This document shows, one piece after another, positions 1 to 64,000 of a stretch of 64,000 bases of DNA. The notes under the pieces are model-generated. The model did no database searches, was not told the origin of the DNA, and saw only the letters and a list, made by a program, of their open reading frames with translations. Source of the stretch: Abditibacterium sp. Its GTDB lineage: Bacteria > Armatimonadota > Abditibacteriia > Abditibacteriales > Abditibacteriaceae. Positions within the stretch are counted from its first letter, which is position 1. Each line of letters starts with the position of its first letter. The stretch spans positions 4,320,001-4,384,000 of the forward strand of contig CBDASK010000003.1 in assembly GCA_965199495.1 (NCBI GenBank), read 5' to 3'. Both the position numbers and the translations under genes were made by a program.

Positions 1-2768
<2,768 letters not shown>

Positions 2769-2783
2769 GATTTATGTGTCTGT

Positions 2784-3050
2784 CTATCTGTTATCAGTTA
2801 TCGTTAGTGGGAGGAAGTTGAAGCCGAATCGCCATACGCTCCATGCGAAGCGCTCGAACTCTGCCGCCATTTGCGCGCGGTCGTTTTCACGAGCCGTTTC
2901 GAGACGAACAATGCGAATTTCCAAATCTTGGATTTCATTGCTCATCGCGGCCAATTCTTCTGCCGTGCCACGCGTAGAACTTTCGAGGCGGTTAAGGGAA
3001 TCATCGATCAGAGCAAGCCTTTTCGCGTATTCCCAAGTGTCACTAATCAA
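2784..3050 (-). CDS. small hypothetical coiled-coil protein (88 aa) between rpoB and rpoC
   Basis: TTG start 1 nt after the upstream ORF's stop; heptad-like helical sequence (LNRLESSTRGTAEELAAMSNEIQDLEIRIVRLE). Confidence 0.5.
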   Translation of the reverse strand: MISDTWEYAKRLALIDDSLNRLESSTRGTAEELAAMSNEIQDLEIRIVRLETARENDRAQMAAEFERFAWSVWRFGFNFLPLTITDNR

Positions 3051-3051
3051 C

Positions 3052-3309
3052 TCATTTCGCCGCCTTTTGTAGACGCTTTGCCTTTAGGTTCGTTAATGTT
3101 TCGTCCAGTTCATCCAGCGCACCGCATAAACGGGTTGCGCTGTTAGCGGCTTTTCGCGAGTTTTCCATCAGCGCATTCCATGCTTCTTGCTCTTCAGAAG
3201 AGAATTCGGCCTGCGGTTCCAGCGAATCGATATGAACCAAACGGCCAGCCTGTGGCCCGTCCATGACCATCGCGCGAATCGGTTGAGTTTGAGAAATGAT
3301 TGCTGCCAT
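3052..3309 (-). CDS. small hypothetical protein (~85 aa) between rpoB and rpoC
   Basis: ORF 3052..3351; the ATG at 3309 (MAAIISQ) is preceded by an AGGAGG Shine-Dalgarno (cctcct at ~3319-3324 on +); helical C-terminus. Confidence 0.55.
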   Translation of the reverse strand: MAAIISQTQPIRAMVMDGPQAGRLVHIDSLEPQAEFSSEEQEAWNALMENSRKAANSATRLCGALDELDETLTNLKAKRLQKAAK

Positions 3310-3387
3310 CTGCGATTGCCTCCTGAGATTTGAATCGGTCAAACCGCGCATCGCCAGCCGAAGCTAACGATGCGTGGCTTTCGCAAT

Positions 3388-7599
<4,212 letters not shown>

Positions 7600-8110
7600 A
7601 AAATTATTGAGGAGTTTTTCTCGAAAAGTTCAAGAAAGAGGAGACGATTTGGGGAGACAAAGCGCAGTTAAAAGGCGCCGGGTTGCAAAGGATTCGCGGG
7701 CCATAGAATGTGGCTGGAATGGGTTTGCAGTGTCATAAAGGGGAAGTCGAAGCGATTGACGCGCGCAAAAGCGCGACAACGTAGTTCGGGAGAAGTCGTA
7801 TCGGACGCGCGACGCGAAGATCGGGTTCCGAAAGCACAACTCTTGATTATAGGGATTGGAAAGAATTTTGTCAAGAGGCCCGATAAGATTCCAAATTCAT
7901 CTTTGCTCTCATAATAAATTATGAATAGGGGAATACAACACCTAATCGCACGGCATTTGAATGCACGATGCGACAAGCCAAACCAGCCATCCTGCCAGCT
8001 AAATTTGGAAGTGATAGCCAGTGGGACGACCTTCTTGGGCCTCAGAATGACGAAATTTCAACTTTTCGAGAGAAATACCAGATTCCGCCACGAAGGTAAG
8101 CTGTGAAGTT

Positions 8111-8344
8111 TTAATCGGTTTCGCCGTGCTGAAATGTGCGAGGTGTCAGGCCATAGCAAGCGCGGAAGCCGCGAGCGAGATGAGCGGCGTCGGCAAAGAC
8201 CGTGTGTTGAGCGATGTGCGCGAGCGACCAATCGGTTTCGCGCAACAAAGCGCGCGCTTTTTCCAAACGCAAACGGCGGATGAATGCGGCGGGTGTCACT
8301 CCGAGTTCGCGCTTGAACCTTTGCGAGAAATGATTCGGTGACAA
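8111..8344 (-). pseudogene. C-terminal HTH fragment of an AraC-family regulator
   Basis: SPNHFSQRFKRELGVTPAAFIRRLRLEKARALL..SLAHIA..FADAAHLARGFRACYGLTP matches the C-terminus of AraC 48045..49001; the N-terminal domain is missing. Confidence 0.8.
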
Positions 8345-8387
8345 AAAAGCCGCGCCGCCAGTTGAGGCACGCTCAAATATTCCGAAC

Positions 8388-8802
8388 TTTTCCGACGCTC
8401 ACCGATTGGAGCCAGAACGCCTCAGAAGGCATCAAATATTATTCTGGCAAAGCCGTTTACCGCGCCTCGTTCGACGTGGCTGCTCCCAAAGCGCCCGGCA
8501 CTTACAGCTTGTCGCTTGGAAGCGTCAAAAATCTGGCTTCGGTGCGTATCAACGGACGCGATTTGGGCAGCGTGTGGTGCGCGCCGTGGAGCGTGAACAT
8601 TCCTGCGGGCTTGCTCAAGCCAACGGGCAACCAACTGGAAGTCACCGTCGCCAACCTGTGGGTGAACCGGCTCATCGGCGACAACGACAAACCCGCCGAT
8701 CAACGTTTCACTTCCACGACGGTCGGAAAGGTTTTGTCGGAAAAAGATATACAACCGTCGGGCTTGCTCGGCCCGGTGACTTTGCAAAAAACGCCCGCGT
8801 AA
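8388..8802 (+). pseudogene. C-terminal fragment of a GH106/GH2-like glycoside hydrolase
   Basis: PTLTDWSQNASEGIKYYSGKAVY..VWCAPW..VANLWVNRLIGD..PSGLLGPV aligns with the last ~140 aa of 40547..44029; no catalytic domain or signal peptide. Confidence 0.85.
8757..8802 (+). repeat. 46-bp direct repeat, copy 1 (3' end of the GH fragment)
   Basis: GTCGGGCTTGCTCGGCCCGGTGACTTTGCAAAAAACGCCCGCGTAA; repeated at 9452..9497 with one mismatch. Confidence 0.95.
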
Positions 8803-8897
8803 TGGAAACTTGGATATTATCTCACATCGTGTGCATCACGGCGCACCGTAATGGCAGACTTGGGAACTTAAGCAAAGCCCACTCAACAGAAACCCTC

Positions 8898-9302
8898 ATG
8901 AATTTCATATCAGTCAGAATTATCACCAACGACATCAATGGTATGGTCGCCTTCTACGAACGCGTGATGGCGATGAACGCCGACCGACCCGTGCCCACGT
9001 TCGCGGAGTTCCGCACCGGGGTTGCGACCTTGGCTATCGGCAGCATCGAAACCTTGCAACCCTTCGGTGGCACCGATGTCGCCTCGCCTGCCGCGAACAG
9101 CAGCGCGATCCTCGAGTTTCAGGTGGACGACGTTGACGCGGACTATCGGCAACTCGCCGACCTGATCGGCGATGGGCTGGTGCAGGAACCGACGACGATG
9201 CCCTGGGGCAACCGCTCGCTTCTTTTCCGCGACCCGGACGGCAATTTGGTCAACCTGTTCACCCCGGTGACGGCTGAGGCCATTGCTAAATTTGCGAGGT
9301 GA
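8898..9302 (+). CDS. VOC (glyoxalase/bleomycin-resistance) family protein
   Basis: ATG 8898 (MNFISVRIITND..FYERV), LEFQVDDVDADY, EPTTMPWGNRSLLFRDPDGNLVNL. Confidence 0.9.
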   Translation: MNFISVRIITNDINGMVAFYERVMAMNADRPVPTFAEFRTGVATLAIGSIETLQPFGGTDVASPAANSSAILEFQVDDVDADYRQLADLIGDGLVQEPTTMPWGNRSLLFRDPDGNLVNLFTPVTAEAIAKFAR

Positions 9303-9317
9303 CGCCAAGAACTTATG

Positions 9318-9377
9318 TCTTAACAGCGGTCTCGCAGGGGCATGGCTTGCCATGCCCCTGCGAGACCGCTGTTAAGA
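9318..9377. repeat. perfect 29-bp-arm palindrome (REP-like)
   Basis: TCTTAACAGCGGTCTCGCAGGGGCATGGC-TT-GCCATGCCCCTGCGAGACCGCTGTTAAGA. Confidence 0.9.
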
Positions 9378-9451
9378 TACGCTTTAGGCATCCAACCCAA
9401 CCGAGGCACTCGTAGCGGATCGCTATCAATCGTCGTGGGCGCAGTCGCTCA

Positions 9452-9497
9452 GTCGGGCTTGCTCGGCCCGGTAACTTTGCAAAAAACGCCCGCGTAA
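9452..9497 (+). repeat. 46-bp direct repeat, copy 2
   Basis: GTCGGGCTTGCTCGGCCCGGTAACTTTGCAAAAAACGCCCGCGTAA. Confidence 0.95.
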
Positions 9498-9539
9498 CGG
9501 CCCCCTTTGGGTTATCGATATTTGACGACACTTGTTTAA

Positions 9540-9553
9540 TCGCTCACAATACA
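9540..9553 (+). repeat. polar 14-mer TCGCTCACAATACA, copy 1
   Basis: Exact match, intergenic. Confidence 0.9.
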
Positions 9554-9645
9554 TAGATTTTCTGTTGTTTACGTCTTCTCGAACCCAACTTAATGTCATG
9601 TTTCAAAGCGCGATTTTCCCAAATACGGTTAAATATAACTAAGCG

Positions 9646-10665
9646 ATGTCCGTTTCTTCTTCCCCGATAATTCCGCCATTCGACGCGATTCGCGCGGCGA
9701 TTGAGCGCAACCAAACTTTCTATATCACGACTCACGTCGGCCCCGATGGCGATGCGATTGGCCCGGCGCTGGCGCTCAAAACTGCGCTCGAAAATATCGG
9801 CAAAACCGTGACCTACGTGTCGCGCGATGGCGTGCCGCAGTCGAGCCAATTCGTGGCGCGCGCCGATCAAGTTTCGTTGTCGGTGCCCGAAGGCGCGCGT
9901 TTCGATTGCGCATTTGTGCTTGATTGCGATGGCACGCCCGCGCGCGTGGCTTCGGCTTACGAACCGATTAGCGGCGCCAAAGAGCGCGTGATGATCGATC
10001 ACCATCGCACGTCGAAGCCGATATTTGAGACGAATTGGATTGACCCGTCGCAGGCAGCCACGGCGATGATGGTTTATCAGTTGTTGCGCCATTTCGAGTG
10101 GCCGATTGACGCGGGCATGGCGCAGGGATTATTGATGGGTTTGTCGTGCGATACCGGCCATTTTCGTTTTGATAATACCTCCGCCGAAGTTTTGGCGGCG
10201 GCGGCCTATTTGGTCGAGCGCGGCGCCGATCCGGCGCAAATCGCCTTTAAGTTGTTCGATGAGCGCTCGTTTATTTCGACGCAGTTGCTGGGAATCGCGC
10301 TTTCTAAAATGCAGTCGGCCAGCGCGGGCCAATTGGTGTGGACGGATTTAACTTACCAAGATTTTTTGAGCGTGGGCGCGACCGATGAAAGCGTTGAGAA
10401 TGTGGTGAATTTCCTGCGTTATTGCAAGGGCGCGCGCTTCGCGATTATTTTTCGCGAGCGCCGCGATGAAAATGGCGTGACGGCCAGCATGAGCGTGCGC
10501 AGCGTGCCGGAACTGCGCGCCGATCTGTTCGCTAACGAATTCGGCGGTGGCGGTCACGCCGTGGCGGCGGGCTTTCGGATTAAGGGCAATTTTGAGCGCA
10601 ACGTCGAGGAAGTTTTGGAGCGCGCGCAGGAATGGCTCGAAGAGGAACATGAGCCGGTCTCCTAA
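9646..10665 (+). CDS. nrnA: DHH-family bifunctional oligoribonuclease/PAP phosphatase
   Basis: HVGPDGDAIG, IDHH, DTGHF, GGGGHAVAAG motifs; canonical nrnA-truB-ribF order. Confidence 0.92.
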   Translation: MSVSSSPIIPPFDAIRAAIERNQTFYITTHVGPDGDAIGPALALKTALENIGKTVTYVSRDGVPQSSQFVARADQVSLSVPEGARFDCAFVLDCDGTPARVASAYEPISGAKERVMIDHHRTSKPIFETNWIDPSQAATAMMVYQLLRHFEWPIDAGMAQGLLMGLSCDTGHFRFDNTSAEVLAAAAYLVERGADPAQIAFKLFDERSFISTQLLGIALSKMQSASAGQLVWTDLTYQDFLSVGATDESVENVVNFLRYCKGARFAIIFRERRDENGVTASMSVRSVPELRADLFANEFGGGGHAVAAGFRIKGNFERNVEEVLERAQEWLEEEHEPVS

Positions 10666-10668
10666 AAT

Positions 10669-11547
10669 ATGTTGTATCACGGAGTTCTCAATTTATTAAA
10701 ACCGCCCGGCATGACCAGCCACGACGCCGTGGCTCATGTGCGGCGCGTGCTGAAAACCAAGCGAGTAGGGCACACTGGCACGCTCGATCCAGCGGCGGCG
10801 GGCGTGTTGCCGATTTGCGTTGGTTTGGCGACGCGCTTGGTTGAGGTGCTGCAAGAAGGCACCAAAGAGTATTTGGCTGAAGCGACTTTTGGTTATGAAA
10901 CAGACACGCTCGATGCTGTTGGCGAAACGATTCGCGAATGCGATGCGAAAGATTTAACTATTGAACAATTGGAACGCGCGTGCGAAAAATTTCGTGGCGA
11001 AATACAGCAGCAACCGCCGTTGCATTCGGCAATAAAAATCGGCGGACAAAAGCTGTATGACATCGCGCGCGCGGGCGGCGACATCGAAATTCCCACGCGT
11101 TCGGTCACGATTTCGGCGCTCGAAATCACGCGCTTTTTCGCGGGCGAGCGGCCCCGCGCGTTTTTGCGCATCGAATGTTCAGGCGGCACTTACATTCGTT
11201 CGCTGGTGCGCGACATCGGGCGCGAATTGAACAACGCGGCGACGATGACTTTTTTGACGCGGACGCGCGTGGGCGAATTTGAACTTAGCGAAACTGTGAC
11301 TCCGCAAGAATTCGAGAGTCAGCCGAATTTGATGCCATTGCCCAAAATGCTGGTGCAACTTTACGGAGCCGCTCATGTTGACGATGAACAAACGACGGCT
11401 TTGTGGCAAGGCAAACAAATTCGCGGTGATTTCGGCGAAAATGCCATTGGATTATGGAGTAATAGAGAACAAAATATCTTTGCTCTGGCGTCATCGGATA
11501 ATGCGGGGAATTGGAAGCCAATCAAGGTTTTCGATTTGCGAGTTTGA
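10669..11547 (+). CDS. truB: tRNA pseudouridine(55) synthase
   Basis: KPPGMTSHD, VGHTGTLDPAAAGVL, CSGGTYIRSL. Confidence 0.97.
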   Translation: MLYHGVLNLLKPPGMTSHDAVAHVRRVLKTKRVGHTGTLDPAAAGVLPICVGLATRLVEVLQEGTKEYLAEATFGYETDTLDAVGETIRECDAKDLTIEQLERACEKFRGEIQQQPPLHSAIKIGGQKLYDIARAGGDIEIPTRSVTISALEITRFFAGERPRAFLRIECSGGTYIRSLVRDIGRELNNAATMTFLTRTRVGEFELSETVTPQEFESQPNLMPLPKMLVQLYGAAHVDDEQTTALWQGKQIRGDFGENAIGLWSNREQNIFALASSDNAGNWKPIKVFDLRV

Positions 11548-11568
11548 GCGGCGAAAGTTCCGTATTCA

Positions 11569-12495
11569 TTGAAAATGCAAGTTCACCGCGTTCTTCCCAC
11601 TCACAAAATTCTCGATAAATGTGCGCTCACCATTGGCACGTTCGATGGCGTTCATCGCGGGCATCAAGCATTAATTGGTCGTCTCAAAGAAGAAGCGGAT
11701 GCGCGCGGTTTACAAACGGTGGCTTTGACTTTTGATGATATGCCGATTTGTCTGTTGCGTCCCGAAGTCTGTCCGCTGCTGTTGACTTTGGCCGAGGAAA
11801 AAATCGCGGCCTTTGCCCAAACTCCGCTCGACCATTTGTTTATCGTGCCGTTCACGCGCGAAATCGCCGGGCAGGGCGCCCGCGAGTGGATGCAAAGTTG
11901 GGTTGATAACATCGGATTAAAATTATTCGTTGGTGGCCCCGATTTCGCTTTGGGCCGCAACCGCGAGGGCACTATTGATCAACTGGCTCTGTTAGGCAAA
12001 GAGCTGGGATTCGAGGCATTATCTCTCGCTGGAAAATTGTTGGAGGGTGATTTCCCCATCAGTTCAACGCGTTGCCGCCAGATCATAGAACGCGGCGAGG
12101 TCGAACGTTCGACGGCGTTTTTGAATCGTCCCTATCGTTTGAGCGGTCACGTTGTCGCTGGCCAACGGTTGGGCCGCACCATCGGGTTTCCCACGATTAA
12201 TATCGAGCCAGACTCTCGCAAATGTCTGCCGTCTCACGGCGTTTATGCCGTGCGCGTTTCATGGAATAGCCAAACTTTCCCCGCCGCTCTTAATATCGGG
12301 ATGCGACCCACAGTCAATGGGTTGAACCGTCAAATCGAGTTCCATGTTCTCCATCAAATCATTGATATTGCCCCCACGCAGGTCGAAATCGAGTTCGTCG
12401 CGCGCATGCGAGACGAACATAAATTTCCCGATTTGAACGCACTCAAGACGCAGTTGAAATTAGACGTGGAGCAAGCCCAAGAAATCCTTCGTTGA
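11569..12495 (+). CDS. ribF: riboflavin kinase/FAD synthetase
   Basis: IGTFDGVHRGHQ, ISSTRCR, GRTIGFPTIN, NIGMRPT. Confidence 0.96.
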   Translation: MKMQVHRVLPTHKILDKCALTIGTFDGVHRGHQALIGRLKEEADARGLQTVALTFDDMPICLLRPEVCPLLLTLAEEKIAAFAQTPLDHLFIVPFTREIAGQGAREWMQSWVDNIGLKLFVGGPDFALGRNREGTIDQLALLGKELGFEALSLAGKLLEGDFPISSTRCRQIIERGEVERSTAFLNRPYRLSGHVVAGQRLGRTIGFPTINIEPDSRKCLPSHGVYAVRVSWNSQTFPAALNIGMRPTVNGLNRQIEFHVLHQIIDIAPTQVEIEFVARMRDEHKFPDLNALKTQLKLDVEQAQEILR

Positions 12496-12536
12496 AGCAA
12501 TCCGAAGCAGCCATCTCACGCATATTTTCACTTCAT

Positions 12537-12550
12537 TCGCTCACAATACA
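12537..12550 (+). repeat. polar 14-mer TCGCTCACAATACA, copy 2
   Basis: Exact match, in the gap between convergent ribF and glycerate kinase. Confidence 0.9.
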
Positions 12551-12600
12551 AATGGAAAAGTGTGCGGTAGCTTTTGCGGTATCTTTTATAGAAGCGTCCG

Positions 12601-13728
12601 CTATTTCATCTTCGTCAGAGCTTTTTCCACACAATCTGCAAGTAATACTTCAGCATTTGTAATGCAATACTCCCTTGTCTTTGAGCCGTCGTTAAGCGCG
12701 AATGCTGACTTTATTCCAAGGATTTTCAGTGTCGCAACATCTAGCTCGACTTGACCGGCGAAACCGATAACTGGAATGGCCTGTTGTCGCGCCGCATTGC
12801 AAACGCCGACAATAGATTTTCCGCTGAGGGTTTGCGAGTCAATTGAACCTTCTCCCGTTAAAATTAGGTCAGCCTTTCGTATTTTATCCGTGAAATTCGC
12901 ATACTTCAACACGAAATTAATGCCCGACTGAAATTTTACGTGCGGACAAAAGGCCATCAACCCGAATCCAATGCCTCCCGCTGCTCCCGCGCCCGCGACG
13001 TGGCTGTGATTTGTGCCGGTCATCTCTGCCACGACTTTGGATAAGTTTATTAACCCTTCATCCAGCACAATAATTTCGTCTGGTGTCGCCCCTTTTTGGG
13101 CGGCGTAAACCCAGGCCGCTCCGTCTGGGCCGTAAAGAGGATTCGTGACATCGCATAATATCGTGAATTTGGTTTTGCTCAAGCGCGCGTCGAAAAATTG
13201 GAGATCAAGGGTTGCCAATTGTTTCAATGAGCCACCGCCGGGTGGTAGAACCCGTGATTGTTCGTCGCGTGCGAATAATCCCAGCACGCTCAGCGCTCCG
13301 ATTCCGCCGTCGGTGGTAGCGCTGCCACCGACGGCCAGCACGATTTCGCGACATCCCGCGTTGAGCGCAGCTTTAATTAGCTGTCCTGTGCCAAATGATG
13401 AAGCTGCTAAAGCGTTGCGATGAGCAGGGGTAACTAAGCCAAGCCCAGAAGCTGCGGCCATCTCGATAATGGCGTGTCCATCGTCGGTCGAAATACCCCA
13501 ACGGGCTTCGACCATTTTGCCCGCAGGATTTTTGACGCGCTCCGTTTTGAGCAGTACATTGCCATGAGTTGATAGCGCTTCAAGAGTTCCTTCGCCGCCG
13601 TCAGCCAAGGGCACGCTAAGAATTTCCGCATCGGGAAAGACACGGCGTGCGCCCGATTCCATAGCGTGGGCGGCTTGCCGGGCCGTCATTGAGCCTTTGA
13701 AACTATCGGGCGCCACCACGATTTTCAT
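12601..13728 (-). CDS. glxK: glycerate kinase (class I)
   Basis: MKIVVAPDSFKGS, PLADGGEGT, GGSATTDGG, GAGAAGG, TGEGSIDSQT; ATG overlaps the upstream stop (ATGA). Confidence 0.93.
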   Translation of the reverse strand: MKIVVAPDSFKGSMTARQAAHAMESGARRVFPDAEILSVPLADGGEGTLEALSTHGNVLLKTERVKNPAGKMVEARWGISTDDGHAIIEMAAASGLGLVTPAHRNALAASSFGTGQLIKAALNAGCREIVLAVGGSATTDGGIGALSVLGLFARDEQSRVLPPGGGSLKQLATLDLQFFDARLSKTKFTILCDVTNPLYGPDGAAWVYAAQKGATPDEIIVLDEGLINLSKVVAEMTGTNHSHVAGAGAAGGIGFGLMAFCPHVKFQSGINFVLKYANFTDKIRKADLILTGEGSIDSQTLSGKSIVGVCNAARQQAIPVIGFAGQVELDVATLKILGIKSAFALNDGSKTREYCITNAEVLLADCVEKALTKMK

Positions 13729-14873
13729 AATTTTTGCGCGTTGTCTATTTCCAAACCCATCTCCGAGGCCCATTGGCGATAGGCATAAGGCGAGATTTCG
13801 CTGGGCTTGATCTCGGAACGACCGCCCCAGAAAACATTGGTGTAGAGCAGGGGAATTCCCACCTTTTCCAAGTGTTCATCAATGGCGGCTTTGTGGGCTA
13901 ACACCAAATCTTTGTCGGTTCCATGAGCCACGCCCATGATATTGACGCCCTTGAAATCGGGGCCGCCCTCGCGCCAGTAAGCATGAGTCATAATATGAAA
14001 ACGCCCCACTTCCTTGCCCGCCTCGATTTCGCGACCGATGGGGACTTTCCAGTGAAAGAGCGCGTTGAATTTGGTGACGCGCTCGCCCGAATCCAGTTTT
14101 TTGGTGTGTTCCAAAAACGTCGAAAAGCGACCGATAACGCGGCGCTGGTTGAGTTGGCGCGCGATTTCGACGAATTCATCCAGGGGCAAGCCCGCTTCGT
14201 CGGCCCGCGTTTGCCAGAGATTGGCGCGGATTTCGTCGGGTTCGAGTTCACGTTTGAGGGCTTCCAAAACGCGCCATTCCAAGGGAGAAAGTTCGGCAAT
14301 TGCTGTGTCCATCACGCGCGTGGGTTCGTCCGACTTGGCGCCGGGTTCGAGCAGACGCCGCCGGACGTGCCCAACACCTAAGGCGAAAAGCCGGTTGGCG
14401 GGCATCAATTTGTAGGCGGTGGCTCCGGTTTGATCCATCAAAAATTCGCAGTGGCGCTCCATGCTATAAGGACGCGGAATTTTTAGTGTCGTCCACAAAC
14501 GATAACGCGCTCCGGCAATGGCCGAATCGGTCGTGCGAATGACGACGTGGCCGCTAAAGGGATCGCGCTCAAACATCCAGTTGAAGGCGTCGTTGAGTTT
14601 CTCTTCGGGCACCTGCCACGCGACCAGAGAACCCGGCGCGAGGTTGGTCGCCATCAAAGTCTGGCGCACGCGGCGGATGGTGCCCGCTTCGAGCATGGCC
14701 CGAATCCGCTCCAAAACGAGGGATTCCGGTAAATTGGCGGCGCGGGCGATTTCGCCAAAGGGATCGGGCGAGAATCCTTGAACCTTGTCTTCCGACACGC
14801 TCAAAATCTGAGCGTTAATCGGATCGGTCGTTGAGGTGGGAAGGGAAGAAAGGGTTTGTGACATATTGAGCAT
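13725..14873 (-). CDS. fused Lrp/AsnC-like protein of siroheme decarboxylase (AhbAB/NirDL) type
   Basis: Two tandem HTH + ferredoxin-like repeats (PFGEIA..GTIRR..LVAWQVP..HVVIR; ..VIGRF..LFHWKVP..HAYWR). Confidence 0.65.
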   Translation of the reverse strand: MLNMSQTLSSLPTSTTDPINAQILSVSEDKVQGFSPDPFGEIARAANLPESLVLERIRAMLEAGTIRRVRQTLMATNLAPGSLVAWQVPEEKLNDAFNWMFERDPFSGHVVIRTTDSAIAGARYRLWTTLKIPRPYSMERHCEFLMDQTGATAYKLMPANRLFALGVGHVRRRLLEPGAKSDEPTRVMDTAIAELSPLEWRVLEALKRELEPDEIRANLWQTRADEAGLPLDEFVEIARQLNQRRVIGRFSTFLEHTKKLDSGERVTKFNALFHWKVPIGREIEAGKEVGRFHIMTHAYWREGGPDFKGVNIMGVAHGTDKDLVLAHKAAIDEHLEKVGIPLLYTNVFWGGRSEIKPSEISPYAYRQWASEMGLEIDNAQKL

Positions 14874-14890
14874 TGCACCTCTATTGCGGT

Positions 14891-16093
14891 TTACGATTGT
14901 AAGAGTTCCTCGACTGCCGCGACCATCGCGCGCGCGCCCAGAAAAAGCGCGCTTTCATCGATATTAAAGCGCGGGTGATGATGGGGCCACACGGCGCCGC
15001 TGGCCTCGGCGCGACCGCCCACGAAAAAATAACAGCCGGGAATTTGTTGGAGCACCAGCGACATATCTTCAGCGCCCATCGTCGGCTCAAAAGGTTGGAC
15101 GTTGCCCGCACCCGCCACGCGCTGGAATACGGGCAACAGGCGTGCTGTGACCTCTTCGTTGTTGACCGTGGCTGGGTAGCCGGGAAAAAATTGCCACTCG
15201 CCCTGCGCGCCAAAAGCCTTTGGCAGCGTTTCCACGATCTGGCGCGCGCGTTCTTGAAGAGTCGTGCGCACCGATTCATGGAAAGAGCGCAGCGTGCCTT
15301 CCATCCGGGCTTCGCCGGGAATAACATTAAAAGCCGTTCCACTTTGGAGGCTTCCGATGGTGATAACTGCCGAGTCAAGCGGTTTGATATTTCGGGCGAC
15401 AATGGTTTGCAGCGCCCCAATGACTTGAGCAGCCACGACGATGGCGTCGGTCGTCTGCTGGGGCATCGCGCCGTGGCCACCTTTGCCGGTAATTTGGATG
15501 CGAAACTCATCGGAGGCCGCCATCACCGGGCCGGGCGCAAGGCCGATAGTGCCCGCCTCGATTTCGCTCCAGACGTGCAGGGCAAGCGCGTAGTCGGGCC
15601 GGGGGTTCTCTAATAATCCCGCGTCAATCATTTTGCCCGCGCCGCCTAAACCTTCCTCGGCGGGCTGAAACATAAATTTCACGGTGCCGTGCAGTTGCTC
15701 GCGTTTTTCTGAAAGTAGTCGGGCGACCGTAAGGCCAATGGCCATGTGGCAATCGTGGCCGCAGGCGTGCATGGCGCCGGAAGTTTTCGATTTCCATTCC
15801 CATTGAGTGTCTTCTTCGATGGGCAGGGCATCCATGTCGGCGCGCACCAGCACGCAGGGGCCACTCTGGGCGCCACGCAATAGACCGATAACGCCGGTTA
15901 CGCCAACATTTTCAGTGACTTCGTAACCTAACTCTCGTAGTCTTTGCGCGATGATGCCCGCGCTGCGAACCTCGTGATAACCCAATTCGGGGTGCGCATG
16001 AAAATCTCGTCTGAGCGCCACGATGTCCTGCTCCCACGGCAAAGAGAGGTCGGGAATTCCAGCGATATTCAATAATTCAGGGGCAAATGACAT
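14891..16093 (-). CDS. M20D amidohydrolase
   Basis: RRDFHAHPELG, RADMDALPI, MHACGHD, FQPAEEG, GGHGAMP, AEDM, HHHPRF. Confidence 0.93.
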   Translation of the reverse strand: MSFAPELLNIAGIPDLSLPWEQDIVALRRDFHAHPELGYHEVRSAGIIAQRLRELGYEVTENVGVTGVIGLLRGAQSGPCVLVRADMDALPIEEDTQWEWKSKTSGAMHACGHDCHMAIGLTVARLLSEKREQLHGTVKFMFQPAEEGLGGAGKMIDAGLLENPRPDYALALHVWSEIEAGTIGLAPGPVMAASDEFRIQITGKGGHGAMPQQTTDAIVVAAQVIGALQTIVARNIKPLDSAVITIGSLQSGTAFNVIPGEARMEGTLRSFHESVRTTLQERARQIVETLPKAFGAQGEWQFFPGYPATVNNEEVTARLLPVFQRVAGAGNVQPFEPTMGAEDMSLVLQQIPGCYFFVGGRAEASGAVWPHHHPRFNIDESALFLGARAMVAAVEELLQS

Positions 16094-16164
16094 GGGTTTT
16101 AGTTTAATTCAAAGTCACTGCCACTAAGACATCGGAATCAACGATTCAATAATAATCTGCTTAG

Positions 16165-16178
16165 TCGCTCACAATACA
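16165..16178 (+). repeat. polar 14-mer TCGCTCACAATACA, copy 3
   Basis: Exact match, intergenic, downstream of the recombinase. Confidence 0.9.
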
Positions 16179-16308
16179 AGTCCTTATATGTGATTAAAGT
16201 TTGATCTGAGACGTGAATCCTTAAAATATTCTATCAAAGTAAAATGATGGGGTATGATATGAGATGAATAGAGTAGATTGGCTGTTTTGGCTGTTGAGGA
16301 ATACGAAA

Positions 16309-17343
16309 TCACACCTCGATATCGATGAAGTTGGCCGGATTATTGGCGACCCGCGCCACCGCTTTAACGTAGAGTTCCGTTGATTCTATGTCGACATGGC
16401 CCATCGCGTCCTTGAGATGCTCGACTTTGGCACCGCCAGAAACCGAGAGAGTTCCAAACGTGTGGCGCAGGGCATGACAAGAAACTCCCACTCTTTTCAA
16501 GGAGGCTTCATTAAGGTAATAGTCAACGATTTCGTTGAGTGAACGCCGTGATATTCTTTCGCCGCGCGAGCGGTTGGAAAGTGAAATAAAACAGGCACCC
16601 TCGGCAGGAAAACCGGCTTTATGCTTGGAGACCAGGTAATCTCTGACGACGTTATAGGTATCGGGACGCAGGTATATCTGCCGCATGCGGTTCGCTTTGC
16701 CTCGCACTTCAACGGAAACCAAATCGTCCTGAATGACCACGGACTTTTCATCCATTCTTTCCACTTCGATTCTCCTCAGACCATGAATGGCCATCAGGGC
16801 GATAATCGCGCGGTCACGTTTGCCAATTAAGGTATCAACGGGAACAGCGTCCATCAAGCGCGAGAGGGCGCCCGCCGTCAAGGACTTGATCTTCTCTTCG
16901 CCCGGCGTCTGATCTTTGCCGCCGCGCACACCTACCGCCGGGTTATCCTCGCGCAATCCCGCCTCGACGGCGGAATCATAAAACCTTCTGACAATTGACA
17001 ATTTGTGCGAACGCGTATTGATACGCAAGCCCTGCTGCTTCATCTCCTCGCGATACATCTCGATGTGGATGCGCCGGGCTTGCGCCGGGTCTATGTTATG
17101 ACGGTTGCACCATTGCACCCAGAAATCAATTTCGCGGTAGTAAGCCCGAATCGTATCATCGGTGGCGTCGCCCTGCGCGATGTGAATTTGCACGAACCGT
17201 GAGAACGCGGTAAAAATATCGTCGGTCTGCTCATCATTGCCAACGACATTCGCCGTGGCTGCATCAGAGGCACGACTGGTTTTGCGCACGGGAAATTCCC
17301 TCTCGAAAGGATCGGAAAATTCGTTGGACTCTTGTTTGGGCAT
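16309..17343 (-). CDS. tyrosine recombinase, XerC/XerD-like
   Basis: SAM-like N-domain (TIRAYYREI..LSIVRRFY..DNPA) and full catalytic set: GLRRIE, GKANR, HALRH, MGH, LY. Confidence 0.93.
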   Translation of the reverse strand: MPKQESNEFSDPFEREFPVRKTSRASDAATANVVGNDEQTDDIFTAFSRFVQIHIAQGDATDDTIRAYYREIDFWVQWCNRHNIDPAQARRIHIEMYREEMKQQGLRINTRSHKLSIVRRFYDSAVEAGLREDNPAVGVRGGKDQTPGEEKIKSLTAGALSRLMDAVPVDTLIGKRDRAIIALMAIHGLRRIEVERMDEKSVVIQDDLVSVEVRGKANRMRQIYLRPDTYNVVRDYLVSKHKAGFPAEGACFISLSNRSRGERISRRSLNEIVDYYLNEASLKRVGVSCHALRHTFGTLSVSGGAKVEHLKDAMGHVDIESTELYVKAVARVANNPANFIDIEV

Positions 17344-17362
17344 AACTTAAATTATACTCGAT
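17335..17362. other. putative dif-like recombination site overlapping the recombinase start codon
   Basis: TTTGGGCATAA-CTTAAA-TTATACTCGAT: 11-6-11 layout; 15/22 arm positions identical to E. coli dif (GGTGCGCATAA-TGTATA-TTATGTTAAAT). Confidence 0.55.
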
Positions 17363-17609
17363 ACTTTCTTCCCCAATTATGGGGATAATCGGGCTTGAAT
17401 TTGAAGAACCCACAAACCAACTCAAACCAACTACGAAATTCTCAAGAAATGCTCGCTTTTGAGAAGATATAAACTAACTCGTTTTTGACATGAAAAGCTG
17501 AATGTCCAACTTTACACAATTCCCATTTTGACAGGTTGAAACTTTTGGACGTTTAAAGTTATCGGTAAAAGGAAATTGAAGTCAACTTTTTGTATTAAGC
17601 TATATTAAG

Positions 17610-18440
17610 TTGATGTCTGATTCTTTAGCGATTTCCCTGTCCCGCCAAACCTCATTTTCGTGTGGGTTGCGGTTGTGGCAGAGTTTATGGGGCAATCACA
17701 AGAACGTTGAGGTTTATGGAAAACGGTCAAGGTCTCATGGCGCTAATTTCCAGTTAAGCATCGCTTTGCGTGGCCCCGTCTCGCCCGACGACGGCATGAT
17801 CGTTAATCTGGTTGATGTTAAACCTTATTTGAATCGGCTCATTCTTCCGCTTGACCAATGCTTCCTCAACGACGACGTGGCTGAGTTTGGTTGTTGTAGT
17901 CCAACCCCCGAAAATCTCGCGCGCTACCTGTGGGATCGGATGCCCGACCACATCGGAGATGGCTCGCTTTACCGCTTGCAGTTAAAGCAACTCAACCACA
18001 CCACTGTCGAAATTCTTCCCAGCTCCATGAAGGTCTCTCGCTCCTACGAATTTGCCGCCGCGCACCGGCTGTTTACGCCCACTCTATCCTCGGAGGAAAA
18101 CTGGGCGCGCTTTGATAAATGTTCTAATCCCGCAGGCCACGGCCACAACTTTCAGTTGTCTGTTTGGGTCGAGGGCGATCCCGACCCTCAAAGTGGATTT
18201 ATTATCAACCCGCAATTGCTCGATAACATCGTCGATCAGGAAGTCTATGAAAGATTCGATCACCGACACTTAAACGAGGACTGCCCGGAATTCTTCGGCG
18301 ATGGTTTAGTTCCGACATCGGAAAATCTGGCTTTGGTTATATTCAAGTTGATGCAAAGCCGACTCTCTCAAGAAGGATACCGGCTCTCGAAAATTGGCTT
18401 ACAGGAAACGCAGAAGAATTATTTTGAGGTAGAGGCTTAA
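17610..18440 (+). CDS. tandem-domain 6-pyruvoyl-tetrahydropterin synthase (PTPS/QueD family)
   Basis: Two T-fold repeats; the second has FAAAHRL, CSNPAGHGHNF, FDHRHLN, PTSENLA, LQETQKN. Confidence 0.88.
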   Translation: MMSDSLAISLSRQTSFSCGLRLWQSLWGNHKNVEVYGKRSRSHGANFQLSIALRGPVSPDDGMIVNLVDVKPYLNRLILPLDQCFLNDDVAEFGCCSPTPENLARYLWDRMPDHIGDGSLYRLQLKQLNHTTVEILPSSMKVSRSYEFAAAHRLFTPTLSSEENWARFDKCSNPAGHGHNFQLSVWVEGDPDPQSGFIINPQLLDNIVDQEVYERFDHRHLNEDCPEFFGDGLVPTSENLALVIFKLMQSRLSQEGYRLSKIGLQETQKNYFEVEA

Positions 18441-18446
18441 ACCGCG

Positions 18447-19397
18447 ATGACACCGATTGACAACAGACAACTCAGCCTCGATTTCGATTATGACCGCGAT
18501 TTGATCGCCGACGAAGCCTATATCAACGAGTTGCCCGACCTGCAAAACGGAGCCAACGTTCAGGGCGCCTTGGTCAAGTTAGAACGCGTCGGCATTCATA
18601 ATTTTCGGCTCCCCATCAAATACCGCCAACGCGATAGCAGCGACCTACTGGAACTGGAAACATCGGTGACCGGCACAGTTTCGCTCGATTCCTGCACCAA
18701 GGGCATTAACATGAGCCGCATCATTCGCACGTTTTACGAACACCGCGAACGAGATTTTACCATTGATACATTGGCTCGCATTCTCCGCGATTACAAGCAC
18801 GGCCTTCAATCGCTGGAAGCCCAGATCATGGTGAAGTTCTCCTACCCGATCCTGCAAAATTCGCTGCGCTCGAATTTACAGGGATTTCAATATTATGATG
18901 TGGTTTTGGAAATGGAGGTGGACGCCAGCGATCAACTAAAAAAGACTTTGCACTTTGATTTCGTCTACTCTTCGGCTTGCCCCTGCTCATTCGAGTTGAG
19001 CGAACACGCCCGCAGCCACCGCAATAAAGCCACGGTGCCGCACTCACAGCGCAGCGTCGCCAGAGTCTCGGTGAAATTCGACACCATGGTCTGGATCGAA
19101 GATTTGCAGGGAATCTGCGTTCGGGCCTTGCAGACCGAAACTCAGGTTATGGTCAAACGCGAAGACGAACAGGCTTTTGCAGAACTCAACGGCTCCTACC
19201 TCAAGTTTGTCGAAGACGCCGCTCGTCTGCTTTACAGGGAATTGGATAATGACGACCGCATCCTCGATTTTAAAATTGTCTGCTCCCACTTGGAATCTCT
19301 TCACTCGCACGATGCCATCGCCGTCGTGGCCAAGGGAATTCCGGGAGGATGGACACCGGAAATCACCTACAACGAACTGAGGACGCTGATAAGGTAA
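18447..19397 (+). CDS. folE2: GTP cyclohydrolase I type IB
   Basis: LPDLQ, KGINMSRI, SSACPCS, PHSQRS, VKREDEQAFAE, FVEDAAR, ESLHSHDA. Confidence 0.95.
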   Translation: MTPIDNRQLSLDFDYDRDLIADEAYINELPDLQNGANVQGALVKLERVGIHNFRLPIKYRQRDSSDLLELETSVTGTVSLDSCTKGINMSRIIRTFYEHRERDFTIDTLARILRDYKHGLQSLEAQIMVKFSYPILQNSLRSNLQGFQYYDVVLEMEVDASDQLKKTLHFDFVYSSACPCSFELSEHARSHRNKATVPHSQRSVARVSVKFDTMVWIEDLQGICVRALQTETQVMVKREDEQAFAELNGSYLKFVEDAARLLYRELDNDDRILDFKIVCSHLESLHSHDAIAVVAKGIPGGWTPEITYNELRTLIR

Positions 19398-19433
19398 AGA
19401 AATTGTTGATTATAAGAGTTAAGCAACCCGCGC

Positions 19434-19537
19434 ACAGTTTCCCTTTACAGTTTCCCTTTACAGTTTCCCTTTACAGTTTCCCTTTACAGTTTCCCTTTAC
19501 AGTTTCCCTTTACAGTTTCCCTTTACAGTTTCCCTTT
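19434..19537 (+). repeat. perfect tandem repeat (ACAGTTTCCCTTT) x8
   Basis: Units start at 19434, 19447, 19460, 19473, 19486, 19499, 19512 and 19525. Confidence 0.97.
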
Positions 19538-19583
19538 ATTGATAACGCAATTCTCAAATGATGTGAATTACATACAACGCAAT

Positions 19584-19597
19584 TGTATTGTGAGCGA
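19584..19597 (-). repeat. polar 14-mer, copy 4 (reverse orientation)
   Basis: TGTATTGTGAGCGA on +, between convergent folE2 and gpx. Confidence 0.9.
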
Positions 19598-19611
19598 CTG
19601 GATTAATTATT

Positions 19612-19661
19612 AATGAAAGAGGGCACGTTTGGCTTTGTAGTCAAACGTGCCCTCTTTCATT
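19612..19661. terminator. bidirectional hairpin between folE2 and gpx
   Basis: 20-bp arms AATGAAAGAGGGCACGTTTG / CAAACGTGCCCTCTTTCATT. Confidence 0.7.
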
Positions 19662-19675
19662 CTTCGTCAAAAACC

Positions 19676-20296
19676 CTATTTTTGTGCGAGTTGGGTCTTG
19701 ATGGCGGTCTCTAATTCTTCGCTTTGCGGAGTGACTTTGGACTTGAAACGGTCTACTAAAGATCCATCGCGAGAAACCAAAAACTTCTCGAAATTCCAGT
19801 CTATCGGGCCGGTTTTCTTGGAGTTTGCCTCCTCGGTTAAATAGTGGAAGAAGGGAGAAATATCCTCTCCCTTAACGCTTGATTTGGCGAATAGATCGAA
19901 AGTCACGCCATAATTTTTCTGGCAGAACGCGCCGATTTCTTCGGCACTGCCCGGTTCCTGTCCCCCGAAATTGTTGGCGGGAAAACCCAAAACTTCCAAT
20001 CCCTGCGCTTTGTATGCTTCGGATAAAGCCTGCAAACCCGCGTATTGAGGCGTGTAACCGCACTTGGAGGCGGTATTCACAATGAGCAAAACTTTACCCC
20101 GGTATTTGGCCATATCCACGGGTTTGCCATCAAGGGTTTCGAGTTTGTAGTCGTATATCGTCATAGAAGCAGGTTCATCGGTGGGAGCCGTTTTTGTAGC
20201 AGAATTAGCAGCGGAGTCAGTTGCCTCAATGGAACGAGCGCTCTGGCAACCCGCAAGCAAAACTAAACCGCACAACAACAAAGGGAATTTTTTCAT
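19676..20296 (-). CDS. glutathione peroxidase-family lipoprotein
   Basis: Lipobox LLAGC; NTASKCGYTPQY, LGFPANNFGGQEPG, IDWNFEKFL. Confidence 0.93.
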   Translation of the reverse strand: MKKFPLLLCGLVLLAGCQSARSIEATDSAANSATKTAPTDEPASMTIYDYKLETLDGKPVDMAKYRGKVLLIVNTASKCGYTPQYAGLQALSEAYKAQGLEVLGFPANNFGGQEPGSAEEIGAFCQKNYGVTFDLFAKSSVKGEDISPFFHYLTEEANSKKTGPIDWNFEKFLVSRDGSLVDRFKSKVTPQSEELETAIKTQLAQK

Positions 20297-20302
20297 GGGA
20301 GT

Positions 20303-20950
20303 TCAATCGGGGAGATGGTCTTCGCGCCACAAATCGTAAGAGATGCGCGCGATTTCAAAAGTTTGGCGCGTCTCAGTGTAGCCACCGGCACCACCCATGC
20401 GCCCAATTAAATCCAATTTCTCGCTATCAACATGTAGTTTCTCCCGGTCAACGAACTGATCTTCGCACCACAACCCCAGAACTTCACCGACAACGAGTTG
20501 ATTTCGCCCGATTAATAGCGTGGTATGTTCGCGGCACTCCAAGCTAATCGGCGCCTGACAAATGCGCGGCACGCTAATTCGGCGCGACGAACACGTTTTC
20601 AAACCAGCGATTTCCACCTCGGAATACGCCGGGGGAAAATTGATGGCGCAAACGTTCATCGCCTCCGCCATCGAGTGGCTCACCAAATTCACGACAAATT
20701 CGCTCCGAGAACGAATATTGCGCAGGGTATCTTTCTCGCCGTCTCCGCCTCCGCCACTAATTCCAACCACGACTAACGCGGGATCACTGCCGATAACATT
20801 AAAAAAAGAGTACGGAGCCGCATTGATAATCCCCTGTTCGCCCTGCGATGTAATCAGGGCAATCGGACGTGGCACGACGGAAGCCGCCAACAACTTATAA
20901 CCATCGCGAGTAGAAATTTCAGAAAAATCAAAGAACATTATTTTTATCAT
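20303..20950 (-). CDS. flavin reductase-like (DIM6/NTAB) protein
   Basis: VVPRPIALITS, NAAPYSFFN, KDTLRNI, IGRMGG. Confidence 0.9.
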   Translation of the reverse strand: MIKIMFFDFSEISTRDGYKLLAASVVPRPIALITSQGEQGIINAAPYSFFNVIGSDPALVVVGISGGGGDGEKDTLRNIRSRSEFVVNLVSHSMAEAMNVCAINFPPAYSEVEIAGLKTCSSRRISVPRICQAPISLECREHTTLLIGRNQLVVGEVLGLWCEDQFVDREKLHVDSEKLDLIGRMGGAGGYTETRQTFEIARISYDLWREDHLPD

Positions 20951-21129
20951 CCAAATTAATCTGGATGTGGCAGACCAACGATCAATCCAACAGCCAATTT
21001 TGCGCCGCCGTAGAAAACAAAAACGGAATTCACTTCCAAAATCGCAACAGCGAATTCGTCAAAAAAAGCTAATTAAAATCCTATTAAAATCCTATGGTAT
21101 TGATCATTGGCTAAATCACCCGCAATTTA

Positions 21130-21143
21130 TGTATTGTGAGCGA
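21130..21143 (-). repeat. polar 14-mer, copy 5 (reverse orientation)
   Basis: TGTATTGTGAGCGA on +, intergenic. Confidence 0.9.
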
Positions 21144-21170
21144 TTAGAATGTAAAACAACAATGCTTGAT

Positions 21171-22055
21171 TTATGAGATAGCGGGGAGAAGGGAGAGGCG
21201 ATTAAATTTCGAGTTGCCGGCGGTGAGTAGATTGCGGCGCGCGCGGAAAAACTCCAGACGTTCGGCCCAGTCGCCATTAGTCGAGTGGAAGGGCGCATTG
21301 GAGATTTTTTCGACGAACTCGGTGATTTTGCGCGCAGACAGGGGCTTGCCCTGCCAGGGAAAACGCAGTTCAGGGCACACCAGACTGGCGACATCGGGAG
21401 CCATAGCGCTGGTTTCGAGAGGTAGGTTGAACGCATAAAGTACCTGACCCGGAAAAATAGTGCGCAGAGGCGGCGCGATCAAATGGCGGCTGTCGGCGCT
21501 CACAATTAACGATTTGGAATAGGTATAACCATCGCCGTCGGCAATTTCAAAATCAACGGCTAACCGCACAGCCACGGCGCGCCCCACAATGATAGAGTCG
21601 GGGTCATCAAGCAAAAATATCTTACGCGGCATCAACTTGAGCAGACGTAACCAGTCGCACAGCCCATCAACTCGCAAACGTAACTCCTCGTAACTCAAGG
21701 GGATTGGCTCGCCCAAAACAGGCTCAGCCACAAGAGTTGGCGAACTTAACAAGGCCGCACCATAACATACAAAATGAGCGCGCGTATACTCATCTAACGC
21801 CGGGCCAGCGGGGTTCGCGCGTGTGCTTTCCAGACGCTCCAAGCGAGAATTCAATTGCTCCAACGCCGCGTAAGCCTCGCCAGAGTTCGGCACTTCGATG
21901 ATACCCTGCCCCAACGCCCGCGCCATTGCCTCGCTCCAGGCGGCTAATCCCTCGGTCTGTTCACACAACAAAGCAGCCCAGCGCATTTGAAACGCGGGCC
22001 AGAACGCACGAACGGAAGAAGAAGAGAACACTTGAAAAAGTTTAAAAGCCACCAC
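21171..22055 (-). CDS. hypothetical protein
   Basis: 294-aa ORF filling the gap between neighbours; no motif recognised; start uncertain. Confidence 0.65.
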   Translation of the reverse strand: MVAFKLFQVFSSSSVRAFWPAFQMRWAALLCEQTEGLAAWSEAMARALGQGIIEVPNSGEAYAALEQLNSRLERLESTRANPAGPALDEYTRAHFVCYGAALLSSPTLVAEPVLGEPIPLSYEELRLRVDGLCDWLRLLKLMPRKIFLLDDPDSIIVGRAVAVRLAVDFEIADGDGYTYSKSLIVSADSRHLIAPPLRTIFPGQVLYAFNLPLETSAMAPDVASLVCPELRFPWQGKPLSARKITEFVEKISNAPFHSTNGDWAERLEFFRARRNLLTAGNSKFNRLSLLPAIS

Positions 22056-22231
22056 TCTGCGCCTAAATGCGACATTCCATTATCACCTAAAGAAATAATT
22101 GGGCCACACGGCATAGTCTGGCAAATTTTGGCGAACCCCTGAAACTGATATAGGGCACATTCCATAACTTTAAGGCTTATTTTTCAAAACGACCGTTGAA
22201 CAACGGCGATATCAGCACTTAATTTTCATTT

Positions 22232-23770
22232 TTACAGGTTACGAGCGATTAACACGGCGACATCATCGCGGTGAACGCTTTTGGCAACGGCGCTGCGGGC
22301 GAGGGTAAAATGACGCGCCATAAACGGTTCGTCGCCAAGAGCCACGCCCGCCAGAGCGACCAACTCCTGCGCGGCCTCCGCCGAAGTTGGCGATGTCGCC
22401 GCTTCGGCATAACTCTCGCGCAACCCCAGCGCCAAGGCGTTGACCTGTGCCTCGCCATCGAACTCGCCACCATAGGAAAGCGCGTCGGGCAGACCATCGG
22501 TGAACATCAAGAGGGCATCGCCCTTTTTCCATGCCACCGATTTCTGGGTGATTTTGAGTTCAGGGAACAGTCCCAGCGCCGGAGCCGTCGCTGCCAACGC
22601 AAAGGGCGCCTCCTCACTGGCGCCCGCCGCTCGCATCAATAGCGGCGCCAAATGCCCCGCGTTGCACCACGTCAACAATTGCAGCTTGCTATCAACGACG
22701 ACCAGACAAATCGCGATATAAAGTTCGGGCGCCAAGTCGGGCAAGAGCGTCGTTTGTAGGCGCGCCATGAGTTCGGCAGGTTGCGAGTGCAACGGCGCGA
22801 GGGCGCGCAGCGAATATTTGAGCAGGGGCACGCGCGCCTGAGCGCGGATGCTTTTGCCCGAAACATCGGCGATGCACAAAAGCGTCGCGCCATCGGCAAG
22901 GGGAATCGCGTCGAGATAATCGCCGCCGCCCACGCTACGCGCGCTCTGCAAAGCCGCGCCAATATCGAGGTCATGCGGGACGCCACCCTTTTCGGGACGA
23001 CTGAGCAAAAGAGGTTGCAGTTCGCCCGACAAATCTATTTCCTGTTGGTAGTTGGCGATCAACAGTTCGCGCTCCAAACTGCGCTCGCGCTCGCGATCCT
23101 GCGCCTCGGCGATATACCCGGCCAAGGCGCCTATGACGAAGAACAAAACCGAGTTCAGCGCCATCGGATAGTTTGGTTGCAGCAACACTCCCGCGCCGGT
23201 GGCTGCCGGTCGCACCCACAACATCAGCCAAAGAAAGTTGCAGACCGCCGCCATCAAAACGCCACCCAAAACGCGATACCACATCGCCGCGACGACAACG
23301 ACAACGTAATAAAACGGCAGCAACTCGAAGCGCCCGGAAATGTGAATCCACGCCGAAATCAGCGTGGCATCCATCGTCACGATGAGCGCGCGCCGCAACC
23401 GAAAGCGCGTCGGATAAATGCTGGCGACGATAGTGAAGATGTTATAAACGCCCGCGACCGCCATCAAAATCAGCGCGCTACTGCCGTAGGCCTCGCGAAT
23501 CGGGTAGACGAAAGGCACGAGAGCCAACGCCATCAACAGCAGCATGCGTAGCGACGCCAACAGCAGCTCGGCATCGCGAATCGCGTTATCGCCCGCCTCG
23601 CCTTCGACAGACCCATCACCACGCTTCTCGGCCTTGTCACGCCCGGTCAGTTCGGCGAATTCGGACGCGACAGACGCCGCCAACTGACGCGATGGGGCCA
23701 ATGTATAGCGTCCGTTTTGTGAATCCGGCGCCTCCGACGCAGGGGAATGTTCGCGAACCTTAAAAGTCAA
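22232..23770 (-). CDS. membrane-anchored PP2C (RsbU/SpoIIE) phosphatase
   Basis: Several TM helices, then VGGGDYLD, IADVSGK, CNAGH, FTDGL, DDVAVL; start uncertain. Confidence 0.88.
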   Translation of the reverse strand: MTFKVREHSPASEAPDSQNGRYTLAPSRQLAASVASEFAELTGRDKAEKRGDGSVEGEAGDNAIRDAELLLASLRMLLLMALALVPFVYPIREAYGSSALILMAVAGVYNIFTIVASIYPTRFRLRRALIVTMDATLISAWIHISGRFELLPFYYVVVVVAAMWYRVLGGVLMAAVCNFLWLMLWVRPAATGAGVLLQPNYPMALNSVLFFVIGALAGYIAEAQDRERERSLERELLIANYQQEIDLSGELQPLLLSRPEKGGVPHDLDIGAALQSARSVGGGDYLDAIPLADGATLLCIADVSGKSIRAQARVPLLKYSLRALAPLHSQPAELMARLQTTLLPDLAPELYIAICLVVVDSKLQLLTWCNAGHLAPLLMRAAGASEEAPFALAATAPALGLFPELKITQKSVAWKKGDALLMFTDGLPDALSYGGEFDGEAQVNALALGLRESYAEAATSPTSAEAAQELVALAGVALGDEPFMARHFTLARSAVAKSVHRDDVAVLIARNL

Positions 23771-23930
23771 GATACCTATATTTTACCGGGAGAGCGCCGC
23801 TCTTGGCGCGCAATATGTGATACAGGCTGTTACAAAGTGCAAAAATGGCATTGGCTCGCGCGTAGTGGCGCCAAATCCAATAGAGGAAACCAAGCTATCA
23901 CCGAAAAGCAACTTCAACTTCATCTTCTTT

Positions 23931-23944
23931 TGCATTGTGAGCGA
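23931..23944 (-). repeat. polar 14-mer, copy 6 (reverse orientation, 1 mismatch)
   Basis: TGCATTGTGAGCGATTAG on +. Confidence 0.85.
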
Positions 23945-24012
23945 TTAGATATATTTCTTGATTAATGACAACGAAACGGGAAGGATGGCGAATTTATTTA
24001 TAAACTACGCGC

Positions 24013-24939
24013 GTGCTTTCTTCTGAATCGGAATCGGTCGCGCCACTTCATGTGGTTTCAGTTTCGCTGGGTTCGTCGTCGCGCGACCATTGCAGCGACG
24101 CGCAATTTTTGGGGCGCCAATGGAAATTGGAGCGGCGCGGCACCGACGGCGACTTGGAAAAGGCGCGCGCCCTCATCACCGAATTGGACGGCCACGTCGC
24201 CGCCATCGGTCTGGGCGGCATTGACCTGTGGCTGGTCGCGGGCGAAAAACGTTACCCGATACTCGCCGCGCAAAAATTAGCTAAGGCCGCCAAAGTCACG
24301 CCGGTCGTGGATGGTAGCGGCCTGAAAAACACGCTCGAACGCAAGACCGTGCGCGCCCTCAACGACGGCATTTATCCGCTCAAGGGCGTCAAAGTTGGTC
24401 TGACCTGTGCCGTGGATCGCTTCGGCATGGCGCAGGAATTGGTTAAAGTCGGCGCCGACGTCACTTTTGGTGATTGGCTGTTTGTCTTGAACATCCCGTT
24501 TATGATGCGCCGCTTGCGCTCGATTCAGCGCGCGGCACGCTGGGTTTTGCCCATCGCCGGGCGCTTACCTTTCACCCTGCTCTACCCGACGGGCAGCGCG
24601 CAAACCGAAATCGTCGCCAGCGCCAAACACCTCCAATTTTTTGAGAATAATGAAATTATCGCGGGCGATTTTCTGCTGATTCGCCGTTATTTGCCGCAAG
24701 ATTTAAGCGGCAAAACGATTTTGACCAACACGGTCACGCCCGCCGACATCGAATTATTACGCGCGCGCGGCGCGCGGCAACTCATTACAACGACGCCCGA
24801 ATTCGACGGACGCAGCTTCGGCACCAACGTCATGGAAGGCATCTTCGCCGCGCTGGGCGACCAAACCGAAGCGGATTACCAGAAGCGCTTGGAGCAACTC
24901 GACTGGCAACCGCGCGTCGTTTTTTTGGGTGACAAGTGA
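24013..24939 (+). CDS. conserved protein of the family usually auto-annotated 'quinate 5-dehydrogenase'; function unknown
   Basis: VVSVSLGSSSRD, GTDGD, GLGGIDL, VVDGSGLKNTLE, GRSFGTNVMEG. Confidence 0.7.
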   Translation: MLSSESESVAPLHVVSVSLGSSSRDHCSDAQFLGRQWKLERRGTDGDLEKARALITELDGHVAAIGLGGIDLWLVAGEKRYPILAAQKLAKAAKVTPVVDGSGLKNTLERKTVRALNDGIYPLKGVKVGLTCAVDRFGMAQELVKVGADVTFGDWLFVLNIPFMMRRLRSIQRAARWVLPIAGRLPFTLLYPTGSAQTEIVASAKHLQFFENNEIIAGDFLLIRRYLPQDLSGKTILTNTVTPADIELLRARGARQLITTTPEFDGRSFGTNVMEGIFAALGDQTEADYQKRLEQLDWQPRVVFLGDK

Positions 24940-25051
24940 CATGTTTCAAGTGGCAAGCAGAAGAAGCCACAACCGCGTCGCTTCACATGACTTTCCCGCT
25001 CACTCGCGTTGTCACTTGCCACCTGTTACCTGCCACTTGCCACTGTTCCCC

Positions 25052-26149
25052 ATGCACCAATTTTCTTTTGTTATTCATCCGCTCGAATTGAAGCGCGATG
25101 CGGCACGCAAATATCCGATTCTCAAGTTTTTCCCCGAAAAAGTCGTCGAGCAAATCGCGTTGCGCATTAGCCCCAAGTTGATGTCGCAAATCACCGGCGT
25201 GCAATCCGCCACCGGCGAGCAGGCGCAGGGCTGGTTCGTGGGTTGCCCGCTTTCGGCCCGACAACTGGTGAGCTTGCCCGACGAAGTGATTTACGATCAT
25301 CTGGTCGCCGCCGGACATTTCAGCGCCAATCTGGGCGCGCGCGTGATGGGGCTGGGCGCCTTTACTTCAGTTGCGGGCGATGCGGGCATCACGGTCGCCA
25401 AACGTTTGGAAGGCACGATTAACGTGACTTCAGGCAACTCCTATACGGTTTTCACGGCGGTCGAGGGTTTGATTAAAGCGGCGGGTTTGATGGGCCATGA
25501 CATCGCCGATTGCAACGTCGCCATCGTCGGCGCGACCGGCGCGATTGGCGCGGTCTGCGCCAAAATGTTGGCGCCGCAGGTGCGCGAAATCACCTTGATT
25601 GGCCGCGACGAAACCAAATTGGAAACCGTGCGCGCCGATGTGCAAAAATGCGGTAGGGCAACCGTCGGAATTTCGACCGATATTCGCGCGGCCCTGCGCG
25701 AGGCCGATTTAATTTTGGCGGTTTCGGCGGCGGGCAAAGAGTTGGTTTTTCCCGAAGATTTAAAAATTGGCGCCGTGGTGTGCGACGTGGCTCGTCCGCG
25801 CGATGTCAGCAAATCGGTCGTCGAAAAACGCGATGACGTTTTGGTAATCGAAGGCGGCGTCATCGAAGTGCCGGGCGATGTGGATTTTCGCTTCACCTTC
25901 GGTTTCCCGCCGCGCACCGCCTTCGCGTGCATGAGCGAAACCATGATTCTGGCGCTCGAAGGCACCTACCAAAGTTACACGCTGGGTCGCGATTTAACGG
26001 TTGAACAGGTCACGCACATGGGCGAACTGGCGAAAAAACACGGTTTTAAGTTGGCCGGTTTTCGCGCCTTTGAAATCGCCGTCACCGACGAACAAATCAG
26101 CCGCACGCGTGAGGCCGCGCAGCGTAAACGCGGCAAGGGCATGGTATGA
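25052..26149 (+). CDS. NAD(P)-dependent oxidoreductase, COG5322 / acyl-ACP reductase-like
   Basis: FSFVIHP start, GLGAFTSV, TSGNSYT, Rossmann VGATGAIG, CDVARP, FACMSETMILALEG. Confidence 0.75.
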   Translation: MHQFSFVIHPLELKRDAARKYPILKFFPEKVVEQIALRISPKLMSQITGVQSATGEQAQGWFVGCPLSARQLVSLPDEVIYDHLVAAGHFSANLGARVMGLGAFTSVAGDAGITVAKRLEGTINVTSGNSYTVFTAVEGLIKAAGLMGHDIADCNVAIVGATGAIGAVCAKMLAPQVREITLIGRDETKLETVRADVQKCGRATVGISTDIRAALREADLILAVSAAGKELVFPEDLKIGAVVCDVARPRDVSKSVVEKRDDVLVIEGGVIEVPGDVDFRFTFGFPPRTAFACMSETMILALEGTYQSYTLGRDLTVEQVTHMGELAKKHGFKLAGFRAFEIAVTDEQISRTREAAQRKRGKGMV

Positions 26150-26308
26150 ATACACAAGAAGAAGAGCCGCACAAAAGAAAAATCAACACTTACGATTATA
26201 TGCGGATGGCCGCCAAATTTATCAACGCGGCCAAAGCGTTGTTCTGCTGGAATGCCCCGAAGTTTCGATAGAAGTCAACGCGATGCTATCGTAAATAATT
26301 CGCAATCA

Positions 26309-26346
26309 AAAAGGGCGCGCCGACGAAATCGTCGGCGCGCCCTTTT
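26309..26346. terminator. bidirectional rho-independent terminator
   Basis: AAAAGGGCGCGCCGACGA-AA-TCGTCGGCGCGCCCTTTT between convergent genes. Confidence 0.85.
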
Positions 26347-26361
26347 ATTACTTGGCGAAAT

Positions 26362-28005
26362 TTAGTTGTCTAACGAAATTGGAATCGCTTGACCGTCAGG
26401 CACGCGGCCCCAAATCGAAATCGTCAGGCGCCCGTTGCCTGACGCGGTGCGCACATAAACGGGAAAATTGTAATTGTTGCGGAACCGGAAATCTTTGCCG
26501 GGCCATGCAACCGTCGCATCGCGGCCCGGTGGCACATAAGTCACCGGCAACGAGTGCGAGGAGCGCTCGACAATTTTCAGAGGTTTACCCGCGCTCCGGC
26601 TGTTGACTTTGCGCACCGCGTTATAAAGCGTGCTCGAAACCTGACAGACGCCGCCCGCCAATCCGTCCACGACCTGCGATTCGGTCTGACCTTTCTCGCG
26701 CAAGAAAATATGCGCCATGCGATAACCCTTATCGAAAGTGCGCTCGCCAGTCAATCCATTGAACGATAGCGTTTCGCCCGGCATGAAAACTTGGCCATCA
26801 ATCGCGCGACAGGCGACCTTAATGTTGGTGGTACGTCCGGCAATGCCGCCATTATAATCGGTGCGATATTCGCCTAATTTCACATCGCGTCCGGCCAAGT
26901 CCAGCGCCGTGACTTTGGGCAACGTTTGCTGCGTCACCGCCGGGATTTTCGCCAAGCCCAGAAAATAGGCTTTCTGAATTTTGTCGGCGGTCGCCGTCAC
27001 ATCCAACTCGCGGCCCGTTGATTCGCCACGCACCATCGGCGTGGCTCCGCTCACCGTCACCAGACGCGCGTCAACGGCGGGTTGGGCATATTGTTTGTTG
27101 ACGATATTCAAACGCGAAGTTAAGGCGCCCCGATTCCACTCGATGGGCAACATGAACGAACGAGGCTTGACTTCCGAGCCGAAAACGCGCATGAAATTGC
27201 CCACCATGTTATCACCGCGCCCAATGGCAAATGCTTTGTCAATCGTCGGCTTAATCGAAGGTTTGCCGCCCACGTCAGCCAATCCCAACACGACGTTTTT
27301 ATCGTCGGTTTGCAGCGTAAACGCCAACTTACCAAAACGCTGATTCAAGCGTTTGGCGGCTTCGTCGCGCGTCAGACCGCCCACGTCTTCGCCCGCAATT
27401 GTCACCTTGGGCGCGATTCTGCCCTCGTTTTTCCAGTTGTTATAGACCCCAACGCCCGCACCAGCCACGCCGGTCACGGTCACAAGCGCCGCTAACCCAA
27501 CGAGGTAAAGCGGACGCGGGCGAAAAGACGAACGCTGCGCCACAACAACGGGCACGACCGGCGGTTTGGGCGTTGCAACTTTGGAAGGCGCGACTTTCGC
27601 GGGCGAGGTTTTGGAATTTGCCGCTTGAGCGTTGGCTTGAGGCGCGACGACTTTCGCTGCGATGACGTTGGAAGTTTCGGGGTTTTCTGCCAATGGATTG
27701 GAAGTTTTCGATTGAAACGCGACGGGAACTTCGATGGCGGGCGCGGCGGCTTTGGTTGCGGTCTCTTGCGGCGTGGCTGTTGTCGGAACGGAGGCGCTCT
27801 GATTCTCCCTCGATTTTGCCGACGCGACATCTGGCGGATTGACCGCCACTCTGGGACGGACTGTCGCGCCGGAAATATTCTTGTTTATCGCCTTTGATAG
27901 GGACGAAGAGGTGGAGCCGCGCCCATTTTTGGGAGCGGAGGGTTTGGGATTGGACGGAACAGCTTTGGAATCTTTCACAGCAATAGACCTTGAGTGTGAT
28001 GACAA
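26362..28005 (-). CDS. VanW-family protein with low-complexity N-terminus, TM anchor and PG-binding-4-like domain
   Basis: RTTNIKVAC, PGETLSFN, GGVCQVSSTLYNA, ERSSHSLPVTYVPPGRDATV. Confidence 0.88.
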   Translation of the reverse strand: MSSHSRSIAVKDSKAVPSNPKPSAPKNGRGSTSSSLSKAINKNISGATVRPRVAVNPPDVASAKSRENQSASVPTTATPQETATKAAAPAIEVPVAFQSKTSNPLAENPETSNVIAAKVVAPQANAQAANSKTSPAKVAPSKVATPKPPVVPVVVAQRSSFRPRPLYLVGLAALVTVTGVAGAGVGVYNNWKNEGRIAPKVTIAGEDVGGLTRDEAAKRLNQRFGKLAFTLQTDDKNVVLGLADVGGKPSIKPTIDKAFAIGRGDNMVGNFMRVFGSEVKPRSFMLPIEWNRGALTSRLNIVNKQYAQPAVDARLVTVSGATPMVRGESTGRELDVTATADKIQKAYFLGLAKIPAVTQQTLPKVTALDLAGRDVKLGEYRTDYNGGIAGRTTNIKVACRAIDGQVFMPGETLSFNGLTGERTFDKGYRMAHIFLREKGQTESQVVDGLAGGVCQVSSTLYNAVRKVNSRSAGKPLKIVERSSHSLPVTYVPPGRDATVAWPGKDFRFRNNYNFPVYVRTASGNGRLTISIWGRVPDGQAIPISLDN

Positions 28006-28095
28006 CGACGAGGAAACGGCGGGCCTGAGAAAATGCGGCCCGCGATGAAAGGTCGGGCCTTACGACGCCCATGAAAACAAGACGTTGCGCGCAGT

Positions 28096-28926
28096 CTAAT
28101 TGCAAACGGCCCGAATCGCCAACGCCCTTTTCAGTAACAGTTCCATTTCAGATAACGCGATCATATTTGGCCCATCCGACCACGCCGCGTCGGGATCGGG
28201 ATGTGTTTCCAAAAACAGGGCGTCAACGCCGACCGCGCACGCCGCGCGCACGAGGGCCGGAACTTGCGCGCGGTCGCCGCCGGTTTTGTCGCCCGCGCCG
28301 CCGGGCCGTTGCACCGCGTGCGTCGCGTCCAGACAAACCGGCGCAAACTTTCGCATCGTCTCGAAACTCCGATAATCCACGATGAGCGAATCGTAGCCAA
28401 ACGTCGTGCCACGCTCGGTTAATAGCACGTTCTGGCAACCCGCCGCGCGCACTTTATTGGCGGCGTGTTCCATGCCTTCGGGCCGCAGAAATTGGCCTTT
28501 TTTCACGTTGACCGCGCCGTTATGCTGCGCCGCCGCTTCGCCCGCCGCGATCAATAAATCGGTCTGGCGACACAAAAACGCCGGAATTTGCATTACATCC
28601 ACGACAGCAGCCACGGCGGCGGGCTGAGTGAAGTCGTGAACGTCGGTCGTCACCGGCACGCCGAACTCGTCTTTGATTTTCTGCAAAACTGCCAAACCTT
28701 CTTCGAGGCCCGGCCCACGTTTCGAGTGGCCCGATGTGCGATTGGCTTTGTCAAACGAGGCTTTGAACACGTAATTGATGCCCAAGCGCGCGCAAATCTC
28801 GCACATCGTCTCGGCGACAGTGCGGCACAAATCGAGGCTTTCGATGACGCACGGGCCGGATAAAAGCAAAAGCGGCGAATCGTCGCCGACAGAATAATTT
28901 TTGATTTGAATTTGCATAATATTCAC
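28096..28926 (-). CDS. kdsA: KDO 8-phosphate synthase
   Basis: GPCVIES, KASFDKANRTS, QIPAFLCRQTDL, NVKKGQF, DATHAVQ, ETHPDP. Confidence 0.96.
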   Translation of the reverse strand: MNIMQIQIKNYSVGDDSPLLLLSGPCVIESLDLCRTVAETMCEICARLGINYVFKASFDKANRTSGHSKRGPGLEEGLAVLQKIKDEFGVPVTTDVHDFTQPAAVAAVVDVMQIPAFLCRQTDLLIAAGEAAAQHNGAVNVKKGQFLRPEGMEHAANKVRAAGCQNVLLTERGTTFGYDSLIVDYRSFETMRKFAPVCLDATHAVQRPGGAGDKTGGDRAQVPALVRAACAVGVDALFLETHPDPDAAWSDGPNMIALSEMELLLKRALAIRAVCN

Positions 28927-29627
28927 GCGCCCAAATACGCGGCTTTGATGCGCGGGTCGCGCGCCAGGGTTTTGGCGTCGCCTTCGAGCGTGATATGTCC
29001 GGTTTCCAGAACATAGGCGCGGTCGGCGATTTGGAGCGCCAAATGCGCGTTTTGCTCGACCAGCAAAACTGTCACGCCCTGCTCGCGAATGCGCGTGACC
29101 ACGTTGAAAATTTCTTTGACCAACAAAGGCGCCAAACCCAGACTCGGCTCATCTAATAACAATAGTTGCGGGCGGCTCATCAGCGCGCGTCCGACGGCCA
29201 ACATTTGCTGCTCGCCGCCCGACATCGTGCCCGCCGCCTGCTTACGCCGCTCGGCCAGACGCGGAAACAGTTGATAAATCTCGTCCAATTCTTTGGGGAG
29301 TGTGCCTCGATCTTTGCGCGCATAGGCGCCTAAATCGAGATTTTCGGCGACGGTCATGGTGCCAAAAATGCGACGACCTTCGGGGACTTGCACGAGGCCA
29401 AACGGCACGCGTTCGTGCGGCGGCATGGAAAACAAATCGCGGTCGCGAAAGCTGACGGTGCCGCCCGATGGCTTGATCAAACCCGACAGAGCGCCCAGCG
29501 TTGTGGTTTTGCCAGCGCCGTTAGAGCCGATTAGCGTGACGATTTCACCGGGTTTGACAGTGAGAGAAATTTCGTGAAGCGCCTGAATCACGCCATATTT
29601 GACGCTGAGATTTTGGATTGTAAGCAT
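28923..29627 (-). CDS. livF: ABC ATP-binding protein, LivF type
   Basis: GSNGAGKTT, VPEGRRIF, MSGGEQQMLAVGRAL, LLLDEPSLGLAP, LLVEQN. Confidence 0.9.
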   Translation of the reverse strand: MLTIQNLSVKYGVIQALHEISLTVKPGEIVTLIGSNGAGKTTTLGALSGLIKPSGGTVSFRDRDLFSMPPHERVPFGLVQVPEGRRIFGTMTVAENLDLGAYARKDRGTLPKELDEIYQLFPRLAERRKQAAGTMSGGEQQMLAVGRALMSRPQLLLLDEPSLGLAPLLVKEIFNVVTRIREQGVTVLLVEQNAHLALQIADRAYVLETGHITLEGDAKTLARDPRIKAAYLGA

Positions 29628-29663
29628 GGGAAAAGGATAAAGGATTCGACATTCTACTGCGAT

Positions 29664-30152
29664 TCAAAATCCGAATTTGGCGCGCAATTCCGCTTCGACG
29701 CACGACGGAACCGAGCCGGGAATGATTTGCGCGCCCAACTCCGCCGCCTGACGCACGACGGAACTGCTCAAATACAAATGGCGATGCGACGGCATCAAAA
29801 ACACGGTTTTGATATTCTCGTCCAACTGTTCGTTGGCCAGCACCAAAGCCATTTCATGCTCGAAATCGGTGACGGCGCGCAGACCGCGCGCGATAAAACT
29901 CGCGCCGACCGAACGCGCGAAATCAACAGTTAATCCGGTAAACGAAGCCGCCTCAACGTTATGCCAACCGCCTTCCGCTATGGCGCCGCGCAGCATTTCG
30001 ACGCGTTCTTCGGGCGTAAAGAGCGCGACCTTACGCGGGTTGACGCCAACGCCCACAACGACGCGGTCGAACAGCAACGCCGCCTCGCTCAAAACGTCCA
30101 TGTGCCCACGCGTAATCGGGTCGAAGGTGCCGGGGTAAATCGCGGTTTTCAT
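29664..30152 (-). CDS. coaD: pantetheine-phosphate adenylyltransferase
   Basis: MKTAIYPGTFDPITRGH, RGLRAVTDFEHE, LSSSVVR. Confidence 0.96.
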   Translation of the reverse strand: MKTAIYPGTFDPITRGHMDVLSEAALLFDRVVVGVGVNPRKVALFTPEERVEMLRGAIAEGGWHNVEAASFTGLTVDFARSVGASFIARGLRAVTDFEHEMALVLANEQLDENIKTVFLMPSHRHLYLSSSVVRQAAELGAQIIPGSVPSCVEAELRAKFGF

Positions 30153-30243
30153 CGGCGGCGCAGTATAAATCAGATTGCGGATTGCGAGAACGGCCAGCAA
30201 ATTACGGCGAGAATATGGCCTTTAATCGCGATACAATCGGAGC

Positions 30244-30357
30244 GGTTTTTAGCCGCGAAAAGGCACAAAAGAAACAAAAGTTGGGAAGCATGGGCGAATA
30301 GTTCGGCGACTTCTTCAAAATTTTTGTTTCTTTTGCGCCTTTTCGCGGCTAAAAACC
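30244..30357. repeat. intergenic inverted repeat (MITE/REP-like)
   Basis: GGTTTTTAGCCGCGAAAAGGCACAAAAGAAACAAAA ... TTTTGTTTCTTTTGCGCCTTTTCGCGGCTAAAAACC (1 mismatch). Confidence 0.85.
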
Positions 30358-30377
30358 AAGCAACACTCCGAAAACCT

Positions 30378-31868
30378 ATGAAAATTTATGATGTCGCTGT
30401 CATCGGCGCGGGCGTGGCTGGTCTGACGGCTGCCGCCCTATTCGTCCGCGAGGGCGCCGATGTCGTTTTGCTGGAACAGCACGACAAACCCGGCGGTTGC
30501 GCCGGATATTTTGGTGTTCCCTCGAAATGGGGCGATTTCCAGTTTCCCGTTGGCGCAACGGTCGCGCTGGGCTTGGAAAACGGCGGTTTGCATCGCGAGA
30601 TTTTCGATTTATTGGGCACCGATTGTCCATCAACGCCGATTGACCGGCTGAGCGTTTTTCTGCCAGATCACCGCGTCGAACTGTGGCACGACGCGCAAAA
30701 GTGGAAGCATCAGCGCGCGCAGTTGCCCGGTAATCGGCGCGAGCAGGAACTGTTTTGGCGTTTGCAAGAGTTTGTCGCCGACGCCGGTTGGTTCGCTCTT
30801 TCGCGCAAACCGGCGTTGCCATTGCAAAAGCCAGTTGACATTTGGCGCGACTTAAATTTGGCGAATCCACGCCTCATTCCGATGATTGCCGCGTTGCCGT
30901 TTTCAGTCGGCGAAATCATGAAATGGCTGCGCGTTGATCGCGACCGCGCCTTTAGCGCGCTCATCAATTTGCAGTTGCTTATTACCACGCAATCGCTGTC
31001 GCACCAAGCACCGCTTTCCAACGGCATGGCCGGCTTAGATTTATGGCGACACGGCGGTTTTCACCCGCGAGGCGGCATCGGTGCGATTAGCCAAACTTTG
31101 CTCGACGCGTTTTGCAAACATAGCGGCGAAACGCGTTTCAACACGCGCGTTATTAAGGTCGAGCGCGTAGATGGAATTTGGCATATCGAAACCGACAAAG
31201 GTTTAGTTTGTGCGCGAAAAGTTATCGCCAACGTGCCGTTGCCCAATTTACCCAAACTCGCGCCTCAAATTTCATCTGCGCGCGTCCATAAGTTGATTCG
31301 GCGCGCGGGCGCAGGTTGGGGCGCCGTCACGCTTTACATCGCGCTCCGCGACGAAATCGTGCCCGACGATTTGCCGTTGCACTCGCAAGTCCTGACGCGC
31401 TATGCAGCCACGCCGCCTTACATTCGGGCGGGCGCGGGCGACGACGTGTTTCTGTCGCTCTCGCCGCGCGGCGACGAATCGAGCGCGCCCATTGGTTGGC
31501 GCACGCTCAACGTTTCGACGCACGTTCGATTAAGCGATTGGCGTAATTTATCCAACGACGAATATCGCGCGCATAAGAAATCGTGGCGCGATAGATTGCT
31601 CAACGGCGTCCGCGTGGCCCTGCCCGATTTCGACGCGGGCAAAGGCTTCGTCATCACCGGCACGCCTTCGACGTGGGAAAATTACACCTTGCGCCAAAAC
31701 GGCAGCGTCGGCGGCGCGCCATTATCACGGCGCAACGCCAATTTGCGAGCGTTGCCGTCGCGCATCGGCTTGCCCGATTTTCGGTTGATTGGCGACAGCA
31801 CCTTTCCCGGTCAAGGCACCGTCGCGTGCGCGTTGTCGGGTTATAACGCGTGGCGCGATTTGCGATAA
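30378..31868 (+). CDS. FAD-dependent carotenoid desaturase, CrtD-like
   Basis: VIGAGVAGL, PGGCAGYF, GATVALGLENGGLH (resembles cyanobacterial CrtD), GDSTFPGQGT. Confidence 0.75.
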   Translation: MKIYDVAVIGAGVAGLTAAALFVREGADVVLLEQHDKPGGCAGYFGVPSKWGDFQFPVGATVALGLENGGLHREIFDLLGTDCPSTPIDRLSVFLPDHRVELWHDAQKWKHQRAQLPGNRREQELFWRLQEFVADAGWFALSRKPALPLQKPVDIWRDLNLANPRLIPMIAALPFSVGEIMKWLRVDRDRAFSALINLQLLITTQSLSHQAPLSNGMAGLDLWRHGGFHPRGGIGAISQTLLDAFCKHSGETRFNTRVIKVERVDGIWHIETDKGLVCARKVIANVPLPNLPKLAPQISSARVHKLIRRAGAGWGAVTLYIALRDEIVPDDLPLHSQVLTRYAATPPYIRAGAGDDVFLSLSPRGDESSAPIGWRTLNVSTHVRLSDWRNLSNDEYRAHKKSWRDRLLNGVRVALPDFDAGKGFVITGTPSTWENYTLRQNGSVGGAPLSRRNANLRALPSRIGLPDFRLIGDSTFPGQGTVACALSGYNAWRDLR

Positions 31869-31960
31869 ATGCCTCCAACCAACTTCATTAAAGTGAAGAT
31901 TTTTCTCGAAATAAAACGAACGCGATGTTTGATTGTCCAATAATTTGGGTATAATTTAAG

Positions 31961-31970
31961 ATACCGGTAT
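31961..31970. promoter_or_regulatory. putative LacI-type operator ATACCGGTAT
   Basis: Palindrome in the AT-rich region upstream of GH92; shares core TACCGGTA with 36283..36304. Confidence 0.4.
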
Positions 31971-32167
31971 TATATAAGCGATTGATTTGAGGGGTTTGCT
32001 GACGTTTCTCGGATAAGACGTTTTCGTTACGCCAAAAACCGCGCGACCCGCACCATAGAACGTCTTATTAATCTCGCGATCCGATATAGATAATACCTTT
32101 GCAATTCGTCGCAGGGGCGGCGTGGCTGCTGCGTTTGTCCCAGCTTTACGCTGCCATTTCTTTCACA

Positions 32168-35011
32168 ATGTCGCAACTCAAATTCTCCCCAACTCCCGCC
32201 TTTCTTCTCGTCGCATCCAGCCTTTTGGTTCCGCTCGTGCAACCCGGCTGTGTGCAGGCTCAACCCAGCGCGATGCGCCAATCCCCGGCGCCCGTCATTC
32301 CCGCCGTAGTTGCGGCGGCCAATCCGTTCGTCGGCACCGCCGAACACGGCCACACTTATCCCGGTGCGACGATGCCGTTTGGCATGGTGCAGCTTTCGCC
32401 CGATACACCTTTGCAGGGCTGGGACGGCAGTTCGGGCTACCACTATTCCGATTCGGTGATTCAGGGCTTTAGCCATTCGCACCTGTCGGGCACGGGCGTC
32501 GGCGGTTTGGGCGACGTTTTGCTGATGCCCACAGTTGGCGAGGTGCAACTTTCGCCGGGCGATCCGGGCAAAGCGGCGGGTTATGCGTCGCGCTTTTCGC
32601 ACGCCAACGAATCAGCCACGCCGGGCTACTATAAAGTTTTTCTGGACGATCCCAAAGTCACCGCCGAACTGACGGCGACCGAGCGTTGCGGATTGCACAA
32701 ATATACCTTCCCGGCCTCGAATAACGCGCACATCGTGCTGGATTTGCAGCACGGCGTCGGCAACAACGTCGCCGCATCGGGTTTGACAATCGAGAATAAC
32801 ACGACAATTAGCGGCTATCGTAGCTCCGATGGCTGGGGCGGGCGGCGCGATGCTTATTTCGTGATGGAGTTTTCCAAGCCGTTCGCGTCTTATGGAGTCG
32901 AGAAAGACGGCGCCCGCGAAACCGGCACGCCGACGAACGTGGATGGCAAAGCCGTCAAAGCGTTCGTCAACTACAACACGACGGCGGGCGAAACGATTTT
33001 GGTGCGCGTCGGCATTTCGGGCACCAGCATCGAAGGCGCGCGCCGCAATTTGAATGTCGAAATTCCCAATTTCGATTTCAATGCGGTTCACACCAAAGCC
33101 GTGAACGCGTGGAACGATCAGTTGGGCGCGATTCAAGTCGAAAGCAAAGACCCCAAGGTCGTGCGCACCTTTTACTCGAATTTGTATCAGTCGTATCTCG
33201 GCCCGGTTCTGTTCAACGATGTGGACGGAATGTATCGCGGGCCGGATAAAAAGAATCATCCGGGCACGGCATTCCAGAATTACACCACGTTTTCGCTGTG
33301 GGACACTTTCCGCGCTCAGGCGCCGCTTTTGACGCTGACCGAGCCGAGTCGCATCGCGGATATGATGAACTCGTTGCTGATGTTCGAGGCGCAGCGCGGC
33401 CAAAACGAGATGCCGGTCTGGACGCTGTGGGGCAACGAAACCGGGACGATGATCGGCTACAACTCAGCGCCGGTTGTCGCTGACGCTTACCTGAAAGGCT
33501 TTACGGGATTCAACGCCGAAGCGGCTTATCAGGCGCTCAAGCGCACGGCTTTGAACGGGCGCAACGGTCAAGACGAATTCAACAAAATGGGCTACGTGAT
33601 TTCGGGCGGAAAAAACAATCAGGCGGTCGCGCGCACGCTCGAATTCGCCTATGACGATTGGTGCATCGCGCAAATGGCGCAAAAGTTGGGGCATACCGAA
33701 GACGCCAAGATGTTCATGGAGCGGGCGGCCAATTTCGTCAAGGTTTACGACAGCACGAGCGGTTTCATGCGCGGGCGCACGGCCAGTGGCGATTGGCGCC
33801 GCCCGTTCAATCCCGATCAACTCGCGTGGGCCGATTATACCGAAGCCAACGCGTGGCACTATACCTGGGCCGTGATGCAAGACCCGCAGAAGTTGGTCAA
33901 GTTGATGGGCGGCGACGCGGCGTTCGTCAACAAAATGGACGAGATGTTCACGACCGAATCGAAGGGTTTATTCGGCATTCCCGACATCACCGGTTTGATC
34001 GGAGAATATGCGCAGGGCAACGAGCCGATACATCACGCGGCCTACCTGTATAACTATGCGGGCGCGCCCTACAAAACGCAGATGCGCGTGCGCGACATCA
34101 TGAAGCAACTTTATAACGACACGCCCGCTGGCGCGCCCGGCAACAATGATGTCGGCCAGATGTCGGCGTGGTATGTGTTTAGCGCCCTCGGTTTTTATCC
34201 GGTCAACCCGGCGCAGGGCACCTACGCCATCGGCAGCCCGCTCGTGGATAAAGCGACGATTCACCTCGACAAAAACTATTACGGCGGGCGCACCTTCACC
34301 ATGACGGCGCAGAATAACTCGCCGCAAAACGTTTATATTCAGTCGGCGACGCTCAACGGCAAGGCGCTGAATAATAGTTACATCACGCACAACCAGATTC
34401 TGGCGGGCGGCACCTTGAACTTCGTGATGGGGCCGAAACCAAATATGAACTGGGGCCGCGCCGATGCGAATCGTCCGCCTGCGGGTATGCCGGTTGGCTT
34501 TAATTATCCAGCCACGCCAGACCCGGCCAAGAAAATCGTGCAAAACTGGACGTTGCCGATTCGCGTTGTCGCGGGCAGCTACGACGATATCGACGGTTTC
34601 AAGGCCGATTTCACCAACGAAAACGGCGCGGTCAACGGCAACGGCGAGACGATTGATGTGAGCGCGCCGGGCGCTGCGCCGATGGCGATTTATCAGACCG
34701 AGCGTTACGGCAACGATGTCTCTTACGCGTATCCGGTTCCCAAGGGCGGCACTTACACGGTCAAGTTGCACTTCGCCGAAATCTTCGGCGCCGTGCCGGG
34801 CGAGCGCGTCGAGAACATTTCGATCAACGGCAAACCGGTTTTGACGAACTTCAGCGTCGCCGCCGAAGCCGGTCAGAATAAAGCCTTGGTGAAAACGTTC
34901 ACCGGCATCACGCCCGACGACAAGGGCAATATCACGGTTCGCGTGCAGGCGGCACGCGATAGCAAAGATCAAAACGCCAAAATCAGCGCGATTGAGATTA
35001 TGAAATCGTAA
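32168..35011 (+). CDS. secreted GH92 alpha-mannosidase with C-terminal malectin domain
   Basis: NPFVGT, PGATMPFGMVQLSPD, FSLWDTFR, YTEANAWHY, GNEP, GNNDVGQMSAW; C-terminal IYQTERYG..LHFAE. Confidence 0.93.
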   Translation: MSQLKFSPTPAFLLVASSLLVPLVQPGCVQAQPSAMRQSPAPVIPAVVAAANPFVGTAEHGHTYPGATMPFGMVQLSPDTPLQGWDGSSGYHYSDSVIQGFSHSHLSGTGVGGLGDVLLMPTVGEVQLSPGDPGKAAGYASRFSHANESATPGYYKVFLDDPKVTAELTATERCGLHKYTFPASNNAHIVLDLQHGVGNNVAASGLTIENNTTISGYRSSDGWGGRRDAYFVMEFSKPFASYGVEKDGARETGTPTNVDGKAVKAFVNYNTTAGETILVRVGISGTSIEGARRNLNVEIPNFDFNAVHTKAVNAWNDQLGAIQVESKDPKVVRTFYSNLYQSYLGPVLFNDVDGMYRGPDKKNHPGTAFQNYTTFSLWDTFRAQAPLLTLTEPSRIADMMNSLLMFEAQRGQNEMPVWTLWGNETGTMIGYNSAPVVADAYLKGFTGFNAEAAYQALKRTALNGRNGQDEFNKMGYVISGGKNNQAVARTLEFAYDDWCIAQMAQKLGHTEDAKMFMERAANFVKVYDSTSGFMRGRTASGDWRRPFNPDQLAWADYTEANAWHYTWAVMQDPQKLVKLMGGDAAFVNKMDEMFTTESKGLFGIPDITGLIGEYAQGNEPIHHAAYLYNYAGAPYKTQMRVRDIMKQLYNDTPAGAPGNNDVGQMSAWYVFSALGFYPVNPAQGTYAIGSPLVDKATIHLDKNYYGGRTFTMTAQNNSPQNVYIQSATLNGKALNNSYITHNQILAGGTLNFVMGPKPNMNWGRADANRPPAGMPVGFNYPATPDPAKKIVQNWTLPIRVVAGSYDDIDGFKADFTNENGAVNGNGETIDVSAPGAAPMAIYQTERYGNDVSYAYPVPKGGTYTVKLHFAEIFGAVPGERVENISINGKPVLTNFSVAAEAGQNKALVKTFTGITPDDKGNITVRVQAARDSKDQNAKISAIEIMKS

Positions 35012-35034
35012 TGTTTCAACGCGTTTGATGTTTC

Positions 35035-35072
35035 AAATAAAGTTCGGCGATTTATTTCGCCGAACTTTATTT
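35035..35072 (+). terminator. terminator hairpin after GH92
   Basis: AAATAAAGTTCGGCGA-TTTATT-TCGCCGAACTTTATTT followed by a T run. Confidence 0.7.
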
Positions 35073-35163
35073 TTGAGATTACCGTTTGCGCCAACAAATC
35101 TGGTTTTTGAAATTCTTTAATTCGCTTTATTTGATGAGCTAAACTGGCTGCGGACAAACTGTT

Positions 35164-36189
35164 ATGGTGCCTAAAAGTGCGAGTTCAACGAAAGCCAAGA
35201 GTATCAGGCGGGTCACTTTGCAAGACATCGCCGACCTTGCGGGCGTGCATAAAATGGTGGTTTCCAATGCGCTCAACGGCACCGGGCGCGTGGCACCAGC
35301 CACGCGCACGCGCATCCAACGCATCGCTCGCGAATTGCACTATATTCCCAACTTCGCGGCGCGCGCCCTGAGCAATGGAAGCACTCAAATCATCGCCGTT
35401 ATTAGCGGGCCAGTGGACGAACCTTATTACGGCACGATGGTTCATCTGCTGAAAAAACAGCTCGGCGAACAGGGCTTTCATTTGATGTTGATGGAAACGC
35501 CCGAAGAAGTTCAGGAGTTGGTCAGCGCAACGGGAAACCTCGCCGTTGATGGCGTGATTGCCATTGATATGCTGGGTTTAGTCAACGAATTTCGTTCTCA
35601 TCCGACGATTCCCCTCGTTTCGATTAGCACTTCCAGACAAGCCTTTGTGGACAACGTTTACGTGGATTTGAGCGCCAGCGTGCGACAAGCCATCGAGTTG
35701 ATGCTGGCGGCGGGCCGTCGCCGCATCGCGTATCTGGTCACGACCCACAGCATGGCCGACGAAACCGAAGTGCGGGCGGGCACCTATTTAAGCATGATGC
35801 GCCAAAGTGGGCGGGCCGAAGAGATTATTAACGTCCAGACCAACCAATTTTTCGCGCAGGAAGATCACTTCAGAATTTATATCAAAGAAAACGGCTGCCC
35901 CGATGCCCTGCTCTGCCAGAACGACGATACTGCGATGTGCGCCTTTGAAGTGTTGCGAGCATCGGGTTACCAAATTCCCCGCGACGTGCTTTTGCTGGGC
36001 TGCGATGGGCAACGACAGACGCAATATCTCACGCCGCCGCTTAGCACAATTGTGCAGCCAGTGGAAGAAATCTGCGCGACGGCGTGGCAGTTTTTGCACA
36101 ATCGCATCGCCAACCCCGGTTTGCCTCATCAGGAAGCGACCATCCAGGGAACTTTACTCGTCCGCGAATCTCTAAACGGTTCGCCCTAA
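35164..36189 (+). CDS. LacI-family regulator
   Basis: VTLQDIADLAGVHKMVVSNALN, YIPNFAARAL, CQNDDTA, PPLSTI. Confidence 0.93.
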   Translation: MVPKSASSTKAKSIRRVTLQDIADLAGVHKMVVSNALNGTGRVAPATRTRIQRIARELHYIPNFAARALSNGSTQIIAVISGPVDEPYYGTMVHLLKKQLGEQGFHLMLMETPEEVQELVSATGNLAVDGVIAIDMLGLVNEFRSHPTIPLVSISTSRQAFVDNVYVDLSASVRQAIELMLAAGRRRIAYLVTTHSMADETEVRAGTYLSMMRQSGRAEEIINVQTNQFFAQEDHFRIYIKENGCPDALLCQNDDTAMCAFEVLRASGYQIPRDVLLLGCDGQRQTQYLTPPLSTIVQPVEEICATAWQFLHNRIANPGLPHQEATIQGTLLVRESLNGSP

Positions 36190-36282
36190 AACGGTTTCGT
36201 CCGCGACGATTCGAGGCCGCGAAAATTTTTCGTTACCAACCGAATAAATGTTTGAAAAACGTCGAATCTGGGTATACATAAA

Positions 36283-36304
36283 AGCGCGCTACCGGTAGCG
36301 CGCT
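36283..36304. promoter_or_regulatory. perfect 22-bp palindrome, putative operator
   Basis: AGCGCGCTACCGGTAGCGCGCT, ~40 bp upstream of the GH3 start. Confidence 0.55.
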
Positions 36305-36342
36305 ACCGATGAAATCCGCTTTCGATATTTCGCGCCAATGCT

Positions 36343-39327
36343 ATGAAACAAAAATTTCTTTTTAGTCTCGCTCCAACTCTGAATTTCAAGCGCACTTCCG
36401 CGCTCATCGTGCCCTTGACCGTCGCGTTCGCGGGCTGTGCCCACGCGCAAACCTACAAAGACGCCAAGGCGCCGCTTGAAACGCGCGTTGCCGATTTGAT
36501 GAGCCGATTAACCGACGATGAGAAAATCTCGCTGTTATCGGGCACCGATTTCACCACCAAACCGATTCCGCGCTTGGGCGTGCCCGCGATGGCGATGGCC
36601 GATGCCGGTCAGGGCGTGCGCGGCGGCTCGGATTCGACGCTCGGCCCGGCGACGGCTTTTCCGTCGGGCGTGGCGATGGCTTCGACTTGGAACACGAATT
36701 TGATCGGCAAAGTCGGCGCGCAGATCGGCATCGAAGCGCAAAACAAAGGCACCGGTTTGCAACTGATACTCGGCCCCGCCGTCAACATTCAGCGCAGCCC
36801 ATTGGGCGGGCGCAACGGCGAGTATTTTTCGGAAGACCCACTTTTGGCGGGCAAAATGGCCGTCGGCTACATTCGCGGAATGCAGGGCACGGGCACGGTG
36901 GCTTGTATCAAGCACTTCATCTGCAACAACGAAGAGGACGACCGTTTCACCGTCAACGTTTTGGTCGGCGAGCGGGCACTACGCGAGATTTATATGCCAG
37001 CGTTCGAGATGGGCGTCAAAGACGGCCATGTCTGGACGGTGATGTCGTCGTATAATCATATCAACGGGCCGTTCGCTTCGGCGGATCGCTACATTTTGAC
37101 CGACGTTTTGAAGCGCGGCTGGGGTTTTGATGGCGCCGTGATGTCGGATTGGGGCGGCGTGCATAATGGGCCGCAAGCGGTGATGGCGGGCAACGATCTG
37201 GAAATGCCCGACCGAGGTTTCATGGCGCCCGCGAAAATCAAGGACGCTCTCCATCGTGGCACGGTTACGATGGAGCAGATCAACCAGAACGTGACGCGCA
37301 CCGTTCGCACGATTTTGCGTTCGGGCGTGATTGATGGCGCCAAAACGCCCAATCCGGCTTTGGTCAACTCGCCCGCGAGCAGCCACGTCGCCCTGCAAGC
37401 GGCGCAGGAAGGCATCGTTTTGCTCAAAAACGAGCGCGCGACGTTGCCACTCGATGCCAGCAAAATCCGTTCGATTGCCGTCTTTGGCCCCGCCGGACGC
37501 GCAATGCAAGTCGGCGCGGCGGGCAGTCCGGGCGTGACGCCGCTTCATTCGGTTGGGCCGCTTCAGGGCATTCAAGAGCGCGCGGGCGCGAACGTCAAAG
37601 TGAATTATGTCGCGGGCGACACGGCGGGCATTGCGTTTCCCGCGGGAACTTTGAAAACGCCCGACGGCGCCGCCGAAGGTTTCCACGCCGACTATTACAA
37701 TAACATCAATCTCGAAGGCGCGCCCGCTTCGACGCGCACCGACGCGCAAATTGACTTTGAAGTGCCGATTACCGGCATCGTGACCGACCGTTACAGCATT
37801 CGCTGGACGGGCACTTTCACGCCGCGCGTGAGCGGCCCAACGAAGATATTGTTTCGCGCCGACGACGGCTCGCGCCTGTTCGTGGACGACAAACAGGTGA
37901 TTGACCATTGGGTGAACAGCGCCGCCAACACGCAAACCGCGACGCTTGATTTGGTCGCGGGCCAGCCGGTGAAACTGCGCGCCGAATACTTTCAATCGGG
38001 CGGCGGCGCCGTCGCGCAGTTGCGCATTCAGGAGCCGAACACCGACCCGTTCGCCGAAGTGACCAATCTGGCCAAGGCGAGCGACGTGGCTGTTGTTGTT
38101 GTCACCACGCGCGGAACGGAAAGCGAAGGCCAAGATCGGCCTTCGATGAGTTTGCCCGACGGACAAAACGAACTCATCGCGCGCGTCGCGGCGGCCAATC
38201 CGCGCACGGTCGTGGTTTTGAACAACGGCACGCCGGTCACGATGCCGTGGCTTTCATCGGTTCCGGCGCTGGTTGAGACGTGGTTTCCCGGACAGGAAGG
38301 CGGCACGGCGCTGGCGCAGATTCTGTTTGGCGATGTCAATCCGTCGGGCCATTTGCCCACGACTTTGGGCGCGCGCCGCGAAGATTACCCCGACTATCCC
38401 AACTTCAACGGCGACGGTCGCACCGTGCGCTACGACGAAGGCATTTTCGTCGGTTATCGCGGCTTCGATAAGAAGAAAATCGCGCCGCTCTTTCCGTTCG
38501 GCTATGGTTTGAGCTACACCAATTTTCGCATTGATAACCTGAAATTGTCGGCGCCGACATTGGTCGCCAACGGAACGATTACAGCGAACGTGCGCGTGAC
38601 TAATACGGGCCGCAAAGCGGGTGCGCAGGTCGTGCAACTTTACGTGCGCGATCCGAACCCGAAAGTCGAAAAAGCCGTGCGCGAGTTGAAGGGCTTTACA
38701 AAAGTCTTCTTGCAGCCGGGCCAGAGCCAGACCGTTTCGCTGCCGCTTTCGCCGCGCGATTTCGCGTGGTGCGACACGACCGCTAAAGGTTGGCGCGCCG
38801 ACGCTGGGCGCTACCAAATCGAAGTCGGCGATTCGTCGCGCAATTTGACAGCGCACGCGGCTTTGCAAGTCCAATCGTGGTTTCAGCCGATTCCATTTAT
38901 GCGCGCGCAAACCGACATCGCGCCCGTCGAAACCGCGCCCGATTTGGCCTTGAATAAACGCGCGTTCGCGTCGTCGGTCAACGGCGAACACGCGGCGGCA
39001 CGAGCGTTCGACAACGATGTTAAAACGCGCTGGCAAGCGCAAGGCCGCGACGGCGAATGGCTCGCCATCGATCTGGGCGCGCCGCAGAAAATTGGGCGCG
39101 TTCACCTAAATTGGGAAGCGGCCAACGCCGATGCGTATCGCATTGAAGTGTCGGACGATGGCGAAAATTGGCGCCCAGTTTATTCGACCGACAAGAGCCA
39201 AGGCGGCGAAGAAGACGTGACCTTTACACCAGCCACGGCGCGTTACGTGCGAATGTTCGGCGTGAAGCGCGCGACCGATTTCGGCTTTTCGCTTTACGAT
39301 TTCGAGGTGCGCGCGCCGTTGGGTTAA
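36343..39327 (+). CDS. secreted GH3 beta-glucosidase with PA14, Fn3-like and CBM32 domains
   Basis: GRNGEYFSEDP, CIKHFICN, MSDW, PA14 insert (RADDGSRLFVD), PFGYGLSYT, F5/8 domain (WLAIDLG..ARYVR). Confidence 0.94.
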   Translation: MKQKFLFSLAPTLNFKRTSALIVPLTVAFAGCAHAQTYKDAKAPLETRVADLMSRLTDDEKISLLSGTDFTTKPIPRLGVPAMAMADAGQGVRGGSDSTLGPATAFPSGVAMASTWNTNLIGKVGAQIGIEAQNKGTGLQLILGPAVNIQRSPLGGRNGEYFSEDPLLAGKMAVGYIRGMQGTGTVACIKHFICNNEEDDRFTVNVLVGERALREIYMPAFEMGVKDGHVWTVMSSYNHINGPFASADRYILTDVLKRGWGFDGAVMSDWGGVHNGPQAVMAGNDLEMPDRGFMAPAKIKDALHRGTVTMEQINQNVTRTVRTILRSGVIDGAKTPNPALVNSPASSHVALQAAQEGIVLLKNERATLPLDASKIRSIAVFGPAGRAMQVGAAGSPGVTPLHSVGPLQGIQERAGANVKVNYVAGDTAGIAFPAGTLKTPDGAAEGFHADYYNNINLEGAPASTRTDAQIDFEVPITGIVTDRYSIRWTGTFTPRVSGPTKILFRADDGSRLFVDDKQVIDHWVNSAANTQTATLDLVAGQPVKLRAEYFQSGGGAVAQLRIQEPNTDPFAEVTNLAKASDVAVVVVTTRGTESEGQDRPSMSLPDGQNELIARVAAANPRTVVVLNNGTPVTMPWLSSVPALVETWFPGQEGGTALAQILFGDVNPSGHLPTTLGARREDYPDYPNFNGDGRTVRYDEGIFVGYRGFDKKKIAPLFPFGYGLSYTNFRIDNLKLSAPTLVANGTITANVRVTNTGRKAGAQVVQLYVRDPNPKVEKAVRELKGFTKVFLQPGQSQTVSLPLSPRDFAWCDTTAKGWRADAGRYQIEVGDSSRNLTAHAALQVQSWFQPIPFMRAQTDIAPVETAPDLALNKRAFASSVNGEHAAARAFDNDVKTRWQAQGRDGEWLAIDLGAPQKIGRVHLNWEAANADAYRIEVSDDGENWRPVYSTDKSQGGEEDVTFTPATARYVRMFGVKRATDFGFSLYDFEVRAPLG

Positions 39328-39404
39328 ATGACTTGTCCACGTTTTAGAGTGGAATTCGCCGTTCAATAGCGTAATAGAGTGTAATATTTTCAAATGTCAA
39401 AAAC

Positions 39405-40352
39405 ATGAAAAAAATCAAACTTTTTCCGAAATCGAAATTCGCGGTTCAGGCCGGATTACTCGCGTTTTTCCTCGGCGCGGGTTGCGCCGCACCGCAACCC
39501 GCGTCCGCCATCGAAGCTGGCGATGCCGACCTGATGTTCAACGGGTTCAACCAAGCGTTTCTGGTCAATTCGAGCTTCTACGCCAATTCGATCAAGGACA
39601 AAAAGCCGATTGACACATGGCGTTCTTCGCTGACCATTATGATCGCCGAAGACGCCTACGAGCGCACCGGCAATGCCAAAGATAAAGCTCTGGTAGGCGA
39701 ACTCTGCTCGTCGTGGCTCCAGTGGAGCGAAGACGGATGGCCACGCGCGCCGTTGGGTGCGCGCCGCAGTGAGCCGATGCCCGCGCCGATGGGCGTGCAG
39801 CAAAAGCCGATGATTCCGCTCTCCGACGATTTCCGCGCGGCCCAACTCCGCCCAACGTGGCAAGCGTGGAACGAACGCGACATGAATCGCTTTCAAGTCG
39901 GCAACGGCACCTTGACGATGCGCGCCAAAGGCGAAACGCTGGCGGAAAGTTCGCCGCTCGCGATTATGGCGCGCGACCCCAGTTATCAGGTGCAAGTCAC
40001 GGCAACGCCGCCAGCAGAGGGCGCGGTGGCGCTGGGTCTGTTTTACAACGTGAACAACGGGTTATGGCTCGAAGTCAAAGGCGGCGAACTGCGCGTTTAC
40101 GACGCCAAACAGAGTTTGAATACTCGCCCGTGGAAAGCGGGACGCACGCATCTGAAAATAGTCAACCGCCGCAATCAAGTCGATTTTTTGGCGAGTGCCA
40201 ACGGATGGGACTGGATTTCTCTGGTCACCAACCATGATGTCTCCGACTATATGCACAACAAACGCGGCGGCTTTCAGGCATTGCGCCCGGCACTTGCAGC
40301 CACGGGCACCGGCAACGCACAGTTCAGCGATTTCGTTTATAGCGGACGCTGA
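39405..40352 (+). CDS. chimeric ORF: GH76-like N-terminus fused to a GH43 C-terminal beta-sandwich; probably a relic
   Basis: Signal peptide and FNQAFL..MIAEDAYERTG, then an abrupt WSEDGWP..LSDDF..GFQALRPAL; neither catalytic domain is complete. Confidence 0.6.
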   Translation: MKKIKLFPKSKFAVQAGLLAFFLGAGCAAPQPASAIEAGDADLMFNGFNQAFLVNSSFYANSIKDKKPIDTWRSSLTIMIAEDAYERTGNAKDKALVGELCSSWLQWSEDGWPRAPLGARRSEPMPAPMGVQQKPMIPLSDDFRAAQLRPTWQAWNERDMNRFQVGNGTLTMRAKGETLAESSPLAIMARDPSYQVQVTATPPAEGAVALGLFYNVNNGLWLEVKGGELRVYDAKQSLNTRPWKAGRTHLKIVNRRNQVDFLASANGWDWISLVTNHDVSDYMHNKRGGFQALRPALAATGTGNAQFSDFVYSGR

Positions 40353-40496
40353 GAATGGGACGAGGTTTTAGTTCGGCTAACTCGCGTGAAATTACCGTCG
40401 CGAAATTGGCCTAACGAACAATTCAAGCGTCTGAAGCGAACGGATTCGCTCCAGACGCTTGAAAAACTTACGACTTAGGTGTCAAGGGCTATAAAC

Positions 40497-40536
40497 AAAA
40501 GCGGGCGAAGAATAGAAATATCCTTCGCCCGCTTTT
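40497..40536. terminator. bidirectional terminator
   Basis: AAAAGCGGGCGAAG...CTTCGCCCGCTTTT between convergent genes. Confidence 0.8.
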
Positions 40537-40546
40537 CACAAATCAA

Positions 40547-43500
40547 TTATCGTCCAGCAGTTTCCATAACTTTCACCGGGCCGAGCAGGCCCGATGGCAA
40601 CAACGGATCGTTCGCGTTGAACGGATTCCACGTCGTCGAAGTGAACTGCTTGTCGGCGGGCAAACTCTTGTCGCCAATCAGACGGTTAGGCCACAGGTTG
40701 GCGACGGTAATCTCCAACTTGTTGTCGCCCGCTTTCAGCGCGCTCGAAATATCGACGTTCCACGGCGCGCACCAGACGGTGCCCATGTCGCGCCCGTTGA
40801 GTTTGACATTCGCCATGTTATCAACCACGCCCAAATCGAGGTAAACCGGCGAACCGGCGGTCACTTTGGGCGCCACAAAAGTCTTGCTGTAAACGGCCTT
40901 GCCCGAATAATAACGGATGCCATCTTCGGAGTTTTTGCTCCAATCAGAGAGCGTCGGAATAGTCGTCTGCGCCGGGCCACCGAACTTCGGATTGAAGGCG
41001 ACCTGCCACGGGCCGGTCACTTCCATCGCCGAACGCAGGGTCGGGAAGTTGGTCGCCAGGCGCGCTTGCGGCGCGGCTTTGGGAATCGCGCTTTTGGCGC
41101 TACGGAACACGACGAACCACGATTGGAACGGCTCAAAGCGGAGCGGCACCGAGATTTGTCCGTTCTTGGCGGTGAACTGCGGCAACGCGCGGCGCTGGCC
41201 GGTCAAAGGATTCCATAGTTCGGGTGCGGCGCCCGTCACGCGGAACGTGCAGGTGGCGTTGACCATTTTGTCCTCGCTGTTGGCGACGAAGTAATAATCG
41301 GCGTCGGCGCTGCGGCGATGAATGTTGCGAATTGGGCCGTTGCTCTCGAAGTCCATCGGGACTCCCCTATTTTTCAGCGCGCGCGTGACAACGCCGAAAT
41401 CGCCGTATTGCGGCGTGGGAACCGTCGCGCTCAAGTTCCACGGGCCAATCGTCAGCGCGCCGAGTTCTTGGGCGGGCGCCGTGGCTGCTGTTGGCGCATC
41501 GGTCTGCGCGCTCTGCCACTGGCTATCGGTCGGAACGTTCACCACATGGCCATCATTGTATTGCAGCCGGATCATGGCGATAAGACCCGCCGGGCTGGGC
41601 GAATCGGTCGCGTTGTTGGCGGTGACGGCGAACTCGTTCACCCCGTTTTTAAGGTTCTTGAGGATGTCGAACGAATAGACCTTCTGCCATTGGTCGCCCT
41701 GCCCGGCGCGCACGCCGTTGATGCTCAAATCGAAGCTGTTGTCGGCGGTTATGGCGATGCGGGCCGATTTGAGATTGGCGAGTTTATCAACCGCAACGGT
41801 GCGATGAAAATAACGATTGCCAGCAGGTGCGCTCGATGCGGGCGAGCCTCCGGGATACCAAATCCACTTGGCGCCCGACAACGGCGAGGCCGTGGCTTCG
41901 GCCAAATTCAAGTTGGTATCGCGTTGCCAGATGACGCGGCCTTTGCCAAAGCGATGCTCGGTGACTTTGACGCCATCGGCATTGCCCCACAGCGCGGCGC
42001 CCAAACGCTGAATTTCGGCGTCGCTCTGCGGAAAGCCTGTCAGACCGGGCGCCTTGAGCGGGCGCGGGCCGATAACCGTCGCGCCATCGCGAGCTAACTG
42101 CGAAATTTTGCGCAGCAACGGTACCGTCATGGTATCGCGTTCGGGCAAAACCAAGACGCGATAACTGGTGCCATCGGGCAAAACCAGTTGGCCGTTTTTC
42201 ACCGTCATGTTGGCGATCACGTTTTCGCCCTCGATGGCGTCGAAGCTGTAACCCAAACGGTCATTGCGGTCGCCGCTCGTCGCCGAGTCGGGCGCCAGAA
42301 AGGTTTGCGGCGCGCCTTCGGCGACCAGAAAAGCCACGTCTGAAACCGACAGCCCCTGGCGCAAAAGATATTGCGAGCGCGACAGATACTGGGTGTACGC
42401 GGGCACCAAATCCCACCAAGTCTGGGTGCGCTCGAAGTGAATGCCGAACGGCCCCATCGTCATGCCGGGGAATTTATCCAAATCGGGCTGGTGCTGGTAG
42501 CGATGGAAAACAAAGCGGTTGACGCCCTGCGTAAACGCCCAGTCGCCTAACTCTTTCATGTTGCCGGGATAGGCCTTCCAACGCTCGTCGCCGCCCGAAG
42601 TAAAGGACTCGGCGCCGACGATTTTCTTGCCATTGGTATGCGCAATCGAGGATGCTTCGGGCAAGCTAAAAGTCGTCTGCTGGGGCGGATCGTAACCCCA
42701 GAATTCGCCCATCGGAACATCGGCGGGCGCGCCCAGACTGATGTCGGAAGCCATGACTTTGTCGTAGGGTTCAATCGTCAAACCAAAGCCGTGCTGCGCC
42801 GCGATTGTTTTGAAGTGCGCGACGTGATCTTGCACGACCAATTCGTTACAGGTCTGGCGCCAATCCCACAGAAACCGCTCGGATTGTTCCGGGCTGTTCA
42901 CGATCAGTCCGCTCAGGGCCGGAAAGTAGGGCAGCGGATCGTAGCCACGGCGGGTCTTGAATTCGGAGATGAACGCGGGCGTCCAGTTTTGCGTGCCGAC
43001 TTCCCAACTGTCGATGTGCAAATTATTCCAGCCCCGGTCGGGCGCGACAACGCGCGGCCCGACGGTTTTCAGAAGCGGCCCGATGAAATCGTTAAAGTGC
43101 GCGTCCAGTCCGGCTTTGGAGAATTTGTCGCTTTCCATGCCCACGCCCGACTCAGGCGCTGGCAAAGTCGAGGCGCCGTTGTTGGTCGCGCCAAAACGCA
43201 AAATCGTCCACTGGCCGGACGGCACTTGCCAATTCAAGTGCCCGTCGGCGCCCATTTTATCGGTCAAATCAATGATCTTGCTCCCATTCACCACTTCGCT
43301 CGCGGGCAACGTCGGATAGGCCGAATGCGAAGGCAAATCGGCACTGGCGCCGCCCGAAACGAACGAACTGCGGTTGATGAACGCCTTCTGGTCAATGGCG
43401 GCGGTGCGCTCGTCACCGCTCGGCTTGGGAAAAGCGAGGACGCGCACGTCTTTGTAATAATCGGTGAGATTGGAGTGATTCGCCGGACGCGGCACTTCGC

Positions 43501-44029
43501 CACTGAAATTCTGCGGCCCCGTCACGTCCAAAGCGGCGCTGGTCAGCAATTGCATTGACAGCGCGGGTTTGACCCACGGCCCACCACTGCCCGTCCAACC
43601 CGGCCCGCCGTTGAGATCGAGCGCAATGCCCAACCGCTCGGATTCGCGCACCGCGTGCGCCCACAAACCCTGCCATTCGGGACTCATGAATTTGACCGGG
43701 CCGCGCGGAATGCCGACGTTAACTTCCATGAAAATCAGCCCGCCGATGCCCGCGCGTTTCATCGCTTCGAGATCGGCGGTGATGCCCTGACGGGTGAAGT
43801 TGCCATCCATCACGAACCAGTAAACCCAGGGCCGCGCCGTCGCTGGCGGCGTGGCGAAATCGCGCTCGACGTTGGCTTTAATCGGCACCAAAGCGGGCCG
43901 CGCGAGCGTAGTTGCGGGCGCGGGTGCGACGCGAGGTTGAGCATAGGCGCAACCGGAAAAACCGATGGCGCCTGCGAGTGCGCTGGCCCACAAAAAAGTC
44001 GTCGCGGAGCGCGAGATTTGATATATCAT
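40547..44029 (-). CDS. secreted GH106 alpha-L-rhamnosidase-like hydrolase
   Basis: ARPWVYWF, ITADLEAMKRAGIGG, GWTGSGGPWV, HIDSWE, PMGEFW, VGAESFT, PSGLLGPV. Confidence 0.9.
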   Translation of the reverse strand: MIYQISRSATTFLWASALAGAIGFSGCAYAQPRVAPAPATTLARPALVPIKANVERDFATPPATARPWVYWFVMDGNFTRQGITADLEAMKRAGIGGLIFMEVNVGIPRGPVKFMSPEWQGLWAHAVRESERLGIALDLNGGPGWTGSGGPWVKPALSMQLLTSAALDVTGPQNFSGEVPRPANHSNLTDYYKDVRVLAFPKPSGDERTAAIDQKAFINRSSFVSGGASADLPSHSAYPTLPASEVVNGSKIIDLTDKMGADGHLNWQVPSGQWTILRFGATNNGASTLPAPESGVGMESDKFSKAGLDAHFNDFIGPLLKTVGPRVVAPDRGWNNLHIDSWEVGTQNWTPAFISEFKTRRGYDPLPYFPALSGLIVNSPEQSERFLWDWRQTCNELVVQDHVAHFKTIAAQHGFGLTIEPYDKVMASDISLGAPADVPMGEFWGYDPPQQTTFSLPEASSIAHTNGKKIVGAESFTSGGDERWKAYPGNMKELGDWAFTQGVNRFVFHRYQHQPDLDKFPGMTMGPFGIHFERTQTWWDLVPAYTQYLSRSQYLLRQGLSVSDVAFLVAEGAPQTFLAPDSATSGDRNDRLGYSFDAIEGENVIANMTVKNGQLVLPDGTSYRVLVLPERDTMTVPLLRKISQLARDGATVIGPRPLKAPGLTGFPQSDAEIQRLGAALWGNADGVKVTEHRFGKGRVIWQRDTNLNLAEATASPLSGAKWIWYPGGSPASSAPAGNRYFHRTVAVDKLANLKSARIAITADNSFDLSINGVRAGQGDQWQKVYSFDILKNLKNGVNEFAVTANNATDSPSPAGLIAMIRLQYNDGHVVNVPTDSQWQSAQTDAPTAATAPAQELGALTIGPWNLSATVPTPQYGDFGVVTRALKNRGVPMDFESNGPIRNIHRRSADADYYFVANSEDKMVNATCTFRVTGAAPELWNPLTGQRRALPQFTAKNGQISVPLRFEPFQSWFVVFRSAKSAIPKAAPQARLATNFPTLRSAMEVTGPWQVAFNPKFGGPAQTTIPTLSDWSKNSEDGIRYYSGKAVYSKTFVAPKVTAGSPVYLDLGVVDNMANVKLNGRDMGTVWCAPWNVDISSALKAGDNKLEITVANLWPNRLIGDKSLPADKQFTSTTWNPFNANDPLLPSGLLGPVKVMETAGR

Positions 44030-44074
44030 GATAGATTTTTATTTTTGCAACAGAAACGCAGTTGCCGTTTATTT

Positions 44075-44161
44075 GTAGGGACATGGCGTACTCTGCCCGA
44101 AACGTCATAACGTTATGAACATGACGCGCGTGCTACTCTGGACAGGGCACCATATCCCTAC
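44075..44161. repeat. GTAG-type REP-like doublet carrying the palindrome TCATAACGTTATGA (44105..44118)
   Basis: GTAGGGACATGG ... CCATATCCCTAC termini. Confidence 0.6.
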
Positions 44162-44262
44162 GTTTCACAATTACAGCGACAGCGCAGGCGGCGTGGCTCA
44201 TGTTGCAGCCACGCCGCGCGCTCCGAATTTTGCTCCGAAACAATCGAAGCAAAACTCCTAAA

Positions 44263-45093
44263 TTAAACGGTGGCGTCCTGTGATTTCGACCAAACCACGG
44301 GAAAATGAGCGCCGCGCGCGGTTTCGCCGTCCGCCGATTCGATGAACTGACCCATCGGGTGCTTATCGCGTTTATCGGCATCGAAGACAGCGCGTTCGGT
44401 CATGAAATGCAGCGCGACGGCGCGGCGCGGGCGCCCCGAAGTGTTGGCGGGCGAGCCGTGCCAAGTGAGTGGATGATGAAAGTGAACGCGCCCGCGCTCG
44501 ACCGGACAGGTCGCGATTTGAATCGGCTCGCCCTCGAACTCTGCGGGCATTTCGTCGAATTTCTTCAAGGTGTGCAGCCAATCGATTTGGTCGCCGAAAC
44601 GCTGTGAGCCGGGCACCATGCTCATGCAACCGTTCTCTTCGTCGGCGTCATCGAGCGCGACCCACGCGGTGAGTTGCACGTCTTTGGGCTGCAAAACCGG
44701 CCAATACGGGGAATCTTGATGCCACATATTCACGCCGCCTTTCTGCGCGGGCTTGTATTGAATTTGGTCATGGAAAAGCCGGATTTCGTGCGCGTCCATT
44801 GCGGCGCCCATTAATTGCCCGATTTCTTCGGCCAAAATCGGGTTGTGAATTAACGCTTCAAAAGCGGGCGAACCTTCCCAGATATTAACGATTTGCCAGA
44901 CCGGAGCGTTCTCGTCGCCCGACAAATTGCAAACCTGAACCGGCTGTTTCTCGGCTTCGACGCCATTTTGAAAATCGGCGATGACGCGCAAAACTTCGTC
45001 GCACAAGACATCGGCCTGGGCGTTATCAATGATTTGCGAGCCTTTGACGAAACCGTCGCGCGCAAAAGATTCGAGTTGAGTTGAGTTGAGCAT
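44263..45093 (-). CDS. PhyH-family 2OG-Fe(II) dioxygenase
   Basis: FARDGFV, WHQDSPYW (HxD), WVALDDADEENGCM, HGSPAN..RR. Confidence 0.9.
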   Translation of the reverse strand: MLNSTQLESFARDGFVKGSQIIDNAQADVLCDEVLRVIADFQNGVEAEKQPVQVCNLSGDENAPVWQIVNIWEGSPAFEALIHNPILAEEIGQLMGAAMDAHEIRLFHDQIQYKPAQKGGVNMWHQDSPYWPVLQPKDVQLTAWVALDDADEENGCMSMVPGSQRFGDQIDWLHTLKKFDEMPAEFEGEPIQIATCPVERGRVHFHHPLTWHGSPANTSGRPRRAVALHFMTERAVFDADKRDKHPMGQFIESADGETARGAHFPVVWSKSQDATV

Positions 45094-45364
45094 AATTTTT
45101 TAGTGAAAACCGGGTTTCAGTAAAACATCTCTATGCAAAAGAAAATTGACTGCGCGGCGCCACGATTTGACGTTTTCTGCGCTTCACTGGGTGTACTGGA
45201 AAGTGTCACTCTAAAAAAGGACTTCTCTCAAAGATCGTCAATGAGAATGAGACAACGAAATCGCCCCACTTTAGATAGAGCGATTTTAAGTTGGTCAAAG
45301 TTTTATTTTTAGGGTTGGTCGTTGAAAGGGTGTGCCCGTCGCAAAACGGTGTGCGATCCGCAAA

Positions 45365-46138
45365 TTACGGAACGGGATTGAAAGTCGGACTGTTACCCGA
45401 AAGCGGGGCGGCGCCCGGTGTCGGACAGTTGCCACCGGGGTATACAGCACCGCCGACGACTGACGGCGTGCAGGCGTTATAAACGGTCGCGCTTTGGTTG
45501 AGCGTTTGGCCCTTATAAGCCTTGACGTGACCATCGGTAAACAGAAAGTTCTGGGTTTCCAGATGGCGCTGCGCGGCACCATCCGTAGTTGTCTCCAAGT
45601 TGGCAGCACCGTTAACCGTTCCAACGGGAGCGATGCCCACGGAATAGTTACCGCTCGTGCCGTTTGCATAGTCCGCAGCCATAACGGTCAACACGGGTTG
45701 AGTTAAAGCGGCCAGCGACAAACCACGCATATCTTGTTGTTGCGAATACCCCAGCGTGAGATTATAGGTGTAGTCGGAGTAACCTACCGCATTTGGATTG
45801 AGGGTTCCGCCTGGCCCGCTGGTGTTTGGCCCGTTGGTCTCGCTGGGGCACTGAAGAATTTGCGTGCTTTTCACGTAGGGTTGCATGAGAGAAAAAACAC
45901 CATCGTTGTCATTTCCCGAATTACCGCCGCGCAAAATCGGATATTTTTCGTCGTAATCCTGGACGTATTGCAGCAAGCCCAGGCCAATCTGCTTGAGATT
46001 GCTGGAACACGACGAACGACGCGCGTTTTCCCTCGCGCGGGCGAAGACGGGAAACAGAATGGCGGCTAAGATCGCGATGATGGCGATGACTACCAAAAGT
46101 TCGATCAAAGTAAATGCGGAGCGAAATGAATTTTTCAT
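45365..46138 (-). CDS. prepilin-type N-methylation / DUF1559 (H-X9-DG) protein
   Basis: [53 protein letters not shown]. Confidence 0.93.
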
Positions 46139-46401
46139 GTTGATTGAAGTGGCAAAGCCACGAAAGTGCCTCGAAAATTGAGCGCTAAGAACAAGTCCGC
46201 ATCGGGCCAGAACACGGTGTTTGGATGCAGAGCCGACCAGTAAAAATTAAGTTGGCTGGGCATAGTTCTCCAATTAAACCGTTGTTTAGTAAAACTGCTC
46301 TGTGCCACAAAAATTTGACTGTGCCGCGCCATTATTTGATGTTTCCTGCGTTTCACCGAGCGCGACCGACTATTTTGCGTCAACCTTTTCTTCTAACAAC
46401 C

Positions 46402-47853
46402 ATGAACCCTCCTTCTCATCCTACGCGCATCGGACTTTTCGGCATCGGCCTCGACACTTACTGGCCCCAATTTCCCGGCCTCGAAGCCCGCTTGCAATGC
46501 TATCTGGGCGAGGTCGAAAATCGCATCGCGCGTCCGGGCGTCGAGGTCGTGAACCTCGGTTTGATCGACACGCCAGAAAAAGCGATGGAAGCCGGTCACG
46601 ATTTTCGGCGCGCCGATGTCGATGTGATTTTCCTGCACGTCACGACTTACGCGCTTTCATCCACGGTGCTGCCCGTCGTGCGCCGCGCCAAAGTGCCGGT
46701 GATTATCCTCAACCTCGCGCCCGATGCGGCCATTGATTACGCGGCGTTCAATGCGCTGGGCGACCGCACGCAGATGACGGGCGAATGGCTGGCGTATTGT
46801 TCGGCGTGTCCCGTGCCCGAAATCGCCAACGTGTTTGGGCGCGCGGGCATTGATTTTCATCAAATCACCGGCATTTTGGGCGAGACACGCGACGAAGACC
46901 CGGCGTGCTGGAACGAAGTGGACGAATGGATCGAAGCCGCGCGCGTGCAGAGCATCATGGAGCGCAATCGCTTAGGTTTGATGGGCCATCCTTACGGCGG
47001 GATGCTCGATATTTACTCGGATTTGACGCTGCAAACCGCTATTTTTGGCGGACACATGGAGATTTTGGAAGTGGACGAACTCGCCGCCAAACGCCGCGAG
47101 GTGACGAGCGAACAAATCGCGGATCGCGTCGCGCATTTGCACAAGGCGTTCGACGTGCAAGCCGACTGCGAACCCGCCGAACTCGAACGCGCGGCGCGCA
47201 CTTCGGTCGCGCTCGACCAACTGGTGGAAGAGCACGATTTGGGTTCGCTGGCCTATTATTACATGGGCAGCGGCAACGCCGACAACGAGGACACGATTTC
47301 CTCGATTATTCTGGGCACCTCGCTGTTGACGGCGCGCGGCATTCCGGTCGCTGGCGAATACGAAGTGAAAAACGCCCAAGCGATGAAAATTCTCGATTCG
47401 TTTGGTGCCGGTGGCTCCTTCACCGAGTATTATGCCCTTGACTTCAACGAAGATTTGGTGTTGATGGGCCACGATGGGCCGGGGCACATTCAGATCGCGC
47501 AGGGCCAAACTAAGGTGCGGCCACTCAAGGTGTATCACGGCAAAGTCGGGCGCGGTTTAAGCGTCGAAATGGCCGTCGAACAAGGGCCGGTCACGCTACT
47601 TTCGGTCGTCGAAGACCCGCGCAAAGGCACGCTCAAATTGTTGGTGGCGCAGGGCGAATCGGTGCCGGGGCCGATTCTGGAAATCGGCAACACCAACTCG
47701 CGCTATCGCTTTTCCATCGGCGCGCGCCGCTTTGTCAATGAGTGGAACGCGCGTGGCCCGGCCCATCACTGTGCTGTTGGCGTCGGGCACGTCGCGCCGA
47801 AGTTGCAGAAGTTGGCGCTGTTACTCGGCATCGAAATGGTGCAGGTTTGTTGA
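46402..47853 (+). CDS. L-fucose/L-arabinose isomerase-family protein
   Basis: GLDTYWPQF, GGMLDIYSD, AGEYEVKNA, GHDGPGH, PAHHCAVG. Confidence 0.85.
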   Translation: MNPPSHPTRIGLFGIGLDTYWPQFPGLEARLQCYLGEVENRIARPGVEVVNLGLIDTPEKAMEAGHDFRRADVDVIFLHVTTYALSSTVLPVVRRAKVPVIILNLAPDAAIDYAAFNALGDRTQMTGEWLAYCSACPVPEIANVFGRAGIDFHQITGILGETRDEDPACWNEVDEWIEAARVQSIMERNRLGLMGHPYGGMLDIYSDLTLQTAIFGGHMEILEVDELAAKRREVTSEQIADRVAHLHKAFDVQADCEPAELERAARTSVALDQLVEEHDLGSLAYYYMGSGNADNEDTISSIILGTSLLTARGIPVAGEYEVKNAQAMKILDSFGAGGSFTEYYALDFNEDLVLMGHDGPGHIQIAQGQTKVRPLKVYHGKVGRGLSVEMAVEQGPVTLLSVVEDPRKGTLKLLVAQGESVPGPILEIGNTNSRYRFSIGARRFVNEWNARGPAHHCAVGVGHVAPKLQKLALLLGIEMVQVC

Positions 47854-47860
47854 GGTATGG

Positions 47861-48005
47861 AAGCGAATGAATTCGCAGCCACAGTTAAGTGTCGGCCTGC
47901 GCCGACACGAAAAAATTTTGAGAGTGACGCCCAGTTTTTCTTGGTAATAAACTCTTCGTGTCGGCGCAGGCCGACACTTAACTGTGGCTGCGAATTCATT
48001 CGCTT
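47861..48005. repeat. REPIN-like element with perfect 51-bp inverted arms
   Basis: AAGCGAATGAATTCGCAGCCACAGTTAAGTGTCGGCCTGCGCCGACACGAA at 47861..47911; exact reverse complement at 47955..48005. Confidence 0.9.
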
Positions 48006-48044
48006 TCTTTGTAACGAAATTTAAACAACGTTTGCTCCGCTTCG

Positions 48045-49001
48045 ATGCCCTCGCTTAATTTCCAATTTTCGCCCCGCGCCAACATCGCTTTGATGTCCTG
48101 CGATTTTGCGTCGCTGGGCGCGAGCGGTGCGCTCGAATTAGTTTTGCGCCGCGAATTTTATGCGGCGGGTGAAACAACGGGAACTCATTTGCACCGCGAT
48201 TTTTGCGCGCTTTACGTGGTCAAAAGCGGGCGTGGTGTTCATCAAATCGACGGCATTCCGTTTGGCATCGCGCGCGGCGACGTTTACCTGTTGCCGCCCG
48301 GCGCGCGCCACGCTTACACCGGTTACCAAAACCTGGAAATCGACGCTTTTTATTTCCCGCCCGCTTTATGGAGTGACGAAGAATTAGGCGCTTTGCGCGA
48401 AGTATCGGGCTTTTGGCATTTGCTGCTGGAAAACGAGGCGCGGCGTCTTCATCTGACGCCCGAATTGCACGCCCAAATTGAAACGTCCATCGCCGAAATG
48501 CGTATCGAAGCCGCCACCAACGAACGCGCCACGCCATTTCTACTGCGCGCCTTATTTTTCCGACTCTTGATAAGATTAGCGCGCGCCGCGCCCGCAGCAG
48601 CCACGCCGCCTCGACGCCCTGACGCCGCGCAGGGCGGGAATGCACAAAAAGGCGAACTTCACTTCGCCGAACTTATCGCGTGGTGCGAGGCCAACGTCGA
48701 GCGCGAAATCTCGGTCGCGCAAATGGCGGCGCGCCTGTTTCTCTCGCCCGCTCACTTTGCGCGCGGCTGGAAACGAGAATTTGGCGTGCCGCCCGCCGCT
48801 TATTTGCGACGCCTCAAATTGGAGCGCGCGCGAGCGCTCCTCGAACATTCCGATCAGAGCGTGGCCCACATCGCGCGCGTAGTCGGCTTCAAAAGTGCGG
48901 CCCACTTTTCGCGTTCTTTTCGCAATTGTTACAGCGTGTCGCCACTGCAATTTCGCCGCACGGTGACGCTTAAATCGAGCGCGCTGGCGAACTCAACTTG
49001 A
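48045..49001 (+). CDS. AraC-family regulator (RhaR/RhaS-like cupin)
   Basis: HLHRDF..GRGVHQIDG..GDVYLLPPGARHAY; C-terminal double HTH. Confidence 0.92.
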   Translation: MPSLNFQFSPRANIALMSCDFASLGASGALELVLRREFYAAGETTGTHLHRDFCALYVVKSGRGVHQIDGIPFGIARGDVYLLPPGARHAYTGYQNLEIDAFYFPPALWSDEELGALREVSGFWHLLLENEARRLHLTPELHAQIETSIAEMRIEAATNERATPFLLRALFFRLLIRLARAAPAAATPPRRPDAAQGGNAQKGELHFAELIAWCEANVEREISVAQMAARLFLSPAHFARGWKREFGVPPAAYLRRLKLERARALLEHSDQSVAHIARVVGFKSAAHFSRSFRNCYSVSPLQFRRTVTLKSSALANST

Positions 49002-49134
49002 TTTGAACGCGCTTGAAATTTGCGAGCCACTAAAATAGAAAACGCGCGCGTGGCATCGCGGCGTGAGTTTGGCGTTGCTTCTCTACCGCTCCAGCCGCCG
49101 CGCCTTTAAATTTGAGTCGCGCGCCGCGCACCAA

Positions 49135-49168
49135 CAAAAGCCGCGATCCGATCCGATCGCGGCTTTTG
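49135..49168. terminator. bidirectional terminator
   Basis: CAAAAGCCGCGATC...GATCGCGGCTTTTG. Confidence 0.75.
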
Positions 49169-49207
49169 GTTTGAGTTTTATATTCGACAACGGCGATTAA
49201 AAATGCC

Positions 49208-49987
49208 TTAGTTGCGTGGAGCGTCTATCGCCTCAACTTTGTTTTTAGCGGCGGCGGTGGCAACGACATCTGCGGCGATGAAGGGAGCGGCTTCCTGGCG
49301 AATCGTTGCGATGGCCTGTTGCATCGCCGGTGTTTTCAGCATTTTGTCGATGACATCTTTGGCGAGCAGTCGGGCCGCTTCGGTGTCGGTGGGATAATGA
49401 ACGCCGCCCACAATGCGACCCCACATAACGCGATGGGTCATTTCATCGAAACCATCGGCTTTGTCCGGGAAAGCGGCGGCGAGAACGAAATCGGGGATGG
49501 CCGTGCCATAGACGTGGCCGCTGGGATAACTGCCAGCATCGCCAATCCTGCCAGCAACGGGAGAGACGAGATTGGAACGCGTGTAAGGCCGTGGGCGCTG
49601 CCATTTCTTCTTGGCATCTTCTTTTACTTTGTCGGTCACCTTGGTGACCTGTCGCAGAATATCCGCCGTTTTAGGCAAGTTTTCCCGCGTGAACCAAGGC
49701 CCCATGACTTCGCGCCCCATCTCGAAAATTGAAGGGCTTTCCATTTTCTTGGCAAGAGCTATGTCCTCCGGTGTGCGGTGAGCCTGCACATAGAGCAACG
49801 TATCGAGATCGGCGAGTCCGGCGGGCGAGTCGTTGGCGGGCGGCGGCGGCAGAATGGAGAAATCGGTGCCCGGCGGCAAAAAGATGGGATCATCCGCGTG
49901 GCTGACACTTCCCGTCAGGGCAAGGAAAGAGGCGAGAATTAGAGCAACGAAGGCGCTGCCAATTTTTTTACGGGAAGTGAGAATCAT
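49208..49987 (-). CDS. class A acid phosphatase (PAP2)
   Basis: Signal peptide; KKKWQRPRP, SYPSGH, GRIVGGVHYPTD. Confidence 0.9.
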   Translation of the reverse strand: MILTSRKKIGSAFVALILASFLALTGSVSHADDPIFLPPGTDFSILPPPPANDSPAGLADLDTLLYVQAHRTPEDIALAKKMESPSIFEMGREVMGPWFTRENLPKTADILRQVTKVTDKVKEDAKKKWQRPRPYTRSNLVSPVAGRIGDAGSYPSGHVYGTAIPDFVLAAAFPDKADGFDEMTHRVMWGRIVGGVHYPTDTEAARLLAKDVIDKMLKTPAMQQAIATIRQEAAPFIAADVVATAAAKNKVEAIDAPRN

Positions 49988-50309
49988 AGTTCAAGAGATG
50001 TCTGCTCGACGGAAAAAGTTTAGCGCAGAAGCGTGAAGTCAAGGCTCAGATGAATTGCACTCAAAAAGGTAGCCCCAGATTTTAGATAAGTGACGAACAC
50101 TTTTGTGGTAAGAAAATCCTTCAAAGTTGGCCGATTCTCCTTGCGACCGTGACCAGCGAAATCAAATCCTACGAAACGCTCAAAATGCCCGATTGCAAGT
50201 GGCGCAAGTCGGCTACTCAGAACCGTTATATCTCAGCCATGCAAGTTTAAAAACTTTTTTTATTTTGATGTTTAAAAGTTAATCGAAGTGGGTATACTCA
50301 ATTTAGGCT

Positions 50310-50355
50310 TAACGTTATGGGTCATTATTTTTTGTTGTTCATCCATAACGTTATA
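50310..50355. promoter_or_regulatory. tandem putative operators (C)ATAACGTTAT(G)
   Basis: TAACGTTATG at 50310 and CATAACGTTATA at 50344, immediately upstream of the DUF1559 gene. Confidence 0.55.
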
Positions 50356-50370
50356 GGAATTCTTCAGATC

Positions 50371-51168
50371 ATGAAATCTCCCTCTTTCCATCGCTCTCCT
50401 GTTACCAGAAATTCTGGGTTTACTTTGATCGAGCTTCTCGTAGTTATCGCGATTATCGCGATTCTCGCGGCGATTTTGTTCCCGGTTTTCGCCCGCGCGC
50501 GGGAAAACGCGCGTCGTTCGTCTTGCACCAGCAATCTCAAACAGGTCGGTTTGGGAATGCTGCAATACAGTCAAGATTATGACGAACTCATGGTTCGCAC
50601 CAGTTATGGGGTGGGCTTAGGCGATGGTCGTTCCGATGGTTCGCCCGGCAACTTCAAATACAAATGGATGGACGCCATTCAGCCCTATACCAAAAGCACG
50701 CAGATTTTCGTTTGTCCCAGTGATTCTTCGACTTACGGCGGAAAATATGTTCCCAGCGTGCCCGGCGCACCGGCCAACAACGCGGCGTTTGGTTCTTACG
50801 CCATCAACTGTGGGGGCGATGGGCGCACCGGGGCCTCGGTTAACGACCGCGATGTCAATCTGGCCTCGCTTGGAGCACCGGCCACGACGGTGTGGGTTGC
50901 CGATTCGGAAGCGTATGCGACGATTGATCCGGCCTATCGTTTTGTGGGCAACAATTTCACTTTCGATGAGGCCGCGCGGCCCCGTCGTTTGCAAGCCTAT
51001 AATGGCCAATCGGCGGCTTTGGTCGAGCGCCATCTGGAAACTACTAACGTGCTGTTCACCGATGGACACGTTAAGTCGCTAAAGATGAATGTATTGGCCC
51101 AGAATAATCCTGATCCCAACGCGCCCGCTTCGAGCCGCCATCCGATGTTTACCACCGAAGACGATTAA
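50371..51168 (+). CDS. prepilin-type N-methylation / DUF1559 protein
   Basis: [41 protein letters not shown]. Confidence 0.93.
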
Positions 51169-51278
51169 TTCCTCTTCGATTTCGCTCATTTCAAACGCCC
51201 GCGCGCAACGAGAAAGCGGCTGTCTTGTTCTTAACCAAGGCGGTCGCTTTCTTTTCGCCTTGCTGCCCTACTCTCACG

Positions 51279-54275
51279 ATGAAATTTCTTGTTCCCGTCA
51301 CACTCTGCGCGCTCGGCCTGAGCGTTTTTACTTTTGCCGATATTTCTGTGGCGGCACCCGCAAAAACAGGTTTGGTCAATTTGCGCTGCGAATACCTATC
51401 CAATCCGCTTTCGGTTGATGCAGCCACGCCGCGCCTGAGTTGGGTGCCGCAGTCGAATCAGCGCGGTTGGCGCCAGAGCGCCTATCGCGTGCAAGTCGCT
51501 TCGAGCGCGCAAAAGTTGGGGAACGGCGCCGATTTGTGGGATAGCGGCAAAGTCAAATCGGCGCAAACGTTGGGCGTGCGCTACGCGGGCAAACCGCTGC
51601 AATCGGGCACGCGTTGTTTTTGGCGCGTGCAGGTTTGGGACAGTAAAGATCAAGCGTTGCCCGTTAGCGCGCCGAGTTTCTGGCAGATGGGTTTGCTGCG
51701 CCAATCCGATTGGCGCGCGCAGTGGATCAGCGCGCAAACGCCGCGCGACGTGAAAGTTGACGGACTCACATTGCCGCCCGTGCCGATGCTGCGCAAAATG
51801 TTCACCGTGTCCAAACCTCTCGCGCGCGCGACGATGTGGGTGAGCGCGCGCGGGCTTTACGAGATGCGTCTCAACGGCGCCAAAGTCGGCGACCGTATGA
51901 TGGCGCCCGGCTGGACGGATACTAACACGCGCATCCAATATCAGGCTTACGATGTGAAGGCGCAACTCAAGCCGGGCGTCAACGCCGTTGGCGCCTTGCT
52001 GGGCGACGGCTGGTATAGCGGATACGTTGGGTTTGGAAAACAGAACCATCATTATGGCCACGATGTCGCGCTCAAAATGCAGATGCAAGTGCGCTACATC
52101 GACGGCACAACTCAAACCGTCGTCAGCGATCCGTCGTGGCAGGGCGCGAGCGGGCCGATGGTTTATTCGGATATGCTGATGGGCGAGTTTTACGACGCGC
52201 GCCTCGAACAAACCGGTTGGGACACCGCTAATTTCAAGGGCAACTGGAAAAGCGCCGAACTCGCCAGTGAATCGGGCGGGCAAATCGTGGACGTGACCGA
52301 CAAATTGCGCGCGTTGATTGAGAATGGCGCGCTTTCGGTCAAAGTGGGCAACGACATCGCGGGCGATCCGGCGTTTAACACGGTGAAAACTCTGCGCGTG
52401 CAATACACGCTCGATGGCGTCGCCAAAACGCAAACTCTACCCGAAGACCAAACGCTGAACTTGCCCGGCGACGGACAAACCGGCAAATTGGCCATCGTCA
52501 AAGCGACCTATGGCGTCAATCGCGATGCGAACGCGGCGGCGCTTTTGGTCGGCTCGCAGGCGCCCGCCGTGCGCGTGACGCAGGAGTTGAAACCGGTAAA
52601 GATTACGCAACCGAAGCCGGGCAATTTTGTTTTCGATATGGGCCAAAACATGGTCGGCGTGACGCGCCTCGCGGTGCGTGGCGCGGCGGGCACGCGGGTT
52701 CAGTTGCGTTTCGCCGAAATGCTCAACCCCGACGGCACCGTTTATACCGCCAATCTGCGCAGCGCGCGCGCGACCGACACTTACATTTGCAAAGGCGGCG
52801 GAATCGAAACTTTCGAGCCGCGTTTTACCTTTCACGGTTTTCGCTACGTCGAAGTGACCGGCTTTCCCGGCACGCCCAATTTAAACGCGCTGACGGGTCT
52901 GGTCATCGGCTCGGATATTCCTGTAACCGGCACTTTCAACACGTCTTCGGCGCTGGTTAATCAACTGCAAAGCAACATTGACTGGGGCCAGCGCGGCAAC
53001 TTTCTGAGCGTACCGACCGATTGCCCGCAACGCGATGAGCGTTTGGGCTGGATGGGCGACGCACAGGTTTTCGCCAAAACCGCGACTTATAACCGCGACG
53101 TGGCTGCGTTCTTCGAGAAGTGGCTGCAAGATGTAAAAGACGCGCAGACGCCCGACGGCGGCTATCCCGATGTGGCGCCGCGCAAAGTGGACAACGGCAA
53201 CGGCGCGCCCGCGTGGGGAGATGCGGGCGTCATTGTGCCGTGGACGATTTATCAGGCGTATGGCGACCGCGAAATCATTGACCGGCAGTGGGTTTCGATG
53301 GGCAAATGGCTGGATTATATCACTTCGGTTAATCCCGACGGTTTATGGAAAAACCGCCGCGCCAACGATTTCGGCGACTGGCTTTCGATTGGCGCCGACA
53401 CCGACAAAGAATTGCTGGCGACCGCCTATTACGCTTACGACGCCGACCTGATGGCGCGCATGGCGCGCGCCACTCACCGCGGCGCCGAAGCGACACAATA
53501 CGACGCGCTTTTCAATAAAATTAAAGCCGCCTTCAACGCGGCTTACGTGAGCGAGAACGGCAAACTCAAGGGCGACACGCAAACCGCGTATCTGCTGGCG
53601 TTGCACTTCGATTTGCTGCCCGCAAACCTGCGCGCCGGGGCAACGCAGCGTTTGGTCGCCGACATTTCGGCCAAAAACGATCATCTCTCGACCGGCTTTA
53701 TCGGCGTCGGTTATCTGTGCCCGACGCTGAGCGATAACGGGCGCAACGATGTCGCTTACAAGCTGTTATTGCAAGACACGTTTCCTTCGTGGGGCTACTC
53801 GATTAAAAACGGCGCGACGACGATCTGGGAACGCTGGGACGGCTGGACGCAAGACAAAGGCTTTCAAAATGCGGGCATGAACTCGTTTAATCACTACTCG
53901 CTCGGCTCGGTCGGCCAGTGGATGTTTGGCACCGTCGGCGGCATCCAAACCGACCCCGGTTATCCCGGTTTCGAGCGGATTTTGCTGCATCCGCAACCCG
54001 GCCCCGGCCTAACTTTCGCCAACGCGACTTACGACAGCGTGCGTGGGCGCATCGTCAGCAACTGGAAAACCGAGGCGAACGCGACGACCTACGATATTAC
54101 GATTCCCGCGAACACGACGGCGACAGTGACGCTCGCAGCGAAGGACGCCAAATCGGTCAGCGAAGGCGGGCGCGCGGCGAATGTCGCGCCGGGCGTGAAA
54201 TTGGTGGGTCAGAAAGACGGCAACGCGGTTTTCGCGGTCGGTTCGGGCGTTTACCGGTTTGTCGTCGCTGGGTAA
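51279..54275 (+). CDS. secreted GH78 alpha-L-rhamnosidase
   Basis: LRCEYLSNP, FDMGQNMVG, FTFHGFRYVE, PTDCPQRDERLGWMGD, ATTIWERW, SFNHY. Confidence 0.94.
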   Translation: MKFLVPVTLCALGLSVFTFADISVAAPAKTGLVNLRCEYLSNPLSVDAATPRLSWVPQSNQRGWRQSAYRVQVASSAQKLGNGADLWDSGKVKSAQTLGVRYAGKPLQSGTRCFWRVQVWDSKDQALPVSAPSFWQMGLLRQSDWRAQWISAQTPRDVKVDGLTLPPVPMLRKMFTVSKPLARATMWVSARGLYEMRLNGAKVGDRMMAPGWTDTNTRIQYQAYDVKAQLKPGVNAVGALLGDGWYSGYVGFGKQNHHYGHDVALKMQMQVRYIDGTTQTVVSDPSWQGASGPMVYSDMLMGEFYDARLEQTGWDTANFKGNWKSAELASESGGQIVDVTDKLRALIENGALSVKVGNDIAGDPAFNTVKTLRVQYTLDGVAKTQTLPEDQTLNLPGDGQTGKLAIVKATYGVNRDANAAALLVGSQAPAVRVTQELKPVKITQPKPGNFVFDMGQNMVGVTRLAVRGAAGTRVQLRFAEMLNPDGTVYTANLRSARATDTYICKGGGIETFEPRFTFHGFRYVEVTGFPGTPNLNALTGLVIGSDIPVTGTFNTSSALVNQLQSNIDWGQRGNFLSVPTDCPQRDERLGWMGDAQVFAKTATYNRDVAAFFEKWLQDVKDAQTPDGGYPDVAPRKVDNGNGAPAWGDAGVIVPWTIYQAYGDREIIDRQWVSMGKWLDYITSVNPDGLWKNRRANDFGDWLSIGADTDKELLATAYYAYDADLMARMARATHRGAEATQYDALFNKIKAAFNAAYVSENGKLKGDTQTAYLLALHFDLLPANLRAGATQRLVADISAKNDHLSTGFIGVGYLCPTLSDNGRNDVAYKLLLQDTFPSWGYSIKNGATTIWERWDGWTQDKGFQNAGMNSFNHYSLGSVGQWMFGTVGGIQTDPGYPGFERILLHPQPGPGLTFANATYDSVRGRIVSNWKTEANATTYDITIPANTTATVTLAAKDAKSVSEGGRAANVAPGVKLVGQKDGNAVFAVGSGVYRFVVAG

Positions 54276-54507
54276 GAGCCACTTTTTGTGGGTTCAATGA
54301 GAAGTCAGTCGCGACCCTTTCATTTTTTGATTCGTGTGGAAAATTTCCGGCAGAGTGCGCCTCTGATGCAGCCACGTCGCGGCGGGCATAAACCCAACCC
54401 TCTCGTCACCCGAATTCGATGGTTGCGCGTGGCTCATCGTGTTTGGAGCGCGTTCGGTGAAAATTAACGCCGAAATTAGGTTAAACTAAACTCTGCGCTC
54501 CGTTCCC

Positions 54508-55545
54508 ATGCCGACTAAAACCGAGAAAACTCCGACCAAACGTGCAGCTCGTCCCAAACGCGTGACGCTACGCGACATCGCAGAAGTCGCGGGTGTTCAC
54601 GTCATGACGGTTTCCGATGCTCTCAACGACACGCGCAGCGTGGCTCCGGCGACGCGGGCGCGCATCAAGGAAATCGCCCGCGAAATGAACTATGTGCCCA
54701 ACTCGGCGGCGCGCGCCCTCGTCACGGGCAAAACCGGCCTTATCGCCGTTTTGAGCGGCATTTTGTCCGAGCCTTATTACGCCAACATCGTTCATCAACT
54801 CGAAGACCGCATCAGCGATTCTGGGCTGCATATGCTGCTGATGCGGTCGCATAAAGAGATCGCGGGCGTCGTCAACGCCAGCATCGCTGTTGACGGCATT
54901 ATCGCCATTGACCGGTCTGAGCTGGTCGAGGAATTGAAGTCGCTGCCCAAAGTGCCGTGCGTCGCCATCGGCACCCAGGCGTTGCCCGGCGTTGACAACG
55001 TGACCATCGATTTAAGTGCCAGCGTCGCCGAGGGATTGCGCCTGATGCTGGATGCCGGACGCGAGCGCATCGCCTATCTGGTGACGGCGCCCAGCATGGA
55101 GCAGGACAACGAAGTGCGCGCGCGCGTTTATCGCGCCACGATGAAAGCCGCGAATCGAACGCCCGAATTCATTAACGTCAGAGCCGACGAGATTCACGTT
55201 ATCGAGCGCCGTTTCCGCGAATACATCGAGCAACACGGCGCGCCCGACGCGCTGTTTTGCCAGAACGACGAAACGGCGATGTGCGCCTTTAGCGTTTTGC
55301 GAAGTTTGGGCTACTCCATCCCGGACGACCTGCTTTTGCTGGGTTGCGACGGCCAACTGCACATGAAGTATTTCGACCCGCCGCTCAGCACGATTATCCA
55401 ACCGATAATACCGATCTGCAAAGCCGCGTGGCAACTTTTGCAGCGCCGTTTGGAGCAGCCCGATTTGCCGCTTCAAACCGTGGTTTTCGAGGGCGAATTG
55501 GTGATCACTCCGTCGTTGGTGGGCGCCAGTTCGACGCGCGAATAA
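54508..55545 (+). CDS. LacI-family regulator (paralog of 35164..36189)
   Basis: VTLRDIAEVAGVHVMTVSDALN, CQNDETA, PPLSTI. Confidence 0.93.
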   Translation: MPTKTEKTPTKRAARPKRVTLRDIAEVAGVHVMTVSDALNDTRSVAPATRARIKEIAREMNYVPNSAARALVTGKTGLIAVLSGILSEPYYANIVHQLEDRISDSGLHMLLMRSHKEIAGVVNASIAVDGIIAIDRSELVEELKSLPKVPCVAIGTQALPGVDNVTIDLSASVAEGLRLMLDAGRERIAYLVTAPSMEQDNEVRARVYRATMKAANRTPEFINVRADEIHVIERRFREYIEQHGAPDALFCQNDETAMCAFSVLRSLGYSIPDDLLLLGCDGQLHMKYFDPPLSTIIQPIIPICKAAWQLLQRRLEQPDLPLQTVVFEGELVITPSLVGASSTRE

Positions 55546-55634
55546 ACGCGAGGCGTCGAGGAAGATTTGCGCTATATCGCGCTTGTCAATACAGAGGCGA
55601 CACGCTGTGTAGCAGCGGCAAATCCAAAAAACAG

Positions 55635-55666
55635 AAGGGCCGACGAAATCCACTTCGTCGGCCCTT
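55635..55666. terminator. terminator hairpin
   Basis: AAGGGCCGACGAA...TTCGTCGGCCCTT. Confidence 0.7.
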
Positions 55667-55685
55667 TTCACGCCTGAACCTCCCA

Positions 55686-58600
55686 TTACTTCTTGGGCGC
55701 CGCGCACGCGAAATGGTAATCGCCCGCCTCGACCGTCAGCTTCGCAGTGCCATTTTCGTAACCCAACATTTTCACGCCCGTCGATGCAGCCACGGGCGTG
55801 CCGCCTTCGCGAATTGGCGCGTTGGCCGCGCACGGCACCATCACCGTGGCTGTTGTGTTGGCCGGAACGACGACGTGCCAACCGAACTGGCCGTTCGTGA
55901 TTTTCCAATCGCTGACGATGGTGCCATAAACCGTGTCGTGCGTGGCGCGCGCGGATGTCAAATCGCCCCAAATGTGCGGCTGGAACACGATGGTTTTAAA
56001 GCCCGGACTGCCGATTTGAATGCCCGCCAAGTATTTGGTGAACCACGCGCTGACATCGCCAAACATGACGTGATCGCGCGAGTCGTCATTGTCGTCTTTG
56101 TCCGTCCAACGTTCCCACATCGAGGTCGCGCCTTTGTCGATCCAATAACCGTAGCTCGGCATCGAACGCGTCTGCAATATCCGATAAGCCACGTCGCCAC
56201 ATCCGTTATCAGCGAGCGTGCGCAACAAGTATTTCGCGCCCAAAATTCCCACGTCCATGTGATAATCCTGATTTTTCACTTCGGCCAAAAGTGCGTTAAT
56301 CACGGCGGGCTTATTCTGTTCTTCGACCAAACCTTGATACAAAGCGCAGCTTTGCGCGGTCAGGCTGCCATTGTCGTATTTGCCGGTTTTCGCGTCGTAA
56401 AACTTCTGGTTGAACGAAACCTTAATGCGCGCCGCCTGCTCGCTGTATTTGAGCGCATCGGCATCTTTGCCCAGCAACTGCGCCATTTTACTCAGCAAAA
56501 TCGAATCGGCGTAATAGTAAGCCGTGCTGGTCAAAGCGTTCGAGGTCTGCGTCTTGGCGGGCAACCAATCGCCCAAACCGTAATCCACGATATTATCTTT
56601 GGCACGCGACGACAAATAGTTCAGGTACGAAACTAAGTGTGGATAATGTTTTTCGACAATAGTTTGGTCGCCGCGATACTGATACAAATACCAAGTAATT
56701 AACGGGTAAGCGCTGTCCCACGACGGGCCGATATTGTATCCCCAACCCGAAGTCGGAATGATGGCGGCGAAGCTGCCATCGGGGCGCTGTTCGTCGGCGA
56801 TGTCTTGGAGCCACTTCTCGTAGTTGGCGGCGCCGTCGAAATTCGTCAGCCCCAGCTCGGCGGCCAGATGCGCGTCGCCCGTCCAGCCGTTTTTCTCGCG
56901 CGTCGGGCAGTCGGTCGGAATCGAGTGCCAGTTGTTGCGATACGACCACAACGCGATGCGCTGAATATCGTTCAAAAGCGGATTGGAACTCGAAAACGTG
57001 CCCGCCTCATCGAACGCCGTGTGCATGACCAAGCCGCGAAAGTTATCAACCGTCGGCGTTCCGGGGAAGCCCTTGACTTCGACGTAACGAAAACCGTGAT
57101 AGGTAAAAAGCGGATTCCAGACTTCGCGGCCCTGACCTTTGAATGTATAAATATCGGTCTGAAACTTGGCGTCCGGGTCACGGCGCTTGAGGAACACGTC
57201 AATGTTGTTGGCGTTGAGCGTGCCGTCGGGATGCAATTTCTCGGCACAGCGCAGCGAAACCTGCGTGCCCGCCGGGCCGGTGGCTCTGAGTTCCGGCACG
57301 CCCGCGAAGTTCTGGCCCATGTCCACGATGAAAGTGCCCGGCGTCGGCTGCGTTACGGCGATTGGCGTGAGCGTTTGCGTGACTTTAATCGCGGGCGCGA
57401 TTTGCGCGCTCAAAATGCCCTTCACCGGCTCGACCGACTGGGCTTTGGCCCATTGGCTGTCGTCGTAACTCGCCGTATTCCAACCGGGCATTTCGCGTCG
57501 CGCGTCGTAGTGAGTGCCGCTCGAAATGCTGTCGAAGGTGATCGGCCCATTTGCCGCTTTCCAACCTTCGTCGCTCGAAACGGTTTGCACGCGCCCGTCT
57601 TCGTATTCGACGCGCATTTCCAACTTCATTTTGGGCCGCGCGCGCCACGAAGCCGTATCAAAATCCCACACCGACAAAACGTGATCGTCGAAATGGCCCG
57701 TGCCCAAAATCACGCCGATGGCGTTATTGCCAGCTTTAAGATAATCGGTCACATCGTGCGCCACATAAAGCGAGCGGCGGTCGTAGCGCGTCCAGCCCGG
57801 ATCTAAAACGTGATCGCCGACTTTGCGCCCGTTGAGGCTCATTTCGTAATAACCTAAACCGCAAATATAAGCCGTCGCGCGCTTGATCTTGCCACCAATT
57901 TGAAAAGTGCGGCGCAGATAAGGCGCGGGCAAACCGGGAATAATTGTATTATTGGCGATGGCGCCCCACGGCCCTTCGCCGGTCGGCGCCAGAACTTGGG
58001 CCGCGCGCCAATTGGCGTCATCGAAAGCGGCGGCGAACCAATTGGGCGTTTCTTTATCGGTAGTTTTCCACGTCGCATCGGACGAGATCGTGAGTTGCGA
58101 GCCGTCGTTCCCATACCCAACCAATTGAGCAGCCACGCCGGCTGGGTTGGGCACGTTGTCGGCGGTATCACTCGCGTTGGTAACGGCGAGGGCGATGATA
58201 TTTTCGCCGACTTTCAGATCGCGCGTCACATCAATCGCCTCGCGTTTTTGCCACCCGTTTTCGCTCTGACCCACTTCGCGTCCATTAAGATAAATTGCCG
58301 CTTTGTTGTCGGCAGCCACGCGCAGCATCGCGTTTTGGATGACGGAGAGTTGATCTTTCGACAAGTCGAATTTCTGGCGAAACCAGCGCGTGCCCACGGG
58401 CGCGGCCACTTTCGGATCGCCCGTCGTTTCGGGAAACCAGACCCACGACGCGCCTTCGAGGGTCGGCACGCGGTCATTTTCGGCGCTCGCGCCCGGCGCG
58501 GCGTAACCCAGCCAACCGCCGTGCCAATCGGCTTCTTGGAGCAAGCCCATTTGCCACGAAGCGGCCTCGCTCTGCGCCGATTGGCCGTTTGGCGCCCAAA

Positions 58601-58973
58601 CGCGCACTTTCCAGAAACACACCTGATTCGATTGCAGCGGCTTGCCTTTATAGGCGATTTGCGTCGCGTCGGCAGAGCGCATTTGCCCGCTATCCCACAA
58701 ATCGGCTTTCCCCGTGCCCAACAATTCGGGCCGGGAAGCGACCCAAATTTGATAAGTCGCTTGGCGCGCGCCGCGCACCGTGGAGTCGAGTTGCCAGCCC
58801 AGACGCGGCGTGCGCGCTTCGATGCCGCGCGGCGTGGCTACGTCTTCGCAGAGGAGATGAGAAATTTGCATAAAGGAACGGTTCGCTTGAAGTGGCTGTT
58901 TGGGCGCGGCTTGGACGCAACCGCAGGAAAGCACGCACAAGCCGAAAGTGAGGCCGAGTAGAGTTTGATTCAT
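55686..58973 (-). CDS. secreted GH78 alpha-L-rhamnosidase
   Basis: DMGQNFAG, FTYHGFRYVE, PTDCPTREKNGWTGD, ATSMWERW, SRDHVMFG; ATG at 58973 gives a signal peptide. Confidence 0.93.
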   Translation of the reverse strand: MNQTLLGLTFGLCVLSCGCVQAAPKQPLQANRSFMQISHLLCEDVATPRGIEARTPRLGWQLDSTVRGARQATYQIWVASRPELLGTGKADLWDSGQMRSADATQIAYKGKPLQSNQVCFWKVRVWAPNGQSAQSEAASWQMGLLQEADWHGGWLGYAAPGASAENDRVPTLEGASWVWFPETTGDPKVAAPVGTRWFRQKFDLSKDQLSVIQNAMLRVAADNKAAIYLNGREVGQSENGWQKREAIDVTRDLKVGENIIALAVTNASDTADNVPNPAGVAAQLVGYGNDGSQLTISSDATWKTTDKETPNWFAAAFDDANWRAAQVLAPTGEGPWGAIANNTIIPGLPAPYLRRTFQIGGKIKRATAYICGLGYYEMSLNGRKVGDHVLDPGWTRYDRRSLYVAHDVTDYLKAGNNAIGVILGTGHFDDHVLSVWDFDTASWRARPKMKLEMRVEYEDGRVQTVSSDEGWKAANGPITFDSISSGTHYDARREMPGWNTASYDDSQWAKAQSVEPVKGILSAQIAPAIKVTQTLTPIAVTQPTPGTFIVDMGQNFAGVPELRATGPAGTQVSLRCAEKLHPDGTLNANNIDVFLKRRDPDAKFQTDIYTFKGQGREVWNPLFTYHGFRYVEVKGFPGTPTVDNFRGLVMHTAFDEAGTFSSSNPLLNDIQRIALWSYRNNWHSIPTDCPTREKNGWTGDAHLAAELGLTNFDGAANYEKWLQDIADEQRPDGSFAAIIPTSGWGYNIGPSWDSAYPLITWYLYQYRGDQTIVEKHYPHLVSYLNYLSSRAKDNIVDYGLGDWLPAKTQTSNALTSTAYYYADSILLSKMAQLLGKDADALKYSEQAARIKVSFNQKFYDAKTGKYDNGSLTAQSCALYQGLVEEQNKPAVINALLAEVKNQDYHMDVGILGAKYLLRTLADNGCGDVAYRILQTRSMPSYGYWIDKGATSMWERWTDKDDNDDSRDHVMFGDVSAWFTKYLAGIQIGSPGFKTIVFQPHIWGDLTSARATHDTVYGTIVSDWKITNGQFGWHVVVPANTTATVMVPCAANAPIREGGTPVAASTGVKMLGYENGTAKLTVEAGDYHFACAAPKK

Positions 58974-59223
58974 AGAATATTTCAGAGTTGACACGCCGTC
59001 AATTCGTGCCCAAAGCGGCAATTTTTAGCGCAGCCATATCGTTATGTCTATATAATTATACCCGGTTTTGAAGCCAATACGAAAGACAAAAAGATCGAGG
59101 TGTCTTTGAGTAGACGCCTCGACCTTTTTATTTTGAGAACGCAAAATTGTTGAGCGCGATTCCGATTAGCTTTGTCCGTATCTTCCATTTCTGTGGAGCC
59201 GCTTGTTAGGAGCTTATCGAACT

Positions 59224-59292
59224 TGTAGGGGCTTATCGCACAAGCCCAAATTCAACGCGCAGAAACTTGGGCTTGTGCGACAAGCCCCTACA
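59224..59292. repeat. GTAG-type REP doublet
   Basis: TGTAGGGGCTTATCGCACAAGCCCAA ... TTGGGCTTGTGCGACAAGCCCCTACA. Confidence 0.85.
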
Positions 59293-59335
59293 CGTCAATG
59301 CCAACCGGAACCACTATAAACGTGCGACATCTGCA

Positions 59336-61768
59336 TTAAGAAGGATTAAACATTGCGCCCGCCATTTCCGTTTTCGCGGAGTAAGGCAACTCTTGCGGCT
59401 TCACCACGCGCACGTTGGGGCGGCTCGACATCGAGTCCACGATTTTCGCGCCATTTTCCAGTTCCGCGTGCGAAATCCAAGTGTTCGTCCACGGTTTTCC
59501 GTTCACGGTGCGAGACGCGACGAACACATTTTTCTCCGAGTTGTTCTTCGCTACGATTTGCAGCGTTTTGCCATTGCGCAGCGCGATTTTCACCGAATCA
59601 AATTCGGGACTCGTCAGCACGTAACTGGGATGGCCCGGCGTGAGCTGGTAAATTCCCATCGCGCTCAGCAAATACCACGACGAATTCGAGCCGTTGTCGT
59701 CGTCGCCCGAAAAACCTGCGGGAGTGGCATTGAAGAGTTCGCGGCAAGCGCGCCGCGTCCAATACTCGGTTTTCCACGGCTGGCCGATGGCCGCGTAGAG
59801 ATAGGGCAGATGAAAGCTCGGCTGATTGCACGCGCCGTATTGGCCCATACCGACCGCCGCGAATTCGATCATCTCGTGAATCACGCCGTTGTAATAACCC
59901 GTCTTGAAAATCGGCGGATGGGTGAATAAATCGTCCAACTTGGCGCCCATCGCCGCCGGGCCGCCCACCAAATCGGCGAGTCCCAGCGCATCGTGCTGCA
60001 CGCCCCAACTGCTCTGCCACGGCCCCGATTCGGTGTAGGGGCCGCCCCACTCATACTGGTCGAAGCGCCGCGACCAGTTGCCGTCCTCGTCCTTGCTGCG
60101 CATGAACCCGACGGATGGATCCCACAGGTTGCGGTAGTTTTGCGACCGCTTCATCAGCGCCCGATAATCGTCCATTTGGCCCATGCCTTTGGCGACCTGC
60201 GCGACGCACCAATCGTTATAGGCATAATCCAGCGTCATCGAAACCCAATATTCCGTTTTGCGTTCGGGCACATAGCCTAAACGCAGATAATCTTCCATAT
60301 CCGCCTTGCCGCCGACCGGTTGACCGCGACGCCCGATGGGAATCTCGAATGCGTCTTTGTGCAGCGCCGCGTAAGCCGTTTTGTAATCGAAACCCGGAAT
60401 GCCTTTCACCATCGCGTCGGCGATCATGGTGTCGGCGTAGGTGCCCGGCATCGCTCGAAAACCGCCCGGATTGGGCCAGTTCGGGAGCCATCCGCCCTCG
60501 CGGTAAGCGTTGAGCCAGCCCTGCGCGATCTCGCTGTAAATATCGGGGTAAGCGATGGAAAGCAGGGGGAACTGCGTGCGAAAAGTGTCCCACAAACCGG
60601 TGTCGGTATAGGCTGGCCCCGTCTCGATTGCGCCGTTCCACGGGCTGTAATGAACCATTTCGCCCTGCCCATTGAACTCATAAATTTTGCGCGGATACTT
60701 CAGCGCGCGATAGAGACACGAGTAGAACGTCGCTTCGCGTTCGGGTGTCCCCTTGACCGAAATGCGGCCCAGCAATTTTTCCCACGCGTCGGCGGTCGTT
60801 TTACGAACGCCCTCGAAGCCCCCGGCGGTTTCGCGGTTGAGATTAACGCGCGCCTGTTGCGGGCTGATGAAACTGGTGGCGATGCGCATTTCCAGCGGCT
60901 TGCCGTTCTCGGTGGCGAACTCGATATATCCCGTGCCTTGGCCCGACGCCTCTGCCGTGCCGACGCCCTGCCCGCCCGAAATGGGACGGTCGAGAATGCC
61001 CTCAAAATAGCAGTGAAAATCGCCCGCCGCCGCGCCGCCGTGATATTTGGTATAACCCCAAACGCGGTTGCCCTCCATTTGCAGTTGCGCATCGCCCGGA
61101 AACTCGAATATCAATCGCCCAATTTTGTCTTTCGGGTCGAAGTGAACGCGCCACACCGCCGCCCGCTCGGAAGAGGTCAGCTCCGTAGTCAAGTTATATT
61201 TTTTCAGATGAATGCGCAGATAATCGGGCCGCATAATCGTCGTCGCCGGGTCGTATTGCGAAGCGCGCGCGTCGGCTTGCAGGGCGAGCGGGCCGGTCTG
61301 CGGAGAAACCAAAAAGTGGCCATAATCGCCCGCCCACGGCGAAGGCTGATGCGTGGCGCGAATGCCGGCGAAGCTGTGGCTGCGCGATTGAAAGAAGAAC
61401 CGTTCGCCGATGTTGCCGACGTTTTGCACCGACCAATCGGTCATGCCAAACGGCGCGCTGACGAGTGGATAAACGTTGCCATGACTGAACTCGCGAACGG
61501 AATCGGTGCCCTGCATCACGTTCACCAGCGACAACGGCCCACTCACCGTGGGAATTGGCCCCAGAGTTTGGGGGATTGACGAGCGGAGGGGCAAACGGTC
61601 TTGCGCCTGCGCGCCCGTGATAGTGCAGAGCGCCATCAAACTCGCCATGACGCAAATTCGACGACAGTTTTTCCAAGACGCGTTTTGCTCCTTGCGACTT
61701 CGCGCAATTTTGAAGCGTCCCAGAAATGAAGCTGGCTGTTGCAAAGTAGATTTTTGGTGCTGACTCAT
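59336..61768 (-). CDS. secreted GH92 alpha-mannosidase
   Basis: FSHGNVYP, THQPSPWAGDYG, GLWDTFRT, YTESGPWQ, NQPSFH, GDDDNG; start uncertain. Confidence 0.92.
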   Translation of the reverse strand: MSQHQKSTLQQPASFLGRFKIARSRKEQNASWKNCRRICVMASLMALCTITGAQAQDRLPLRSSIPQTLGPIPTVSGPLSLVNVMQGTDSVREFSHGNVYPLVSAPFGMTDWSVQNVGNIGERFFFQSRSHSFAGIRATHQPSPWAGDYGHFLVSPQTGPLALQADARASQYDPATTIMRPDYLRIHLKKYNLTTELTSSERAAVWRVHFDPKDKIGRLIFEFPGDAQLQMEGNRVWGYTKYHGGAAAGDFHCYFEGILDRPISGGQGVGTAEASGQGTGYIEFATENGKPLEMRIATSFISPQQARVNLNRETAGGFEGVRKTTADAWEKLLGRISVKGTPEREATFYSCLYRALKYPRKIYEFNGQGEMVHYSPWNGAIETGPAYTDTGLWDTFRTQFPLLSIAYPDIYSEIAQGWLNAYREGGWLPNWPNPGGFRAMPGTYADTMIADAMVKGIPGFDYKTAYAALHKDAFEIPIGRRGQPVGGKADMEDYLRLGYVPERKTEYWVSMTLDYAYNDWCVAQVAKGMGQMDDYRALMKRSQNYRNLWDPSVGFMRSKDEDGNWSRRFDQYEWGGPYTESGPWQSSWGVQHDALGLADLVGGPAAMGAKLDDLFTHPPIFKTGYYNGVIHEMIEFAAVGMGQYGACNQPSFHLPYLYAAIGQPWKTEYWTRRACRELFNATPAGFSGDDDNGSNSSWYLLSAMGIYQLTPGHPSYVLTSPEFDSVKIALRNGKTLQIVAKNNSEKNVFVASRTVNGKPWTNTWISHAELENGAKIVDSMSSRPNVRVVKPQELPYSAKTEMAGAMFNPS

Positions 61769-61815
61769 AAACATCTTTTTGGCTCGGTGGCTTGAGAGAA
61801 TTTGTAGGAATTACG

Positions 61816-62882
61816 TGTCGAGTCCCACCACAAACTGAACAGAAAGGAGGTAAAAGCGAGTGACATCCGGTAGGCTTTCTTAGCGACCAAGCAAAGGAAC
61901 CCCACCGAATGCAACTTCATTCTAACGCAGCGACTTGCCCCCGGCAACGCCAACTTATCCGCAATAGCACACAAACGATGCGCACATTAGCCCACAATCT
62001 GGGCGTCTCCCTCGCCACCGTTCACAAGTGGACGCATCGAGAAGATCGCTTTGACCGCTCGTGCCGCCCGGACAACATTCATTACGCTCTGCAAGAAGAG
62101 GAAGAATCTCTACTGCTGTGGCTGCGGCAAACGGGCGAACTCTCGCTCGATGACCTCTTCGACGCCATGGCGCCGCTCATGCCGCATCTGCGCCGTTCGA
62201 GTTTGCACCGTCTGCTGCGCCGCAACGGCTGCAGCCGCTTACCCAAAAAGGAGCAACAGCCCACGGGACACCGGGGCACATTCAAAGAATACGGCCCCGG
62301 CTTTTTGCACATCGACTGCTTCTACTTGCCCAAACTGGGCGGACAGAAGTATTATTGCTATGTGGCCATCGACCGCGCCACTCGTCTGCTCTATCTGGCG
62401 GTTTACCCCACCCGCAACGGCGACGCAGCCACGCACTTTCTGCGGCGCTGTCTGCAGTTCTTCCCGTTTACAATCGAGAAGATACTCACCGACAACGGGC
62501 GCGAGTTCACCCTCAATACTTTCCGCAATCGCTACGACCGCGCCAAAAAGCTCTCGCTCTTCACCCAGATCTGCCATGACAACGCAATCGAACACCGCCA
62601 AACACGGCCTTACACGCCCAAAACCAATGGAATGGTGGAACGGGCCAACGGTCTAATCAAAGAAGGCACGACCAAACGCCAGATCTACGACAACGCACAG
62701 GAGATGAAGGACGATCTTCATCGTTGGTTTGTCTTCTACAACTTCAGCCGCAGCCACCGCCAGATCGGACGCATCACGCCTTATCAGGCCGTCTGCAACT
62801 GGCACCAAAAACAGCCCGAACTCTTTCGCAAAGACCCAACCGAATTGCTCGCTTACCGTTTACAACCTCATGGGACTTGACA
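61816..62882 (+). mobile_element. complete IS481-family insertion sequence
   Basis: TGT..ACA ends with IRs TGTCGAGTCCCA / TGGGACTTGACA; 6-bp target duplication ATTACG at 61810..61815 and 62883..62888. Confidence 0.93.
61909..62880 (+). CDS. IS481 DDE transposase
   Basis: LHSNAATCP, PGFLHID, AIDRATR, ILTDNGREF, PKTNGMVERAN. Confidence 0.95.
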   Translation: MQLHSNAATCPRQRQLIRNSTQTMRTLAHNLGVSLATVHKWTHREDRFDRSCRPDNIHYALQEEEESLLLWLRQTGELSLDDLFDAMAPLMPHLRRSSLHRLLRRNGCSRLPKKEQQPTGHRGTFKEYGPGFLHIDCFYLPKLGGQKYYCYVAIDRATRLLYLAVYPTRNGDAATHFLRRCLQFFPFTIEKILTDNGREFTLNTFRNRYDRAKKLSLFTQICHDNAIEHRQTRPYTPKTNGMVERANGLIKEGTTKRQIYDNAQEMKDDLHRWFVFYNFSRSHRQIGRITPYQAVCNWHQKQPELFRKDPTELLAYRLQPHGT

Positions 62883-63073
62883 ATTACGCGGTTGTCCCGC
62901 ATCCATTTGCGGCGGCTAAAGTATAGGGATTAACGGAGATGAATTACTCGCAGCCGCAAGCCAATTTAAAGTTGGAATCGAATTTCATATCAACGGGCAG
63001 AGTCGAAATATGGCAAGCGTCGAGATTTCTTTACAGACTCAACACCTGTCCTATTGTCCTAAACTTTGCTTCA

Positions 63074-64000
63074 ATGTCAAAACATTCCATTTTACTTCTC
63101 GTCGCCTGCGGCTTGCTGGTGCCCGCCGCGTGCGCCCAAACCAAGCCCGCCCCGACCGCCGTGGCTGCTAAAGCGTCCGCGCAATCGAAGGCGCCCACAA
63201 TTCCGATGCGCGTGGCTGCCGTCAATCCGTTCGTCGGCACCGCCGAACATGGCCACACCTATCCCGGCGCGACAACGCCGTTTGGCATGACGCAGGTTTC
63301 GCCCGACACGCCGACGCAGGGCTGGGACGGCGCGTCGGGTTATTACTACGCCGATTCGGTAATTCGCGGTTTTAGCTTCACGCACCTGTCGGGCGTCGGG
63401 CGCGCTGGCGGATTGGGCGATTTTATGCTGATGCCCACGGTTGGCGAACTGCAACTGAACGTCGGCGATCCGGGCAAAACGCCGGGTTACGCGTCCAAAT
63501 TCTCGCACGACAACGAAGCAGCCACGCCGGGTTACTACAAAGTTTTACTGGACGATTCTAAAGTCACCGCCGAACTGACCGCGACCACGCGTTGCGGAAT
63601 GCAGCGCTATACCTTTCCGGCTTCGGACAATTCGCACGTCATTTTAGATTTGGAACATGGCATCGGCAGCACAGTCGCGCAGTCGGGCTTGACGGTTGAA
63701 AACGCGACGACTTTGTCCGGCTATCGTCTGTCCGATGGCTGGGGCGGGCGGCGCGCGGCTTATTTCGTGATGGAGTTCTCGCGCCCGTTCGATTCGTATG
63801 GCGTCGAGAAAGACGGCGCGCGCGTGGACGGCACGCCAACCAAAGTGGATGGAAAAGCGGTGAAATTTTTCGCCAATTACAAAACCAGCGCGGGCGAACA
63901 AATAGTGGTGCGCGTCGGCGTTTCGTCAACGGGCATCGAAGGCGCGCGTAAGAATCTGGCGGCGGAAATGCCCAATTTCGATTTCAACGCGGTTCACGGC
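63074..64000 (+). CDS. GH92 alpha-mannosidase (5' part; runs off right edge)
   Basis: MSKHSILLLVACG..VNPFVGTAEHGHTYPGATTPFGMTQVSPD; close paralog of 32168..35011. Confidence 0.92.
   Translation, partial: MSKHSILLLVACGLLVPAACAQTKPAPTAVAAKASAQSKAPTIPMRVAAVNPFVGTAEHGHTYPGATTPFGMTQVSPDTPTQGWDGASGYYYADSVIRGFSFTHLSGVGRAGGLGDFMLMPTVGELQLNVGDPGKTPGYASKFSHDNEAATPGYYKVLLDDSKVTAELTATTRCGMQRYTFPASDNSHVILDLEHGIGSTVAQSGLTVENATTLSGYRLSDGWGGRRAAYFVMEFSRPFDSYGVEKDGARVDGTPTKVDGKAVKFFANYKTSAGEQIVVRVGVSSTGIEGARKNLAAEMPNFDFNAVHG

Follow-up and report, generated by a model that had tools for sequence, protein, structure and literature searches.

The window (the whole 64,000-nucleotide stretch of Abditibacterium sp. 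DNA analysed here) contains an array of five segments, 1.5–3.6 kb in size and made up of whole housekeeping operons, the central one of which codes for a Xer-like tyrosine recombinase, IntW (Table 1). The segments are delimited by six copies of the 14-mer TCGCTCACAATACA, the outermost of which (site A) lies 1.9 kb from the start of rpoB. A scan of the window showed that sites A, B and C are exact matches on the forward strand and sites D and E exact matches on the reverse strand; site F carries one mismatch (..ATGCA), and this GCA variant is also present in relatives. Site D is additionally flanked by an eightfold 13-bp tandem repeat (19434–19540) and a bidirectional terminator hairpin (19614–19659).

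Table 1. Coordinates (window numbering) of the sites, segments and neighbouring genes of the array.
Feature	Position	Strand	Description
rpoB	3388..7599	-	fixed left neighbour of the array
Site A	9540..9553	+	conserved arm and start of putative spacer; between a glyoxalase gene and nrnA; outermost left
Segment S1	9554..12536	+	nrnA (DHH/DHHA1), truB, ribF
Site B	12537..12550	+	flanked by the 3' ends of ribF and glxK, which converge on it; orthologous site in G011 and G004
Segment S2	12551..16164	-	glxK, fused AhbA/B-like siroheme decarboxylase, M20 peptidase
Site C	16165..16178	+	flanked by the start of the M20 peptidase gene and the stop of intW; left edge of the central invertible segment
Segment S3, central	16179..19583	.	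intW (-), double-PTPS/QueD-like (+), FolE2 (+)
intW	16309..17343	-	344-aa accessory Xer-like tyrosine recombinase; proposed enzyme for the sites
Site D	19584..19597	-	between the 3' ends of folE2 and GPx (convergent); right edge of the central segment
Segment S4	19598..21129	-	glutathione peroxidase (GPx), flavin reductase
Site E	21130..21143	-	flanked by the 3' end of unk294 and the start of the flavin reductase gene
Segment S5	21144..23930	-	unk294, SpoIIE/PP2C phosphatase
Site F (..ATGCA variant)	23931..23944	-	between the SpoIIE-type phosphatase start and unk308; outermost right

The six copies compare with 0.34 expected by chance, none of 100 shuffles reached six, and no further match was found in the window even at up to two mismatches. 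All six lie between ORFs. These results bear out the description in an earlier note, which had reported six copies pointing inward (three on the forward strand, then three on the reverse), every one intergenic, two of them between convergent 3' ends, with no full copy elsewhere in the window. The confinement extends to the whole 4.8 Mb genome, in which eight matches with at most one mismatch were recovered against none for the reversed control: the six array copies, one on the plasmid contig C1, and one in GC-rich DNA (C3:272388) that is probably a chance match. At two and three mismatches, the motif and its reversed control are equal (20 versus 16 and 266 versus 247, respectively). Thus, the motif is nearly restricted to a single 14 kb stretch, with two near-exact 14-mers and four exact 11-mers outside the locus, and a background rate for the exact core of three per 4.7 Mb. 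This distribution sets it apart from KOPS and other architecture-imparting sequences, which are frequent genome-wide and switch skew at dif.

One-armed sites and an accessory recombinase

We then compared 27 sites, drawn from five chromosomal arrays and two single copies upstream of parA on plasmid-type DNA. The 11-mer core TCGCTCACAAT is exact in 25 of them, with a T5>C change in the other two, and is found at each segment junction of the four arrays other than that of the window. The information profile displays 11 invariant positions, approximately two more that are conserved, and nothing conserved further out; the diverged flanks hold little information and are unalignable between species. 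The conserved arm, nTCGCTCACAA, is followed by T[A/G]CAnn (most commonly TACAAA), which by analogy with the 11-6-11 palindrome of a sister clade (below) might constitute the crossover spacer. In G011, the seven sites have seven different spacers, which may reflect low activity there.

A dif-type Xer site comprises two inverted 11-nt arms around a 6-nt spacer, a layout that is seen solely in the sister-clade palindrome. The window sites have no second arm detectable at canonical spacing, and no palindrome was found between 16179 and 19583 (10-nt arms, 4–8 nt spacers, at most one mismatch); the dif-like site that the earlier note placed in the recombinase interval was accordingly not recovered. 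The missing second arm is unusual for a Xer-type enzyme.

IntW itself is a member of the tyrosine recombinase superfamily (Pfam Phage_integrase, PF00589: 77.8 bits against a cut-off of 27.1), with E. coli XerD as its closest solved structure (E = 1.8e-20), and all six catalytic positions (Arg, Lys, His-x-x-Arg, His and Tyr) align with those of XerD. Its scores of 129 and 125 bits against the XerD and XerC models (TIGR02225 and TIGR02224) fall under the equivalog cut-offs of 330 and 335; hence, it is Xer-like rather than an orthologue of either. The alignment to XerD reaches residue 328 of 344, leaving 16 residues, and the enzyme lacks an extra Rci-like C-terminal domain. In a 25-row tree, IntW falls in a distinct clade, and a separate core paralogue (P1) exists alongside this accessory enzyme. 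Orthologues of the IntW type (at least 75% identity) were found only in G000, G004 and G011 among 201 genomes, and motif clusters only in the same three among 41 genomes. An integron is not indicated: the integron-integrase model gave 38 bits (cut-off 265), the gene has oppositely oriented sites on either side, and what they bound are operons with their own promoter regions, unlike cassettes bounded by attC in one orientation.

The sites might instead be operators through which a local transcription factor co-regulates the operons of the array. Sites A, E and F do precede operons, at a distance of 92–180 nt and in the same orientation, and site A overlaps a promoter-like match (TTGACG-17-CACAAT). 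However, it is the only one of the six to do so, sites B and D have convergent 3' ends on either side, site C is directed away from the operon that follows it, and an 11-mer invariant across species would be atypical of operators. As such a role would also leave the link to the recombinase and the breakpoints described below unexplained, we regard it as extremely unlikely.

Gene order among the related arrays

Comparison of the five arrays revealed three arrangements, whose breakpoints all fall at copies of the motif. First, the window and G011 share the order S1 S2 S3 S4 S5. Second, in G004, S3 is inverted exactly between the two innermost sites, a single site-bounded inversion from the window. 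Third, the contig L132 has the order S4' S2 S3' S1' (primes marking inversion), a permutation three site-bounded inversions from the window, with a motif copy at each of the five junctions; S5 was not seen in the 21 kb available for L132. L133 shows the same adjacency as L132 (int>{site}ribF<). S1 is inverted and on the opposite side of the centre in both L132 and L133, as is S4 in L132. S3 occupies the centre of every one of the five arrays; its orientation is reversed in G004 and L132.

Taken together, these observations suggest that the six 14-mers are probably asymmetric recombination sites of the adjacent IntW, and that the locus beside rpoB would be an unusual, operon-scale chromosomal version of a shufflon. 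The earlier note had offered nested inversion sites for the recombinase as its alternative reading, and the placement of the gene-order breakpoints is what that alternative predicts. Each site would consist of one conserved arm, then the crossover spacer, and then DNA without a conserved second arm, and IntW would bind and cut there. Recombination of a forward copy with a reverse copy would invert everything between them, and the five operon-sized segments would in this manner have been flipped and reordered over evolutionary time. Because the conserved arm is always on the outer side, inversions keep the sites pointing inward and the recombinase segment in the centre; this inversion-invariant polarity explains the inward pattern, with each non-central segment expected to keep the same end toward the centre. 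Five segments can be put in 3,840 signed orders, of which the model allows only 240, and all five arrays comply (the scripted total of 19,200 orders also counts the number of forward sites). Exchange between copies in the same direction would lead to the loss of single-copy genes such as truB and ribF, and might either not be recovered or be disfavoured by the asymmetry of the sites.

In G009, G006 and G008, PTPS>folE2>M20>ahbAB form one co-directional block without recombinase or site, and in the other nine of 12 regions examined this block is partial or interrupted. Judged from these sequences, it is the ancestral order. A flip of S3 would set M20-ahbAB-glxK downstream of either PTPS-folE2, as in that order, or intW.

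The evidence for rearrangement comes entirely from between species, and the divergence of the flanks is too great to place the crossover inside the motif as opposed to just beside it. At sites A, B, C, E and F, contigs of run X2 span the junction as arranged in the reference; neither a within-population inversion nor a strand-switch joint was seen in these assembled contigs, which drop rare variants. The system may be active at present.

A sister clade, plasmid-type copies and the terminus

The same rpoB-adjacent position is occupied in other genomes by a sister recombinase clade, P2, whose arrays also begin there. P2 arrays feature a dif-like palindrome of 28–40 bp, ACTTAACACAA-TGATCA-TTGTGTTAAGT, directly after the recombinase gene. 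Around it lie polar sites, all directed at the palindrome and each with one of its two arms; in G012, for example, whose genome measures 7.5 Mb, three forward copies, the palindrome and three reverse copies occupy 36 kb. The intW-type and P2 motifs have CACAA in common. In G009, the recombinase block is flipped, and a degenerate site is found at the rpoB-side junction. Beyond the chromosome, contig C1, which has a 17-base terminal overlap and codes for RepA, a TraG-like protein, ArdC, a serine resolvase and ParA, carries an exact core approximately 95 bp upstream of parA, and contig C41 of G011 likewise has a motif copy upstream of a parA gene. Thus, single copies precede parA on plasmid-type DNA in two hosts.

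The sites might instead be read as hybrid att-type scars of circular DNA (plasmids or excised chromosomal circles) that integrated, one circle after another, at a symmetric dif-like site, giving an integron- or IMEX-like capture platform with inversions coming later. Every such event would produce a one-armed site directed at the restored full site, automatically yielding the P2 layout of forward sites, palindrome and reverse sites. The completely different cargo of the intW-type and P2 arrays at the same chromosomal position, the location of the intW-type operons elsewhere in other genomes and the copies upstream of parA are all in keeping with this. Yet, the cargo comprises single-copy housekeeping operons rather than mobile-element genes, no full site remains in the intW-type array, and segment order is identical in three species apart from inversions. 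Moreover, the P2 polar sites share an upstream GACTTGA and a downstream GAAAAG, both absent from the present palindrome, which runs counter to the model in its simple form. We consider capture of this kind quite unlikely.

The earlier note had interpreted the array as a new chromosome-terminus system. This interpretation is partly supported: the sites are real, polar, confined to the locus, conserved in relatives and terminus-proximal. With dnaA at 2.03 Mb on the 4.72 Mb contig, the antipode falls at 4.39 Mb and the locus at 4.33–4.34 Mb, inside a broad skew-defined terminus zone (3.93–4.5 Mb). The T–A skew breaks at 4.340 Mb (interval 4.28–4.51), inside the locus at 5-kb resolution, but the signal is weak and the keto/GC break lies at 3.945 Mb (interval 3.925–4.340). 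The part of that interpretation invoking an unknown polar protein that arrests forks, as Tus or RTP do at Ter, fared less well. The oppositely oriented, convergent clusters and their location fit a fork trap; however, neither Tus (PF05472) nor RTP (PF02334) was matched in the 95%-complete genome, while the control genomes did match, and the array is no more than 14 kb long from end to end. Two conserved proteins that are encoded within or next to it have no assigned family: unk308 resembles quinate/shikimate dehydrogenase-type enzymes, and a search with unk294 gave no match. As the motif tracks the recombinase clade, occurs on plasmid-type DNA and coincides with the breakpoints, a fork trap appears very improbable.

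A role of the recombinase itself at the terminus deserves more weight. In one form, which we deem rather unlikely, the one-armed arrays would be a lineage-specific terminus organiser, with the recombinase as a polar DNA-bound marker (SMC unloader, dimer-resolution guide or fork barrier) and inversions as a side effect. In a stricter form, which seems unlikely, the sites would be non-recombining binding sites of a Xer-like protein for SMC unloading or the marking of fork convergence, with inversions as an occasional by-product. One account (PMC12322038) has XerD unloading SMC complexes at the terminus in a sequence-specific manner, and the terminus-proximal position, together with P2 arrays centred on a palindrome of which each site carries exactly one arm, would also suit a binding-only role. 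The distance between array and dnaA antipode is 51 kb in G000, 52 kb in G009 and 565 kb in G012, but these positions are not independent because all adjoin rpoB, which is also terminus-proximal in G020, where neither recombinase nor comparable repeat cluster was found within 20 kb upstream of it. Further, some members of the genus, G006 among others, lack the system, an oddity if it served a core function of the chromosome, and the plasmid-type copies and breakpoints exactly at sites fit recombination better.

Relation to known systems and significance

Programmed or recurrent inversion systems act on surface proteins, restriction specificity and promoters. None is known to reorder whole housekeeping operons on a chromosome, as is proposed here for the truB–ribF, folate/pterin and redox genes, and no prior description of such a system was found in the literature searched. 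In Bacillus subtilis, XerD binding sites (XDS) are reportedly clustered at the terminus with a role other than dimer resolution, which the binding-only reading given above would resemble. The present arrays, by contrast, span only 14–36 kb and offer comparative evidence for recombination at the sites.

A close parallel is the R64 shufflon, in which, as described in PMC11852207, the tyrosine recombinase Rci acts on asymmetric sfx sites with one conserved arm and core, inverting several segments singly or in groups. The intW-type array has the same one-armed layout, with arm and core kept and the other arm variable, and its arrangements are one and three inversions apart, between species rather than within a clone. 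However, the shufflon is plasmid-borne, with sites placed within the coding segments of pilV, where they exchange the C-terminus of one protein; here, the sites are chromosomal and intergenic rather than within alternative 3' ends of one gene, bound whole operons and converge on the recombinase segment. IntW also lacks the C-terminal domain of Rci that is proposed, in the same account, to permit the use of one-armed sites.

Acinetobacter pdif modules, according to PMC13141974, are reshuffled by inversion between inversely oriented Xer sites, with identical spacers favouring exchange. This resemblance is functional only: pdif sites are two-armed (11-6-11), alternate as C/D and D/C on plasmids and use the housekeeping XerC/D pair, whereas the sites described here have a single arm, converge, lie on the chromosome and share their array with the gene for a dedicated accessory recombinase. 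In the single-recombinase systems XerS/difSL, XerH/difH and archaeal XerA/dif, the gene is linked to its site in the terminus region (as reported in PMC2731167, PMC5357621 and PMC2958812). P2, in which a 28-bp 11-6-11 site immediately follows the gene, is a good match to these, but those systems have one site, for dimer resolution; the intW-type array has at least six extra one-armed sites, no full site, an enzyme that is not genus-universal and a separate core paralogue. Finally, in the Mycoplasma vpma locus, one of several related multi-site inversion loci, a Xer-like recombinase, Xer1, beside a cluster of short sites inverts the DNA between them (PMC2268961). Such loci switch a single promoter among surface-lipoprotein genes for antigenic variation, while self-contained metabolic and housekeeping operons, with no single switched promoter evident, make up the intW-type array.

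If IntW truly uses one-armed sites, asymmetric-site inversion of the Rci kind would be extended to a plain Xer-type enzyme, and the locus would provide a compact natural toolkit for multi-segment inversion. If the terminus-organiser reading were true instead, a deep-branching phylum would, with these arrays, have a new way of defining its terminus. The two co-diverged recombinase/site pairs, which share a terminus-proximal position and of which one has a perfect dif-like palindrome, offer a testable entry to terminus handling in Abditibacteriota, and may help explain the turnover of gene order near the terminus in the genus.

A convergent array of six sites

The 14-mer TCGCTCACAATACA occurs six times in the window, three times on each strand (see the table), against 0.34 copies expected by chance, and at least six copies arose in none of 100 shuffles. 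The earlier note had described six inward-pointing intergenic copies, two of them between convergent 3' ends, with no full copy elsewhere in the window; the word search and the gene map agree, all six sites being intergenic and no further match appearing in the window at up to two mismatches. Scanned genome-wide, as the note had suggested, the three-contig, 4.8-Mb assembly (G000, in which the window is C3:4320001-4384000) holds eight matches at up to one mismatch versus none for a reversed control: the six sites, one on contig C1 and one at C3:272388 in GC-rich DNA. Counts at two and three mismatches (20 vs 16 and 266 vs 247) are at the control level; thus the near-exact word alone is special. 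The dif-like site that the note placed in the central, recombinase-bearing interval was not found on scanning.

Features of the array locus in the window (locus gene map from Pfam and NCBIfam)
Feature	Position	Strand	Content or setting
rpoB	3388-7599	-	Pfam/NCBIfam
Glyoxalase-family gene	8406-9302		between rpoB and site A
Hairpin	9323-9372		sub-threshold miRNA-model hit
Site A	9540	+	
Segment S1			nrnA-truB-ribF, between sites A and B
NrnA	9646-10665		in S1
Site B	12537	+	between convergent 3' ends
Segment S2		-	glxK, AhbA/B-like decarboxylase, M20 peptidase; between sites B and C
Site C	16165	+	
Segment S3			intW, 344-aa tyrosine recombinase (-); double PTPS/QueD-like gene and folE2 (+); between sites C and D
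~21-nt element	17509-17530		close variant of ACCTTACACAATTTACATTTG
13-bp tandem repeat	19434-19540	-	8 copies of GGGAAACTGTAAA, between folE2 stop and site D
Site D	19584	-	between convergent 3' ends
Terminator hairpin	19603-19674		sub-threshold miRNA-model hit
Segment S4		-	glutathione peroxidase, flavin reductase; between sites D and E
Site E	21130	-	
Segment S5		-	unk294, SpoIIE-type phosphatase; between sites E and F
Site F	23931	-	one mismatch
Right flank			unk308 and shikimate-dehydrogenase-like gene, past site F
rve-type (DDE) transposase/integrase ORF	61909-62880		amid glycoside-hydrolase genes; probably part of an IS

We collected 27 sites, 25 chromosomal and two upstream of parA on plasmid-type DNA. 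An exact 11-mer is present in 25 of them, with T5>C in the other two; the four bases upstream (YTWR) show about 1 bit of conservation per position, the two bases that follow (AC) are partly conserved, and AAAAG frequently comes next. A second arm was sought at these sites and none was found. Among other repeats, a different 16-bp tandem repeat adjoins site E of the related genome G004, and a hairpin-forming family of ~125 bp has about 31 blastn copies on C3 (e.g., 620759-620884, 964356-964480 and 4153625-4153750; DNA fold -55.8 kcal/mol), with ends that read TCGCTCAGAAT outward, one base off the recombinase arm, and in one copy the exact arm.

With one exception, the genes of the locus are single-copy in G000: the glyoxalase gene immediately beyond site A recurs ~116 kb off (C3:4445228-4446121) as a 91% identical copy. 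This gene is missing at the equivalent position in the related genomes G004 and G011. The unk308 product is similar to quinate/shikimate dehydrogenase-type enzymes, and the homologue search with unk294 gave no match. NrnA is 94-96% identical to its G004 and G011 orthologues, the neighbouring TruB and RibF only 71-89%. GC content dips to 0.48 over 16000-21000 (recombinase, PTPS-folE2 and glutathione peroxidase) versus 0.55-0.58 in the flanks.

The recombinase and arrangements in related genomes

The recombinase of the central segment, intW, scores 129 and 125 bits against the XerD and XerC models, far under their cut-offs; its closest solved structure is E. coli XerD, with which all catalytic positions align. 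In a 25-row tree, the versions from G000, G011 and G004 form a separate long-stemmed clade, apart from the core paralogue (P1) and a second accessory clade (P2). P1 is found once per genome, in all ten members of the genus that the tree includes and in two genomes from a neighbouring genus; at its G000 locus (3.985 Mb) neither a comparable repeat cluster nor an adjoining conserved palindrome was found. Recombinases at least 75% identical to intW were found in G004 and G011 only, among 201 genomes of the phylum, and these two were likewise the only ones with motif clusters among 41 related genomes.

The arrays of these relatives differ in arrangement. In G011 the segments run as in the window but in mirror image; every orthologous gap holds a site, and one more adjoins rpoB. 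The conservation in relatives that the earlier note had named as a test is present, the core TCGCTCACAAT being retained between species whose flanks are too diverged to align. G004 shares the order of the window but has S3 flipped, with the two innermost sites as the exact end points. The G004 orientation looks ancestral and the window's flipped, because the genus members that lack intW (G009, G006 and G008) have PTPS>folE2>M20>ahbAB as a single block read in one direction, free of both recombinase and sites. A metagenome scan yielded two further arrays, L132 and L133, with recombinases 78% and 71% identical. The former reads (site>) flavred GPx (site>) glxK ahbAB M20 (site>) folE2 PTPS int (<site) ribF truB nrnA (<site) unk308, i.e., the window's segments in a new order and orientation (S4' S2 S3' S1', primes marking inversion), with the exact core at 5/5 junctions and S5 not seen on the 21 kb of the contig; the latter has int (<site) ribF truB, the same adjacency.

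These arrangements can be related by a model in which intW would recombine a + copy with a - copy, inverting the segments between. If any + site may recombine with any - site, five segments, for which 3,840 signed orders exist, can take up only 240 of them (the 19,200 printed by the script includes the number of + sites as a further variable). The segment with the recombinase never leaves the middle of the array, and each of the others always turns one and the same end inward. None of the five arrays breaks these rules; one inversion separates G004 from the window, and three separate L132 from it. As such inversions cannot alter the pattern of + sites followed by - sites, the 'polarity switch' of the earlier note is accounted for; its own alternative, inversion sites for the recombinase, is favoured by the site-bounded arrangements in G004 and L132. 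Logan contigs from sequencing run X2, the run that contains this genome, span every site but D (A, B, C, E and F) as arranged in the reference, and their listing has no joints of the strand-switch type; being assembled contigs, they drop rare variants. A second run, X1, gave fragments from a relative only.

A sister system and plasmid-type copies

The P2 recombinase loci have sites of their own. An 11-6-11-type palindrome lies directly after the P2 gene in G012, G010, G002 and G003. In G012 and G002 it reads ACTTAACACAA-TGATCA-TTGTGTTAAGT, with perfect symmetry reaching 40 bp in G002 (L105:10479-10518); G010 has its own 40-bp perfect version with the spacer CAATTG (L104:7380-7419), and that of G003 is imperfect. 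The outermost six bases per side differ between G002 and G010, and are symmetric within each; such species-specific yet symmetric bases suggest that the two halves were homogenised in concert. The P2 polar sites, GACTTGA-ACTTAACACAA-YGAAAAG, carry one palindrome arm each and all point at the palindrome: G012 has three + copies, the palindrome and three - copies within 36 kb of its 7.5-Mb genome. These arrays begin beside rpoB, the same place as the window's, with a different cargo (MTHFR, acyltransferase, MFS transporter and lipoamide-dehydrogenase-like genes). In G009, the recombinase-bearing block is flipped relative to rpoB, with a degenerate polar site at the rpoB-side junction.

The two motifs have CACAA in common, and aligning them on it would make nTCGCTCACAA the window's arm and T[A/G]CAnn its spacer. 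In G000 the P2 motif does not rise above background, and the window's motif is unclustered in P2 genomes; thus enzyme and site diverged together. In 13 further genomes, the DNA ahead of rpoB (18.6-20 kb in ten of them and <3 kb in three, that of G006 later extended to 60 kb) showed neither a recombinase nor a comparable repeat cluster, except for a weak hit in G014 at 26% identity. The G006 region has no informative neighbours, and its three-copy repeat ending in CACAA was rejected as a site array, being coding sequence of paralogous genes.

Also rejected as a polar site was the P2 'T' element (ACCTTACACAATT...). The window has a close version of it at 17509, ahead of PTPS, which makes it look like an element that goes with the promoters of folate-related operons. 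A conserved element of ~21 nt, ACCTTACACAATTTACATTTG in P2 genomes (L103:5573, L104:11690, L105:11922 and L106:8311), closely precedes a -35 box of the TTGAC type, before PTPS-folE2 in the window and before MTHFR in four of five P2 genomes, and might be an operator or UP element that these operons share.

A single site for a host recombinase on a plasmid is the expected look of a multimer-resolution or integration site (cer/psi-type), and the copies upstream of parA resemble one. Contig C1 (24,667 bp, with a 17-base terminal overlap) is a probable circular plasmid encoding RepA, a TraG/TraD-like coupling protein, ArdC, a serine resolvase, an Imm8 immunity protein and ParA; one exact core lies ~95 bp upstream of parA, the exact core occurring otherwise only three times in 4.7 Mb. 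The extra G011 copy likewise precedes a ParA gene; the contig that carries it is unrelated to C1 at the DNA level.

Terminus, mechanism and transcription

The earlier note had proposed binding sites for an unknown polar protein that arrests forks or organises the terminus. The locus is indeed terminus-proximal: with dnaA at 2.03 Mb on a 4.72-Mb contig, the antipode falls at 4.39 Mb if the contig is taken as a closed circle, 51 kb from the array, and a two-break step model places the T-A skew switch, a weak signal, at 4.340 Mb (interval 4.28-4.51). The keto-skew switch, also weak in this type of model, falls at 3.945 Mb (3.925-4.340). For the P2 arrays, the distance to the antipode of dnaA is 52 kb in G009 and 565 kb in G012. 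These positions are not independent, because all arrays adjoin rpoB, which is near the antipode in G020 too (~190 kb; nothing comparable was found upstream of it). The location near the terminus thus does not pin the terminus to the polarity switch. No Tus or RTP homologue was found in the 95%-complete G000. Nor was a canonical dif identified there: an 11-6-11 palindrome scan gave a non-discriminating 1,978 hits at up to two mismatches. At the terminus, the sites may have a further role that involves binding only; PMC12322038 cites XerD as an SMC unloader in B. subtilis.

The observations are most simply accounted for by a multi-inversion array on the chromosome, with intW acting on one-armed sites. 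This reading draws on an invariant arm with free flanks and one site per junction in five arrays; on three arrangements linked by site-bounded inversions that obey the orientation rule; on an enzyme with intact catalytic residues that co-occurs and co-diverges with the motif; and on the lone copies that plasmid-type DNA carries upstream of parA. As for the origin of the array, its polarity would follow automatically if segments had been captured one after another at a symmetric site, a scenario at odds with the flanks of the P2 palindrome. Nor can the convergent pattern come solely from palindromic sites inverting with pseudo-sites, since by derivation each such event yields two same-direction half-sites.

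The closest mechanistic analogue of a one-armed multi-inversion array is the R64 shufflon, whose sfx sites likewise have one conserved arm plus a core, an asymmetry proposed to limit Rci to inversions (PMC11852207). Unlike Rci, intW has no Rci-type C-terminal domain, and its sites lie outside coding sequence. Among Xer-type systems, the closest are the Acinetobacter plasmid dif modules, described in PMC13141974 as shuffled by inversion between inversely oriented pdif sites, whereas the window's sites are neither two-armed nor alternating. The array has the defining features of neither system in full, and no earlier description of such an array was found in the literature searched.

A promoter scan gave 16 promoter-like matches versus 10.5 expected, with site A the only one of the six overlapping a match. 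An RNA family was rejected as an explanation of the sites: no Rfam family matches them above threshold, the only hits being sub-threshold ones of miRNA models to two hairpins. No promoter-like match falls in the 70 nt that separate site C from the M20 start, and the S2 operon may therefore be read through from its neighbours: possibly from intW in the state found in the window, and from PTPS-folE2 in that of G004, L132 and the presumed ancestor. Flipping S3 would thus plausibly change the transcriptional input to S2.

Follow-up and report, generated by a model that had tools for sequence, protein, structure and literature searches.

A plasmid-related Xer recombinase beside a predicted dif site at the putative chromosome terminus of Abditibacterium

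The window is a stretch of 64,000 nucleotides (C3:4,320,001-4,384,000) from the 4.72-Mb contig C3 of the Abditibacterium genome which is designated here as G000. At 16309..17343 its minus strand encodes a tyrosine recombinase of 344 aa, A1, that belongs to a non-canonical Xer clade (PF00589 and PF02899). The neighbours are a gene for an M20 amidohydrolase (14891..16093, minus strand) and, on the plus strand, a 6-pyruvoyl-tetrahydropterin synthase/QueD-like gene (17610..18440), a syntenic marker of the region, and folE2 for GTP cyclohydrolase I (18447..19397). The QueD/PTPS-like protein of 276 aa comprises two tandem PTPS domains, with folE2 following downstream. Around and ahead of the start of A1 are a 28-bp sequence over the start codon (17335..17362, site A), a small 6-4-6 inverted repeat (17370..17385) and a second 28-bp sequence (17509..17536, site B) that precedes the A1 start by 166 bp. 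The initial annotation was correct in stating that the neighbours are housekeeping genes and that a phage, ICE or tRNA-att context is absent; the only tRNA gene found, a tRNA-Val, is at 1007-1080. Further, the A1 locus displays none of the marks of a phage or ICE integrase, i.e., an arm-binding domain, a tRNA target or element genes. When G000 and G004 are compared, the folE2-queD-dif-recombinase block (14891-20296 of the window versus L086 of G004, and L083) is inverted against its flanks, and several rearrangement breakpoints in the G000/G004/L083 comparison are close to the predicted dif.

A1 is a genuine tyrosine recombinase with core-binding and catalytic domains. The catalytic residues R190, K216, H290, R293, H316 and Y325 are intact, and these six are invariant in all 35 rows of the A1 group and in all other groups of the clade. 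The structure model (pLDDT 88) has the tyrosine-recombinase fold. A search of the ESM Atlas returned only generic integrase clusters. The dN/dS ratio of about 0.04-0.06 denotes strong purifying selection, and the divergence of A1 tracks that of the flanking housekeeping genes. In the trees A1 has a long stem branch, which is followed by this strong constraint. A1 is not a member of the established Xer families: it scores 64 bits against XerS (NF003462, cut-off 267) and 93 bits against XerA (NF040815, cut-off 220). The match to XerH is limited to the catalytic domain (E 9e-9), weaker than that to XerD, with 16% identity in the fold match.

By its sequence features the locus is the predicted chromosome-dimer-resolution (dif) region, because the polarity of KOPS flips here and because it is positioned opposite dnaA. 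The latter gene is at C3:2,027,426, which places the antipode about 50 kb from the locus. With origin and terminus fixed from dnaA alone, the most replichore-skewed octamer of G000 is GGGCAGGG, with 206 leading versus 19 lagging copies. We take it to fit the E. coli KOPS consensus. Its polarity reverses between C3:4,335,821 and 4,341,904; in the window the last rightward-pointing copy is at 15821..15828 (plus strand) and the first leftward-pointing one at 21904..21911 (minus strand). This interval of 6.1 kb encloses both site A and site B. GC skew in G000 is too weak to place or confirm the terminus. G000 encodes an FtsK with a gamma domain which, together with polar KOPS, makes up the sequence hallmarks of FtsK-dependent Xer systems. 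At about 2.7-2.8 Mb of contig C3, approximately 140 copies of overlapping octamers are found on one strand, which suggests a long repeat array, possibly a CRISPR.

Site B, ACTTTACACAA-TTCCCA-TTTTGACAGGT, is an 11-6-11 sequence and the predicted chromosomal dif. We hold it very probable that dif is this site, about 170 bases from site A which was noticed first, and that FtsK-guided dimer resolution would occur there. With a profile of eight sites, from which G000 and G004 had been left out, site B is ranked first on the contig with 26.8 bits, followed by 19.0 bits for the next position. Its core is retained upstream of the A1 orthologs in G004 and G011. Exact matches to site-B patterns are present in 12 of the 13 genomes of the genus, and the thirteenth, G011, has a variant site at the orthologous place. 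The pattern counts, which are partly circular because the patterns were grown stepwise from the G000/G004 matches and refined on their own hits, are 16 versus 3 for the reversed control in the genus and 22 versus 6 over all 31 genomes; the relatives that provide the homologs are kin and not independent samples. The initial annotation had proposed a dif over the start of its recombinase gene, in the style of XerS and XerH. A dif just ahead of the gene is borne out by site B, not by the site over the ATG. The annotation had named the right locus, but the wrong 28 bases.

The surroundings of the homologous sites were scanned for KOPS; the stretch covered round the candidates was 180-320 kb in G004, G009 and G012 and reached 80 kb at most in other relatives. 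In 7/7 relatives that had KOPS on either flank (G004, G009, G012, G006, G007, G010 and G011) the nearest ones converged on the site, in G009 within an interval of 2.2 kb; where KOPS were present on one side, the nearest one pointed inward (four of four relatives). The QueD-like gene adjoins the site in G000, G004, G011, L083, G007 and G008, and is 3 kb off in G006. G006 has two candidate sites, one of which is on a 6.4-kb contig with mobile-type genes and lacks KOPS support. Site-B homologs were not found in G016 (330 contigs) and G021 (760 contigs), two of the four genomes of a related genus, g5; in G016 the 18 kb scanned around the clade gene contain no full site. Arms of the site-B kind differ from the canonical-type dif candidates elsewhere in the phylum. 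Candidates for a canonical-type dif did not exceed background in G000, nor did they in G004, G009 and G012 close to the KOPS flip, and no polar half-sites were detected round dif in G000 (leading orientation 6/11 and 36/77). Viral contigs of 28-51% GC yielded 11 matches to the site pattern, which give no support to a use by phages, and phage records yielded three weak matches only. In other families of the phylum, canonical-type dif candidates are present in G027, G029, G030, G031, G034, G035, G037, G038 and G040.

The two arms of the sites are unequally conserved: over 14 sites the information amounts to 13.3 bits in one arm versus 9.6 bits in the other. The same asymmetry has been reported for dif in many phyla (PMC3025954). 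In site B the arms match each other as a dyad at 7/11 positions, and 12/22 arm positions match E. coli dif. The alignment with G011 reveals a relic arm at 17405..17415 (plus strand) which matches the gene-side arm of the G011 site. It is followed by a stretch of 104 bp, 17416..17519, that is absent from G011. The gene-side arm of site B is part of this stretch, which ends where that arm meets the spacer. We infer that this stretch is possibly a recombination scar. It also holds a short direct repeat and a hairpin.

Additional sites of related architecture were observed in other genomes. In G023 (g5) the dif is flanked in mirror image by four hybrid sites, two per side (C6:5873, 14934, 18733 and 27378; L204, L205). 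These, as well as a site in G019 (C126:6553, L214), combine a dif-type arm with a different, constant second arm, and one is situated in the promoter region of a recombinase gene. The hybrid sites at the G023 dif may represent scars of integration or else polar sites of the terminus.

G000 possesses three PF00589 genes: A1, a paralog termed B, and a chromosomal integron integrase (C3:4,212,290, L039) which exceeds the cut-off of TIGR02249 and is 125 kb from dif. Paralog B, at C3:3,985,147 and 352 kb from dif, is 55% identical to A1. Against the XerC and XerD models TIGR02224 and TIGR02225 (cut-offs 335 and 330 bits) A1 attains 125 and 129 bits and B 133 and 142 bits, and identities of A1 and B to XerC/XerD of a congener are about 23-28%. 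The initial annotation assumed a single recombinase; in fact G000 holds two paralogs, and the one that is preserved genus-wide is B, not A1. B is present in 13/13 genus genomes. A1 was found in three of them, and it is beside the site in all five A1 loci (G000, G004, G011, L083 and L084). In the five genomes measured, B is 113-458 kb from the site, whereas A1, or a further group of dif-linked paralogs, A2, is 0.1-4.3 kb from it.

Searches with congener XerC and XerD as queries gave no match in G000, G004, G009 and G011 (95, 92, 92 and 87% complete, respectively). A genome without the XerC/XerD pair had been anticipated for G000, and this was borne out; xerC is missing after trmFO, where another gene is located instead. 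Contig ends without overlap leave a small chance that a gap hides the pair in G000. All four of these genomes carry a second member of the new clade 0.1-2.3 kb from dif. In 9/13 genus genomes an XerC-like gene (after trmFO) and an XerD-like gene appear intact, with 279-307 bits, below the cut-off of TIGR02225. The possibility that congeners keep only XerC beside B was rejected; G005 and G006 have both genes. In g5 an XerD ortholog is found in none of four genomes, and XerC has diverged, with catalytic substitutions in two of the four. This genus has one chromosomal clade member, the sister of B (support 98 in two trees). In G023 a clade member is about 40 bp from dif, and the gene-site adjacency in g5 is that of G023 alone, because no site was found in G016 and G021.

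Altogether, the new clade is present in 19 of 31 genomes of the class, all from one family, Abditibacteriaceae by source labels. In quick IQ-TREE and FastTree reconstructions, with long-branched outgroups and, in one tree, with proteins of <300 or >400 aa left out, B forms one group (13/13 genus genomes), and A1 (35 rows) and A2 (10 rows) form separate groups. With a good deal of confidence, these sequence comparisons indicate that the enzymes constitute a lineage-specific clade related to plasmid resolvases and that XerC/XerD have been lost from G000.

How might this system operate? From Xer biology (PMC5357621, PMC5052618) one would expect that FtsK, steered by converging GGGCAGGG, pairs the two sister copies of site B, and that a tetramer of tyrosine recombinases then adds one crossover at site B by which chromosome dimers would be resolved. 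B would bind the conserved QueD-side arm, and A1 the arm next to its own gene, which varies more. We infer these assignments, as well as arm binding as such and the activation of the recombinase by FtsK. That A1 and B share site B as a pair, like XerC and XerD, is the reading which we tentatively favour, at slightly less than an even chance. It is favoured because all four genus genomes without XerC/XerD have a dif-adjacent second paralog. The long stem branch of A1 and its subsequent constraint argue in the same direction. Further, A1 alone differs from B in a loop and in the start of a helix which face the outer arm (the role of this helix is taken from PMC5241119), and outer bases typical of B-type arms are gone from the gene-side arm in 3/5 A1 loci. 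Another argument is provided by a 7.2-kb plasmid-like unit of G004, which carries the conserved arm together with a variant arm. Several observations run counter to a pair. In G000 as well as in G004, the B-type profile still accommodates both arms, and B could therefore do without A1. In the sister genus g5, with a single chromosomal clade member and no XerD ortholog, one enzyme seems to suffice. The intact-looking XerC and XerD of the nine genus genomes are possible actors on the sites there. Finally, A1 and B do not evolve in lockstep: from G000 to G011 the identity over the core is 95% for A1 but 81% for B.

The plasmid-like unit of G004 (C7, L206) has 7,229 bp, encodes a primase, a helicase and a PIN toxin and is present about twice in tandem. 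Each unit has one dif-like site; no recombinase of the clade or of the XerC/D type was matched in it. The site is a candidate for a resolution site that depends on the host Xer proteins.

Alternatively, B alone would resolve dimers as a homotetramer from a gene far from dif, as does XerL, and A1 would be an accessory, domesticated plasmid resolvase for plasmid resolution, back-up or regulation. We regard this as rather unlikely, yet it is the strongest competitor. B is universal in the genus, and its sister is the single g5 copy next to dif in G023. In G006, G007 and G008 the site, with the same QueD-side arm when aligned by the QueD-like gene, is in the same neighbourhood and no recombinase gene adjoins it. 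Both arms share an outer motif, the G019 site is nearly palindromic, single-enzyme sites can be asymmetric (PMC5241119), and xerL is >400 kb from dif (PMC9765430). In the genus, however, wherever B occurs, it is accompanied by XerC/XerD or by a second paralog linked to dif. The gene-side arm of G011, L083 and L084, in which the shared outer bases are lost, fits the B-type profile poorly, and A1 is under strong constraint and located beside the site in every A1 locus.

The initial model, with the site corrected, would be a module of the XerS/XerH kind in which A1 alone acts on site B and B has another job. In G000 and G004 the site precedes A1 by 128-166 bp, and it is upstream also in G011, L083 and L084, just as difSL is immediately upstream of xerS (PMC1914069). 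This arrangement notwithstanding, A1 as the sole actor is unlikely: the same family of sites exists in genomes without A1, which most of the genus lacks, and genomes in which B is the sole member of the clade have the QueD-side arm as well.

Site A had been put forward as the dif. Its letters and coordinates were given correctly, and the start codon, CAT on the minus strand, is at 17341-17343. What was considered diagnostic turned out to be common. Comparison with the MG1655 record reproduces the 15/22 match to E. coli dif, but 190 positions on the contig reach at least 15/22. The core of the ATAA-N6-TTAT type is present, but it occurs in 60 copies on the contig and at 10 of 3,517 first ATGs of long ORFs. 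The quasi-symmetry of the arms is ordinary, since a symmetry of at least 7/11 is observed at 56,032 contig positions. The small inverted repeat is real, but one of 2,511 perfect 6-bp repeats with a 4-nt loop; it is missing from 4/4 orthologous loci and was treated as due to chance. With the lineage profile site A obtains -5.5 bits and a rank of about 120,000 on the contig, hardly the score of a unique, conserved dif. A better dif candidate, which had been named as evidence to the contrary, does exist in first-ranked site B, although no XerCD was found with it. The alignment of orthologous upstream regions did not show the conservation expected of a dif at site A: outer bases are kept nowhere beyond G011 and the inner TTAT in 3/5 loci.

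The part of site A that is conserved among A1 loci is a TATAAT followed after 7 nt by the ATG. This -10 box (17351..17356, minus strand) keeps its spacing in 5/5 A1 loci. Leaderless-type promoters appear to be common in G000: hexamers resembling a -10 box peak 6-9 nt before the first ATGs of long ORFs, with 38-49 per position versus about 13 further upstream and a flat control. The geometry is identical to that of leaderless genes in Deinococcus deserti (PMC4007540); for site A the likeness is one of sequence spacing. With a -10 box 6-8 nt before the ATG at a conserved distance, site A probably combines the -10 box and the start codon of an A1 promoter of the leaderless type. A sigma-70 scan, with 3 matches versus 2.6 expected, does not list this promoter because no -35 element passes.

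As a variant, site A might be an operator at which A1, or A1 with B, represses its own gene, which would be compatible with site B as dif. Such autoregulation has been speculated upon for XerS/difSL (PMC1914069). Site A overlaps the promoter, and its inner bases resemble loose gene-side arms. Half-sites or hybrid sites upstream of clade genes in eight other genomes make promoter-proximal binding in this clade plausible, and on a profile of the nine canonical-type candidates from other families the G011 copy of site A scores 20.3. On that same profile, however, site A of G000 scores only 10.0 (rank 491), unrelated start-codon look-alikes reach 20-24 and unrelated places in G000 up to 23.9. Further, the outer bases are not conserved, the TT before the ATG is missing in 2/5 loci and 32 close homologs show free variation of their N-terminal residues. 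Autorepression is not needed to explain the conservation at site A, and we consider an operator improbable.

A further proposal is that A1 and site B have remained from a mobile element, as its former integrase and attachment site, and play no housekeeping role. The plasmid-type relatives of A1, the 104-bp insert with its end at the arm/spacer junction and the local inversions are in line with this. It is nevertheless very doubtful, as element genes are absent nearby, the identity of A1 tracks that of the flanking housekeeping genes, the site is single-copy at the KOPS flip, and no other Xer is left in G000. That site A itself is a functional dif, inside the KOPS interval and with a better E. 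coli dif match (15/22) than site B (12/22), is hardly credible in view of the 190 equally good matches, the absence of a conserved counterpart outside the A1 promoter and the site-B homologs at the KOPS flip in genomes without any such promoter.

Where did these enzymes come from? A plasmid origin of the clade is likely, because of replication-initiator and par neighbours and because the best matches are plasmid genes. Of seven relatives examined away from dif, five directly follow a plasmid-type replication initiator gene, and par genes are in view in four. Of the named sequences, plasmid genes from Alicyclobacillus, Trichlorobacter and cyanobacteria match best, with 30-40% identity, and are closer than the solved XerD, XerH and XerA. 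A1 groups with plasmid copies with a support of 81 in one tree and is unresolved in another. The direction of transfer, from plasmid to chromosome, is presumed, and the root of the tree is not settled. Stages of a replacement can be discerned in the family. Most genomes of g2, g3, g4 and g6 have the canonical pair only; in g5 the new enzyme is present, XerD gone and XerC decaying; nine genus genomes combine the new enzymes with the old pair; and in four genomes the old pair is lost. Possibly, though we would not put it at an even chance, a clade of plasmid resolvases took over dimer resolution in Abditibacteriaceae, displaced XerC/XerD and re-invented the two-enzyme design, with B on one arm and a second plasmid-derived paralog beside dif that was recruited twice, on independent occasions, as A1 and as A2.

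A2-group genes are closely followed downstream by symmetric 11-6-11 sites, at a distance of 1-4 kb from the asymmetric dif (G002:C98:20484, G003:C29:11127, G010:C5:7386 and G012:C1:6921997). Further entries of this kind are G010:C11:68205 and C12:37232, copies on two other contigs, and G005:C187. An upstream half-site at A2 loci adjoins what we take to be the end of tmRNA.

The system shares properties with several known ones and coincides with none of them. Like XerC/XerD-dif of the E. coli and B. subtilis type, it features an 11-6-11 site of 28 bp that is located where KOPS flip, opposite the origin, unequal conservation of the arms, two paralogous recombinases and an FtsK with gamma domain. 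Unlike there, A1 and B are not orthologs of XerC and XerD, are 55% identical to each other, and the A1 gene is beside dif. With XerS/difSL of streptococci and lactococci and XerH/difH of Helicobacter and Campylobacter it has in common a non-canonical gene by dif and the absence of the canonical pair. In contrast, A1 is not homologous to XerS or XerH at the family level, and G000 has a second, more conserved paralog. As for difSL, site B is immediately upstream of the gene, but A1 is not the only Xer, and the 11-6-11 site differs from the atypical 31-bp difSL (PMC5357621). XerL/dif of Legionellales likewise comprises a distinct Xer clade with a gene up to hundreds of kb from dif, and xerL of Coxiella is plasmid-borne (PMC9765430). 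Identity to the sole integrase-annotated gene of the Coxiella plasmid record, presumably XerL, is 27% over 131 aa, which does not indicate orthology, and XerL sites have perfect dyad arms, whereas the dyad of site B is partial. The closest named sequences belong to plasmid tyrosine resolvases (Cre/lox-like) and to the recombinases of cyanobacterial and Alicyclobacillus plasmids. The likeness extends to clade members that follow replication-initiator and par genes and to the symmetric sites beside A2 genes. What sets A1 and B apart is their chromosomal location, their vertical retention and their link to a terminus site defined by KOPS. One classification of tyrosine recombinases, whose main text does not mention Armatimonadetes, points out that Xer may be substituted by other simple recombinases in certain taxa (PMC8138268). 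In the openly accessible main texts searched, no published Xer or dif work was found for this lineage; tables of PMC3025954 and PMC8138268 may hold related entries.

The best reading of all data is that of an independently evolved, FtsK-guided Xer system which displaced XerC/XerD. It would add a further independent Xer/dif system, including a KOPS motif and a predicted site, from a lineage for which the literature searched offered neither. The apparent abundance of leaderless promoters uncovers a trap: in genomes rich in them, a -10 box followed by TT-ATG mimics a dif core, and dif look-alikes at start codons are to be expected. The system is open to direct tests, since it offers a 28-bp site and two paralogs of 55% identity. 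For XerS, XerH and XerL an origin from mobile elements has been proposed, and in the Abditibacteriaceae clade close plasmid relatives have been found. The family may thus offer a natural series for two questions, the origin of non-canonical Xer systems and why most bacteria have two recombinases where one suffices.
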